A stretch of DNA of 61,324 nt, filler included, from Hausera hauseri (Eukaryota): NCBI GenBank assembly GCA_046269625.1. It is 11 parts of 11 records of this genome, joined end to end, with 100 filler letters (N's around TTAATTAATTAA, not from the genome) between each part and the next. Parts side by side here need not be neighbours in the genome. Positions count along the whole stretch, not along the records: positions 43,190 to 47,542 come from JBJURY010621220.1; 10 more parts are not named here. The stretch is one strand, 5' to 3'. Each line of letters opens with the position of its first letter. Within the stretch, counting starts at the first letter, position 1. Both the position numbers and the translations under genes were made by a program. Shown piece after piece: positions 1-61,324 of the stretch. The notes beneath the pieces are model-generated. The model worked only from the letters and a program-made list of their open reading frames with translations. It searched no databases and was not told the origin of the DNA.

Positions 1-1023
1 CAATAACAACACCTAATTCAACATACAATTGCAAGAGCCTATAATGTATCACACAGTTAGACTTTTTCTACTGTGTGAGCAACAATTTTGTAACTCTCGA
101 ACCGAGAGGACATTGATTTATGGCAGCCAAAGGCAACTGATCCAATTTGTCATGATTATCAGCCGGAATTCTTATATCTACCTCAAACATTAAGCCCTGT
201 TTTTCCTCAACACAGTCAACATAAGGTAATTGTTCAATCAAACTGTTTAATCTCTCTTCATCCAACTTATGTTCGCAAAAAGTAAAGGTTGTAATAAAGC
301 CTAGCCAGACAAATTATTTACATGTACATACAACAGACTGGTGCTTTCATCAGTTGTGACTCTATGTTTATTTACAAAAGTTATGCCTCCGCAAATATCA
401 GATTGAAAGAACTGATACATTTCACGATCCTGTATTAACTCTATTTTATAGGGACTAGATTTCAGCGGTGTTGTCCGACTTAAACCCGAAATTGAGACAA
501 AGTTAGTAGCCTCTAAACCATCATGTTGCATAACCTCTTTCCTAAACCGCTTGAAAACACCAGTTAACAAGTATATATCCAATTTAATGTATACAAGCAT
601 ATAATCCAAAAGATTGCTGCACCTATATATCTACCAAGTAAGTTTAGCTTCCCGATAATCGCTATCACTTATACTATCATCCCATTTCGGTGGTAAGTCA
701 GTAATTGATAGCAAATCACTGAATGATTTAGCTACAGTGTATGGGGAAATACCTTTTCCTTTAATAATGTCCGAAGGAAAGGCCGTTTCTGTAAATGTGT
801 ATGTATCTAAATTTGAAGCGAATACTAACACACTTTTATATGAACACTGTATATTTGCCTGCATTGTTAAAAATTTCTCTGTTGATTGAGGAATAACATT
901 CAAATTCCATATACCGAATTTATTTAATGCGTGTTTCAAGATATGATGGAGATCGTAGCCATGCAAATTATGAGAAATGACATAATTGATATAATTTTGA
1001 TTATGGACATTCATCCATTTCAT
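1..1023 (-). pseudogene. Maverick/Polinton protein-primed DNA polymerase B fragment (copy 1, decayed)
   Basis: Collinear pPolB motifs across broken ORFs: HNLHGYDLHHI, KGISPY, YIKLDIYLL, ICGGITFVNKH, YVHVNNL, FEVDI. Clearly homologous to the + strand copy at 4393-5896. Confidence 0.88.
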
Positions 1024-1384
1024 GTTAATACTATATACTAGTCATTAATCATCACTTACATGCACGTTTTATTTCTCGAACTTTGGTCGTTGCAACTGGA
1101 CATCTTAGATGGTAGTCACATTGCCTCAATGAGTAAAAATTATAGGCTGAACTAGTTTCGGCCACCTGTAAATTTGGACTCACCTAAATGAGTTGAGTCG
1201 TCTTTACCCATGATCACTTTTGTATTGTTGTTGTTGTTGTTAATTAAATTAACCGAATGACTACATCTTTATTCTGTTGTTTGAATTACAGAAGGACAAT
1301 CAAGTCCATTTCAAACTAAATCCGAGTTTCCAATAATGATAAAGTCGGATCACCACTACCATCACCACCACACAAACCACACAC

Positions 1385-1959
1385 ATTAATCAATTCAGCA
1401 GGAGAATGAACGAGTCCATCGGAATTAGTTACATTGCAATGTTGCTTGAAACAAATCTGATTTGCTAACTGCCACATTGGAATGTTGGAATCACCAATCT
1501 GATCACATTTGACAAAATCTTCCACAAACCGTATTTAACGTGGATTGTCACCCAATGCATAGTAATCCGCCAATTTCTGATAAGTGCGAAAAACCTGGCA
1601 GAATATCGTGTCAATGTCACCAACAACCTGCGTCATATGTCGTAGATAAGGTTCTCATACCCTCCAATTCTTCTCAGCAGACAGAATTATCTCTTCAGGC
1701 AAACAGTATCGCACATCATGTAAAGGTCGATCAAGATTATAAAGGTGACTCCGGAGACCGTTGAAGGAATGATATAGGCTAATGATTTATGTCAAGTGAG
1801 TCATGCTGTAAGTAATTCCGCGGGAAAAGAATCACAAGTATTTATACTACAATGCAGGGTGAGCACGCATTAACCAATTTAGCTAGAGAATGAACGAGTC
1901 CATTGGAATTAGTTACATTGCAATGTGGCTTGAAACAAATCCGATCCGCCGACTGCCAT
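1385..1959. repeat. Imperfect ~90-bp direct repeat pair (1385-1476 and 1868-1959)
   Basis: Both copies contain gagaatgaacgagtccat.ggaattagttacattgcaatgt.gcttgaaacaaatc. On the - strand they read WQLANQICFKQHCNVTNSDGLVHS and WQSADRICFKPHCNVTNSNGLVHS. Confidence 0.85.
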
Positions 1960-2361
1960 GCAGAAAGTTCAAGTCCAATAAGGAAATTAATTCGTTGCCG
2001 TTTTCGTTTCCACTCATTTTCGATACGTTTTATGAAGAGAAATCGGACTATTAATTCAATATGCTCTCGTCAGTTCATTATCCTGGTTTCTGTCAGCTCA
2101 CATAGATACTGAACGTCAAACACATATCCAGTCATTATGTCATCGGTCTATTTCTGAATTTTACTCTCAATGTACTCTTCCATTTAAGTTGTAATAGTAT
2201 GGCTGATATGTTTATACTTGCATAAAAGAAATAAGTTTCATATTACCTTTAGTGTATATCAGTTTATTATATTATTTATAACTGTAATTATTGTTTTCAA
2301 TTTCAAGTTAACATTTACTTTAATTTGTTTAAATTTAGAAATGTAAGCAATATTCCATGTA

Positions 2362-2903
2362 TTGCGTCTCCCACATATATGTAGACGATCAGTTCCATCA
2401 ACAGATGGCGAAATATTACAAAATTGCACGGCCACGTATGTGTGTCCAACGTGTGATGTTTCTTCCAAAGGCTCGTACACCGACTTTTATGAGGTGCACA
2501 AGCATTATCTCGGACCACTGACTCGGTCTAAGATGATGATGGTTATGCATTGCACTACATACCTACGCTACTGCAATACTAAAATGAACAACGTTAGTGG
2601 TTGTCATAGTGCAATGGAGCAATACTATGGCAGCACAACGCTGCACAATAAACGGGCCTACTTTTGCCCCGGTTGTTCAAAAGTTGCTGAAATCAACTAT
2701 GAACAATTTTATAATCTGCGCAAGGACCACTTAAATCAGTTTAAGCGGTTGAAAAAACAACTAGTTATAGACTCAACTAAAATCAGCAGCAGCAGTAGCA
2801 GCAGTAGAAGCAGCAGCAGCAGCAGCAGCAGCAGCAGAGCAGCAGCAGCAGAGCAGCAGCAGCAGCAGAGCAGCAGCAGCAGCAGCAGAGCAGCAGCAGC
2901 AGC

Positions 2904-2938
<35 letters not shown>

Positions 2939-5896
2939 GCAGCAGCAGCAGCAGCAGCTTCCCCTTAATAACCAGTAGGAAACGGCAGGCCTAAACAAGT
3001 CTTGAAAACTTCATCAGAAACCGTACCGAGCAGCAGCAGTAGCAGCAGCAACAGGAGCAGCAGGAACAGCACCAACAACAACAACAACAAGAACAGGAGC
3101 AACAGGAAGCCAATATTCTCCATATTGCAGTCAGGTACCATCTGAACAGATTGTACGTGGACATAAAAATGAACATGTCGGCGAAAACAACAACAACGCA
3201 ATTGAGACATGTTGCGCAAAATGTTCGCCAACGGTTGGAATCCGAAGTGAAGAAATTCCAATATAACTGCAAAGTACAATATTATGCACTGGCAGAATTT
3301 GAAAATTTGGAAGGTGACAGGAAACAATGTTACCTGTCACATCGAGCCGAACCGTATTCCAACCATTTTATTACCGATATAGGCAAAAAGCTGGAGGAGA
3401 AAATCGCCAACTACACGAAAAAGGGCAGTGGATAGCGAATTATAAAAATTGTCACCCTTGCAGTTTATCATAACAAAGTCGAGTGACATAATATATTTGA
3501 ATAGACGATCATTCATACCGATATCTGCAGCTCTGAAGCAGTCTCTCGCGGTAGAGAATGTAAAAGATACTAATGATGAATACTGTTTTCTTTACATTAT
3601 TGTGGCGGTATTAAAACATGACAAAGTGGTCAGAAACATGCTAACCATCCAAATCAGTATCGGCAGTATTTTTCCGAATTGGATTTCGATGAAAGCTAGA
3701 TGCTGGTGAAACTAAAAACCATACGGGCCTTCGAAGGGCGTAATTTGACACTGGCAATCAATGTTTTTCGGTAAAACTCAATAGTTGAAATACCGATAGA
3801 TGAAGAAATCCAAGAATTTCTATGTGGATATAATCTATCGTAGTCGAAACCCTAATGGCAGCCCAATATATTTTTTGCTATTGGAGCAAAAGGAAAAGTA
3901 CCACTACGTTGCAGTAACAAATCTGAACAAACTGCTGAACATGCAACATGACCACTTCTTCAAAAAACGGATACAGTGTAAATGGTGTCCCGTACGTCTG
4001 CATGGATTCAGATCAGAAACAACATGGGACAAACATGTGACTATGTGCAGACAAAATTCGACAGGAACCATAATATATATCATGCCCATCAAAAATGAAA
4101 TAAGGTTCACAGATTGGTCAAAAACACACAGTCCGGCATATGTAGTATATGCCGATATTGAAGTTATCTTACCACGACACAACATATATGACCAAAAGCA
4201 TGTTCCAATCGCCGTCGGCATGTTGGTTGTCCCAATAAAAGCCGCGGGCAACATCAGTATTATGTTTTCCACGGATGGAATTGTGTACGCGATTTCTTGC
4301 AGCAGTTGCAAACCATAGTTGAAACTGAAATCGCACCGTAGTATTGCGATAATAGCACCAAACCTCTAATCTGGACAGATTAAAATGAGCGCTTGACATT
4401 AGCAGTCACAGATGAATGTTACCTGTGCCACAAAATATTACCCTTCGATGCAGAGGAACGGCTCGCACCGGATCACAATCATTTTACCGATCGATATCTC
4501 GGAGCCCCATGTAATTCATGCAATTTGGCAAGGCATGCGCGGCCATTCCTACCGATGGTATTTCATAACTTCAGAGGTTATGATTGTCACCATATTTTGA
4601 AATGTGCAATAAACGGATTTCCGCACTGGGAACTATCCGTAATTCTGACTACTGTGGAGAAATACCTGTCACCATCTGTTCGTATAAACCGGTTTCAAGT
4701 ACAATTCATTGGTTCATTTCAATTTCTGAATGAATCATTGTCAAAGCTGGTGAATGCGTTGCCAGATGTGCTGCTGAAATTGACTCAGTTCCGTATACAT
4801 ATTGCACGTAGTAAAGGCATATTCCCATATGACTTTGCGATATGGTACGAGCAGTTCCAGACGGCAGGTGAAATACCACCGCAATGGCCAGGTATCACAG
4901 AAGAAAAATATCACAGAGCACAGTCGTTTTGGACAGAGCTTGGCTGCAGAAACCTTTTGGAGTACATGCTTTACTATCTAAAATTGGATGTGTACCTGTT
5001 AGCCGATGTGCTTCAGACATTTCGAGCTAAAGCGTTGACAAAAGACAGACTAGAGCCGCTCAACTTTTACTCAATACCGGGAATGAGTTGGGCGTCAGCT
5101 CTGATGTTACTGGATCGGGATATCAAGCTTTTTCAAGACCCGGAAATGTACCGAATGTTTGATGTTGTTATTCGGGGCGGCATGACATTTGTCAACAAGC
5201 ATCACGTAACAAGTGATGAAACCATATAACTGATGTATATCGACATTAATAACCTGTACGGCTGGGCGCTTTCACAATCCTTGCCGTGCGGTTCATTCGA
5301 ATGGATAGTAGACAAGCAAGAGCTAGACGAAATAATAGAAAATCTGCCGAGAGCAGACATAACAGAAAACACCTCAATCGGATACCTGATGGAAGTCGAT
5401 CTCGTAGTCCGGATGAGCTGCATGATTTTCTGGGTGAACTGCTGGTCGCACCAATCAGTCAATGTCCACAGGGCTCGAAGGTGGAAAAGCTGCTTATGAC
5501 GCATGAACACAAACAAAACGGCATAGTTCTTTGGAGTCTGTTGCAATTTTACATGCAGTTGGGTGTACGCGTCACACAGCTGCATCGCCAAATCCGATTC
5601 ACACAGGCCCCGATATTCAAGGCGTATATCAATCCGAATTCAGAAAACCGAGCTACAGCTTGTACGAAGTTTGAAAAAGACTATTGCAAAGTGAAAAACA
5701 ATTCTCTCTACGGAAAAACAGTAGATAATCTGAAAAATCGGCACAATTTACGCCTGTGCAATAGCGAAAAGCGATTAGTCACGAACACAAACAAGGCGCA
5801 GTTCAGGCGGTCAATGCATATTGCCAATGGATTGGTTGCCGTGCTTTTAAACAGGGAAGAAGTCGTACTGGACCGGCCAAGTTATATAGGACAAGT
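2362..5896 (+). pseudogene. Maverick/Polinton pPolB (copy 2, decayed, truncated at contig end) with N-terminal Cys/His-rich region and endonuclease VII-like insert
   Basis: Motifs in order: KKGSG(W), ENVKDTNDEYCF, HYVAVTNLNKL, VVYADIE (Exo I), CYLC...DHNHFTDRYLGAPCNSCNL (EndoVII-like), [43 protein letters not shown] (motif A), KNNSLYGKT (motif B). Several stops and frameshifts. The 5' boundary (2362-3150) is less certain. Confidence 0.9.
2784..2958 (+). repeat. Interrupted (CAG)n microsatellite
   Basis: About 175 bp of cag repeats with agag interruptions, followed by a Q/E-coding tract at ~3028-3105. Confidence 0.97.
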
Positions 5897-5996
5897 NNNN
5901 NNNNNNNNNNNNNNNNNNNNNNNNNNNNNNNNNNNNNNNNTTAATTAATTAANNNNNNNNNNNNNNNNNNNNNNNNNNNNNNNNNNNNNNNNNNNN
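5897..5996. other. Artificial contig spacer (N44-TTAATTAATTAA-N44)
   Basis: 100 bp: 44 N, a six-frame stop linker, 44 N. The same structure occurs ten times. Confidence 0.99.
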
Positions 5997-6032
5997 CTTA
6001 ACCGTTTAAATCAATTTTAACCAAATAACAAA

Positions 6033-6542
6033 TTACAATAATTCTACAGTACAAGGCTTTGTATTCGCAATTGTCTCAATCCGAATTGTCGGTAGTTTTC
6101 TCAAATCTCCTCCCTGAGCGGCATCATCGAAGGAGCCTATTGCGTCAGAAGAGGTGGCGCCCAACAGTCTGGGTTGTCTCAATTGATTCATTCTTTCTCG
6201 TAGGTCCATTTGGGAATCTAGTTGACCTTGACTGATTAAGGGACTCGTCTCCAGATTGTAACTATGGTAGGGCTTGATCCGAACAACTTGGGTGTAACTT
6301 CCGTCGGAGTAGTATTTTAATTCAGTGGCCTTAGCCCGACACACTGGACATGTTGTTTTTCCATTGTCGAGTGTCCACTTTTTCAGACAATCTCGACAGT
6401 GCTTATGGCGGCAGGTCTTGTTATTCAAAACCACGTAACCTTGTCTCAGGTTGGCATTGCATACAGGGCATTCATTATCTTCTTTGTCCCAATCGTCTCT
6501 ATCTAAGTCAACCTGGATCGTTAATTCAATGGGTTTGAACAC
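6033..6542 (-). CDS. C3HC4 RING-finger domain (C-terminus of the accessory polyprotein)
   Basis: CPVC-x15-CRHKHCRDCLKKW-x8-CPVCR with all eight Zn ligands and the conserved Trp. Confidence 0.9.
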   Translation of the reverse strand: MFKPIELTIQVDLDRDDWDKEDNECPVCNANLRQGYVVLNNKTCRHKHCRDCLKKWTLDNGKTTCPVCRAKATELKYYSDGSYTQVVRIKPYHSYNLETSPLISQGQLDSQMDLRERMNQLRQPRLLGATSSDAIGSFDDAAQGGDLRKLPTIRIETIANTKPCTVELL

Positions 6543-7449
6543 AAGACCATCTCCGTCTTGATACAGGTATCCATGAATTACCTTCTGCTTAGGGTTAATG
6601 GAATTTTTTCGTGGGTCACAGTTTACTTGTATTAGTGTCCAATCTGCTATAAGGTCTCGATCTAAATCGGGAATTCTTCCTTCTATTCGATATCTTTGAT
6701 ATTGTTTCTTTAGTAGTATCCGGATTTACTTATAGACTGGAACTATTATTTTTCCTGTCCTCTTAGAGTGGAAGACTGATGTGAGATAATTTCCTAACTT
6801 AGGGTTTTTCCAAACATATGTATTTTCAAAAACTCTTTCTGGGGCAATTTTATATAAAACATGGCTTCTTTGATCATTTTCTTATTATAATATTCTGTAG
6901 TGATCAGCATTCTGGGTGAGTCCTGAGTAGTTTTACAATGGACATTTTCCTTGATTTTCTTCCATACAAGGACACTGACTTCGGTTATCATGGGTTTCAT
7001 AATTTTTTTCTCCACAGGTTTTACGTGCTGGGAGGTACTTGGTTTGTTTTGTTGGTTTTCCTTCTTTGGTTTCTTGTCTTTTCTTTTCTTCTTAAATAAA
7101 TAATTATAAATAGATAGTGTCTTCCTGGACTGGGGCTTCTCTTCTAATTTCGGTTTCTTAGTTATTGTTTCCGGCCTCGTTTCTTCTTTGTGTTTCTCTG
7201 GATACTTTGATGTTATATCTAGTGTTTTGCTTTCTTTCGTGATTGTCTGTAATTTTGTTTTATTTTTTTCTTGTCCTTCCATAGGTTCTTGTACTATGAT
7301 CGTAAGACTATGCTTGCCTGTTGGCTGGATGGTCCTAATCGGTGAGTAGGGTGCGATATTCTTTCTATATTTGGTATCTATCTGTTCGGGGTTTAGGAAA
7401 CCACGTAAATTGTATGTGGGGTTTCTAGGGGCCCATTCACGCTCCCATT

Positions 7450-7950
7450 TTAATGACCTGTAAATTTCTTGCAAATATTTGGAGCGTTGGCTAGCTGTTA
7501 GGAGTCTTCGGATTTTACCCGAGTCATTGTTCATTGACTCGATCATCAGCTTGAAGAAGGCTTCTAGAGCGGTTGGTCGATTTCTTCATTGTACGGTCTT
7601 CTCTATTCGTTCTTGGGCCCATGGGTGAGTGGCCATTTCCCTAATTCCGGCAACATTTGCGTCGGATATTTCTAGCAACTCGATTGATCGTTGTACATTA
7701 TATCCGGTTAACATACAACCGTAGAGACAATGATCCAGTTCTGAACGGACTTCTTTAATATCTTTTCCTCTTATAAGCTGTTCCTTTCTTAAACCGGTCA
7801 CTTCTGCATACGATTCTTGGACATGTTTTCGGGGGTTTATGATTGTAGAGTAAATTTCAATCCCATCTCTTTCTCTAATAGATATTTCAATGGGTATTCC
7901 ATATCCATTGTCTCCTCTGCCACAATTTATTGCTATGATTCTTATGTTAC
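7450..7950 (-). pseudogene. DEDDh (REX4/ISG20-like) exonuclease-fold domain lacking the Exo I acidic residues
   Basis: IIAINCG...IEISI...GIEIYSTIINP...EVTGLRKEQL..GKDIKEVRSEL...LYGCMLTGYNVQRSIELL follows the REX4 pattern VALDCE...RVSIV...LYD.YVKP...VSGI...L..A..F..V..E....L.G.ILVGH.L.NDL..L. Confidence 0.75.
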
Positions 7951-8623
7951 GACCATCTTGGACTAGCCTATATGACTGACGATGTTCATCCTTTTCTACC
8001 TCGGTTGGGGTTTGTTCAAATTCTATAACTGGCAAGCCTAGGTTGCAGTTCTCTCTGTAGGTCACTTCGAACATAATTTTAACAGGAAGGGCCGCTAATC
8101 TAAATTCGAGACCGTAATTTATAAGCTCTATACCTCTTCGGTTTATTTGAAATGTGCTGAACCAATATTGATGCCCTTCATTGGAGTTCCAGTTTTGGTT
8201 TTCCATTCTATAATATATTTCTCCGTTAGCTAGATGGATGTATATATCCTGAATTTTAGCTGGTCGATTTCGAATTAATTCCCTTAGGGAATATGCTTTG
8301 GCCTGATTGTTCTCGCGCATTGCGTAAAGGAAGATTGCACGATTTTCCTCTGTAATACCTTTTAGATCGTTGGGGATTTCGTTGGTTTTTGAAATTTCGA
8401 TATAGATTTTTGCTTGTAATGCGTCGGATATCCGCCTGTAGATAGACTTCGATTTCGGGATGAACACTGTGGCCTGTTCCCGGAAATATTCGTCGATGCC
8501 AAGTTGGCTATCCAAACTTACTGTTTTGAAAAACAAGAAATAAGGGTCAATCCTATAACAAAGTATTGTTCTAAATCTGACCCAATTCTTTGTTAGATGG
8601 ATGAATAACCCGGCCTATAATTG

Positions 8624-10035
8624 TCAGGTTATTCCATCACTGATTTCGTCCTGTGGTACCATCACCCTTAATTCCCTCTCGTTGATTTTATGACGCTTAT
8701 TACAATAGTTTTTGGTAATGAATCGACAAAATGCAATTAAATTTATGAGAGCAAACGTTGACGTTCTAATAATCGATATTAATGGCAAAGTTGTCCATTT
8801 AGTTAAGTTTTTCGTTTTAGCGGTAGTCGTAATTTTGTCTTCCGTTTTCTCGTTAATTAGTGGTTTTGTCAAGACAATCTCGTTTAGGGTTTGTACTGTA
8901 AACGTTTTACTTTGTCTGTTTTCTGCACCTATTTGTATTATGTAGTTTGTTTTGGGTTTCAAATAGGTGCATTTGATTTGATAGCTACCTTTATCCAATG
9001 TTACTTTCTGATTATTGTGTAATGTTCGGCAGCTTATTTCTACATCGTAATTCAGTGCTTCCTCCACAGCGAATGTTATTTCATGTTGCTATGTCCAATA
9101 TTTTACATGAATCATTTCTTGATCCTACTGATGTAATGCACTTGTTCGAGGGATTCTATTGGAAGTTAAAATAGTCGTATTCATTTTTGTAGTCGTAATT
9201 ATACTTGTTGTCGTTTCGGGCGGAATTCCCAAAATTAGATTTTCCAATTGGTAACTTCCTAGGTAAATGCTCGACTGGTTTGGCCGAGTTTCATATAAAT
9301 CTAACCGAATCCGGTATTTATATCTCTGAGATAACTTACAGCACTTATTCGGCTTTTCGATGTCAATTTGACAATATTGTTGATTATGAGCTGCTTTGTT
9401 CGCCCTTATAAATTGAACCGTGATTACTCGTCTTTAATTAACCGTCCTTTTGTGTCTATTTGGATACAGTGGTCCTTTGGATTTTCTGTTATAGGAGCTA
9501 TATTTTCTTCTAGTATCCGTTTTAATGGGTCGACGGACTGGAGCATGTCTTCTAGTTCTATATTAAGACAGTCTCCATAAGTTCGTGGTATAACTAAGTA
9601 TGAATTCCGTTTTATTTCGGCGTGTACATTATTACAGTTCGACAAATACGAACGATAACTGAGAGTGTAAGAATGTCCGTAGTCTACGTTGCAGCAAATT
9701 GTATCATCTTCTGACTCGAAATTACAATCTAATTTGGCTTGGCTTGATAGGTCATGAAATAATTTTTGGATTTTCCCCCCATATGGTCCTGGTAACCTAA
9801 ACCCGACACATGAAGCTTCTGGTGAAAAATAATCTAATTTTATTGCTCGTAGAAGTTTTTCGTCCTTTTGTTCTGATTTGTGTTCAGAAGTTCCCTCCTT
9901 TGGCGGTGAAGGTTTTAATCCGCTTTTCCTGGTTTTATATATATCGCTCAATGAAGTTTCATCGACCCACCATTGGGCATTAGAATTGGGTGTTAGGGCA
10001 GCAATCAACGATATGGCTACTATTATCTGTGCGTA
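8624..10035 (-). pseudogene. Type I membrane protein module: signal peptide, two Cys-containing beta domains, Thr-rich stalk, FN3-like domain, TM helix
   Basis: Signal-like YAQIIVAISLIAALTPNSNA (9976-10035) in frame with integrase. FN3 signature LKPKTNYIIQIGAEN. TM WTTLPLISIIRTSTFALINLIAFC (~8720-8797); copy B has a cleaner TM, LISIIGTLIFALIMIIAFC. Confidence 0.72.
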
Positions 10036-10079
10036 AGATAACGGTCTAGTAACGATTGACGAAGTCCTTGTTACTTGTT

Positions 10080-11128
10080 GTCTTAGATTGTAGGGTTTAG
10101 CTGGTCTTATATCTATTTTATCCACTCTATGGATCGACACAACTTCCCCTTTACCATTTTTGTTAACATATACCATAGTTGGCGTTGTGCGGATGATTTC
10201 ATATGGTCTTCTTCCGATACGGGTTAGTTTCAAAGATGTACCTTTCTTCGCGACCGGGTAATGTAAAGAAACCAAATTTCCTTTTTCCAGATCATGGGGC
10301 TTAGTCTTTTTATCGTATTGTTTTTTAAATTGTTCTTGGTATCCGAGTGATAATGTTTTTGCAACTTCCAAACACTTTTGAAATCTTGTCTGTAAGACTT
10401 CGGCAAAGTTTTGCTCTAAATCCTCGAGGTTCCTTTCATACGGGGTCATGCCTAGATCGGTAGTTAAATTGCTTCTCATCCATACATCATAAAGAACGGT
10501 GTAAATCCTGTTGCTGGACGTGGAGTCGTATTAATCGCGAATTGTGTTCCTTCTAAGAATTCATCCCAATCCTTTTAATCTTTTGCCACTACTGTTGATA
10601 ATATCCGAATAACTGTTGCGTTCATCCGCTCGACCATTCCATTACATTGGGTATGGTACGCGGTAGTAGTTAAACGTTTAATTTCAAATATTTTAATAAT
10701 CTTTTCGAATAACTTGCTCGTAAAGTTTCTTCCTCTATCCGTTAAAATTTGTTCTGGTGGTCCGTTCCAGCAGATGATTTTTCTTACTACTGCGTCGGCT
10801 AGAGCTTCTGCCTTTTGATCTAACAGTGCCATTAATTCAACAAAGTGTGTGAGTCGATCTACGCATGTTAAGATATATCTGTTATTCTTGTGGGTTTTCG
10901 GCAACGGTCCTACTATATCCATAGACATGGCTTGCATGGGCCTGTATGGTACGTTTATAGATCTTAATTCTGCTACGTAGCTTTTCGTTTTTTTTGTTTT
11001 GTCGCGCAGACTTCGCATGCTTCTACCCAATTCTTTGTATCAATGTAAATACTTGGCCAGTAGTATTTATTTAATATCCTTTCTAATGTCTTCTTCCAAG
11101 ACATATGTCCGACTAAATAAGAATCGTG
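10080..11128 (-). pseudogene. Gypsy integrase (rve core, GPY-like motif, C-terminal tail)
   Basis: SMDIVGPLP, YILTCVDRLTHF, ILTDRGRNF, TTAYHTQCNGMVERMN (D,D35E), GRRPYEI, PYNLR. Confidence 0.93.
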
Positions 11129-11228
11129 NNNNNNNNNNNNNNNNNNNNNNNNNNNNNNNNNNNNNNNNNNNNTTAATTAATTAANNNNNNNNNNNNNNNN
11201 NNNNNNNNNNNNNNNNNNNNNNNNNNNN
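11129..11228. other. Artificial contig spacer
   Basis: N44-TTAATTAATTAA-N44. Confidence 0.99.
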
Positions 11229-11459
11229 CGTATTTACAAATTGGACGTCCTTGCATTATTTTGGACGTCTTTATAACAGTTGGATGAAATGAAAATTGAG
11301 TGTACAACGACAACATCGGTTAAAGGCGGGAAACAGTGATTAATCGTAAATGGGGGTAGTAGCGAAGTAAATTACAGATTATATTTCCGAGGTAGAATAA
11401 CAGATGAACCAGAGTTATTAATAGATGTTGGAATTATTTCCAAAGAAATAAATAGAATA

Positions 11460-12037
11460 GTGGCCATAATTACAAATGAGCAAACTACAGATGAAGCTAC
11501 AAGAAAAGCCAAAACTGAGCATTGCGTAGGACGTATTATGGGAATTCAAGATTCTACTATATATTTCGAATACATACAGACGGATGAAGATAAAGAACAA
11601 TATGAAAAAAATTTAGGACCACCAAGCGAATTTGTACCGCTTACATCAAGGCAGAAACGACTTGTTGAAAGGCCAAGGAAAATACGAGGAGATATCGACA
11701 ATAATGGGGACTTAATAAAAGAATTAAGGCAAATTTCTACACCTACGCTTGATTCAAGTAGTGAAGAATTAACGGACCTAATGCAGAAATACATATAGTG
11801 AATAACTCTAGCCTTAGTGGTAATATACTAGATGAGAAGGAGAAAGTTATATATAAATCAGCTAGAAAGATAAAAAATTCTCGTTTTAAATTATCTAAAA
11901 GTACCTTAAACGACGAAACGGTCATTGAAAAAGTCATGGTAGAGTATATCATACAAGAAATAAGAAAAGTTTTGTTATATTTGGCCATTAAAACAAAACC
12001 AACAAAAGAAAAGAACTTAATAAAGCCACCAGCTTAG
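11460..12037 (+). pseudogene. Unknown A-rich coding sequence upstream of the glycoprotein (probably element-encoded)
   Basis: Two abutting ORFs (112 and 79 aa) with the same strand and base composition as the downstream glycoprotein. No motif recognised. Confidence 0.35.
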
Positions 12038-12189
12038 CTAGGAAAGCCGCTAGGAAGCTACCTCGAGACGTAATTTGGCCCAAATTGTTTAAAAAGGAAG
12101 ACGATAATCAGTATGGACCATCCTCTAGAAGTAGAATCGAAGACGTTGTGCGGAATCTGACGTCAATCGGTACTAATCGAGGAGGAGAT

Positions 12190-13960
12190 TCATTCATTAA
12201 TCAATTTCCTAACCTTTATGATGTTGGTCAAACAAATATACCATTGTGATAAGTTCTAACTTGGCCAAGAGACAATCATTGTTGTATTTAGAAATGTGCG
12301 AAGACGCCAGACCGCACAAATTAGAAACAAAAGAAAAAAGTTATGTGCTATATCAAAAGCGCGAATTAATTTCGCTAGACAGAGTAGAAAGTTTGTTACG
12401 TAGATCTCGTAGTGTTTTTCATTGCGGACAGGTGCATGGACATTCATCGATAATAAAGCCGACAACTCCATGGATCCCAATGAATTTGGAAAAGCAATAT
12501 TGTAAACAAGGTAGAGAAACTGGTATGGTATGGAGCCCGAAATACAGCAATGAAAAATAATGAGATCATTTAAAGTAACAATTGTACAATTAGATATGCA
12601 TACAGCAGTATGCGCTGGAGCAGAATACTATACTGGAAAAGGAAAAGAAAGAGGTGTAATAGTTGACTTTTACGAAACCGAAATGCGAATGCAAAAGGCT
12701 ATGTTTCATAGTGTTACTAAGCACTATACTGAAAATCAGAAATGCCATATATAGGTCTGCACCTGCACTTTTAGAAGTTCTATTATAATATGGGAACCAC
12801 CATCTAAACAGATTGTAACTTTATGAAAATTAAAGAATTAAGCTTTAATGAAACTTCTGGGAAACTATACGTAAATAAAGCGGATGGTAGTACAAAATCA
12901 CGAGAAGACGTAGCAGTCCAACCTACGCCAATTATGTTAGTCTCTGACGTTCAAGGGATGAAATTTGTAAAAAAGGATGTACTCACCAGATGTGACGTAG
13001 TAATTGATGCCACTAACTATGTAGCATTTTTGTACCCCAAAAAATTAATATCAAAACTTTCAAACTCCAGACATAAAACGTACGAAGTGAAGATTACTGG
13101 AAAATAGAGACGATTACTTCTAATACAAAGGACAAGCTGGATTAACCTAACTGTATCATAAAATGATAACGCACGATTGTAAGTTTGATATGGAGATTAC
13201 GAGAACTAAACTGGCATTGATATATGCAAGCCCAGAGTTAGCGTCACCGATAATTCTAATGAGAGAAGGTATATTGGGTCGAGTTACGGGTGACGTTTTG
13301 TCCCCATTAATGTAGAAGCGAAGTGAACTTCCTGTCTTATATCAAAATACACAATGATTGGCTGTGCCACTTACTAGAGTTCTGCTGGCAAATACAATTC
13401 AACCAACGATTTTAAAAGAATGCAAGGCAAGTTTAGGAGAATCAATGTTCAGACGTAGTGAAACTGATTGGGTAAGCTTACCAAATTGAGATTGTTACTC
13501 CGCCCAGCAAATTGACTGGAACCAACTTGGTAAAAGAAGCAACGGACCACAAATTTCAAGATATCGCAACTAAAGGTATTTATAGACCAAAGGAAGTCGA
13601 AGAATTTAGGCAGTTTCTTGCTTTTCCACGTCAACGTATGCACAAATTAAATCGACCCATGTACACATTATTAGAAGATACTCGCTGTCAGGTGAAATGG
13701 GAATTATTACTTGGTGGTAACCATTACCAAACAGTAACCACAGAAATTTTACATAAAATTTGAGGAAGATTTTTAATTTTCGGAAAAGCCTCATCTTGAT
13801 TTATGGCAATGTATTTCCTAGTCAAATTAGTCAAAGCAGCGATTCAAGCAATCATAAATGAATACGAAATATTCACGTTGACAGGATTCTCGTGTAAAAT
13901 TTTAACTGCAATCATAACACCTCTTGGTAAATTTCTAAGAGCATACGAAGAGAGCAGGTG
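12190..13960 (+). pseudogene. Chuvirus-type (class III) fusion glycoprotein / env-like gene, decayed
   Basis: Signal-like SLINFLTFMMLVKQ plus YHCD, then RSVFHCGQVHGHSSI, YCKQGRETG, CAGAEY, SPELASPIILMREGILGRVTGDV, FQDIATKGIYRPKEVEEFRQFLAFP, and C-terminal FLIFGKASS..MAMYFLVKLVKAAIQAIINEYEIFTLTGFSCKILTAI. The order matches recalled chuvirus glycoprotein motifs. Confidence 0.78.
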
Positions 13961-14589
13961 GAAAACCAATGAGGAACGTCATGTTGGCTACCATAATCGT
14001 TAGCGACAAAGAAGACATACTTTCAAATATGGACGTAAACTCACTAGTTCAGATGATAAAGAACCTAAGGGAGGAGACGCCGTCTCCAGAATAAATAGAC
14101 ACAAACCATATTCTGTCATACAACCACTGTTGCCTATATTACTTCCGATCTCACCAGTATATAAAGATTGTGTCAAACGATCAGTGAGTTCATATCAAAC
14201 ATAAAACCTTTTATCTTCGAGGATCCTTATGAAGAAATGAAACACCATGGCGTATTAAGGAAAATGCATGAAACAACAAATACGTTTGCACCGCACAGAC
14301 GCCAATCAGTTGATGACCATAGAATATTATATTCCTCAAGAATACTTGGCACTATTGAAGCCAGACGGACAATTTTGAAAGACCAAGAAATGCAAATTTT
14401 CCGGAGCCCAGAACTGCGAACCATAATTAGAAGTGAAGAATCAGAAGTGGTCAATAATGAATAGTATCAGAACGGGGAATTGCGACAACTAGTTGTAAAC
14501 TAGTTATAAATTCCAGAAATCAGAATTAATTTATTTAAAGTATCAGTAATTAAGCACTCAAAAGTCACACCAAATTGTTATGGTACAAT

Positions 14590-14770
14590 AATAGAAGGAA
14601 GACTCTTCGCTAAAATTCATATTGAAGACTGAAAAGTCTATTCGCTAATTGGTACATGGTCAGAAATATCACTGATAAAGCAGAACTTTGATTATGTGAA
14701 AAAGAAGATAATGCACCATCAGTTCCAAATAAAAGTCTAACTAACCTTTCTGGGCATTGTGCAAACATAA
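14590..14770 (+). pseudogene. Retropepsin-like aspartic protease relic
   Basis: GRLFAKIHIED*KVYSLIGTWSEISLIKQ resembles ALIDTGSEISLI; D>G and G>W each need only one base change. Confidence 0.5.
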
Positions 14771-15039
14771 ATACAAAAACCCGAACAAGAAATGTGACAC
14801 AATTTGCAAGTTTAAATATGCATAATTAAATATTTCAAATGAGGATGCCAGAAAAAGTAGTCAAATTTTTTTCATAGTTTTAGACATAATTTATATCATG
14901 GTGGTCACCGCGTCTCTAATTTTCTATAAATTAATAAACTATAATTATTCAATAAAATGTTTTTCTTTTAGTTTTATTTGAAATGAAACAGTGCACAATT
15001 AAACCTTGGGCACCCTTTATTCTCAGTGATAATTACGTT

Positions 15040-15821
15040 AATTAATTCAATTAAGTCCTTTTGGGTTAGAGCTGTATCCAGAAGCATTTCCACACTAAAT
15101 CTTCGATTCTGTGGGTACATTACCACTCCATGAATGTGTACTGAAACTTTCGGAATTTCGTCGTTTACTCTATTTAAATGAGTCCCATTCTTGGTCGTTT
15201 TCGTTCTTTGGAGGTATGTAGTGGATTATTGGAGAGTATGATTGCTGGATGATATTTGCATTTTGCGCAATTGCTCTTATTTCGCGTAATCTCTGTTACA
15301 TTTCAGCCATGTGTGTCGTCCGAAAGCCAACTCTATTGCAGGATGCATGTTGCAAGAAGTTCAACAACTCATATAATTCATCCGCTTGGATAAATCCTTT
15401 TTCTGGGTAGTTGGCCAATTCTGAAGATACTTCTCGTTGCTATTTTTGTACAAATTCTAATTTATTAGCTATTTTTGACTAGGTAAAAGCGTACTTGTTT
15501 CTGTAGACCTCCTATTCCTTAGCCAATTTATCCATTTCGGTTTTTCTTGGGTCAACACGAATTTGGATTTTCTGAATACAACGTATCTGGCTTTGTAGGT
15601 GTCTCATTCTGTCATCGCTAATTTCGACTATTTCGGCTACTAGTAACAATGTTAGTTTCCTCATTTCTTTTAACACTCTGGAGTCTGGGTCTATTTCTTC
15701 AATTAATTTCTTTATGAAGTTAGTTTCCTCAAAAGTGAGTTGGTGGTGTTGGGCCTAAAACAGATACCTAACTAAATGCGTATAACTTCAAGTAAATCCA
15801 GCGAAATTCCAGACACGAATT
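15040..15821 (-). pseudogene. Decayed retrotransposon gag-protease relic
   Basis: The - strand reads PKVSVHIHGVV...FSVEMLLDTA (LDTG-like), preceded by heavily broken coding-like sequence. Confidence 0.4.
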
Positions 15822-15921
15822 NNNNNNNNNNNNNNNNNNNNNNNNNNNNNNNNNNNNNNNNNNNNTTAATTAATTAANNNNNNNNNNNNNNNNNNNNNNN
15901 NNNNNNNNNNNNNNNNNNNNN
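15822..15921. other. Artificial contig spacer
   Basis: N44-TTAATTAATTAA-N44. Confidence 0.99.
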
Positions 15922-16899
15922 TACAATATGATTCGACATGCGTACGCTGTATAACCTTGCAAAGATTTGGAAATGAAAACATGAATACATTATCCTACCG
16001 CCTGGCCGTCTTGACCTGACTGATCTACAGTTAAAATAAGAATCCTGTACTCTACAAATGGTTTCTAATTACAAATGGTTTCTCGGGCTAGATGAATCAA
16101 ATAATATTGCCGACATGAATTATATAGATACTAATTTGCTTAACCAATTGAAGTCTCTCCATGATATTGTTGACAAGAAAATCGATTTTCTGTTTTGACT
16201 CTAAGGAAATGTCAAAATTATCATTAGAATCAAATTCGTGTCAGGAGTGGGATGTAAGGCAATTGAATCAAACTCATTTATTGGATGACGGAATACCCGC
16301 TGTTGTTGATATTCGTATGACAATGTCTATGGCAATATCTACATAGGGGAGATTATTGTTCATCACGAGATGCTGTTATGGAATACACGTTGTGTATATA
16401 TATATAATATTATACAGATTGTGGACTTTGTGATTGTATAGTAAATTAGATTTCGATCAATTAGAAATTGATTTTTCTGCTGCTATGGCTATTGATAAAG
16501 ATAATTCTGAAATATAGCATATTGTCGGTAATGTCATATCTGCATTTATTAGTTCTGCTGATCCTTCTATCAGTTTGCTAATGGCTAATGTCGTTGATAA
16601 ATTTGTCAAATGTTTTCATGATCAATTGGATACCCAATGGATTGGATCTATTCGTGATTTAACATCTGTCATCCCATCTGATTTCCTTCTGATTTTCCTA
16701 ACATCATTTATCAGTCCTGTCATTCATAATTTATTCCATGATAATTTTGTACAACGGCAACAATTGGGTTTGTTGAGATTAATCAGCCGTTGACAGTTGA
16801 TATTACGCCATCAATGACAATGGATATACGTCATCATCATTACCGTTTTCAGCGTCAATTGCAGCCGTCAATAACAATGCAGTAAAACATGGAATTTAT

Positions 16900-17245
16900 T
16901 AAACATTAATGGATAATGAATCTGATGACTAACATTCATTACGAATTGATGCGACATTATCATCTTTATCACTAACAACAGCAACAACAACAATACAACA
17001 AAATGATATTGATAAACAACAAATTATTGATGATATTCGCCGAAAGGAATTTGGTATTGGACTCGAATTAGCCGTAACTGATGGAAAACTTGTCGATAAT
17101 TTCAACAAGCGAATGACGAGACTTGTTGAACATTTATCTGGAGATTTGTATGCTAATCCGAGACATTTCATATTGGCATTGTCACAAAATGCTGATAATC
17201 GATATGCTAATGGTGCTGTACCGACATTAGATTTTACTTGGTTGT
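16900..17245 (+). pseudogene. NO VEIN (NOV)/sacsin-like GHKL ATPase N-terminal fragment
   Basis: IIDDIRRKEFGIG...RMTRLVEHLSGDLYANPRHFILALSQNADNRY...PTLDF matches the NOV-family pattern IESIRREEFG...LS.ELYS.D.HF.LEL.QNADDN.Y...PTL.F. It may extend upstream to ~16160. Confidence 0.78.
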
Positions 17246-17247
17246 TT

Positions 17248-17907
17248 AATTTGGCAAATGATGATTTATTGAAGATCGATGAAAAGATTATATGAACGCA
17301 AGGCGTGTTGCAAAAGAATATGAATCGATGTGCCGTCGGTTCCTCCTCAGAACACACCGAGAGAAATTAAACAAGTTGAATTGTGGACAAAATATAAATT
17401 GGAAAAAGGCAATGCACTAAAAACGGAGGATTTGTTAACAGTAACCAAAAGAACTCTATTTGCATATGAACAGCGTATTCTTTGTTGGGGTCATCATCCC
17501 GATATTTGGCATGAAGCAGCCTCATACATGGAACAGGCGAGAAAATTGTTGGCAGATAAAGGGAACCAAAATAATGCAAAAAGTTCGCCGACAAAGTATC
17601 TGAAATGTATCAGCGATCTACCACGTTATTGAAAGATAATTTATTGTTAGCATTTGCGTTTGCCGATTACGAGGAAAGTCGCAGTCAATTTAACAAAGTC
17701 GAAGCCACTTACAATACTCTACGAGGAAATCAACAAATTGATCAGACATTGGTCCACATTCAGTATTCAAGATTTGTTCGTCGATCAAAGGTAATTACGG
17801 CCGATTGTGAGGTGTTCAAACAAACGCAGGAATATCCGAGAACGTCGTATCAAATTTACGTGAATGCTGCCAAAATGGAACATTGCACTAAGATAAAGGC
17901 ATGTTAA
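17248..17907 (+). pseudogene. CSTF3: Cleavage stimulation factor 77 kDa subunit (HAT repeat) internal fragment, intronless and frameshifted
   Basis: [33 protein letters not shown]...[47 protein letters not shown] are collinear with CstF-77. Confidence 0.93.
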
Positions 17908-18012
17908 TGTAATTTTATAATTGAATATCTTATCATAGACAATTAAATGGAAATCACTTAAAACCGACCAGGCAACTGGAACAAAACCTCCCCTGCCAGC
18001 GTCGATTGCGGC

Positions 18013-21000
18013 ATGGCGACACTTCTCACTGCTCTGTTCGCTGCGCAACCAAGGAGTTGCTTAGTTGAGGGACCGAGCACTCCTGCCTCCTATGCGCTCC
18101 AACATTCCCGCGGCATTACGCTACATCCCCTTTCCCTTTTTATTTTTTTATTCACAACAAACACATGCACTAAGTACTACATACAAACATACTGCACAGA
18201 CTTTACTCATTATCTCTCTTGGGCACCTCCGACTTACGCCATGAAATGGTTTGACCCTGCTCTCCCGATTCTCTATCGTCCTTTGCATTTAGCAAACATT
18301 CAATCATTCATCTCACTCTCCATTTTTGTATCCAGGGCGGTTCGGACCAATATCCTTCTGCTGAAAATTCCATAAAAACTAGATCGGGTCATCGCCCTGC
18401 TGACTTTACACCATCTGCTTCTAACCTTTCTTTTACGGAGTTTTCCCTCGATAAAACTAACTTAAGTCTCACCTGGCTACAATTTCATTTACAATGGCTT
18501 AAAGCCAATCATATTACGATTCTTTCTTGCGTGCCAACAATTTGTTACTTCTCCCAGCAAATATCAAGCAGCAAATCAATAATCTTGCTGACATTCTTCC
18601 TGAACACCGTACGACATGCTCTACCAATCTGTACTCCATACCACAGATCCACCAATTGATAATATAATACAAAAATACTTCAACGAGCATACTATAGGCA
18701 ATCGAAAGCCTTCTGATTTTCTACAGACCCCTATTTCACAATGACGCGCTCCTGGAGTTATTCCCACCAACAATGCGGATATGTTTCGTCGTTATTTCCG
18801 CTCCTCCTTGCTCACTTCCATTAGGGCACTACTTACTGTCGTCGACGGCTCAATGGCCATTGAAAAACTCTCCGTAATGGCTGATAAGAGTTGAAATTCT
18901 TCAACTGAATAATACATCGCCTATAGCTGCCGCAACCACTTATACGCCATCACACAGGCACCATTTTATTGTCACAATTTCAAATGATGCAGAAACAATG
19001 CGACACACTACAAAAATCAATTTCCACGATTACGGCCCAACTTAGTAATTTAGCTGTGCCTCGACGAAGTGAGACCCGTGTTTTGCGCGGTCGTAGGCTT
19101 TCCAGGAATTCCGCAGAGATGCAAAGAAGTGTCTCGGGCTGTCGATTTTACGACGAACGTTATGCCTTATCTGCATTTATCATACAAAATGTCAATCTCA
19201 GGTTAGGTCGTGTGTGCCGGGATGCAAACATTATAAAAAAATTCAGTTTTTCTCCATCTTCTCGCTCTTCTTTTCATTCCTCTTCTTTTTCCCAACAATC
19301 CTCTAAAAACTAACAACGCCGCCAGATGCCACGGCACATTCTCGTATAGGTAATACCGCTGTCTTCTGGCCGTCTGAACACCACCTCTGCAATTTTTCTG
19401 CTAAAAGCTGCGTTGTTCCCTAGCGATGTTTCACATATCGACTTCCTTATAGATTCCAGAGCTGCCTTTTCGCTCCTTCCCTTGTCCTTCACTTCTACAT
19501 GCACTATAGTTTCTTCTCCACCGCTCTTCACTACCAGTGGTTAACCGTTGACTTTACAGGTACCACGGAACTGATTTTCGCATTCGCCAACTTGCCAGAT
19601 AAGTTTGTCTGGAAATTCCACGTGGCCAATATTAAATCTCGCATAATCGGTTCAGATTTTCTGGCCGCACATGATCTGCTAGTTGACTGCAAGTATCGCT
19701 GTATGCTACGCAGACTCCGTCGTGGATGCTAACAAATTTCTTCCAAACAGCCCAGTATAAACACCATTGTTTGCTGCTATTAACTCACGTGAATTTGACA
19801 ACTTGTTCGTCGGCTGCTAACGATACATTTAGTAATTTATCCATTTTTTCAATTACATATAACGTATGAGTCGTTTTTAAAACATTCGAGTAAACGGAGT
19901 GTTGGTTGTGGCAGTTGCGGTCGTTCTTTGCCAATATTTTCCACTGTCGCATCTGATGATATGCCTCAATCATTCTCATCGCTTGATTCCAATCTCAAAT
20001 TTTTCTTGTTTCGACATATTGAAAAAGGACTGTAACTTTAAGCCTCCATCCACAACTTATCGCCATATAGTTACCTGTCATCAAAGACCTATCAGACAAT
20101 AGGTCATACTATTATCGCCTCGTATACGGAAAGCCGTGGAATCGGAGTTTAACGAACTTGAAAAGGCTGGTATTGTTTGCAGTTCAAAATCGCCATGGAC
20201 CTCATTACATGCAGTAGCAAAAAATATGGCACTTTTCGGCCATGTGGTGACAACCGTGAAGTAAAAAATCTTACCATCATGGATGCTTACCCGTCACCTC
20301 TCATAAAGGACATCGTGCACAGTCTTAACACCAATACTTATTCCACAATCGATCTGCACGAAGCCAATCATCAAATTCCAGTTGCACCTCACGACACTTC
20401 AAAGACTGCTGTTATTACTCCTTTCGACCTCTATGAGTACACCTTTATGCCATTTGTCTTACGTAGCGCTTCCCAAATTTTTCACCGACACATTGATATC
20501 GTTCTCTAAGGCCTTGACTTTGCTCATCCATACATTGATGACATTAGTTGCATCCACATCTGTTATACAACATTAAAAGCAACTCCGTATTATCTTTCAC
20601 AGACTAAATCACAGCAATTTACAAGTCACTTTCTCCAAGTGACATTTTTTTTAAAAACGTGTTAATTTCTTAGGCCACATCATCATTCCTCACGGCCACT
20701 GTACACAACCTGATCGACTTTAACAATTGAAAAACATAACGCTATTAACAACTACTGTGGATATGAGGAGTTTTTAGGCACACTCCAATTCATCCACAAA
20801 TACGTACCACATTGCTCTGAGTTTACAGCACCTTTCGCACATCTATCATCCGGGAAAGAAGGCAATTAATCCACTGGGCTCCTGATTTAGTCACCAAATT
20901 TGATCACTTACGCTAAGGCCTAAAAACGCAGATTTTATACTTACCACCGATGCCTCTACCACAGCTACCGGTGCAGTACTACACCATATTTCCAACGGAG

Positions 21001-21945
21001 TCGACGAACCATTAGAATTTTACTCCTGAAAACTCAACCCGAAAGCCGTTACTCAACATTTGACTGTGAGTTACTCGCCATAGTTCTGGCAATAAACCAT
21101 TTAAAACACCTTCTCTCGTCATTCGTTATCCAAAGTGATCACAAGCCTCTCTTTCATATAATGTCTCTAAAGCAGCCTTCAGCGAGACAATAACGACAGA
21201 TATAATACCTGTCTACATTCGATTTTGTTTTAAAATACATTTCAGGCACAGACAATTTGGTAGCAGATTTTCTGTCGAGGTCGGTTGGCTCCATTACAGT
21301 TGAGCCGATTTTCTCATCCGAAGTCTTAAAGGCTAATCAACCATCTGCTGACTTCCTTAGCTCCTTCAAATCGTTTGAGATCATTGATGACATTGAATAT
21401 GATACGTCGAAGTTCGGTAATAAAAAGATCATTCTAACTCCACCTTTAGAAAAGTCTGCTTTCCTTCATACGCATTCACTAAATCATTGGGGTTCGAAAG
21501 CAATCTTTCGCCTGCTTCAACGTCATGTAGTATGGCCATCAATGCGCAAAGATATACAGGACTAGGTTAAGGAATGCGTAGCCTGTCAAAAATACAAAAT
21601 CAGTAAACATCTTAAACCTCCGCTGTACCATTCCCCTATACATCACGTTTTCATACAGTTCATCTTGATCTCGTTGGTCCTTTACCTTCTGACAACGGGC
21701 ATCAACATATTCTTACTATGATGGATCGTGCTTCTCGCTGGCCTCAAGCCGTTCCTATTCGTTCAACTAACACTGATTCAGTAGCCGACGCCTTTATAAA
21801 AATCTGGAGCAGTCGTTTTGGTTCCCCACGTTATATAATAACAGATCAAGGACCGCAATTTGAATCGGAACTCTTCAAATTACTTGTTAAACTCTTGGGG
21901 ATATCCAATTTCCACACAACACCATATCATCCTCAAGCAAATGGT
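18013..21945 (+). mobile_element. CsRn1-clade Ty3/Gypsy retrotransposon, decayed (Ubl-gag-PR-RT-RH-IN)
   Basis: Gag IGNRKPSDFL and CHCC knuckle CIYHTKCQSQVRSCVPGC; PR FLIDSRAAFS; RT FRPCGD, YSTIDL, PYIDD; RH TTDAS, ELLAI, VADFLSR; IN VHLDLVGPL, ITDQGPQF, TTPYHPQANG. Confidence 0.92.
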
Positions 21946-22720
21946 GGAAAATGTATATAGTATTCACTTAATAAAATTCCTTTGTCATCACACGCATCAC
22001 GCTTGAAATGAAATACTAATTCTGCTAAGTCACTTCTCATGCCATAACACTCATTCACATTAGCTAATTTTCGACCAATCCCAATTCCCCTTGAATTCGA
22101 TCCATAGAAATTCCTCCTCCCAACCAACCTACTATTCATTCTCACTCTATTCAATCTTACAAATAACTTAATTTGCTGGGCCCATACCTTTACATGGAGG
22201 AAAAACTCATCTTTGACTTTGTTTCCCAGTGCACCCCTTTTAACCCCTTTAAGCACGCCGACAAGCACTCCAGCAGCACAGCCCATGTAAACATTCACGG
22301 AGTCAAAATTTTGAAAACAGTAACTATTAATCTTGTTAAATTCACCTCTATCTGAATCTACAGCAACATTGTCCGGTTCGCCTCTGACGTCAAGTCTCTC
22401 ACAGAGATAACAGTAGTAATGTCGATATTCTTCGTAAGAACTGTGGTGCCGGCGTAGACTGTTGCCCTCCGGCCCATTCGGTTGGTGCGGCCGGGTTTTC
22501 CGTTGCCGACGTATAGGGCGCATAGACGAGCCCTGATTTTCTACCTCGAAAGTGACAACGGATCCCAAGTTTTTATTCAAATCATCAATTTCCTATTTGG
22601 GATAATATAGTTGTAGAGAATAAAATGCGGAAAAATGCAGACAAAGTCAAAGCACTGTTAGAAGCACCCTTCCAAGAAAATCCGGAAGATGTCAAACGTT
22701 TCCTTGTAATGGTAACATAT

Positions 22721-22797
22721 TCACCAAATTTGATCACTTACGCTAAGGCCTAAAAACGCAGATTTTATACTTACCACCGATGCCTCTACCACAGCTA
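22721..22797 (+). repeat. Exact 77-bp copy of 20891-20967 at the contig end
   Basis: tcaccaaatt...acagcta is identical at both positions and the identity stops immediately upstream. Confidence 0.95.
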
Positions 22798-22897
22798 NNN
22801 NNNNNNNNNNNNNNNNNNNNNNNNNNNNNNNNNNNNNNNNNTTAATTAATTAANNNNNNNNNNNNNNNNNNNNNNNNNNNNNNNNNNNNNNNNNNNN
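22798..22897. other. Artificial contig spacer
   Basis: N44-TTAATTAATTAA-N44. Confidence 0.99.
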
Positions 22898-23369
22898 CTG
22901 CACACGGGACAAGTTCATAGGTGTTCCAATTTCATCCTCAGTATATCTGTCAGCATGCAATGACAGTTCTGGTTCAGTGTTGGTTAATAAAACGACTTCT
23001 ATTCCCCCAGTGACGTTCATATCCAGCAGAAACCTCCTCTCCATATCCTATACTGTATGTCCCTCACAACAAGTTTTTCATTTGCAAGTCTTCAACTGCT
23101 GTTAATCCTGTCATTTCTATTACACTGTATATTGTCGCTTCCTCGTTACTATATTTACTTACAGCACATATAAATGCAGACCCGTTCTTAAAAAAAAAAA
23201 AAAAATTAAATAAAAAACTTGTATTCAGAAAAGTGGCACAATTTGGTGCCCTAATTTTTTTTACATTTTGTTCAAATAAAAATGTGAAATTTCCAACCGA
23301 ATGATATCACAAGAGGCAAGCACAAACAGTAGCCGCAATATCTAGTGTGGTAATACAACCACTGATGAT

Positions 23370-24700
23370 GATGGAATTAAAAAGAGGAAATGTTCAAAAT
23401 TTTCAATGGCACAAAAAGTTGTTGTTACAGAAACTTGAATGTTTGTAAGTGGTTAAACATTTGGCTGAACAATACAGAGTTGGTTTATCAACAAGCTTTG
23501 AAGAACCAGAAAAATAAATTGTTGATGCTCTATGATGAACGTGATGAAGAGAAACTGGCAAACAAATGGAAAACATTGGTAAAACTAAGAATGAAGATCC
23601 TAAACATGTTTCTGAGGGAATGGATCTGGCAGTGCCAAATAGAAAACATGCCACTAACTGGGATTCTTATCAAGCAAGAAATCAACCACAATGATTTAAA
23701 ACTGGAATGCAATTGTAAATATTCATCAGGCTGGTTGTACAGAAAAGACAGGATTAAAGTTTCAAACAACTGTGGTAAAAAAGCATATGCTGTCAATGAA
23801 GCTGCAGAACTGATTGAGTAGTGCGGCTAAAATCATTGCTTATGAAAATCTTTCGCCAGATTGATTAAACAAAAAGATTGATTAAATGTTGATTAAACAG
23901 CACTGTTTTTGCCCTGAAAGACACTGAATAAACCAAGAGGCAGCTCTTAATGGAATTAAGAATGCCAAGAGCAGGTTAGGTGTCTGTAAGACACGTCATT
24001 CACATAATGCTATAATAAAAGACAGACTCGAAGATAAGGTCTCCAGCATTATTATTGGTGACCCCTGCCTGCAGAATCTGTGGGTGATTGACTGTCAGTT
24101 ATACGGTGTGGTTTGAGAATGTGACAGGAGGCTGCATATATTCCCCACTTCAATTGTTATAGGCAAAATATTCCCGCCTTCTTTCGATCACATCAATTTC
24201 TTCCTTTCAAATGTGACTTGACTAAATGTGACCAAGGTATCTTTAAGTCTTTGATGTGTCATTACAAAACCTATTTCTTGAACGCCATGCTAGCAGCGGT
24301 GAACAGAAGTGTCCATTTGGACATTTTCAAAAAGTTTAATAGGATGGATTTTACTGCAAAGCTTTTAAATGAAACTATCTTAAAAACACATTGGTACATG
24401 CCTTGTACACCTCTGGTTTGTGACTATGTTCATTCATGATTCAGATGATCAGGAAGACTTCTAAGGATTCTGCATGTCAAAAGAAAGGAAAAGGACTTCT
24501 GACCTCCTCATATATACCAAGAACATATCTTCAGAGTCCATTAGAAACCTGGCAGAGGTGGTTATCAAGCAGGCTTTTAACAATAATAAAGCTCCAACTG
24601 TGCATTCTTCAACTGATGGTGAAACAGCTGAAATGTTTCTGAACCATGGGGAATGTGCTAATAGTGTTGATAGATGATACAGTGAGAATGTGTGATATGC
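23370..24700 (+). pseudogene. Tigger/Jerky-like pogo (CENP-B/DDE_1) transposase relic
   Basis: KRKC...HLAEQYRVG (HTH), LREWIWQ...MPLTGILIKQ, SSGWL (CENP-B HTH), CDQGIFKSL..HYK (PMDQG-like). Many lesions. Confidence 0.8.
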
Positions 24701-25993
24701 TAAGTGGCGCTTGGAGCAGTATTCATTCATAGAAACAAAAACAGATTACGTCAGTGTATCAACTATAGGAGACACTTTTATCACATGAACTGCTGTTAAC
24801 AAGGCAGATGGTTTTGAAGGAATCATTTTGTAAAGCCATCCAGCAGAATGCCTCTTTATCCCCAAAGGATGGGTTGCTGAGACAGATCGTTTCACGATCT
24901 TAATCAGGGCCAGGATTAACACACTGGTCAAGCACTTCCACTCACTGCTTGACATTCCACTCACTGCGTCCAGGCACGAGAAAAAATTCTGGCTGATGCT
25001 GGTAGGACAGCCACAGTCCCCAGCAGTAGTGGAGCTGTGATGATGAAAGTACAGTCAACATTTTGCCCCACCGGGACACACAGAAAGCCCTTGATAGTTG
25101 GACCCATGCTTTTATATGGGGACTGGGATACATCAAAGCTACTGCAAACAACCAACCAACCATCCCTTGAAGACCACGTAGACTTAATTTTTATCATTTT
25201 AAAGTTCCACGGGGTGTACACGGGGTGTTGTTGACTTCACATACATTTATTCAAGATATTCCAGCCTGAAGGGCAAGGAATCTTCTGGTTAAGGAGGTTT
25301 GGGGATTTAAAGAAAAAAACTTAGGGGGAGGGAAGGAAGAGATCATTTTATGCATGGGAGTCGAACTGTTTCATAAAACTGGGAATTTTAGGTACCTGAC
25401 AAACTCCAGGTCCTTCTAGTTTCTTTTAGAGAAACTGCATCAGTTTCAATTTCTTTATCCACATAAGCAAATCCACTCAACATCTGATGAGTGTTTATTT
25501 TACTACTCAGATCTGAATCACCCCCAGCAAATTAACAATGATGTTTTATTACTGCGAACATGTAAGTCACTATAGTTACTTTTATGACCTACATTTTTTA
25601 AATATACATCCCAAGTTTCACACTGAAAAACAACATCACTTTATATCCTACCATACTGCAGTAAATTAGCTTCACTCTTAGTCGGAAGATTTAATTTTAC
25701 AATGCTTTTATAGAAGTCAAGCATTAGAACTGTTTCTTTACTTGGATGTGTACCAAGACAAACAACAATCAAAGTTTTTCAAAGTACAATAACTGTATGT
25801 GCTGAGGCAGCCATATTTGTTTTCTTTTCAAAGTTCACCTTTTAGGCAAAGAGTTATTTCTCTTACAACAAAGGAGATAATTGAAACATAGAAGAACAGT
25901 CAATGTGTTCTGTTTATACAACATTAAAACAACAGCAACTTGCCTGTTATTTTACTACATTTGCCAGGATAACTTCTTTTCGTATACTGTGTT

Positions 25994-27015
25994 ATGATAA
26001 AATTCTATACCAACTTTCTCAACCACATGCTACAGAACAAATCATTCTGGTTTAAAAGGGTCAAGCCTAAAAAAACAGAAAACACTGCAAAATCCAACAG
26101 TAACAGCAAATGCAGCACAACCAAAGAAACTACTTTCGACAGTGCATTCTTTATCAAGGGATCTCAAAGTTCCAGTAAGACCGGGAAACATACTCCTTCA
26201 AGGCAGGGTTCATTGGACCTGACATCAGAACATTCTCAGCCTTCATCTATAGAGAACGAATCACAGATTCAACTTGAGACGAGCTCCGTTAAAGATGTAA
26301 TTATGGCATTAAATAGAAGTGTTAGCCATCACTCAGCGGAGAAGAGCTCTCGTCGGAGCCTCAGCAGTCTAAACAGCAGTAAAGTTGGTAACAATGTGCA
26401 AGTGAACGATACGTCGTTGGATAACAAGCATGTCTTCAGACCACATGAAACTAATGAAACTGACGAGCAAGGTCCGACTGTAAGTCATTTACCTTTTATT
26501 ACAGGTGAGAATGATCTCGAATTTTCCAAACATGAAGAAAAAGAGTCTGGTTCTGAGAAAAGCGTAGGCTCCAGTGAAGATTCAGACAATGACACAGAAA
26601 GTCTGGACAAGAAAATCACGACAGAAAACCACGAATATCAAGCTGATATTGCACACAATCAGTTTGTACTACTAGACAAAACAGCGGAAATTTCGCAAGG
26701 AGTCAAAACCGATTTTAATTTAGTGAAACAGGCAAGTGGAGATTACTCAAAATTTTCAGGACTTGAGCCGACATCTTCTCAAGAAGAAGATCTAGTGAAT
26801 CAAAAAGAAGATGAAAGTCACTTGTTTTCTAAAGACAAATTTCGAGCTCTGAGAAATGTCTTCGAAAAAGGACAAGAGAATATTGTTGATCACACAAGCA
26901 CAAACGCAAGGCTGAACAGTTTCAAAACTGTTGTTGAGTCTTCGTCACCTGACGCAGTCGGTAAGTCCAGAAGTGGAGGGAACTGGGTGCTGCATAAACA
27001 AACTAGCAAAAGTTT
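25994..27015 (+). CDS. Large Ser/Glu-rich low-complexity host exon, truncated by contig end; product unknown
   Basis: Uninterrupted ORF of over 1 kb in otherwise stop-rich DNA. Candidate splice acceptor ...ctacag| at ~26035. Confidence 0.6.
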
Positions 27016-27115
27016 NNNNNNNNNNNNNNNNNNNNNNNNNNNNNNNNNNNNNNNNNNNNTTAATTAATTAANNNNNNNNNNNNNNNNNNNNNNNNNNNNN
27101 NNNNNNNNNNNNNNN
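27016..27115. other. Artificial contig spacer
   Basis: N44-TTAATTAATTAA-N44. Confidence 0.99.
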
Positions 27116-27889
27116 TCTTTTTTGGAAAGTCAAATTGCCGAAATTATTATTCCAGACCGAATTCGAAATTCCATATTTCTCTGTAAGAAATGTTCGACAC
27201 ACGACAGAAAAATTAGTCGCTATTGTTGCGTCATTGAATGAAAGAAATGAACCATCATCTGGACCAAGTGAAATCAATAGTACACCTTGTAAGGATCGAA
27301 ATGATAATGCATTTTTATAGTATTTTCCGGGCGATGTTATAATTCAACTGAACTTTCCTTAACTTCATCATGTTGTAGTGAAGGTACATTGAATAACTTT
27401 TGTTTTCCCGAACAATATCGTTCATGTTCTCCGCGGAAAGGCTGAGATGTTGTATAAAATATCTGTGTGTCTGTCTGACTCAGTATCACCAAAGCGATTG
27501 TGAGTCATTGTGCTATTGTGGAAATAGCCAAGACGCAATTCTCGTCATTCATTCGTGCTTTGAAACAGAATCAGAACCCAGTTTAAATCAAACAACGGCC
27601 AATTCCTCACAGACCACACCGAATGCGTTCGTGAGTTCAAAAAGTTTCGAGAATAATTGCGTCGATGTCCGTACGAATGTTGAAGACGGTATTGTTTGTA
27701 ACGAACAGCATTTCCAGATGGATAACAAAATAATCAGTTTTAAATCACAATTGTCAATTTGTGTCCATCCTTGTACAAAGGAAATAAAACCGGATAAAGT
27801 CTGCAGGTCGCCTTGTTCAGATGATGAATTTCTAATCAAAGTACCGTACGAAAAGTATTTAGCATGCATGCAAATTGATGACATTGACC

Positions 27890-28460
27890 CCACACTTGTA
27901 GAGAAGTGGATGATATATGCGAAGTACCTTGTGAAAAGTATGATCCTTGTAAAAAATTCAAATGCGTTTGTCAGAAGCCTGATCCATGCGAATAAGCAAA
28001 CCATGTATACAAAACACCATATGTAATGCACGACCCTTGTAAGAAAGTTAAATGCTTTTGTCAAAAGCATGAAATAGAGGATGTCTGCGAAACACCCCAT
28101 GTAAAGGACGACCCGTGCAAAAACGTAGAATGTTTTTGTATAAAATACATTTATCAAAGATCAGATCCATGCAAAAAAGTCCAACACATATGTGAATTGC
28201 CAACTGAAACTCATGATCCTTGTAGCAAAGTAGAATGCGTTTGCAAATTTCCACGCTCTAATCAAGAGCCACCCAAAAATACCACAAATCTGCGAATTAA
28301 CCTGCGAAAAGTACGATCCGTGTCTAACTTTAGACAGTCTTTATGAATTACCCTGTGATAAACAAATCCCTATGAACAGAGCAGGAAATATTTGTAAATT
28401 ACCATGTGAACTGTATAAAAAAGTGGGCCATGTATTCGGATCACCCTGTCCTCAGTCACA
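27890..28460 (+). pseudogene. Cys-rich repeat protein relic (DPCxKVxCxC units)
   Basis: DPCKKFKCVC, DPCKKVKCFC, DPCKNVECFC, DPCKKVQHIC, DPCSKVECVC, with stops and frameshifts. Confidence 0.6.
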
Positions 28461-29359
28461 ACCTTGCATTCAAATTGATTATCCCAAAAACGAATCAAAT
28501 CTCCTTATACCTCCTATGAGATCGCAAATCTTACGAAGTATGAGTGAACAAGTGATCGAAGAACGTCGAACTTCTTCTGGACCAGTAAAAAATTTTCTCT
28601 ATATTGGATCAAGTCATGAACAGCAGTCTATCACATACATTAAGTGAATTTAAATATCAAAATTTGTAGAAAATAGAACATAAAGTAAACCCGACCCCAT
28701 GGTATGGATTTATTGTGGTGAATGCGAGATTTCGTTGATATTTTCGAATATTTTACCGGCTCCCATTCAAATATGCGACGTTTCATTTCTTATTATAAAT
28801 CCTGATAACGATGAAAGAATTTGGCTTCCAAGTGAAGGAACACTTACTCATATGTTACCGGCGCATTCCAAAGATGTTGTTTGAAACTTCATTGTCGTTC
28901 CAAATGTTCCAGTGAATAATTTCGAATCTCATCAACTCATCGGTGTATCTTATTGAATTGCATTAATGCACAACATTACATTTTGTCCACATCGAGATCA
29001 TATGGATACAATTCTCAATACATTTAAAATTCCCGATATTATTTTACAATGCACAATGCCTCCTATGAAAATATCGGTATTTAAATTGGAAACTCACAGT
29101 CCGAGCAATTTCCCAATGCGCAATTTACCAGAAGCACATGTGTCTGTCTGTCCAATCGCTGCTCACTGTCATGTGTTGGACTTCGAACTTTCTGGACCAG
29201 ACCACCGTAATGATTCTATGGACGTACTGCGAGTTGACAGCAACCTCACCGGTCGACCAGCAGACACTCCATCATCAGAGGCATTTAGACACGGGTTGGT
29301 GAGATTTTTTGCACTAATTTGCGCCCACCAGTGCGACCATTTTCTGCGCTCACAAATCT

Positions 29360-31050
29360 TTGATGGCCAACGCCAATCTTAATTTTGAAAACCTTTTAAG
29401 CTCAGAAACGTCTGATATTCTTTCATCGCAATCAATACTTGCCACTACTTTCCCGGTTGTACGCTCGAACTGCTTCTTAACTCAAAAGGTAACCACCCAA
29501 GCTCCGCGTGTATTTCATCGTTTCCCTGGGATCACCTTATTACATTTTTTTTTCCTAGACTTTAGCAATAATCAACATGTAGAAACCATAAGAGCTCCAC
29601 TCAACGATACAGCACAGCTCTTATATAACGCTCTGTCCTCATCATACAACACTTCTGATATTTATTTCACATATCAAGGGCTTATAATACATCCTTCAGA
29701 CTCCCTCTTGTCTTTCGTATGCCACGAAGCGATTTCGAAGGATGCTAGGAAATGCTTTTTGGGTTGTTGGTTCTACAGCGAACGGTACACTGTGGACAAA
29801 CCTATTTGTGTCTAGCACAATAAATTCCAGTCACAGGCTAGATCATGCATGCCTGGTTGTAGACATTACAACGATAAATCTCCTCGCTTTTTTTCCTCTT
29901 CCTTTTCTTCAAAACCTTCATAAAACTAATAATGTCGTCAGATTTTACGGCACATTCTGGCGCAGGCAATATGCTTTAATCTTCTGGCAGTTTCAACACC
30001 GCCTCTGCAGTTTTTCTGTTGAAAGCTGCACTGTTATACAGAGATACTTCACATATCGACTTCCTTATAGACTCAGGAGCTGCCTTTTTGCTCCTTCCCT
30101 TGTCCTTCGTTCTTACATTGACTATAATTTCCTGTCCACCGCTTTTTACTGGCATTGGTCAACCGTTGCACATTGCAGGAATCACTGAATCGGCTTTCAC
30201 ATTCGCCAACTTGCCAGACAAGTTTGTCTGGAAGTTCCACGTGGCCAATATTAAATCTCCGTTAATAAGCTCAGATTTTCTTGCCACACATGATTTATTG
30301 GTCGATTGCAAATACGGCTGTCTTTTAAGCAGGAACGTGATTGCAACTCCAAACATGTGTCTTGTAGACAATTTAGCAATAAATTCATTGCACGCATCTG
30401 TAAGCATGTTAAGCGCTTCATCCTCTATAAAAACAGCTTCCGACAAAGTCGGTATTCTTTCAATTATTAACGGCAATCATAACTCTTCTAAAACAAAAAT
30501 CCAAATTAGGCGTCGACAGTAGCGATGCCAGTTGCTTGTCGTCAATCACTGGAGCTGTTCTATCTAATGATATGCCTCATTCATTCTTGTCTCTAGATTC
30601 AAATCTTAAATCATACGTCACAACGTCTTGCTTTCGCACAGTTAAAAGGGACTTCAAATTCAAGCATCCATCCACAACTTATCATCATATAGTAACAGAG
30701 CATCAGAGGCCGATCAAACAAAAGGTCAGACTCTTGTCGCTACGCAGACGTAAAACTGTGGAACAGAAAGTTAATAAACTGGAAAGGTCTGGCATTATTC
30801 GGAGATCGAATTCACCTAAGGTTCCTCCTCTTCATGTAGTTGCAAAGAAAGATGGTACCTATGGGCCATGTGGCGACTATCGACAGTTAAACAATCTAAC
30901 TATTACAAATGCCATATCCACTATCACTCATTAAATATATTCTTCATAGCCTCAACAACACCAATACCTATTCTACCATTAATCTACACAAGGCCTACCA
31001 TCAAATTCCTTTTGCCCCTGATGACATTTCAAAAACTGCTGCCATCACAG
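29360..31050 (+). mobile_element. CsRn1-clade Gypsy fragment (Ubl, internally deleted gag, PR, 5' RT)
   Basis: CV*HNKFQSQARSCMPGC knuckle, FLIDSGAAF, PLHVVAKKDGTYGPCGDYRQLN. Long nucleotide identities with 19430-19700. Confidence 0.9.
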
Positions 31051-31223
31051 TAAAGAAGACTTTGCTCGGCTAAGTCGGAGGATCGAAATCCTGGAGTTCA
31101 CCTGCTTTCTTTTCGCTCATAATTGAAATAAGTCCAAAGAGCTTTTAAAGTATTTATTTATCCAATATTTAAACAAATTTAAAATAAATAATAATTTGCT
31201 TATTATTTATTTTTGCTGCTCCA

Positions 31224-31323
31224 NNNNNNNNNNNNNNNNNNNNNNNNNNNNNNNNNNNNNNNNNNNNTTAATTAATTAANNNNNNNNNNNNNNNNNNNNN
31301 NNNNNNNNNNNNNNNNNNNNNNN
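31224..31323. other. Artificial contig spacer
   Basis: N44-TTAATTAATTAA-N44. Confidence 0.99.
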
Positions 31324-31471
31324 AACGAACGAACGAACGAACGAACGAACGAACGAACGAACGAACGAACGAACGAACGAACGAACAAACGAACGAACGA
31401 GCGAGCGAGCGATCGAACGAACGAACGAACGAACGAACATACGAACGAACGAATGAACGAACGAACGAACG
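31324..31471 (+). repeat. (AACG)n microsatellite at contig start
   Basis: About 37 imperfect AACG units. Confidence 0.97.
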
Positions 31472-31589
31472 ATGATAATGATTATTTTGACTTTTTAGCA
31501 TTGTGTTTTTTGTTTTTCCTTGCATTTTTCATCGGGATCCATTAGTCTGATCGTGAGGCGGCTGTAATAGGAAATACTCAACTACTGAT

Positions 31590-32520
31590 GGGCTACGTGC
31601 TCAACACATTTCCACAACCAGCAGACTTAAATAATGGGAAATTTTTAGAATTTGAAATTTTCCCATCAATTTTCACCATGTTCCCATGGACAGACAACAT
31701 TGAAATTGTGTGCATTCGATTTCCCAACATTGACTTGACATTTGGACTGAACGTTGCGCAATTCGTAACTCGTGTCGCGTTTCTCAGAAAACATTTCCTG
31801 TTTTAATTCTTTTGCTTTTAGCGCCGCCCACTAAAATTTTCGACTCTCGCCGTGCTAGAAAATTTTTCTCGCCTCATCCAGCTCTACCGATTCCTGCCCG
31901 TGGCATGTGCGACATGTGATATGTGCTTCCGGCTGGAGGGGGGGGGGTCTTCTGACCGCAAAACATGAAATGCTCAGAAATGTGTTGACTTTGACTTTAA
32001 CAATAATGATTTTGACTTCGAATTTAACGTTGCGCTTTTTTTGGTTGGTTGGTTTGATTGATTGATTGCATTTTTCACCCAGATCCATTGGTCTGATTGT
32101 GAAACGGCTATAATGCGAAATTTTCCCCACCTTATGGGCAATGTATTAAACCAATTTCTATCACGCGCAGACTTGAACATGGAGAAATTTTACCCGTTTG
32201 AAATTTTCCCATCGATTTTTCCAAATGTTTCCATGGTGTGACAGACTTGCAACAGTGTCAGTTGCAATCGCCAATATCTATTTACCCCTTGTACACATTT
32301 TCTCACTGCTAGAAGCAGGCGTCGCGTTACACGTGGAGCATTTCCTGTTTTGCTTCTTCCTCTTCTAGCGCCTGTTCCTCACCTTTCTGTAAGCCGCCCC
32401 TCTGTTAACTTTTGCTCACGTCGTCACGCGCCATCGATATCACCTGGTCCGAACCTCTTTGCTCGAACTCATTTTTTGGGGGGCGGTCGTGAGAAAATTT
32501 TAGTGAAATGTTCAGAATAG
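31590..32520. repeat. Two diverged tandem units with ~545-bp period; candidate Maverick terminal/subterminal region
   Basis: Shared blocks cagactt.aa, tttgaaattttcccatc, catttcctgtttt...tagcgcc and gggggg...gaaatg.tcagaa recur ~540-547 bp apart. Confidence 0.65.
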
Positions 32521-32689
32521 CCAGTCAGATGGGGAAAACTGGTCGGTGGACCAATCAGAAGAGCACCCTTCTACCTACTTGAAATGATATAACATCAGTA
32601 TAACAAATTGTATATTTCAAAATAAAAAAACAGTCTGTCTGTCCATTCGTAAAAGAGGAATACGTTTACAATAATGTATGCAATGTAAG

Positions 32690-33073
32690 TCACAATAGGC
32701 AGTAATGTCCACACAATAAGGTAAGTGAATGTTGATAATGCAGTCGATCATATTCAACACGATGATATGATTGTCTTTCAATTTGAGAAACTAAAGATGA
32801 TGGGCAATAAAACCAGAGCGGATCGAATACCTTGACGACGGTCAGATGTACGTACACCTCAATCCAATGTTTGCCCGGCAACGATGAACTGTGTGTATTG
32901 ACGATGAAACATTTATCACCATTTTGTTGTGAATCACACAGCACACAGTCCGATGGAAACACGCCACAATATTTCACGCCCAAGGGCAGTTTTACGTAGT
33001 GATGGAGTTTAGTTGAGCTAAACGCAAAACGAGATTTAATCATAATAGTAATAATGGCAATAAATTTCTTCAT
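32690..33073 (-). CDS. Adenain-like (C5) maturation cysteine protease
   Basis: FIVNT...PGKHW, VFDPL, YQH...LCGHYC (H-D-Q-C catalytic order). Confidence 0.9.
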   Translation of the reverse strand: MKKFIAIITIMIKSRFAFSSTKLHHYVKLPLGVKYCGVFPSDCVLCDSQQNGDKCFIVNTHSSSLPGKHWIEVYVHLTVVKVFDPLWFYCPSSLVSQIERQSYHRVEYDRLHYQHSLTLLCGHYCLL

Positions 33074-33104
33074 GGTACAAAGAGGAAGAAGAAGAAGATT
33101 TTAT

Positions 33105-34275
33105 TTATACAATGACGGTTCCGTTTTTCGTTATTTCAACCTTGGAATCAAATACACTGTAAATGTACATCACGGTAGATTGCTGCAACGCTTTAGCAAA
33201 ATGAACCTCCAGTCGTAGGTTTCCCTGCTGAGGTAGTTCAGTCTGTTCAATGTCATAATCCGGAGCCAGGACAAAGGTGAAAAATGAATAGGTGGACTTG
33301 AACAAATTCATCGATATGCCATTGTTGACATTTTTGTTTAGCAAATCCATGTTGCGCAAGATAGATTTCATATATGTGCAAACATAATCGCTGGTCTCGA
33401 AATCCTGCTTGTATGTCTCAACGAAATCCGCATTCCGACCCAAGCGGTTGTAATTCACATTGCCATAAGTAAACGTTTCCAAATCGGTGGTATAACTACC
33501 CATTTGTTGAGCAGTCGTTTGAAATGTAACGAGCACATATTTCGGCAATAGCATGTCGCCAAACAGTGCATCTTTGTAAAACGTAGTTGAACCTTTGATC
33601 ATGGTGCAAAACACGAGTTCTGTGAGTTATAACGGTTAACAGGCATTTTGCGTTTCCAAGCCCAATCGATGTCCCATGGGCACAGATGGTTCTATATTTA
33701 CACGACGTACGTGTAATCGTGGTTCGGTAATTTTTAGTATGGATTTGAGATTTGCAACGGCAGTTTTCAAAAAAAGACACAGTCGCTGCATTTGAGCCGA
33801 ATCATAGCTTTAAACCGGGTAGTAGGTATTTCGGCTGATCGAAAAAGTCAAAGTACAGCGGTTTACACATGGTAAGCGCTTTTGATTCTGCCATGCATGC
33901 CTGAAGGTTTGCTGCAGTGGCGTCATATTCGATAGTTTTCGTCAAATGAGTCGTTTTCATTTCAGTACTGTAATTCAGAGCACTTTCAGTAAGTGTTTTG
34001 ATACTATATAGACTGGTGTTGCCTTTGATTTTGACGCTGTTTAGAGTCAGTAAAGCCTCCTGGAACAGTGTGAGGAAAAGGTAATTGACCGTGTGACAGT
34101 GTCTGTTGCAGCAAGAACCGTTGATGCATCCTTTTTAACAATGCCTTTCTGCATATAGTAGCGTATCGTTCAAATCCAGGTATTCATTGTTTAATGCCAT
34201 AATGTTGAATTGAATGTCAATGTTATCATCCGTTGAAACCGAATCAACTGGGTAGATTTCTTTAAATGCCAAATT
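33105..34275 (-). pseudogene. Double jelly-roll major capsid protein
   Basis: IQFNI...EYLDLNDTLLY, KPLYFDFFDQPKYL, PKYVLVTF...GSY, GNLRLEVHFAKAL...IYSVFDSKVEI. Frameshifted. Confidence 0.85.
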
Positions 34276-34455
34276 TGTTTTCATATAGTACGTCCTGTGC
34301 TGTTTTTGCTGGCACGGCTCCAATATGCTTCAATACTGGAAATGCTAAACGTGCCAATGTACGCAACCATCCAGAGCCATACATTTTACTAACGAAATAT
34401 GGCAGTTCACAGCCATGCTGGGGTTTATTGTAAATGGAAACGATTTCGGAATCAA
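34262..34455 (-). pseudogene. Polinton core/PZ-like protein N-terminal fragment (absent from the ORF track)
   Basis: YNKPQHGCELPYFVSKMYGSGWLRTLARLAFPVLKHIG...AQDVL fits the recalled Q.GG.LP.F.G..Q.G.G....L.R...P.LK...DVL pattern of the gene between penton and MCP. Confidence 0.6.
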
Positions 34456-35267
34456 TTATTTTGGATTCGACGGAAATGAAGAGTTAGACTGGTTGCGGTA
34501 CCGTATTGAAATTCAATAATGTAGCCCGTGTCACATCGGATATTCACTTCAACATTGTTTATAGATGTAGATGCGACAGGTAGGTACTTTGGATTATGAC
34601 GCTTGACAGTGACATTGTCGCCAGCAGTATACCAGCTGCTTTCCGGATAAATTGCACGAAGTAGCGGCACACGTACTCCACCCACCAAAATCGGTTCAAT
34701 GACGTGCACGTAAATGTACATTTGACTTAGTCCAGTTTTCAGTTTGGGTTTGTGTTTCAACATGTACCGCCGCCGTATTCATTTTCGATGCAACTGTTTT
34801 TCAAAAGCCAATATTATGGCCAAAGCTTTGTCCAATGAAATGTTGACAATATCCATAGCCAGTTCAAATTTAATATACCCACTTAAATCTGACTCGAAAA
34901 CCTTAAATATCTCATTGTACTTTTGATTTGAAAAAAAGTGTTGACAGAGATGTGCTACAGTTTCGCAGTGTAAACCGTAGTTTGCTTCGGTCGTGCAAAT
35001 GGCCAATTCTCCAACTGTTATTTTATTGCTAGTAAGTATCAGAGGACAAGAATGTGTTTTGATTTCAGTAACAGTCTTATTGTGCGTTATTTTCCTACTA
35101 CCTTTCAATGTCACCGGTGCGTATGGAAAGTTAAATTCCGTCAGTGCAACCTCATATATTTCATATAAATCCAAAGGATTGTTTCAATTTACAACGTATT
35201 CACTGGCTGAATTGTTCGGACAAGTCGTCGGACAACTGTTGGTCGGAAACACCATGTAAATACTCAT
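34452..35267 (-). pseudogene. Penton / minor capsid protein (paralogue 1)
   Basis: MSIYMVFPTNS..NNSAS..PLDL..YEVALTEF and MYIYVHVIEPILVGGVRVPLLR..YLPV..INNVEVNI..LTLHFRR. Confidence 0.85.
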
Positions 35268-35303
35268 AATTTCGATGATAATGATGATGACGCAATTTGT
35301 TTA

Positions 35304-36290
35304 TTATCGGCGACATAGAAAATGTAACGTCAAATGTGTAGTTGACCCAAACAGAAATTTAATGGTTTCCCAAAATTCATCAAGCATATACACGAAAATA
35401 CTGTGCACAATATTGTGGCACAATGATAAGTACATGGGTCTGAGCATATTAACGCAAACAGTTTTACCCAATGTTTTGCACGTGTCAGAATCCAGTTCGA
35501 TTGAAACCAGTAGTTGTTTACGTTTCCCACCAACGAGTACGGATTCGGTTAAGTCCGTTAAAATGTTGATTCTATGAAATGCTCCATAGAGTTGCTGTTT
35601 GTATTTGGTAAAAATAGATTGTCCAACAATGGTTTGATAGAATTCACGTTTTAGAAAACCCAGATTCCGAGCCAATAATATCAAAGGCAAAATACGTAAC
35701 ATTGTCATATAGTGTAAGCGAAATATGACCTTCTGCATTTATATCACATGTCTATACAGCTAATGTAGCAGTTTTCTTTACGTATTCACAGAATTCCAGT
35801 ACCGTTTCCATTAATAAATCGTGTGGTATAATATATGAGCGGAAGACGAATTCTGACTTAGTAGACGTTACTATAATATCGGATTCTGCATTAAATGAGA
35901 GGTCCAATTTTTTACCAATTATAACATGTCCACCTAGCCGTAGACGTTTATAGTGTACATTGACTAATTAAAAACCCCATGTCTGAGCATCAGCTGTAGA
36001 TTTAAACTACATTTCAATGGGATTTTGATGTATTGGTTTCATACGGTAGTTTGAAAAATAAGCATAAACAGAGAAATCTTGTCGCGAATAATTGCGAAAA
36101 ATATATCGGTTATTGTGTCGGATTGTCCGCAAACGACTTGAAAGAGGGTACGTTTCTTGTCGGATAAAGTAAATACCACTGTTTTGACATATTGTCATTG
36201 GCGAAAATGTAAATGTGAATTCCGTCAAAGCTACTCCATAGGCTTCCTGGCGTAAATCGACCGGTTGGTCCAAGCGGCGTTGTCATTGTC
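35304..36290 (-). pseudogene. Penton / minor capsid protein (paralogue 2)
   Basis: PVDL..AYGVALTEF and ILTDLTESVLVGGKRKQLL..PMYLSL..LTLHFLCRR. Confidence 0.78.
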
Positions 36291-36327
36291 GTCATGTTGT
36301 GATAATAATCTGATAATCTGATAATAA

Positions 36328-37340
36328 TCAAGTACCAAGTAAATGCAGCTCATTGAATCTGTGATGCAAAAATCCAACTGGGTGCAGTGTATACATGCCA
36401 CTTGACGAGATATTGTTTATTTGAACATTTGCTATGTGAACACAGAATTTCCTGAATACGATATACATAGGGTTTCTCTGGCAGTACCTGCAGTTCCTGT
36501 TCGTAGAATTTATCGCGTATTTCATCACCGTTTTCATCCTCTAAAACGCACGTGGCAGGTGTTTGTTTTGTGTTGATTGCCCAAATGCGGAAACTTCGTC
36601 GCTCCCGTCCTGATTACAATTCTTAATAAATGGCGTCGAAATTATTTTCGGAATATGTACGTAAACACGGATTTTATATTTTGGGTGTTTAGCTGCTTGT
36701 TGTCTTTGTGTTCGGTTTTGATAAAGCCACATGTCCAAACCATCGATTACGTCAACCGGGCGCATTCCGTTGATTCCACGATGTGTCGAATGATTGTATG
36801 CATGAATAATATCCGGCAGTACATCTACCCAACGTTTGTTGCCTTGCTTCGTAACGAATTTTTTAGGCGACCGCGCAATGTTTGGTTAAATTGTTCAGCA
36901 TGTGCAGCCTTGTATTGGGAAAACACTGAGTAGTGGTTTACGCCAAACCGTTTCAAGACCGCTGCAATGTGGGCGTTGTAGAATTCCTTACCCAAATCCG
37001 TTTGTAACTGTTTCGGCTGTTGTTGTTGTATCAGTGTTTGGACAGTGTCGGCAATCTCTTTACCGGATTTAGATTTCACGTCAATTGCACGTTCAAAACG
37101 ACTAAACACATTAATATATGTTAGCACATACCGATACCCATCGTTGATGCTGGCGTACTAAATCATTTCCATCAGATCCATTTGCACACATTATGTACAC
37201 CGGCAGCACGGTATGCACGAGTTGGAAACCGCCTTCTTATCGGTTTGTTGAGGCTGTATGCTAACTATTTCCCGAGCCAACGTTGGGTTTGTTGCCAAAT
37301 CTGTTTGACAGTCTTTGCCAGTTTGTCGACGCTAGTATAT
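36328..37340 (-). pseudogene. Polinton retroviral-like integrase (c-INT)
   Basis: GYRYVLTYINVFSRF, KSKSGKEI, PKQLQTDLGKEFYN, KAAHAEQFNQTLR, MRPVDV. Confidence 0.9.
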
Positions 37341-37548
37341 CCGATGGGACGACGCGGATCGAACCATAAGTCGCCCATAGTTGTCGACGATGGTGCTGGT
37401 TTTGCTTGCATTACAACAATTTGAACGAAACGTAAATGAAAGATTCAATAAACTGGGGCAAAATGATGAAAAACATGCACCCATATCGCCGAACCACCAT
37501 ATACTTACCGTCATTGTTTATACTATGATGCAGAACCAATGAGTCCAT

Positions 37549-37850
37549 TCAGTAATGACGTGACAATCGGTAGAATTGCACCACGGAATCCGCCATCTTG
37601 CTGGTACATGACTCTCGTTTCAGTGGTTTAATACGAGCGTTGGCAAGGCCAATGAGTCGTTTTTGATACTTTAGTAAATTCCGCTTTCCACTGCCAATGT
37701 CAACGTGACCCACAACGATATTGCACAAAATTTCCATAAAATCGTCTACTGCAAACTGCAGGAACGATCGTAGCATGTTTCACTTGTCTCGTAGGTGCCT
37801 TGAGCAAAGAAATAAAGTACGGCTAATTACGTTTGAATCTCATTTTTTGG
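37549..37850 (-). pseudogene. Conserved small Polinton ORF between ATPase and integrase
   Basis: EILCNIVVGHVDI...LLKYQKRLIGLA resembles the E...N.L.GN......L..YK..LR.LA motif of Polinton small conserved proteins. Confidence 0.55.
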
Positions 37851-38069
37851 GACGTATTGATGCTGATGAGACGTAGTTGTTTATAGCCGTTGCCACTTTG
37901 ACGATAATTTGCGTCTAGCTGCTGCTTTTGTTATTCAAAACACAGAATTTATTAATCGCTTGACGATAGCGGTTTGTTTTGATACACGTTTCTTGCCGGA
38001 CACCCGCTTAGCATGTTTACGTTTAACAATCGCTTTTTGGAAATGCTTCATTTTATCTGTATCATTTCG

Positions 38070-38613
38070 TCAATTTTTGAATTTATTTATAGACACATAC
38101 ACCTTTCTGATTGAAAATGTCTATTTGTACACGCACGTCATCGGGACACTGTTGTGTAAAGTCGATGAACATGTATCCGTGTGGCTCGGTTGTAGCATCA
38201 TGATATGCATCTATCAAGTAGGCTCGGTTGTGAGGAAATATTTGTCTTGCAACATAATCAATGATAGTCTGATCACGGTGATTTTTGTACAACACCACAT
38301 AGTGTACGTTTAGATTTCTTGTTCAATGCTGTCCCCCCTGATGGAACATGTTTTGCGTAATAAAAATAACCGTTATGCCACGGTGTCGTGCAATCGTCGT
38401 GAACAGGTTGTTGAAGTCCGATTGTTTTGCGGCTTCCTGAAATAAATCGTCAGTGACAATAATGTCACCGTTGCGTAACCTATCTGACCAGTTCTCATCA
38501 AACCCATCAATTACCGTTATGGATTTCAGTTTACAAAATTCCCGATGTGTCAAACCGGACTCACCATCATCACCAACACCCTGATGCCAGTATATATGAT
38601 TATAACGCGGTGA
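38070..38613 (-). pseudogene. A32/FtsK-like packaging ATPase (5' truncated)
   Basis: IIVTDDL (Walker B), LFTTIARHRGITVIFITQNMF, YMVLYKNHRD, ARQIFP, DAYHDAT..PHGYMFID. Confidence 0.92.
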
Positions 38614-38713
38614 NNNNNNNNNNNNNNNNNNNNNNNNNNNNNNNNNNNNNNNNNNNNTTAATTAATTAANNNNNNNNNNNNNNNNNNNNNNNNNNNNNNN
38701 NNNNNNNNNNNNN
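38614..38713. other. Artificial contig spacer
   Basis: N44-TTAATTAATTAA-N44. Confidence 0.99.
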
Positions 38714-41129
38714 AAGATCAAAAGTGATTGGGACGAATTCCTAGAAGAAACACAATTCCTGATTAATGCGACTCCACATCCAGCAACAGAGTTCACACCG
38801 TTGTTTATGATGTATGGATGAAAGGCAATATTACCTACCGATCTAGGCATGACATCGTATGAAAAGAACCTTGAAGATTTAGAACAAAACTTTGCGGAAG
38901 TCTTACAGACAAGATTGCAGAAATATTGGAAAGTTCCGAAAACATTATCACTTGAATACAAGGAACAATTTAAACAACAATACGATAAAAAGACTAAGCC
39001 TCATAATCTGGAAAAGAGACACTGGGTTTATATACATTACCCTGTAGCGAAGAAAAGTACATCCTTGAAATTAAAACGTACCGGAAGAGGACCATACGAA
39101 ATAGTCCGTACAACGCCAACTACGGTCTATATTAACAAGAATGGTAAAGAAGAAGTCGTATCGATTTAAATAGTAGTTAAAACGGATATAAGGCCAGCTA
39201 AACATTACAATCTAAAACCATGAGAAAATAAAACCTCATCAATTATCACCAGACCGATATAATACGTTCAGATAATTCTAGCACTATCGCTAATCGCCTA
39301 TTTGTATTTTAAAAACGCAAACTCAAGGGTCGCACGACGAATTTACCTCAAAGAATGTATACGGAACGCGGAAGAATGATGTTAATAAAATAGAAAAGAA
39401 ACCAACATTAGAAGAAATCCAAAGACAGAAAGATATTACGTCATTACAATCAGTCACAATTCAGTATTATTCACCGAACTCCACATGCGTTGGATTTACG
39501 ATACAGAAAATACATCACGATTCCGGAAGATTTCAAATTGCCCTAGATTATATAATGAGAAAAGAAACAAGGAATTGTGATTTTGAGCCTGGAGAGCATA
39601 CGCAATGTTACAATACGGATTTCGGACATACTTATAACCTTACCTACCTACTGTATTCATCGCAATTTTCTAAAATCAACGAAATAAAACTACAATATCA
39701 ATTAGTTATTCCTGCTTGGAACATGCATCATGGGATAAAACCCAACGAAATGCTTCAGTCCGTCGATCCAGTAAAACGGATGCTGGAAAAAAATATTGCC
39801 AGTATTTCAGAGAATCCAAAGGACAAGTGTTCAAATAAAAACAAAAGGACGACTAATTAACAGTCGAGTAATCTCAGTCCGGTTCGTAAAAGAAAACATA
39901 CAAGCTCATAACCAACAGTACTGCCACATCGACGTCGAACAACCGACAATATGTTGCAAGCTACGTCAGAAATATAAATATAGAATTCAGTTAGACTTAT
40001 ATGAAGTCAGACCAAACCAGTCGAGTATTTATTAAGGAAGCTACCGACTCAAAAATCCAATTAAGTCAAATTTATTTAATACGACAACGAATACGAAAAT
40101 AAAGTCTACTACTCCGGTATTCATCAAAGCTACTCCAACAAATAAACCATCTTACAAAGATTCAAAAATAATTCCTGTAAAATATCAGGATTAACAACGC
40201 AAAATAATATTCATTGTGGAGGAGACACTCAGATACGACGTAGAAATAAGCTTCCGAACATTATACGATAATCAGAAAGTAACACTGCCAAAAGGCAGTT
40301 ACCGAATCTAATGTATTGAGTTGAAACTCAAAACAGATTATATAATACAAATGGGTGCAGAAAATAAACAAGGTAGAGTGTTTACAATACGAACCTTGAA
40401 CGAGATTGTCGTAATAAAACCAATAACTGATGAGAGAACAGATGATGAGACTAAGACTACCGTCAAAATGGAAAATTGACCTAAATGGACATCGTTGTCA
40501 TTAATATCAATTATTGGAACATTAATATTCGCTCTCATAATGATAATTGCGTTTTGTCGGTTGATAACCAAAAACTGCTATAATAAACTCCCTAAAATCT
40601 ATGAGAGAGAGTTAAGGGTGATGGTACCACAGGACAGAATTAATGATGGAATAACCGACAACTACAGATTGGGTTATTCCACCATCAAACAAAGAATTGG
40701 TTTAAGTTTCGAACAATACTTTGTTTAGGGATTGACTCTTATTTTGTACTTTCTATCAGAATGGTAAGTACGAGCAGCGGACCTAGAATCGACGAATTCT
40801 TTCACAAATACGGAACAGTTCTTATCCCCAAATCAAAGGGCATATAGCGAAGAATAAACGACGCATTGCGGACAGAAATACATGTCGAATACCGGAAAGT
40901 AAACGAGATACCTAACTATCTGAAAGGTACCACTGAAGACAATCGCACAGTTTTGCTATACGCAGTGCGTGATAATAATGAAACCAAGTCATACGATCTT
41001 AACGACCTAATCCAGAGTAAAACGGCCAGAGTAGAAGATATATTCATCCATCTAGCCGATTGGAAAATTTACTACAGAATAAAGAACTAACAATAAAACG
41101 GTAACGAAAAGCGCCAATACCGATTTAGC

Positions 41130-42233
41130 ATGTTTAGAATAAGTGGACGAGGTTTAAAAACTATTGACTATGGATTAGAATTTCGAGTAGCAGCCTTACC
41201 TGTAAAATTGATGTTCGAAGTGACTTATAAAGCGAGCTGCAACTTAAGCTTGCCAGTTCTACAGTTCGAACAAACCCAAACAGAGGTCAAAAAGGATGAA
41301 CATCTGCAATCATATAAGTTAGTCCAAGACGGTCGTAACGTAAGGATCCTGGCTAAGAACTATGGTAGAGGAGACGATGCATATGGAATACCGATCGAGG
41401 TATCTATTCGAGAAAGAGATGGGACTGAATTATGCTCAACCATTATAAACCCTCGGAAACATGTTCAGGAGTCACATGAGGAAGTGACTGGTCTAAGGAA
41501 AGAGCAACTGATAAATGGAAGAGATATTCTACAGGTCCGTTCGGAGCTAGACCATTGTCTTTACGGATGCATGATAACAGGATACAACGTCAAAAAAGAA
41601 ATGGAGCTGTTAGGGATATTCGAAGCAAATATTGCCGGACTTAGGGAAATAGCTACCCATCCAGTAGTCCCAAAGCGAATGGAGAGAACCGTGCAAGGAA
41701 GAACTCGACCAACCGCGCCAGAAGCTTTCTTTAAAATATCCATTGAAGCGATGAGCGAAAACCCAAGTAAAATTCCGAGACTTCTGACAGCTAGCCAACG
41801 TTCCCAATATTTACAGGAAATTTATAAAACGTTAAAATGGGAACAGGAATGGAACCCTAAAAACCCTATATACAATCTGCGGAGCTCCATAAACCCTGAA
41901 CGAATATATCGTAAATATAGAAGAAACATAAAACCCTATTTTCCGATCCGAACCGTTCAACCAGCAGAGAAGCATAGTCTCAAAACCACAGTACCAAAAT
42001 CAAAACCAGAAAGCAAGACGGAATTACGGAAGATTAAAGAGAAAGAAAAGACACTGCAAGGAACATCAAAGTCTCCAGAAGAACGAAGAGAAGAAACAAG
42101 GCCAGAAACAATAATTAAAAAGATGAAATTAGAAGAGAAACCTCAACCCAGGAAAACATTATTTATCTACAACTATCTATTCAAAAAGCTTAAGACAGAT
42201 GAAGGACAAAAGGCAGAGAACCAACAAAATTAA
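41130..42233 (+). CDS. Open segment of the accessory polyprotein: DEDDh-fold domain plus Lys/Glu-rich linker
   Basis: 367-aa ORF homologous to 6794-8536. The Exo I position reads ILAKNYG. Confidence 0.75.
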   Translation: MFRISGRGLKTIDYGLEFRVAALPVKLMFEVTYKASCNLSLPVLQFEQTQTEVKKDEHLQSYKLVQDGRNVRILAKNYGRGDDAYGIPIEVSIRERDGTELCSTIINPRKHVQESHEEVTGLRKEQLINGRDILQVRSELDHCLYGCMITGYNVKKEMELLGIFEANIAGLREIATHPVVPKRMERTVQGRTRPTAPEAFFKISIEAMSENPSKIPRLLTASQRSQYLQEIYKTLKWEQEWNPKNPIYNLRSSINPERIYRKYRRNIKPYFPIRTVQPAEKHSLKTTVPKSKPESKTELRKIKEKEKTLQGTSKSPEERREETRPETIIKKMKLEEKPQPRKTLFIYNYLFKKLKTDEGQKAENQQN

Positions 42234-42799
42234 CCAAGAACCTCTCAGGACATAGAACTGTTAAAGAAGGGAATTAGGAGTCCCATTATAACGGAAATTA
42301 ACGCCCTAATAGGAAAAAGAAATAAAGAGGACGCGCACTTTAAAACAACCCAATATTTTCCCAGAATGTTGGTAACTACCGAATACTACATCAAAAAGAT
42401 AATAAAGGAAGCTATGTTCTTCATTAAACTTGCCCCAGCAAGAGAGGTATTTGAAAACACTTATATATGGGAAAATACTAAACTGGGAACCTACCTTACA
42501 TCAATTTTTCGATCAAAAAGGACAGGGAAGATAATAGTTCCCGTGGACAAGCAAATATGAATATCACTGAAGAAGCAATATCAGAAATATAAAATAGAAG
42601 GGAGGATTCCTAATCTAGATAAGGACCTTATAGCAGATTAGACCCAGATTCAAGTAGATTGTGATCCGCGTAAAAGTTCAATAAACCCTAAGCGGAAGGT
42701 AATTCACGGGAACCTATACTAAGATACAGACGGCCTTGTTTTTGAACCCATTGAATTGATCATTCAAGTCGTTTAGATAAAGAAGATTGGGACAAAGAA

Positions 42800-42945
42800 G
42801 ATAGTGAATGCCCCGTATGTGATGCAAATTTAAGGCAAGGATATGTGATATTAGATAACAATAACTGTTGTCATAAATATTGTCGAGACTGTCTAGAGAA
42901 ATGGACACTCGACACCGGAAAAACGACGTGCCCAGTATGCCGAGC
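42800..42945 (+). pseudogene. C3HC4 RING domain, copy B
   Basis: ECPVCDANLRQGYVILDNNNCCHKYCRDCLEKWTLDTGKTTCPVCR. Confidence 0.9.
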
Positions 42946-43089
42946 TGAGGCCACAGAATTAAAGTATTACTCTCATGGAAGTTATACACGAGTTGTTAGA
43001 ATTAAACATTACCACAGCTATAATTTGGAAACGAACCCAGTAGCCAGCCGAGACCCAAGGTGTTCACCAACCGATCTGCCCGAAAGAAT

Positions 43090-43189
43090 NNNNNNNNNNN
43101 NNNNNNNNNNNNNNNNNNNNNNNNNNNNNNNNNTTAATTAATTAANNNNNNNNNNNNNNNNNNNNNNNNNNNNNNNNNNNNNNNNNNNN
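43090..43189. other. Artificial contig spacer
   Basis: N44-TTAATTAATTAA-N44. Confidence 0.99.
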
Positions 43190-43319
43190 TGTGAAGCTGA
43201 ACAATACACAGTATAGCACGTGCAATATCTTCTCCAGAAATATCAGTCAAATGAGGCAACGAGGCAGAGACATGGTCAATCTCAAGCTCTCTACAATAGA
43301 AGTTTTAGGATGACAGGGA

Positions 43320-43650
43320 AAGGATAAGGATAAGAATAAGTCCTTATTTAACCAGGGTTGAGAAATAGGCTGTATTGCCTGTTTACATTTCTGCCCTGGG
43401 GTAGGTTTTTCCTATAATTTTTCCCGTACAGCGGCCGTTAGGCCCACTCTTTTTCAATTTTCAACTGCCAGGTGATTTTTAACGTGCACGACAATGTACA
43501 CGAACGTCCGATCTCACTACCCAGAGATCAGGGGAATTTATTACTAGATGATCCAGGTGAAAAAAATCCCAAGTGCTTCCACCGGGACTCGAACCCCGCA
43601 CCTCTATCAATCGATGCGGACGTCCTACTTCGAGACCACTGAGCCCTCCC
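43320..43650 (-). mobile_element. tRNA-derived SINE (possible Nin/Deu-like core)
   Basis: The - strand has an A-box-like gggctcagtggt, a B-box ggttcgagtccc, an internal gtgcacgttaaa block and a short cttat(c/t) repeat tail. Confidence 0.6.
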
Positions 43651-44846
43651 CCACCCCCTCGTTATATAGGGAGGTAGGGCAGTACCCAAACTGGTGTTTG
43701 AGATGCTTTTCAACGCCATAAAACGCAAAGGCGGGACCCTTAAATGGAAGCTGAAATAACCTGCAGCAAACTATTGCACACGTCAAATGAAGGTACGCGC
43801 TATTTTTAAATGTATTTACGTTACGCTTCTGTGACAATTTGTAGGCAAGCGCGCACGCTTAGAGGAGACATTGCCTGTGACTAGACATAGTATTCTGGAA
43901 CGCCACATTGCGGAATTATAGCAAACAACCAACTAACAAAATTGGGGAAGAAACTGTACTCGTCACTAGTTCCCAGCAGTAAATGATTTACTGTTCACAC
44001 TTGAAGCAGTTGAATACAGTCGAACAAGGGCCCTCGATGTGAAGCCGAGCTATGATAACTGTATAAATTAAATTCCAAACCATTTCCTTTTCTCTTGCAC
44101 TCGGCGACATGCGCGTCTTTTAAATGGGGATCGGACGGCAACCGAATTTATGTCCCTATCAAATAAGCGAATAACTGACACGGCGGAAACTTAATGAAGT
44201 GGGGTACAGCGCGGCCGAACATTTCATCCATTCTTCAGATTCGGCTCAGTCGCTTCTCAGTTTTAACAGGCGCCATGTTGGAGGCGTAATGAACCGAAAC
44301 GAATTGCTGCTTTGTTCGGCGACCTCGCAATCCCCGGATGAGACGGTCACTAAAAAAGCAGAAACTCCGTGCTTTGATACACCGAAACAAATCATGCGGG
44401 GCTCAGTACTCGAGATTCTGTCGCATTAATAGGCGCAGGGAGGAATGAAAATTGAAATAAGTGGCAGACAAAAGAGTTATTTTGCCTCATATTTTTTTTT
44501 CAAGTCTCTTCACATGAAGCGGCCGATCCAGCTCCAAGCATGTGCTTCAGAAGTCGGATTTTCTAGCACCGAGAATAATCGGGTTTTGGCCGCGGCTTAG
44601 TGGGGTGTCGCAGGAGGGGATAATATTGAACGAATGGCGCGATTTAGTCCGTCGTGCCAGGCCCGTGGTGTGGATATGTCGACCCCTCCGTCCACAAAGC
44701 ATGGATGCCCGTGTTTGCCCACACGTACCTATGTTTGCTTGCGATTTGTATCAGACATCAAGTCTTCTCATCGTGTGCCTTGGTGGAATGTGATCCTCTT
44801 AGGGTCAACAGGAGGGCGTAAAGTCTAAATCTGTATTACCTTGTAT

Positions 44847-45062
44847 CGTTTAAGGTTATATTGAAAAGGTACTACGATCTAATCGTTACATTCAAGCAAA
44901 TCAATTAAAATTTTTGTTAAATGTACAGTGTTTTGTAGCATTTAATTTTCATACAACATTTTAACGTAATTGTCAGTGTTTGAATGAAGTTTATGTTAAG
45001 TTTTCAGTTAGTGTTACTACACCATTTCTTTTTTCAGTTTAATTCACCTAAATACCTTAACA
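44847..45062 (-). repeat. Candidate 3' LTR (~216 bp)
   Basis: Begins TGTTAAGGT three bases after a G10 tract on the - strand and ends in the imperfect inverted terminus ACCTTAAACG. Confidence 0.62.
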
Positions 45063-45065
45063 TTT

Positions 45066-45075
45066 CCCCCCCCCC
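45066..45075 (-). promoter_or_regulatory. Polypurine tract (PPT)
   Basis: GGGGGGGGGG-AAA-TGT on the - strand, preceded by an AT-rich 3' UTR (45080-45320). Confidence 0.7.
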
Positions 45076-45329
45076 ATTTTGAAGAAAATTCTCTTTACAT
45101 AAAGGAAAATTTTATTTAAATAGATGTTTACTTGAAGTCGATTGACTCTCAGAAAAAATGAGGAATACACAAAATTTATATGAATAAAGAATGAAAGAAA
45201 GTATATCACAATTTATCATAATATCTGAAATGTTAAACTTAATAATCATAAAATATTACAGTAAAAAGTAGAGATAAAATACAATAATACAAGAAAGTGA
45301 AAGAAAGTAATGTCACGGAATATACACAG

Positions 45330-47393
45330 TCACAATTGGATTATTAAGTTTTTGTTGTTTTCCATCTCCTCGTCAGTCTTAACTATCGTTGGCATTTGGT
45401 ATAAATTTTCCAGAGTGTATTCGTCTCTTTTGGCGAATAATAGCATCTTCATGTTAGCCTTTCCTGAATTTCGTAGTTTGATACATCTTCCTCGTGGGTT
45501 TGGAATTGGTACCACGTCCATTTGTACTGGTATTGGTTGGTTTACCATTATGGGAGTATGTTGAAGTTCCTTTATTTTATCTAAAGAACTTCCGATCATC
45601 GCTAAGTGTAGCGTATTGTACGTGATGTGCTTGTAAATTAATCCTACTACATTTTCAAATAGTTGAGTAGGAATGATTTGATTGCTTAAGAGTCGATTTT
45701 GGCTCTTTTATAAATTTGACATTGATAACGTGGTTGATCTGTCCATAAATTAAGATGGATAGGTTGATAAAAGTGATTTTCTCTTCTTTTTTGGGGTTAT
45801 TCATAATTGCATTGGTTTGCAATTTTAACCTTTTAATTGGGAATTCAGTGCTTTGCTCTGCAATGCTGGTATCTGGTAACTTTTCATATTTGTAATTGCT
45901 ATGATACTTCATAGGTATTGCTTTAAAGCTTCCATAGTCGATGAGATTGTGAAATGGAGGAATTCAACTGTTCCCAATGTTCGTTGGAACAAGAATCGGT
46001 AATTTGTGTGTAGATATTCATTATGACTTGGATTACAGATTCAGCAGTCTTAGGGAAGTCCATTTGTAATCCATACACTCGTGGCAATTGTGAGATTTAA
46101 TTTCAATTTTTCCTCTTCGAATCTTTTCTTTGTATTGGAAATAGAAAGTAAGTCAATGATTCCAAATGAAAAAGACTTTGGAATTCTTAAAGCTTTGAGG
46201 ATCGTGCTTGTGTTAGCACTGGTAACAATATAGCCATACAAATATTTGATCAATTCTGTTCTTATGATTTCCTCATCTTCGGCTTCTTCTATAATAGATA
46301 AGGATAATCCGTGGATATGTTCGTTGGTGTTTGAGATCTTTCTCCTTGGGTTGAGAAACGCATGGTAAATGAGCAATTTGGCTTCATAAGTCACCATCAC
46401 TTCCACTGGTAAGGGGTCTCCATTTGAAGCATACGCGAGAGACCGCCAGATATCGACAATTACAAGCTGTTGACAATTGGTAATTTGAAGTTTCTTCTGG
46501 TGGTCGTTGGTGAAATATAGGTTCTTTCAAACCCAGATTTTCGTTTAGAGTTTGACAAATTTCAACACCTAATACTACTGGGGTTAGTAGTATTCTAAGA
46601 TAAAGTGGTGTTTCAAAAGCAATATGGTTTAGCCTCATTGTAGATTTCGAATGGTTCTTGTAACTTGAGCATTTCACTTAATTTAATATTATAACAGGGT
46701 TTTTCGATCTTCATAATGCGGAAGGATCTCGTTGATGGTTGACGTTTTTAGACTGTTGTCCAGGTATTTACTCTGTAGGAAGAGTACGTCTGATGAATTC
46801 TCAGTGAGTTCGATTAATCGATTGTAGAATTTATTGGAATATAATTTTTTTCAGGCAACGTATATTAGAATGGATTTACTGTATAATTCGTTCCTAGGTT
46901 TATCCATTAATTGATGTTTTTTACTGTCCAACAAATTGTCTTGTAATTGTAATTGCAATTTGTTTTGTTTGTCTTCGGGAAGATCGTCAATACTGATTCC
47001 TCTTCTTCTGATTTCAACTGCAAATTGGATTCGTGGTTGGTTTACCACTGTCATTAACAATTTTTGATTTGTTTGGTTTGCTAAGATTCCTCGACAGGGT
47101 CCTAGTCCTTGAATAGGATTTTGAAATGTTAAAAATGGTGTGTTTGAATTTGGTAAGCACTGATGTGGTGGTATAACCTTTCTTTTAGGGTTATACACCA
47201 CGGTTTCTGTGGACGCGTCGGATTCTGAACCGCTATCAGACATAGCGTCCAAGTCAACATCTGGTACTTCCATGTTTTTCTGAGCTGGATCATTTAGAAA
47301 GTTCATTTTTCTGAAAAGAGAATGATTATTATGGTGGGTCGTATTTAATGGCCCATCATTAGGGTAGGTGGTTACCCTACTATATTTTTTCAT
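45330..47393 (-). pseudogene. Distant homologue of the accessory DEDDh-fold region in a third LTR element
   Basis: NLGLKEPIFHQRP.E..YQL, RYLAVS and PVEV...IYHAFLNPRRKI...IHGL...IRTELIKYLYGYIVTSAN align with copy A NLGLPVIEFEQTP.E..YRL, RIIAIN and PIEI...IYSTIINPRKHV...VTGL...VRSELDHCLYGCMLTGYN. Confidence 0.72.
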
Positions 47394-47542
47394 TGGTTTA
47401 GTTGTGTCGTTAGAACATTGTAAATCTATTGGTTGAGATTTACTCTTATTTTCTGGTATGTGTCAGTAATATTATTCTATGTTGTGTGTGCATTTTTGCA
47501 TATTTGTGCCTTAGATTGAATTTTTTATGTCCCTCAACGTCG

Positions 47543-47642
47543 NNNNNNNNNNNNNNNNNNNNNNNNNNNNNNNNNNNNNNNNNNNNTTAATTAATTAANN
47601 NNNNNNNNNNNNNNNNNNNNNNNNNNNNNNNNNNNNNNNNNN
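47543..47642. other. Artificial contig spacer
   Basis: N44-TTAATTAATTAA-N44. Confidence 0.99.
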
Positions 47643-47849
47643 GAAATATCAATAAAAGAAGTTGTTTCTGCATTGAAGGACAATATTACAGTTCAATACT
47701 AAATAATGTTTGAAAGTTTAAAAAAATACATATTATAATTGTCGTTCTTATCTTTTAAATTGTGATTATTGTTGCAATCAGTTTATATATGGATTTAAAC
47801 AAAATCCCTGAAATAATTCAAAAACAACAATAGTGTCAGAAGTGTACGA

Positions 47850-49960
47850 CGAAAGTTGAATTGACGATTACAGCGGATTTTGATTGGAATGATAAACATC
47901 ACGATAATTCACAGGCATTTTGGATATTCGTCGGGGATGTTATGGGTAAAAACGACAACCATACTTTGAAATTCTTTGTGCCAATATTTGAACCATTACC
48001 GCCTCTCTATTTTATTCGTGCTATCTCCGATCGCTGGTTGGCATCTGAAACGGATATACCTTTAACGTTTTTCTAAACAATTTTACTGGGAAAGAATCAT
48101 ACGCCAACGGATTTACTTGATTTGCAGCAATTGTTAATTAAGGCGTTTAGAAATGAAAAATTCAAACAATTTTACAACAACCGAATGAAAAATCTCAATG
48201 CAATTCAGACGCAATGTTTTGAATCATTGTTATAACTCCGATGAAAATGTCTTTCTCGGTGCACCAACAGGAAATGGAAAAACGGAATGTGCCGAATTTG
48301 CCATTATGCGATTGTATTCTAACCGACCAGTGGGTCACTGTGTATTTGAAGAAACGGCTCAAATTCGCTATGATAAATGGCAGAAAACATTCGGTAGTTC
48401 GAACAAAAATGTTGTTATATTACCTGATAATACGAATGTCGATTGCCAAAGCAAATATTGTTGTAGCAATGGAAGAAAAATGGAATGTGTTGTCTCGACG
48501 TTGGAAGAACAGAATGGCCGTTCAAAATATCAATTTCTTTATCGTAGATGATTTACACTTGCTCGGCAATCACCACAATGGAAATACACTTGAAATTCTG
48601 TGTTCAAGACCTAGATATATGAGTTCACAACTTGAAATTCCAATACGAATAAGCGGTTTGTCTTATTCACTCAGTAATGCCAGAAATGTTGGTAAATGGT
48701 TGGATAGCAGTAATGCAGCAACGTATAATTTCCATCCAAATGTCCATCATCGTCCAATTACTATTTAATTTAAGACTTTTACCATTGCTCTTACGGCTAC
48801 TCGGTTGAATGCTATGACGAGATCAATTTATCAATCCGTAATTAAAAATCCAACAGAGTCCCATAATTAATTTTACACCAACAATGAAACAGACTGATAT
48901 AACAGAATTCAATCTGATGGGATTTGCATTGTCCAATAAGCGGAATTTCACTTCTTTGGTTCTTGTCATGGATACTGAATTTCACAATGGCAAAGATTGT
49001 ATGTACAATGATTACGAAGCTGTTGATTTGATCCAGATGATTGGTCGTGCAAATAACGTCCAATATGACGATGCCAGGACAATAATAATGTGTTAGATTA
49101 ACAAGAAGGATTTCCTTGATATATTCCTTTCCGAACCGCTACGGCTTGAGTTTCATTTAGATCATCATTTGATTGATCATTTTAATGCTGAGGTCGTTAC
49201 GAAAACGATTGAGAACAAACATGACGCAGTAGATTATTTGACATAAACGTTCCTTTATTACCGAATGACAAAGAATCCGAATTATTATCAATTGCGAGGT
49301 GCCAGTCATCGCCGTTTAAGTGATCATCTTAGTGAACTCATTGAGAACACATTTAACGATCTTGAAAAGTCACAATACGTAACAGTCAAAGATGATATTG
49401 ATGTAACACCAATCAATTTGGGAATGATCGCTGCATTTTATTACATTCATTATGCTACAATCGACATGTTCAGCAAATCACTGCTGGCCAATTCAAAAGT
49501 AAAAGGGTTATTAAAATTTTTTGCAGTGCCGATGAATTTGAAAAACTCCCAATTCGGCATAGTGAAGATGTTGTTTTATCGAAAATTCGACCGTTCCTTC
49601 GAATGCCATTGTTAGACAAGAGAAGTTTAGCAGATCTAAAGACCAAAACCAGTATATTACTTCACTCCCATTTACTTCGTATTCCAATTGAATCAGCTGA
49701 ACTTAGAGAAAATCTCAATCAAATATTAATGAAGTGTATCAGATTAATTCAAGCATGTGTTTATGCGCCGTCGAGTAACAGATGGTTGCGTCCGGCTCTG
49801 GCGGCCAGGGCATTAGCACACATGATAACTCAGGCAGTGGCATCGTGATTTGCTTCTGCTTCAGATTCCTCATTTCGATAACGAGGATATTTTGAAGAGA
49901 TGTGAAAATGCTAATGTTAAAAGCGTATTCGACTTTATGGAACTTGAAAAAGACAGCATT
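47850..49960 (+). pseudogene. SNRNP200: U5 snRNP 200-kDa helicase Brr2, C-terminal cassette fragment; intronless with deletions and frameshifts
   Basis: KVELTITADFDW, FFVPIFEPLPPLYFIRAISDRWL, NVFLGAPTGNGKTECAEFA, EKWNVLSRRWKNR, QMIGRAN, MTKNPNYYQLRGASHRRLSDHLSELIE, INLGMIAAFYYIHY, RLIQACV. Confidence 0.95.
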
Positions 49961-50638
49961 GAACAAATGTATACGGAAAATTAGATCACGATCGTCTCTA
50001 ACATTCTCAATAAATATTTACCGACTGCGTTAACACGATTTAGAGCAGATTGTGTCAGATCGGTTCTGCAACCCAGATTCTTGCCGGTAGCAACCCTTTG
50101 CGCCAATGACCTCAGTGTGGCACACGGTGAATTGTCGCCGACAATAGACGAGATACAAATAGAACTTGACGCACTCGGTCCATGGTCCCATCAGTTCCGT
50201 TTTGGCGATGTCGCATGCCAGATATCACTTGGACCATCTACGTTCTTTATGGCCACTTCCACGATGTACTCGTTGGAGAGACTGGTGCACGATGGGGTAA
50301 GTATGGTTGTTGTGTACAAATTTGTCGGCGATTGTTATTTTCTCATCTTTTAACGGTAATTTTTTTTCCTGCCTTTGCCATATTTTTTTGACTTATGAAT
50401 ATTTCTGGTCATCTGGAATTATTGTTGGGGATTTATTTCATTTGTCCCATGGAATTTTCGACATTCATGTGTCAACGACATCTGCCGGATACGTCAAAAT
50501 TTTTGTTCTTTCAACAATGCCACATCTCCATTTGCTTTCCATTATTAGGGAAGGCTATAAAAAGGTTTCTATTGATACTATCACGTTACTTGCCTTTCCC
50601 CATGGAAATACGATTGCACACTTGAAGCAAAATACATC

Positions 50639-50650
50639 TGGCCACCCCGG
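50639..50650 (+). promoter_or_regulatory. Possible degenerate tRNA-Trp primer-binding site
   Basis: ...ACA-TC-TGGCCACCCCG versus TGGTGACCCCG, the PBS typical of the CsRn1 clade; two mismatches in 11. Confidence 0.4.
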
Positions 50651-53600
50651 ATTTTCGGGAACATCAGTGTGACCGACCGCCCGGCCGTCTGTCCTATGTC
50701 AGTGGGTTCTACGCAACGGCCCGTCCGTCACCATATTACCCACTAGGGCACACACCAAAACTCGCCTTTTTCTTTTTCCTAAATAATTACCAACTATTTG
50801 GACACATAACAACGTCTTGCACAACAACTTGCACAATTATGTACTACACTTCGTTAGTATCGCTGACTTTTACCTCACAACAACCTTCCTGTAATTAATG
50901 TCAATTTTCGCAACCTTTCTGTTCCGTCATCCCATTATGTCACTATTCACGTACACATTCGTATCCGTGGTGGCTTGGATTCTTCACTCACCATTGACAC
51001 TACTAAAAAATTAACTCTAAACCATCACCCTTCACTTTTCTCCAAAAATCAACGACCGTCATCACGCCATCTACTTTCATCATTTATACACCTTGCATCC
51101 CGCCAGCCAAATATACTTCTTAGTGCACGTAATACTTTATTGTCCATGAAAAGTCCAGCAAAACTTGGCTTAACTTTCACACACTTTGGCTGCAGTCTAA
51201 CAGTATTACTGATCCCTTAGCCAAAGCTCAGCTTACTTTGCCTCTTATCCAACACAGTAAAGACTTCTCGTCACGATATGTTAGAGATCTTTCAACAATC
51301 CGACCCGTACACCCACCTCTATAATGCAGGTTTAAAACTCACGGAACCGTCTATGGATTCCATAATCCATAGATTCTTCAATGACAAAGCTATGGGTACA
51401 CAAAAACCATCCGATTTTCTCATAACCTCTTTCGCTCAACTGCAAACACGGCCTTAAAAAACAAAATAATTCCGATCTCTTACGACGTTACTTTCTAAAC
51501 GCACTACCGATTCAGATCAGGGCCCTGCTAAACGTCATCGAGGAATCGACAGGACTAGATAAGTTAGCCGAACTTGCAGACAAAACGTACGAGGTCTTAC
51601 ACTTAAACACACCTATCATGTATGCAACACTTACAGCAAACGACAACACATTAGAATATCAAATACAACAGTTGCGGGCCGAAAAGGCAGCCCTACATAA
51701 TACAATAAACAATATCAACGATAGATTAAATGAAATCTCAGTGACTCAATAAAAGGGTTCCGCCTTCGATCGCACACGTTCTGTACACAGAGGTCGGTGC
51801 CGCTTTTACACCCGTAAGTATCAAGTTAACAATGCTATTTGCATTTACCACCAAAGTTTAAGAATGATGCACATAAGTGTATCCCTGGTTGTACCTTTAG
51901 CAGCAACACTCAACATACGAACGTCGGACGTTCTCTCTTCTAACAGCCGTCCAAGTTCACCACTTCCAAAAAACTAGTTCGCCGTCAGAGCTTACGGCGT
52001 GTCCTGGCGAAGGCCATTCTCCAGTTTCTACCAGCCGAAAACCTTCTTTCGCCGCATTTACAGTAAAAGCGGTAACTACGTTATCAAAAACTCGCCACAT
52101 AGATTTCCTCGTTGATTCAGGTGCAGCGATTTCTTTACTGCCGCTCACCTTTCCAACTCAACACAGTTCATCCAACTATAAACCTCTATTTACAGCTTCT
52201 GGACAACCGCTACATGTTTCGGTACTTATTGGCTTTCTTTTACCCTTCCCAAATTTACTCCAACGTTCAACTGGACGTTTACCGATGGAAACGTCGAGAC
52301 AGCCATTTTAGGTTCCGACTTTCTTTCGCACTATAATCTCCTTGCCGATTGCAAACAACATTGTTTAACAAGTGGTTGCAATAAGGAACGAGTCGATCAC
52401 GCCGATACCATTTCGGCTGTCTTGCGGATGAATGCAACTCGAAAACCGATATTAAAAAAACCGTTGAACAAACCTTTTTTTACAATCATGGTACCTTGTT
52501 TTATACGTTGTTGAAAAACAATATTACTGACGATTGGATTTTGCACGGCGATGAGCACGATTCCGTCACCACTGCCAAATCATTAGATAAAACTACCGCC
52601 TACAATACCATTTTCAATACTACCATCCTGCATCGAATACCACTTCATTTTAGATCACCAAATAACACCCAAATTGCAACAGTTACCGATAAAACCATCT
52701 CGTCTCCAACAAACTTTTCACAATTATCTGCAAGTCTGCAGCAATTCATTAACGTATCCTGTTCCAGAATAATTCAAAAAGGCAGGTCTTTTACACCAGC
52801 CAATACCACTTTTAACCACATTGTGACACAACATCAAAGACCAATCCGCCAAAAAGTGCATCCATTATCTCCTTATTGGAGACAGGCCGTTGAAGCCGAA
52901 TTTCTAGATCTCGAACGTTCCGGCATTGTACGTCGCGCCAAATCCCCATGGTCGTCGCCATTACATGTCGTGCAAAAGAAGGACGGAACTTTTAGACCAT
53001 GTGGTGATTATCGTCAGTTGAACACTGACAATATTGGATGCATACCCGCCACCACCCATTAAGAATATCTTACACCGTCTTAATAAAGCCACAATTTATT
53101 CTACCATTGACTTATTCAAAGCCTACCACCAAATTCCGGTGGCACCTGAAGACATCGGAAAAACATCCGTAACTACTCCTTTCGGCCTTTATATATATTT
53201 GTACATGCCTTTCTGCCTACCGAATGCTGCGCAGACTTTTCAACGCCACATCGATGCTATCCTTTCTGATTTTCCTTATGCTCATCCCTATATCGATGAC
53301 ATATTAATTGTTTCCTCTTCGATCCAACAACACGAGGAACATCTCAGATCAATTTTCAACGTTGCCACCAACATAACCTGCAAATCAATTTCGCCAAATG
53401 TCATTTTTTCCCGAAGCGTAGAAATGTCCTTGGTCACATTATTTCTTCTGAAGGTCACTCGCCTCAACCCGATAAATTTGAAGCCCTAAAAATGTGCAGC
53501 TACCTCGAACAACAACAGAAATGAGGAGCTTTTTGGGCATTTTGCACTTCGTTCACAAGTATGTGCCGTAATGCTCTGAACTTACCGCACCATTTGCTCA

Positions 53601-54121
53601 CTTCAGTGGTGAAAAAAAAACAGCCAATAATATGGACTTCCGAATTAGTAAACAAATTCGAAAAGCTAAGAGAAGGTTTAAAAACAGTCGAAATATTAGC
53701 TTTCCTTAAGCATGTTGCACAACTTGTCCTTACTACAGACGCCTCTACTACCGCCGTAGGCGCCGTACTTCATCAAATTCATCGAGGAGAAAACCAGCCC
53801 TTGGAGTTTTTTTTCACGCAAGTTAACACCTGAAGCTAGGTACTCAACGTTTGACCGAGAGCTTTTGGCCATAGTTCTCGCATTAAAACATTTCTCTTAT
53901 CTACTTACTGCTCGCCACTTTACTATACAAACCGACCACAAGCCTTTACTCAACATAATGACAATGAAACACACATCATCATCCTCAGGAACGACAGATC
54001 TCATACTTTTCGACGTTCAATTTCGAGATCAAACACATTAACGGTGTAAATAACTTAGTCGCCGACTTTCTCTCAAGGTCAGTAGGCTCAATTACCTTTA
54101 AGCCGCTTTTCACAAAATCAG

Positions 54122-55369
54122 TTGCAAGAAAACCAACCACCTTCGGACATGCTTAAATCTTTTCGATCTTACAATATCATTGACGGCGTGGCTTTCGACA
54201 CGTCTAAACGAGGACAGTCTAAAGTAATCTTAGCTCCTGCCTTGCAAACACAAACATTCAACAGCGTACATTCACTACATCACCCTGGTTCTAAGGCCAC
54301 CTTTCGCTTGTTTCACCGACAAGTAATATGGCCGTCTATACGTTCTGGTGTGCAAGCGTGGGTTAAGGAATGTGTGGCCTGCCAGAAATTTAAAACCATT
54401 AAGCATTTGAAGCCACCACTACACCATTTCCCTTGCATATCGCGTTTTGAGTCCGTACATATTGATATTGTTGGCCCTCTCCCTACTGACAACGGTCATC
54501 AGTTCATTTTGACCATGATGGATCGTTCCTCACGATGGCCAGAAAATGTCCCTCTAAGGAGCACTAACACGGACACAATAGCCGACGTTTTCATACGCAC
54601 GTGGATAAGCAGGTTTGGATCCCCTAGGTTCATTATTACAAACCAAAGTACTCAGTTTGAGTCCAACTTGTTTAAATCACTCGTTAACCGATTAGGAATC
54701 AGCCATATGCACACAACACCATATAACCCCCAATCGAATGGTCTTCTACAGAGATTCCACAGAACACTGAAAACGTCATTGAGAATCCTCACTGAATCCA
54801 ATAGCAGTTGGACTGCCCTTCTTCCGTTAGTTTTACTGGGTGGGCGAAACACTCCTTTCACTTCTACAGGTTGTTCACCTACGGAAGCCCTATTCGGAGA
54901 ACCCGTGAGTTCATTATTTGAGCTTACTGCCTTGGAAGATACACCTACAGACGAAACTATCCGAACGGCACAGAACCACTTCGTCTCAGTAAGCAAAGAC
55001 TCATTCTGCAGAATAATACGTAATAAAACTTACCTACCCGATGATTTATATTCTGCAAAGTTTGTATGGCTGAGAAACCAAACGCCGTGCGGTTTTCAAC
55101 CACGGTATTTGGAACCCAGAAAACTCGTTCAATTGCACCCTTACAATGCCATTATTTCTAAAGACGGTAAGGAACTAGCGGTGCATATCAACAACGTCAA
55201 GCATGCCTTTTTCGTAGACGATACCACCCAAATTGGATTTTATAACCCCTTTCTGACTCTTCCGCCTTTTCCTCTTTCGGTTCCTCCATTGCTGCACCCC
55301 TTTTCATTCCGGCCCCTATTTCCATTCCTTTACCAAAACCTACTCAAAACTCCCCTTCTACTAACCTAA
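54122..55369 (+). CDS. Gypsy integrase (HHCC plus rve), open but with a substituted second catalytic Asp
   Basis: HSLHH..CVAC, VHIDIVGPL, ITNQSTQF (D>N), TTPYNPQSNGLLQRFHRTLK. Confidence 0.92.
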   Translation: MQENQPPSDMLKSFRSYNIIDGVAFDTSKRGQSKVILAPALQTQTFNSVHSLHHPGSKATFRLFHRQVIWPSIRSGVQAWVKECVACQKFKTIKHLKPPLHHFPCISRFESVHIDIVGPLPTDNGHQFILTMMDRSSRWPENVPLRSTNTDTIADVFIRTWISRFGSPRFIITNQSTQFESNLFKSLVNRLGISHMHTTPYNPQSNGLLQRFHRTLKTSLRILTESNSSWTALLPLVLLGGRNTPFTSTGCSPTEALFGEPVSSLFELTALEDTPTDETIRTAQNHFVSVSKDSFCRIIRNKTYLPDDLYSAKFVWLRNQTPCGFQPRYLEPRKLVQLHPYNAIISKDGKELAVHINNVKHAFFVDDTTQIGFYNPFLTLPPFPLSVPPLLHPFSFRPLFPFLYQNLLKTPLLLT

Positions 55370-55655
55370 CAACCTGTACTTTCTTTTCTCTTACATCTCC
55401 TCCTCCGTCTCCTTCTTCGTCCTTGAACGACACAACACCTAACACGACGAAATCTGACATTGTTTTACCTGAATCACCTCAGCAAGTAGACTTAAAGACA
55501 TTGAAAAATAACAAATCAGTCACATTTAGTACCTACAGTACTGTGATTAACACTTCAGGGGTACAACGTCTTATTCATACAAAGACCACTTAGGCAGCCT
55601 GCACCGTTTCTACACATTTTCTACTTTCTTACCTCTCTGGTTGTTGCTTTACCAC

Positions 55656-55669
55656 GGGGAGGATGATAT
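55656..55669 (+). promoter_or_regulatory. Candidate PPT preceding a 3' LTR start (TGT at 55670)
   Basis: ggggaggatgatat-TGTG downstream of the integrase. Confidence 0.5.
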
Positions 55670-56020
55670 TGTGCCCAACAAGGGCCGTGCTCCTTTGGCC
55701 CATTTTATTGACTTGTAAATACACTGTTGTTGTTTTCTTTTGTTTTTTTTTGTCTTTGTAATTGCCGAAGATTTGATACGCTTTTGTCGTTTTTATCTCA
55801 TCGTACCAGAATATAGCTATGTTTAGCCTATGATAAATTTGACCTGACGAAAGTCGAACAGTACATTTCATTATTCAGCTATTTGGTTTGGCAACAGGCC
55901 CTTTTACTAATTCTTTGGGGAATTCTCGGTGTTTGTTTTACCGATGAAGTTGGGTTCAACTTCATTTTGTATTGTTTTATGTCGAAACAATTTTAAAAAA
56001 CATTTTGTTCAAACCTTTTG

Positions 56021-56120
56021 NNNNNNNNNNNNNNNNNNNNNNNNNNNNNNNNNNNNNNNNNNNNTTAATTAATTAANNNNNNNNNNNNNNNNNNNNNNNN
56101 NNNNNNNNNNNNNNNNNNNN
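56021..56120. other. Artificial contig spacer
   Basis: N44-TTAATTAATTAA-N44. Confidence 0.99.
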
Positions 56121-56297
56121 AAAATAATTTATTGGTCAAATATCAGATTCTGATTCAAATTGTATTAATTTAAAGCCGTTATATGACATGATTAAAAGTA
56201 TATTACTCTATTCTAATTTTATTTTTAAAATATTAAACAAAATAAAATTTCTGAAATTCACAAACATTATTGAGTATTTAAACAGCATTGAGGCTCC

Positions 56298-56298
<1 letters not shown>

Positions 56299-56337
<39 letters not shown>
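56299..56337 (+). repeat. (GT)n microsatellite
   Basis: About 19 perfect units. Confidence 0.98.
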
Positions 56338-56338
<1 letters not shown>

Positions 56339-57344
56339 AGTAAGGCCCCCCCCTCCCCCTCTTACATTTTCATTTTAAATCCTATCTGTCAGTTAGAAAA
56401 CACAATTTCCCGCCTTTTTACTCCCTCAGAACAAATGCTCATAACTCAGATAATCCTGAGGTTATCTCCTCAGTGAGGACACCGTGTGAGAGAGGAACAC
56501 TCGGAGATCCTTCTGATGTAAACTTTATTCTGATTAAACATAAATGCCGGATTAACAACAGGTTAAACACAAGTGAAAACTTAAGAAATTCGCTTCTCAT
56601 GGATTTTTTTTTTTACATTGGAGTCTATGGAGCATTTTGGTTGCCTGGTGCCAAACAAATAGTCATAACTCAAAAAGTAAGTGTTGAAACATCTAGATAT
56701 TTTGATATTTTAGAAAGCACAAGTTTCTCTTCCATTTAAAACTAAAATGGTGTTTCTAGGTGCCAGTATCAGGATTTTAGAGAAGTTTGTTCAGAAAAAA
56801 CTGAAATAACCAGAAAACTCACCTAAAGCTAGAGTGGTGATGACGTCACGCACTCCAGCAGCCCCCATACGAACTGATGGGGTGATGTTTGAGGAGTGAT
56901 AAAAGGTGATCAAAGAGTGAAATCCCTTAGCGTTTTGATTTGACAGGTCAGGCTTGGGCCGGGTCTGACCCGTTTGATTTTCGTGGCTGTAGCTCCAAAA
57001 TTGACCGAGTTATGGCTGTTCGAAAAATGCCCCCATTCATTGTCTATGGAAAAAATCGCCCAAATAAACAGGCGTGGCGAGTCGTCCCGTGGACCGATTC
57101 CTTATCCTTATACAAGCACACCATTCCCGTTCGGGCCGCACGTTTTGGAATTTGAACGGAGTCGATATCTCGAAAATTGCGGGAGAAGAAAGCCGGACAA
57201 AAAGTGACATTTTTAGATTTTCCGTTTTTGTCCAAGAAATTTTGTATTGGTCTTAATGGAAGGTTTTTCTTGCCTGGTGCCAAACAAATCATTATAACTC
57301 AAAAGGTCAAAGGTCAATCATCGAGATTTTTAGAGATGTCGGAT

Positions 57345-57602
57345 GTTGTGTATCTGTACTGTTGTGTATCTGTACTGTGTATTGTACTGTTGTATATCTG
57401 TACTGTGTGTTGTACTGTTGTGTATCTGTACTGTGTATTGTACTGTTGTATATCTGTACTGTGTCTTGTACTGTTGTGTATCTGTACTGTGTAATGTACT
57501 GTTGTGTATCTGTACTGTGTGTTGTACTGTTGTGTACCTGTACTGTGTGTTGTACTGTTGTGTATCTGTACTGTGTGTTGTACTGTTGTGTATCTGTTGT
57601 AC
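57345..57602 (+). repeat. 28-bp minisatellite (tgtactgttgtgtatctgtactgtgt(a/g)t)
   Basis: About 9 units with period 28. Confidence 0.95.
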
Positions 57603-58149
57603 TGGTACAGGGAGAACTGACCTCAGAAGATGAAGAAATATCTACATGTTATTACAAGAAAAACAGTTGTGACTTATACAGAGCCTCTGCTTCTATAGGT
57701 TACTTCCTTTACCAGAGATTTCTCTTTCTCTCTCTCTTTCTGGGGTCATGTGATCGGAGGGGAGCGTAAAAGCCTCTCCATGCACTCCTACACAATTGTT
57801 CAACACTCTTGTACGTGGGTTATCTCTGATAATAAACTATTGACTTAGTGCAGCACTGGTGTCTGTGACTGCTCACTGCGGGATCAGCAGGGTCCTACAC
57901 GTGGAGAGGAAGCTGCTGTCTCACCTACCTCACAGAAAACCTGTCTCAGAGAGGAGGAGACTCATATCAGAACTTTAACCTGCTCATTGAATGATAGAAT
58001 GAATCTATCCAAAGCAGAGAGACCTCCACGAGCTAGAGCAACCACACACACACACACACACGTTCAGGACTGCTTGGTAGAACCTCCTGAAAGAGCACTC
58101 CTTGAATGGACTAGGATCAGAAATACAGACTAGTGCGTGATGACCATGC

Positions 58150-59028
58150 ACCTCCTGGTGACTCTCAGTACCCCTGTGAACCTCTCTGTGTTAACCCCCG
58201 TACCTCCTGGTGCCCCTCAGTACCATTCTGAACCCCTCTGTGCACCCTCTGTACCTCTCACTAGCCTTCTGAACCTCTATGTGTACCCCATGTACCTCTC
58301 TGTACCTCTCACTACCATTCTGAACCTCTCTGTGTACCCACTGTAGCACCTGGTGACTCTCAGTACCCTTGTGAACCTCTCCATGTACCCCATGTGCCTC
58401 TCTGTACCTCTCACTACCTTTCTGAACCTCTATGTGTACCCCCTGTACCTCTCTGTACTTCTCAGTACCCTTGTGAACCTCTCCATGTACCCCATGTGCC
58501 TCTCTGTACCTCGCATAACCCTTCTGAACTTCTATGTGTACACCCTGTACCTCCTAATGCCCCTCAGTACCATTCTATACCTCTATGTGTACCCCCTGTA
58601 CCTCCTGGTGCCTCTCATTAACCTTATGAACCTCTCTGTGTACCTACTGTACCTCTCTGTACCTCTCAGTACCCTTCTGAACCTCTATGTGTACGCCCTG
58701 TACCTCCTGATGACTGTCAGTACCCTTGTGAACCTCTCTGTGTACCCACTGTAGCACCTGGTGACTCTCAGTACCCTTGTGAACATCTTTGTAACCCACA
58801 GTACCCTTCTGAACCTCACTGTGTACCCCCTGTACCTCACGGTGCCTCTCAATACCCTTGTTAACATCTCTGTGTACCCCCTGTACCTCTCTGTCCCTCT
58901 CAGTACCCATCTGAACCTCTATGTGTGCCCCCTGTACCTCCTAATGCCCCTCAGTACCATTCTGAACACCTATGTGTAACCCCTGTACCTCCTAATGTCT
59001 CTCAGTACCTTTCTGAACCTCCCTGTGT
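58150..59028 (+). repeat. ~51-bp minisatellite
   Basis: cagtaccctt.tgaacctct..gtgtaccccctgtacctc units; near-identical blocks recur at 102 bp (58361 and 58463). Confidence 0.93.
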
Positions 59029-60344
59029 TAATGTGCATGAATCATATTTGCTTGTCTACCAAACTATGAACTAATAAGCTTTGCAGCATCATTTGCATGA
59101 CACAGATTCACTCTTCTATTAAATCTTCATCAATAGCATTAATATATCAGTAGCGATTGTGTTGTTGAATGATGTTATATTAATAATAAAAAGTATTATA
59201 ATGTATTCATTATTCGATTTCTGAAGCAGCAGCTGATCGGTTGGTTTTTTGTCCTGAAGCCCTACTATCCTATTTTGTAGGTGATATAATGTGAAAAAAA
59301 ATCTCCAGTCGATGTTCGGATGCCTAGCATTATATGTGTATACCTTAATAAGTTCACACGTTTGAAAAGCACAACACAAAATACATTTGAAATGTTGTTT
59401 TCTTAAAACCACGTACGTTGAGGGAAAACGGATCTGTGAACTCATATTAATAAATGTGTTACAGGGAAAAGTGAAAACTCACTTCTATTCACGATGAAAA
59501 AAAAACACAGGTTGACCTACCTGAGCCAAACAGGAGCAATCCAACCCAAGTCATTCAGAGCATTTAGAAGCAGAAGGGACCAAAGGTAACATGTGCAATC
59601 ACGTTTGTGGAATACCATAATAAAACATAAAACACTGTACAAGCACAAGAACCCTTCACAATTACCAGGTTATCAGCATCAAATGCTCATAAAATTATAT
59701 GGGTGTATTAAATATTACATATGTTTATCTATTTGGGAGTTTTTCCCGTTGGTCTCTAAAGCATCAGCCTGATGGAAACATCAAAAAGGGAAGAGGGTGC
59801 AAGGAGACTTAAGAATGTCAATGTTCTGCCTCTCCTTTGTTGTTTCATATTTTGCTATTCACGTGATTCATATAAGCGATTCATATTTGCTTGTCATCAG
59901 TGATTCACAGGTACAAAACTATCCTATTTTGTAAGTGATACAATGTGAAAAAAAACTAACAAATTAGGGACAGATTGGTTGTTGGAATAAGTAGTGAAGG
60001 TGTTAGACGATCCTTACCTCCTTGTCTCAGATTTCAGCAGGTAAAGTCTCCTGTCCTAATACAGAGAAGGTGTTTCACTCTTTCTTTAGATCTGCAGCCT
60101 TCTGAAAGAAGAGAAGATAAAAATATCACAGAGCCAGTCAGCTCAATCTTCCAATTCATATAAATAAAGTCAATCGTCACTGGATTAACAACAAGAACAA
60201 AAGCAAGACCATTTAATCATTCTGCTCCATTGTGTACAAGAGCTCATTTCTATGCTTTGCTGCTTTTAGGCATAAAAAACATTCACACAGTCATTTTCTT
60301 TTCTTCACTAGTGTTAGTACCCTATATCAATATACTATATGGAG

Positions 60345-60550
60345 AAAGCCGTGGCCTGCACTTGTGATCATAAGGTCGCCGGTTCGATTCCCAGAGCCGT
60401 CAGGCCCTTGAGCAAGGCACCTAAACTTTGACTGCTACCCATGGCTCCGGGACACTCTTGCTCACTGCCCCTTAGTGTTCATCAGTGTGTGTGTGTGTAT
60501 GTGTGTGTGTTTACTGCATAGATCGGTTTAAATGCAGAGGATGAATTTCA
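60345..60550 (+). mobile_element. tRNA-derived SINE of teleost type (V-SINE/Mermaid-like)
   Basis: B-box ggttcgattccc, core gcccttgagcaaggcacctaa, internal (TG)n, 3' aaatgcagaggatgaatttc. Confidence 0.7.
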
Positions 60551-61072
60551 CATTCTAAAAGAAAACAATATCATAAAAGCATAACTCCTGTAATTATTAT
60601 TACTATACACAAATACTAATTATTTCTACGTACTAACGCTGTGGACGATCTTTTTGGTGGTGGAATTGTAGACCTTCAAATTCTGGAACACTAAACAGAA
60701 CCTTGTACTGCACAAGAAGGATCAGTTTGGATCTACGTTAAGTCTCAGCTTGCACATGGTTAGTCCAGTCACGATTGGGGTGGAGTACGTGAGCGACACC
60801 GCGGCTTGGTGTAGAGCGACATGGTACAGTACACAGCACGATCGATGGGTTACACGGTTAAATGGAGGACAGCAGAGACAGAGGAGTAGACTGTGTGCTG
60901 GTCTATACTGGCCTGGGGTCATTAGCAGCACCTCCAGATTGGATCGTGGGGGGGTACAATGGAGGTGTGGGTGCACATTCTAGTAACTTTACCACAGACG
61001 TGCATTTAAAATCACGCTCCACCTCACGTAAGCTCTTCAAAGAGCACTCACCCCTCTAACACCTCTAACAGA

Positions 61073-61324
61073 ATAACTACCCTAACCTCTTCTACTGATA
61101 ACTACCCTAACCTCTTCTACTGATAACTACCCTAACCTCTTCTACTGATAACTACCCTAACCTCTTCTCCTGATAACTACCCTAACCTCTTCTCCTGATA
61201 ACTACCCTAACCTCTTCTACTGATAACTACCCTAACCTCTTCTCCTGATAACTACCCTAACCTCTTCTACTGATAACTACCCTAACCTCTTCTACTGATA
61301 ACTACCCTAACCTCTTCTACTGAT
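61073..61324 (+). repeat. 25-bp tandem repeat (gataactaccctaacctcttct(a/c)ct), running off the window
   Basis: About 10 near-identical units, each with one CCCTAA. Confidence 0.97.

Follow-up and report, generated by a model that had tools for sequence, protein, structure and literature searches.

The closest described systems to the element studied here are the GAG-ENV-POL errantiviruses, Ty3/gypsy elements with an env of HSV/gB type that occur in Platyhelminthes, Nematoda and Bryozoa (Chary and Hayashi, PMC13524379). The available text of that paper describes nothing 3′ of the integrase (IN); by word search fibronectin, FN3, exonuclease and RING are all absent from its main text, as are fibronectin, fn3 and exonuclease from its available text supplements. 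The planarian Burro/GYPSM1 elements have a huge polyprotein with a gypsy/F-like env in frame before pol, accessory ORFs that can double as polyprotein subdomains, and AIR1, MATH, BIR, BCL2, ankyrin, SUMO-like and dUTPase domains, according to their available description (PMC6431247). In the bdelloid rotifer LTR elements Juno and Vesta a 3′-5′ exonuclease-fold ORF lies downstream of pol; this ORF3 is DEDDy, with its catalytic residues present and no TM (PMC5408684, available text).

The window analysed here (61,324 nt of Hausera hauseri DNA) holds two copies, A and B, of a 3′ end that recalls all three. As in Burro, relatives of copy A encode a very large polyprotein in which env precedes pol in frame, and they carry accessory ORFs, ubiquitination-linked accessory domains and ankyrin repeats (here in P0026, P0035 and P0036). 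Burro differs in its env type, which in copy A's relatives is gB-like, and its description lists no FN3-TM module behind IN and no ORF of the cupin-DEDDh-RING kind (PMC6431247). Burro elements are over 25 kb long. Compared with Juno and Vesta (PMC5408684), the window ORF is DEDDh (ISG20-like), follows a cupin barrel, is predicted to be dead and is joined to a RING. We consider a two-gene architecture highly probable. Our preferred reading in full, which we hold with fair confidence, is that the integrase frame runs into a predicted signal peptide, three predicted FN3 domains, a TM, a short tail and a stop, and that the predicted dead-nuclease-RING gene behind it is likely separate.

Two copies and their relatives

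Copy A (contig 5997-11128, minus strand) is the decayed, broken 3′ end of a Ty3/gypsy element, the class being given by the rve integrase in A and by the PR-RT-RH-IN order read in the relative L001. Its contig stops at 11128, inside IN, so that the 5′ part (gag, env), RT and RH lie off the contig, and copy B lacks its 5′ part as well; a broken env of gB type sits on another contig of the window. A search of the window for a second copy of the contig end (an LTR pair) returned none, leaving a purine run as the sole trace. Both window copies are broken. Their nucleotide identity is 72.6% across a stretch of 3,319 nt and 82% across another of 584 nt, and all coding segments have a dN/dS below 1 (0.02-0.56, the intervals for the stalk and the third FN3 including 1), that is, purifying selection. 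The features as far as the membrane protein's end are:

38714-43089, plus strand: copy B, from the end of the IN core to the RING, the same stretch as A, broken at other places
10482-11128, minus strand: end of the IN zinc finger and catalytic core, broken by stops and frameshifts (Pfam rve E 1.3e-15)
10083-10467, minus strand: IN C-terminal part with the PYNLR motif at its end (dN/dS A vs B 0.24)
9976-10047, minus strand: internal signal peptide (predicted) that shares the IN frame in A, with a putative cleavage site after ...SNA
9556-9850, minus strand: first predicted FN3-like domain (P0008 model strands 77-161; with spacer, dN/dS A vs B 0.35)
9233-9500, minus strand: second predicted FN3-like domain (P0008 model 191-282; dN/dS 0.14)
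9128-9232, minus strand: Thr-rich stalk, from sequence (low pLDDT in P0008)
8876-9103, minus strand: third, membrane-proximal FN3 (motif LKPKTNY)
8726-8782, minus strand: predicted TM helix (P0008 model helix 430-457)
8624-8725, minus strand: short cytoplasmic tail (~33 aa) with terminal stop at 8624-8626, ending in the same column in P0007 and P0008

The IN of A is 43% identical to that of L001, and the best 16 BLAST matches of its C-terminal part among 72 polyproteins all belong to the P0023-P0039 group (n=17), which also supplies the nearest neighbours in a quick IN tree of 135 columns where no supported branch holds A. By these comparisons the nearest relatives of copy A would be giant GAG-ENV-POL elements with a gB-type env. 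L001 has one ORF, at least 3,221 aa long, that encodes a gB-type env, proteases, RT, RH, IN, signal peptide, FN3-like region, TM and an 84-aa tail up to a stop; a separate DEDDh ORF follows, and L002 shares this layout. As in the gB-type errantiviruses of PMC13524379 (available text), a gB/Monjiviricetes-type fusion protein occurs together with Pol in L001 and in 13 of P0024-P0039, and by eye the L001 env resembles that of Smed_errantivirus_1. In L001 and most of P0025-P0039 this fusogen is encoded upstream of Pol as part of one polyprotein, so the extension does not replace env.

Sixteen of the 17 related polyproteins end in signal peptide, ectodomain, TM and short tail; the search took proteins of 1,771-5,637 aa with a query that included the extension, which favours long forms. 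The signal peptide comes straight after IN in seven and after an inserted protease-like or ankyrin stretch in nine, P0027 being without one; the terminal TM was called by hydropathy in 15 (ending 24-122 aa past it) and by eye in P0031. A single-pass profile of the window-type FN3 matches 8/17 at iE 0.1 or less and 0/54 others, and an exonuclease profile matches none of the 72. No longer relative of P0002 appeared among 1,999 candidates of a word-seeded search, which is weak evidence; locus scans gave no match to the close family in viral or metagenome contigs, nor to the distant family in viral contigs.

A predicted membrane protein behind the integrase

The claim of an FN3-type ectodomain and a TM helix holds, on evidence that comes largely from the intact relative P0008. 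In A the third FN3 scores Pfam fn3 E 0.018, below the cut-off; the P0008 model aligns there with a fibronectin FN3 (VIA Z 9.5, rmsd 1.9, 76 aligned), and in this model a seven-strand beta-sandwich of the FN3 superfamily is predicted, less firmly for domains 1 and 2. These two had been annotated as Cys-patterned domains, and both are indeed present; they are, in addition, predicted beta-sandwiches that align with tandem FN3 structures (Foldseek E 4e-10 with the P0008 model), the second also with an IL-20 receptor chain (VIA Z 8.1, rmsd 2.8, 88 aligned). The TM has a KD peak of 1.82 in A and of 2.3-3.0 in P0007/P0008. Copy A itself has a frameshift near 9430, inside the second domain, and stops at 9125-9127 (just before the third FN3) and 9089-9091. 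Tail motifs of the YxxI type, which would fit sorting to budding sites, are found in the short tails of P0007, P0008 and several relatives.

What might such a protein do? Herpesvirus gB is a class III fusogen that is paired with separate receptor-binding glycoproteins, and the polyproteins of flaviviruses, alphaviruses and HCV release membrane glycoproteins via signal peptidase at internal signal sequences. We use both as a working analogy for the FN3 module, with putative cleavage and partnership and no claim of sequence kinship. On this analogy we suggest, tentatively and at a little under an even chance, that the FN3 protein acts beside the gB-type fusogen, either on particles or on producer cells, as its partner for attachment or adhesion. 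The predicted complex of the L001 gB ectodomain with the post-IN ectodomain (score 0.00, alignment not used) is uninformative for or against pairing.

It is less likely, on our estimate, that the protein acts outside the entry machinery, as a superinfection blocker or as a host-directed decoy (a cytokine-receptor-like or adhesion mimic at the cell surface). Burro elements do have host-manipulation domains (PMC6431247, available text). The predicted ectodomain folds align not only with fibronectin but also with cytokine receptors, contactins and Dscam; ectodomains in the family vary in domain number and diverge fast, and P0038/P0039 fill the same slot with a different Cys-rich ectodomain. Against this reading, sharing a polyprotein with the fusogen would tie the amount of protein to particle production, and the short YxxI-bearing tails fit budding-site sorting.

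The join to Pol bears on how this protein is made. Copy A reads without a stop, in one frame, from the IN tail (GRRPYEI...PYNLR) to a hydrophobic signal-like peptide, as the first-pass annotation had it, across a linker of ~12 codons, and no LTR separates IN from the extension. The signal peptide was called by hydropathy and the (-3,-1) rule, the criterion for signal peptidase cleavage sites; P0008 has the same peptide and A|QW site. Signal peptidase probably releases the FN3-TM protein from Pol; in L001 the two form a single ORF. An improbable alternative makes the membrane protein of this sub-lineage an independent ORF3 with a start of its own, the open frame in A being incidental: adjacent ORFs are in frame by chance one time in three, the linker of B contains two stops, and the closest intact ectodomain, that of P0008, is annotated as a 479-aa protein by itself, starting at a Met immediately ahead of the signal peptide. 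Yet A and B keep a common frame without indels, neither has a Met ahead of the signal peptide, and the module is in frame in 16/17 related polyproteins. We retain the fusion to Pol; given B's linker stops and the separate P0008, it may not hold in every close relative.

The stop after the tail and the gene behind it

The first-pass annotation had continued the membrane protein into ~850 cytosolic codons, giving a type I membrane E3 ligase of ~1,300 aa whose breaks were mostly open in copy B. At the end of the tail this continuity is not confirmed. Copy A has in-frame stops at 8624-8626 and 8615-8617; copy B, one base shorter here, is out of frame and closed too. In run X1, which may be the sample from which the window came, the contigs at six stop positions never show another letter at 10% or more, nor an indel. 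Because the stop is fixed after the TM (in A, in X1 and in the same column of P0007/P0008) and the exonuclease ORF stands alone in 10/10 relative loci, a single receptor-ligase is unsupported as the main product; a fixed stop between the TM and the cytosolic part is also what the first-pass annotation had named as refuting its model. The features from the stop onwards are:

8516-8623, minus strand: junction, with a CARYYA hexamer after the stop; 8615-8617 is both second in-frame stop and YAG acceptor candidate
8050-8500, minus strand: cupin/2OG-oxygenase-like barrel, first domain of the accessory protein (dN/dS 0.13)
7440-7950, minus strand: DEDDh (ISG20/REX4-like) fold (Foldseek E 7e-8; dN/dS 0.16)
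6920-7285, minus strand: Lys/Glu-rich low-complexity linker, basic clusters in A and P0005 (pLDDT <50)
6510-6919, minus strand: conserved domain before the RING (81% identical A vs B; pN 0.10, dS saturated), present in P0005, low model confidence
6339-6470, minus strand: intact C3HC4 RING (Pfam zf-C3HC4 E 1.6e-6, above cut-off; dN/dS 0.02)
6106-6115, minus strand: possible polypurine tract, a purine run before the presumed 3′ LTR cut off at contig end 5997

The accessory gene is whole in the relative P0005, and its product is likely a separate protein, to judge from its layout across loci. In the 10 relative loci its ORF is acceptor-led, with an in-frame stop 0-24 codons before the first Met; a YAG lies within 7 nt before the first Met in 12 of 14 accessory ORFs, which are not independent of one another, compared with 165 of 746 background ATGs. 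Its cupin-like barrel, absent from the first-pass annotation, aligns in the P0005 model (61-205) with Ofd2 (VIA Z 10.1, rmsd 3.0, 135 aligned) and ALKBH1 (Z 10.0). The pseudo-exonuclease seen earlier is borne out by alignment with ISG20 (VIA Z 17.8, rmsd 2.7, 159 aligned): the ExoI D-x-E reads A-x-N in A, B, P0005, P0006 and P0016, and the ExoIII H-x4-D is missing in A, B and P0005. Because these catalytic residues are lost, we predict that in the window lineage the domain has no catalytic activity; the D, E, D, H and D are retained further away in the family, for example in P0009-P0012 and P0014. The linker's basic cluster is a possible nuclear localisation signal. RING domains bind E2 enzymes through a Trp, a Pro and a linchpin Arg beside the zinc ligands, and all of these, with eight zinc ligands, are present in A, B and P0005; the RING was rightly called intact. 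Copy A has one stop in the DEDDh fold (7586-7588), a frameshift near 6835 and a stop at 6726-6728, the last two in the domain before the RING.

Could the two genes still be joined now and then? The FN3-TM protein might sometimes extend into the cupin-pseudoexonuclease-RING part, giving a membrane-anchored E3 ligase as a minor isoform, by read-through or by an intron of ~50 nt spanning both stops. The two ORFs share a frame in A, and CARYYA, a known read-through signal (PMC4132726, available text), follows only 13 of the 6,426 stop triplets in the window. A phase-0 GT at 8665 and the phase-0 YAG at 8615-8617 would enclose 51 nt of A and 50 nt of B, with B's one-base difference inside the candidate intron. 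The downstream frame is stop-free for 93 nt in A (8614-8522) and 96 nt in B, with a GTAAGT donor candidate at 8521; ahead of the barrel the frame is open for 55 codons in P0005 (chance about 0.03) and for 65 in P0006 (about 0.01), and there is a weak 3′ stem-loop (z -2.0 and -1.6). On the other side, the second in-frame stop follows three codons on, in A and X1; the candidate donor matches 6/9 only; P0007 and P0008 conserve the protein sequence of the tail as far as the stop; L001 and L002 are without CARYYA, their ORFs being 338 nt and about 1.9 kb apart; no protein with ectodomain, TM and RING in a single frame occurs among 15 matches or 72 polyproteins; and the motif was noticed post hoc. 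We regard a fused isoform as distinctly improbable, and keep to two separate proteins. A small +1-frame peptide in the junction (dN/dS 0.28, interval 0.07-0.80) was rejected, since that frame has a stop in A and B.

Finally, a chance chimera, in which a receptor gene and an E3 gene of the host were caught beside a dead retroelement, is largely refuted, and most improbable, given two copies with dN/dS well below 1, 9,365 X1 contig pieces across all 30 bins, independent relatives at 35-49% identity that retain both genes, and the same layout in L001 and L002.

A proposed scheme and its meaning

We propose that a single polyprotein, which in relatives comprises Gag, gB-type Env, protease(s), RT, RNase H, IN and the FN3 module, would thread the ER membrane. 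The internal signal peptide after IN would be translocated and cut by signal peptidase, freeing a type I glycoprotein of ~440 aa, one-to-one with Env, and IN would retain a signal stub until protease takes it off. The cupin-pseudoexonuclease-RING protein could be translated from an RNA that splicing or trans-splicing joins at the acceptor near 8615; it may bind nucleic acid without cutting and ubiquitinate bound targets, likely host silencing or sensing factors.

Extended to a clade of giant GAG-ENV-POL elements the scheme is more speculative, possible rather than probable: one membrane-threading polyprotein would yield a two-glycoprotein entry system, resembling herpesviruses in its parts and flaviviruses in its processing. 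The gB-type fusogen would come ahead of Pol, and signal peptidase would free an attachment protein of FN3 type after integrase. In the window sub-lineage a recoded or spliced junction may couple the receptor-like protein to a nucleic-acid-binding ubiquitin ligase, an addition that we think quite unlikely. In the literature searched (subscription journals, Repbase reports and bioRxiv supplements being outside reach) we found neither an FN3-TM module behind IN nor an ORF joining exonuclease and RING in any retroelement, and no retroelement described whose Pol is membrane-tethered and freed by host signal peptidase, as the FN3 module after IN would imply here.

Outside Drosophila, the way in which invertebrate retroelements with an env select and enter cells is largely open (PMC13524379, available text). 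The conserved FN3 membrane protein, made from the fusogen's own polyprotein, is a candidate to supply the attachment step that is missing, and the pseudo-nuclease-RING gene may give the element a counter-defence ligase of its own; intact natural relatives make both candidates testable.

Copies of the element and the frame from integrase to membrane

The window consists of 11 short contigs, with N-linkers carrying a stop-in-all-frames spacer at every junction (e.g. 5897-5996), and two of these contigs are filled by copies of the element, both broken and at differing sites:

5997-11128, minus strand: copy A
38714-43089: copy B, with 72.6% identity to copy A over 3,319 nt and 82% over 584 nt

Many diverged copies also occur in sequencing run X1, in which 9,365 contig pieces span 30 of 30 bins and other copies depart from copy A where it is broken, near 9430, 6835 and 6727; X1 may be the window's own sample, and thus reports on copy behaviour rather than on independent occurrence. 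The dN/dS comparison of copies A and B, which the first-pass annotation had proposed, gave values below 1 (0.02-0.56) in all coding segments, the minimum being in the RING; in three segments (stalk, third FN3, short IN-core piece) the intervals include 1.

The integrase core of copy A matches Pfam rve (E 1.3e-15), and fn3 is a weak Pfam match. The first-pass annotation had the integrase tail running in frame into a signal-like peptide; in copy A this is open (peptide at 9976-10047), and copy B has the same frame but with two stops. A library-wide homologue search with the 880-aa frame of copy A, its stops read through as X, returned 15 matches, four of them strong.

Strong matches to the 880-aa frame of copy A
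P0005, 870 aa: barrel to RING
P0006, 333 aa
P0007, 189 aa: FN3-TM-tail
P0008, 479 aa: signal peptide to tail

Structures were predicted for two intact relatives, P0008 and P0005. The P0008 model (mean pLDDT 60.7) shows three beta-sandwiches plus a TM helix, its top Foldseek matches are tandem FN3 fragments (E 4e-10), and its third domain superposes on a fibronectin FN3 (Z 9.5, rmsd 1.9). The model supports the FN3 and TM assignments made earlier and, because of its beta-sandwiches, the tandem FN3 matches and the third-domain alignment, the two domains previously described only by their Cys pattern are probably FN3-like too.

Fusion to Pol in the wider lineage

The relative locus L001 contains a single ORF no shorter than 3,221 aa, whose env resembles, by eye, that of a planarian errantivirus:

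L001 ORF, in order: gB/Monjiviricetes-type env (E 5e-94), three protease-like domains, RT, RNase H, IN
L001 ORF, after IN: signal peptide, FN3-like ectodomain, TM, 84-aa tail, stop

A DEDDh ORF begins 338 nt past this Pol-FN3-TM stop. Searching with the 3′ part of L001 returned 70 long proteins, in a search restricted to 1,771-5,637 aa and so biased toward long forms, and the L001 protein with the 16 best matches of the 70 made up a set of 17 polyproteins. The signal peptide stands immediately after IN in seven of the 17, behind an extra protease-like or ankyrin stretch in nine and is absent from one, and the C-terminal end lies 24-122 aa past the TM in 15 by hydropathy and in one more by eye. 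An exonuclease profile matched none of 72 polyproteins. A single-pass profile of the window-type third FN3 matched 8/17 at iE <=0.1, none of the remaining 54 and, at iE 2, a single shuffled sequence; profile-profile comparison of the window-type FN3 was weak (probability 44, E 2e-4). With the C-terminal half of the copy A integrase, 16 of the 17 rank first among the 72; a quick IN-core tree gave no supported placement of copy A within the group. The wider lineage does carry a genuine Pol fusion, which may have been lost in some close relatives, since P0008 is called with its own Met.

The polyproteins vary in other respects. A second signal peptide-FN3-TM module lies within Pol of P0023, the L001 protein (residues 1380-1566, flanked by the second and third protease-like domains), and P0024 has an FN3 match upstream of Pol too. 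An extra protease-like DSG/DTG domain immediately behind integrase and ahead of the signal peptide (P0027, P0029-P0034, P0039) could release IN from the membrane stub; ankyrin repeats are inserted at this position in P0035 and P0036. In the window, a broken gB/Monjiviricetes-type env at 11229-15821 (plus strand; 27-35% identity to L001 env) probably represents the 5′ portion of another such element from this lineage; which contigs lie side by side in the window carries no meaning.

The junction with the accessory gene

In copy A the TM frame closes with a stop codon, 8624-8626. P0007 and P0008 (35-49% identity to A) terminate at the same alignment column, and copy B is one base shorter here, out of frame and not open. 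Among 298 X1 contigs aligned to 8540-8760, with variants listed at >=10%, there was no alternative letter at that level and no indel at 8624-8626 or at a second stop, 8615-8617; neighbouring positions 8613 and 8614 do appear as variants (39-40 contigs). P0005 and P0007 are two separate proteins, each from a 16,242-nt contig, which is probably one and the same. In all ten loci fetched around distant exonuclease relatives (10 of 134 pattern matches), an in-frame stop lies 0-24 codons upstream of the first Met of the exonuclease ORF. Because the stop is conserved, copy B is closed and the relatives have separate ORFs, the single frame from TM to cytosolic part that had been envisaged is not supported for the main product; a fixed stop at this place is what the first-pass annotation had named as refuting it.

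It is improbable that a minor isoform fuses FN3-TM to the downstream ORF, by read-through or splicing. In favour of such a fusion, both ORFs share a frame in copy A, and CARYYA, a known read-through signal (PMC4132726), comes after its first stop; 13 of the window's 6,426 stop triplets have this motif behind them. It is missing from L001 and L002. A weak phase-0 donor candidate at 8665 would delimit a 51-nt intron spanning both stops, and a modest stem-loop lies downstream (z -2.0 and -1.6).

A YAG occurs <=7 nt upstream of the first Met in 12 of the 14 accessory ORFs of loci L001-L010, which form about seven independent groups, against 165/746 ATGs overall. The second stop of copy A is itself such a YAG in phase 0, opening 93 nt (96 in B) free of stops up to GTAAGT; no Met occurs in this stretch of copy A, and one could come from an exon carrying the leader or from a spliced leader (SL), the flatworm SL ending in AUG (PMC9851317). 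These acceptors just before ATGs suggest that accessory mRNAs may be spliced or SL trans-spliced. A YAG acceptor also lies just upstream of each ATG of the small coiled-coil-like accessory ORFs:

L001, 11613-12047
L002, 1773-2204 and 2669-3058
L003, 588-1166

The accessory protein and a proposed mechanism

The RING of copy A matches Pfam zf-C3HC4 above the cut-off, and among the proteins compared the RING pattern is confined to P0004 and P0005. In the P0005 model, which has low confidence over residues 417-743, the RING is accompanied by a cupin/2OG-oxygenase-like barrel (Z 10.1) and by a DEDDh fold resembling ISG20 (Z 17.8); the model so bears out the DEDDh fold and intact RING recognised at first. 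ExoI D-x-E is replaced by A-x-N in A, B, P0005, P0006 and P0016, and ExoIII H-x4-D is absent from A, B and P0005; distant exonuclease relatives retain both. A basic cluster would fit a soluble, possibly nuclear, protein.

Elsewhere the window contains:

43190-47542, minus strand: a third, distant pseudo-DEDDh ORF (46050-46526; 25% to copy A), further ORFs, and near 45060 a G-rich purine tract then TGTTA, which resembles a border between PPT and LTR
1-5896 and 31324-38613: broken protein-primed B-type DNA polymerase (Pfam DNA_pol_B_2), with further ORFs that we take to be Polinton-like
15922-22797, 27116-31223 and 47643-56020: three broken copies of an unrelated ordinary gypsy element, adjoined by intron-free fragments resembling host genes
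48189-49848: helicase-like fragment (Pfam DEAD, weak), presumably a Brr2-like helicase
27897-28243, 57327-57634, 58145-59092 and 61023-61322: short repeats rich in Cys, together with tandem arrays of 28, 51 and 25 nt

GAG-ENV-POL gB-type errantiviruses of flatworms (PMC13524379), Burro giant elements (PMC6431247) and exonuclease ORF3s in rotifers (PMC5408684, PMC6338049) are already published, and the portions of the literature on such retroelements that we consulted mention neither an FN3-TM module after IN nor an exonuclease-RING ORF.

We infer a mechanism in which the polyprotein would thread the ER membrane several times, and signal peptidase would free a ~440-aa FN3 glycoprotein in an amount equal to the fusogen. 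This glycoprotein would most likely be the attachment partner of the fusogen, the main rival to that role being a decoy. The cupin-pseudoexonuclease-RING protein, for its part, may hold nucleic acid without cutting it and direct ubiquitination to host factors.

Follow-up and report, generated by a model that had tools for sequence, protein, structure and literature searches.

A degenerate DEDDh exonuclease-fold gene of a probable LTR retrotransposon in Hausera hauseri and its putative two-domain family

Three copies of an accessory gene, designated A, B and C, were analysed in a window of 61,324 nucleotides from Hausera hauseri, this window being the whole stretch of DNA under study. Their exonuclease region was confirmed to have an ISG20/REX4-type DEDDh fold, that is, an RNase T/DnaQ fold closest to ISG20, and the sequences support an early loss of the catalytic ligands in the branch of the three copies followed by maintenance of the fold under purifying selection. 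The gene appears to belong to a wider family with active and dead members for which no published description was found: no cupin-like plus ISG20-like cargo, active or dead, was present among the full-text matches listed, which cover neither subscription journals nor Repbase nor supplements.

Layout of the window and of copy C

The window is composed of 11 contigs with N-spacers between them, and its gene content suggests an invertebrate animal as the host. Copy A is located on the minus strand of the contig at 5997-11128, copy B on the plus strand of the contig at 38714-43089 and copy C on the minus strand of the contig at 43190-47542. Copies A and B align over 3.3 kb at 73% identity while zero nucleotide-level matches were obtained between copy C and either of them, and the sense-strand A bias is 38-39% in all three alike. 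Upstream of the accessory gene of copy A are found an integrase (H2C2 and rve) and then an FN3/TM ectodomain region (FN3-like repeat, hydrophobic segment), the RING-ended gene being separate from them. The ectodomain region itself, at 8624-10100 (minus strand) in copy A and 39250-40640 (plus strand) in copy B, contains a stretch that resembles a signal peptide and is in frame with pol, together with a Cys-rich ectodomain, the FN3-like repeat (Pfam fn3, E 0.018) and a hydrophobic segment, and it matches no env type that we recognise.

Table 1. Positions of the accessory genes of copies A and B and of the features assigned to copy C
Feature	Position	Strand	Basis or detail
Copy A accessory gene: DSBH-like domain, dead exonuclease fold, linker and RING	6036..8614	-	
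Copy B accessory gene, layout as in copy A	40794..43018	+	
Integrase-tail-like motif D..K.FNLR at contig end, possible 3' end of pol	47509..47541	-	
203-codon open frame, probable N-terminal extension of C accessory gene	46854..47462	-	ORF
Possible N-terminal half of cupin/DSBH-like domain in C, stop-broken	46680..46853	-	nearest-relative profile only
C-terminal DSBH-like strands and RPxEE linker in C	46495..46674	-	tblastn HSP with A; P0001 model
Exo I region of C with frameshift	46437..46494	-	YLAVS 46452-46438 (upstream frame) or VIVDIW 46463-46446 (downstream frame)
ISG20/REX4-like exonuclease core of C	46053..46436	-	NPRR, HG, Exo II IVTSANTSTIL without Asp, GIIDL
Exo III helix of C, PKTAESV...NIY, past second frame change near 46050	45971..46052	-	
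Further A-rich coding remnant of C, two frames	45333..45960	-	ORFs
AT-rich 3' untranslated region of C, U-rich on sense strand	45076..45330	-	19-23% GC in 45300-45101
Polypurine tract G10 + AAA of C	45063..45075	-	
Candidate 3' LTR of C, about 215 nt, TG start, imperfect terminal inverted repeat, two ATTAAA	44845..45062	-	

The first-pass annotation had described 46050-46677 as collinear with the exonuclease-fold region of copies A and B. The collinearity was recovered by tblastn of A against the contig of C, in two HSPs lying in different frames (46644-46495, 34% over 53 aa; 46424-46113, 25% over 104 aa; sum E 2e-10), and B gave an E value of 7.5e-7 against the same contig; the 5' part of this interval, however, is the end of a separate beta-barrel domain outside the exonuclease fold. 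Frameshift-aware alignment of C reached a score of 138 as compared to a maximum of 47 in 12 codon shuffles, and the top two matches of C among 71 references, whose library relatives came from a profile that included C, were A (138) and B (116). The reading frame of copy C, a pseudogene, shifts once within the Exo I region and again near 46050, and is interrupted by stops upstream.

In the N-terminal extension of C, an acidic patch and the motif NPKRKVI (47192-47172), which we take to be NLS-like, were observed with no TM segment, no Pfam or NCBIfam match and no convincing homologue among 76 references compared. The same 7-mer (47172-47192, minus strand, in C) is found in the pre-RING domain of copy B (~42680-42700, plus strand), reflecting either NLS-like convergence or a shuffled module. 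The equation of this extension with the A/B pre-RING domain was not adopted (47 vs a null maximum of 43, and 42 vs 41). For the possible N-terminal barrel half, in which C reads FYNRLI where the family has IPNxLK, the family HMMs gave nothing significant and z against A was 2.5. The C-terminal strands yielded a z of 5.8, a score reached by 0 of 200 shuffles, and the conserved Glu of the family is retained there (LGVEIC). The Exo III helix was placed by frameshift-aware alignment with P0005 and family profiles, and neither a RING nor a Pfam match nor a convincing homologue was found in the A-rich remnant downstream of it. A second barrel downstream of the exonuclease fold was considered and discarded, its profile score being 48.9 vs a null mean of 51. 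No Pfam match was obtained in any piece of copy C, nor any Rfam match on its contig.

Regarding the ends of the element, the AT-rich UTR is followed by G10 at 45075-45066, by AAA and then by TG at 45062, and this combination of at least eight G, purines and TG is unique in the window on both strands. GC and CpG rise sharply at ~44850-44800, a boundary with which the inverted-repeat end near 44849 coincides, this end having only the third-best score of all positions on the contig that are at least 80 nt downstream. Neither a second copy of the LTR within the window nor a target-site duplication was found. Of the polypurine tract and TG-started LTR proposed earlier, the UTR, the G10 tract and the TG are retained while the LTR itself is a candidate without a second copy. 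The cargo does not lie directly upstream of the tract as had been claimed, since further coding remnant (~640 nt) and the UTR (~250 nt) separate the two.

At the other end of the contig, the KFNLR motif previously likened to an integrase tail was indeed located, at 47523-47509. Its ungapped score was 29 against the integrase tail of A (reached by 2 of 1656 background windows) and 24 against that of B (reached by 41 of 1656), a match that is suggestive only since the motif had been picked beforehand by eye. If this integrase tail is real, there is no ectodomain gene between pol and cargo in C. The contig of C displays no RT or integrase domain, and the 5' half of the element lies outside the window. 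From these features we infer that a Ty3/Gypsy-type LTR retrotransposon, now decayed, left C as its 3' part; the retroelement context is shown for A and B only, is likely for C and would extend to the library relatives described below.

The absence from C of a RING before the LTR and of a TM segment was borne out, as neither CxxC nor CxH occurs between 45970 and the tract in any frame and no segment attains TM strength in copy C, the best Kyte-Doolittle 19-mer being 1.52 vs 1.82 in A and 2.87 in B.

Several other features were noted elsewhere in the window. A tRNA-like, SINE-looking sequence at 43500-43650 (minus strand) contains GGTTCGAGTCCC, which we take to be a box of such a sequence; ARAGORN found nothing in the window, including this interval, and Rfam likewise none there. 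Polinton/Maverick-like remains are present at 31324-38613 and 1-5896, with an rve integrase at 36828-37157, pieces of a protein-primed DNA polymerase B at 4384-5948 and capsid-, protease- and ATPase-like ORFs assigned by eye, for which Pfam gave no match. Two host genes, SNRNP200/Brr2 helicase (Sec63, wHTH; 47643-49850, plus strand) and Suf/CSTF3 (17324-17904, plus strand), are represented by decayed and apparently intronless copies, each next to the remains of a Gypsy pol. A different Gypsy family has left three related pol remnants (RVT_1, rve) on the plus strand at 19000-22000, 29800-31100 and 51400-55400, and tandem repeat arrays are located at 58143-59028 and 61073-61324.

Fold, catalytic residues and the wider family

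The DEDDh assignment made from the sequence was upheld by both sequence and structure matches of ISG20/REX4 type; the active relatives carry the His of DEDDh and the nearest structures are ISG20-type. The domain upstream is predicted to be a cupin/double-stranded beta-helix (DSBH) barrel, its fold being taken from the P0001 model, whose barrel has AlkB-family oxygenases among its structural neighbours. The HxD/E...H metal motif is not conserved among 34 aligned sequences, in which one conserved His and one conserved Glu were observed (Pro99 in 33, His146 in 29 and Glu200 in 28 of the 34, Glu200 being present in 15 of 15 dead rows). Between A and B, the exonuclease fold is 72% identical and the barrel 60%.

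Once the catalytic positions were mapped on active relatives, the residues at the five ligand sites were A-N-S-L-R for A, A-N-E-L-R for B and ?-?-I-K-V for C. Exo I is AINCG in A and AKNYG in B, as annotated earlier, with Ala at the Asp position and Asn at the Glu position of both; the third motif of that annotation, AVS in C, is one of two readings on account of a frameshift. In C, the Asp position is occupied by Ala (YLAVS) or Asp (VIVDIW) and the Glu is absent from both readings, so that VIVDIW keeps the first Asp and not the Glu. The Exo II Asp is replaced by S in A, E in B and I in C, in agreement with its reported loss in A and C; a Glu at this position, as in B, is acidic and is also used by many active members. 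The Exo III His and Asp positions hold Leu and Arg in A and B, Lys and Val in C (PKTAESV). Therefore C is without 4 or 5 of the 5 ligands, and the observation that all three copies look catalytically dead agrees with the absence of most or all ligands while being frame-dependent at the Exo I Asp of C. A basic-residue excess at the dead sites was tried as a further feature and dropped (9 of 17 rows, about chance level).

The frame change in the Exo I region of C occurs somewhere within ~46530-46430. In support of YLAVS, a break at ~46443-46434 is the optimum, by 2 to 7 bits, for three of the four HMMs from which C was withheld, whereas the active-member HMM is flat on the position of the break; summed pairwise scores are 669 vs 655, codon usage prefers the upstream frame (log-ratio ~2.8) and Ala occupies the Exo I Asp position in all six nearest relatives. 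On the side of VIVDIW, a break farther upstream that spares the Asp is preferred when C is aligned, allowing for frameshifts, to A, to P0005 and to three family profiles, at the cost of an insertion of two or more residues. On these sequence comparisons, Exo I of C probably reads YLAVS.

A profile search of 1.84 billion representatives returned 68 hits, among which 33 join the upstream domain (IPNxLK motif) to the exonuclease fold. The other 35 were left out of the counts, being fragments, more distant members, or cellular REX4-like or bacterial DnaQ-like proteins, the last two assigned by reading of tree and motifs. D-E-D/E-H-D is intact in 19 of the 33 two-domain members and the first Asp is absent in 14; the Exo III His is kept in none of the 11 dead members with Exo III aligned, three others ending earlier. 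Alignment searches, in which 3 of 7404 and 8 of 8000 candidates matched, provided seven additional proteins (five with the upstream domain, six with intact Exo I, one a fragment), the sources of the 11 rows shown being ENA, JGI or Logan records; a word-indexed protein search with A gave 0 of 1272 candidates. No relative was found in prokaryotic genome contigs or phage records, and a pol domain was found in 0 of 39 relatives scanned.

P0001, of 870 aa, is 39-48% identical to the pieces of A and B, and the stop-free dead relatives P0001, P0005 and P0020 are devoid of the same residues. The first-pass annotation had held that ligands kept in young intact copies would make the loss mere decay. Relatives with an intact motif do exist, the 19 counted above, but all are in other branches, which implies an active ancestor and not decay of C's lineage. 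A RING is present in one of the 33 library members, P0001. As it is confined to the branch of A, B and P0001, the RING was probably gained there and not lost in C, so that, of the gain and loss of modules suggested at first, the gain is retained for A, B and P0001 and the loss in C is not. A hydrophobic N-terminal segment, possibly a signal or anchor, was observed in P0001 (KD 2.07) and P0005 (1.83) and is absent from most other members. In P0004, P0042, P0044 and P0025, proteins that stand apart from the DSBH family, REX4-like stretches are repeated two to four times in tandem, and several of these have degenerate catalytic motifs.

Phylogeny, selection and possible function

In a tree built with the catalytic columns removed and the ambiguous stretch of C masked, C branches as sister to the group of A, B, P0001 and P0002 (91/87) within a set of 11 rows that are all dead (95/98), its own branch being long (1.77); an exonuclease-only tree gave no placement of C. 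With HMMs both built without C, it scored 62-66 bits against dead members vs 37 against active members. Cellular ISG20/REX4 relatives are active exonucleases and the active state is therefore taken as ancestral. Catalysis was lost two to three times on the tree, long branches being in play, and a single origin of the dead state was not rejected by the AU test (p 0.07) while being recovered in 0 of 200 bootstrap trees.

For the exonuclease fold of A and B (175 codons), dN was 0.16 and dS 1.19, giving a dN/dS of 0.14 (bootstrap 0.07-0.23) which is approximate because of the high dS. Synonymous sites of the barrel, pre-RING and RING regions are at or close to saturation. The stop-free domains of the dead relatives, this ratio and the tree together indicate that the loss of ligands is not simple decay, consistent with the old lineage keeping a pseudo-nuclease that had been proposed, whereas the present stops and frameshifts of C are later decay. 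Purifying selection means some function and does not say which.

As the dead form has been kept by selection, it probably binds RNA rather than cutting it, and we infer that its most likely function is that of a nucleic-acid-binding accessory protein. In the mechanism proposed, an extra gene after pol would have encoded a DSBH barrel, without conserved metal motif, together with an ISG20/REX4-type exonuclease fold, and the ancestor of the family would have been an active 3'-5' exonuclease. In the branch of A, B, C, P0001, P0002, P0005 and P0020 the metal ligands would have been lost long ago with the fold kept, and the protein would hold RNA 3' ends without cutting, whether those of the element's own RNA/cDNA or of host small RNAs, thereby possibly protecting or routing transcripts of the element. 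The RING of A, B and P0001 could ubiquitylate what the clamp brings in, while C would never have needed it. This model, a non-cutting clamp for RNA/cDNA 3' ends in which the barrel serves as a second module for binding or reading and the RING is a later add-on of one branch, is about as likely as not.

A possible but less likely function is that of a counter-defence decoy or adaptor, the dead fold mimicking a host DEDDh nuclease or a partner surface with incidental nucleic-acid binding, and blocking, or degrading with the RING, host restriction or silencing factors. In its favour, the RINGs of A and B share 81% identity across 72 codons, and the two to three losses of catalysis fit an arms race; on the host side, PML, a RING-family protein with a dead DEDDh, is reported to restrict LINE-1 (PMC10123124). 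The lack of a RING in 32 of the 33 library members and in C argues in the opposite direction. The conserved Pro99, His146 and Glu200, the last in every dead row, bear on the improbable alternative that the exonuclease fold is a mere structural partner of the DSBH barrel and that a pocket for a small molecule or modified base is the real function. The AlkB-family oxygenases among the predicted structural neighbours and a Gypsy-borne AlkB demethylase reported in orchids (PMC9289625) point the same way, but HxD/E...H is not conserved and, in the comparison of A with B, identity is higher in the exonuclease fold than in the barrel.

Regarding the nature of C, it is very unlikely that it was an at least partly active nuclease, outside the dead branch, which decayed after insertion. 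The resemblance of VIVDIW to the xxFIDIE of active members, the frameshifts and stops of C and a long branch that could be attracted to other long dead branches are consistent with this history, against which C has none of the Glu, the Exo II Asp, the His and the Exo III Asp, a random loss of four or five ligands is less economical than an inherited one, and HMM score, best pairwise matches and tree all lead to the dead branch. Least credible is that C is a host pseudogene or the cargo of another mobile element with a coincidental tract and TG: its contig is without pol, its LTR is without second copy and DEDDh cargo is also reported in KolobokD DNA transposons (PMC9587614), but the nearest relatives, A and B, follow integrase sequence, and the order and orientation are mutually consistent for the tract, the TG start, the boundary in composition, the strand bias and the integrase-tail-like motif.

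Beyond the clamp model, an extension to the whole family is rather doubtful: it could represent a widespread undescribed family of counter-silencing genes of animal LTR retrotransposons, in whose active form a cupin-like reader fused to an ISG20/SDN1-like nuclease would degrade host small RNAs, with repeated switches to a dead form sequestering small RNAs and, in one branch, a RING destroying the bound silencing complex.

To our knowledge, LTR retrotransposons carry few extra genes, most of which have no known function. The DSBH-exonuclease family offers natural active/dead pairs of one two-domain protein, intact and expressible, which allow asking what a retroelement gains from a nuclease and why cutting was repeatedly given up with the fold kept. 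The decayed copy C testifies to the age of the dead branch and to a core that travels with neither RING nor ectodomain.

Comparison with known systems

The best sequence and structure matches are ISG20, ISG20L2, REX4 and SDN1, whose D-E-D/E-H-D is kept by the active relatives; these proteins are cellular and have no upstream barrel, while A, B and C are without most or all ligands. The main text of a metazoan errantivirus survey makes no mention of exonuclease, fibronectin or RING (PMC13524379), and the Cer1 CERV text (PMC10309623) contains neither exonuclease nor DEDD, that element being thus not comparable. Orchid Gypsy elements also carry a DSBH-fold extra gene, a 2-ODD/AlkB ORF (PMC9289625), which is an active plant m6A demethylase, whereas in the family described here the barrel is joined to an exonuclease fold and no HxD...H motif is conserved in it. 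KolobokD elements share a DEDDh cargo of invertebrate mobile elements (PMC9587614) but are DNA transposons, with a nuclease described as similar to exuperantia, TREX and ERI1 and not to ISG20.

An analogue on the host side is the PXL/CDE of PML, for which it is reported that the DEDDh fold went from active to dead within the family (PMC10123124), as here with a RING on the same polypeptide, and that the pseudo-exonuclease PXL binds nucleic acid, namely G-rich RNA/DNA (PMC13659232). PML is nevertheless a host vertebrate gene with an N-terminal RBCC, the RING here being C-terminal and the gene element-borne, so the likeness is an analogy only, with no close homology shown; the family may be viewed as an element-side parallel to the active-to-dead switch of this host restriction factor. 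Maelstrom and EXD1 are likewise cited as inactive DEDD RNA binders (PMC5408684).

The same article describes in the Juno and Vesta LTR retrotransposons of bdelloid rotifers an ORF3 that is, like the gene of A, B and C, an additional gene with an exonuclease fold situated after pol and before the 3' LTR (PMC5408684; also cited in PMC6338049). This ORF3 is an RNase D-like DEDDy with invariant residues intact, in contrast to the ISG20/REX4-type DEDDh with DSBH-like barrel of A, B and C, whose family is dead in 14 of 33 library members and has a RING in one branch. Taken together, exonuclease cargo in LTR elements is already known, and what appears to be new is a two-domain family with active and dead members.
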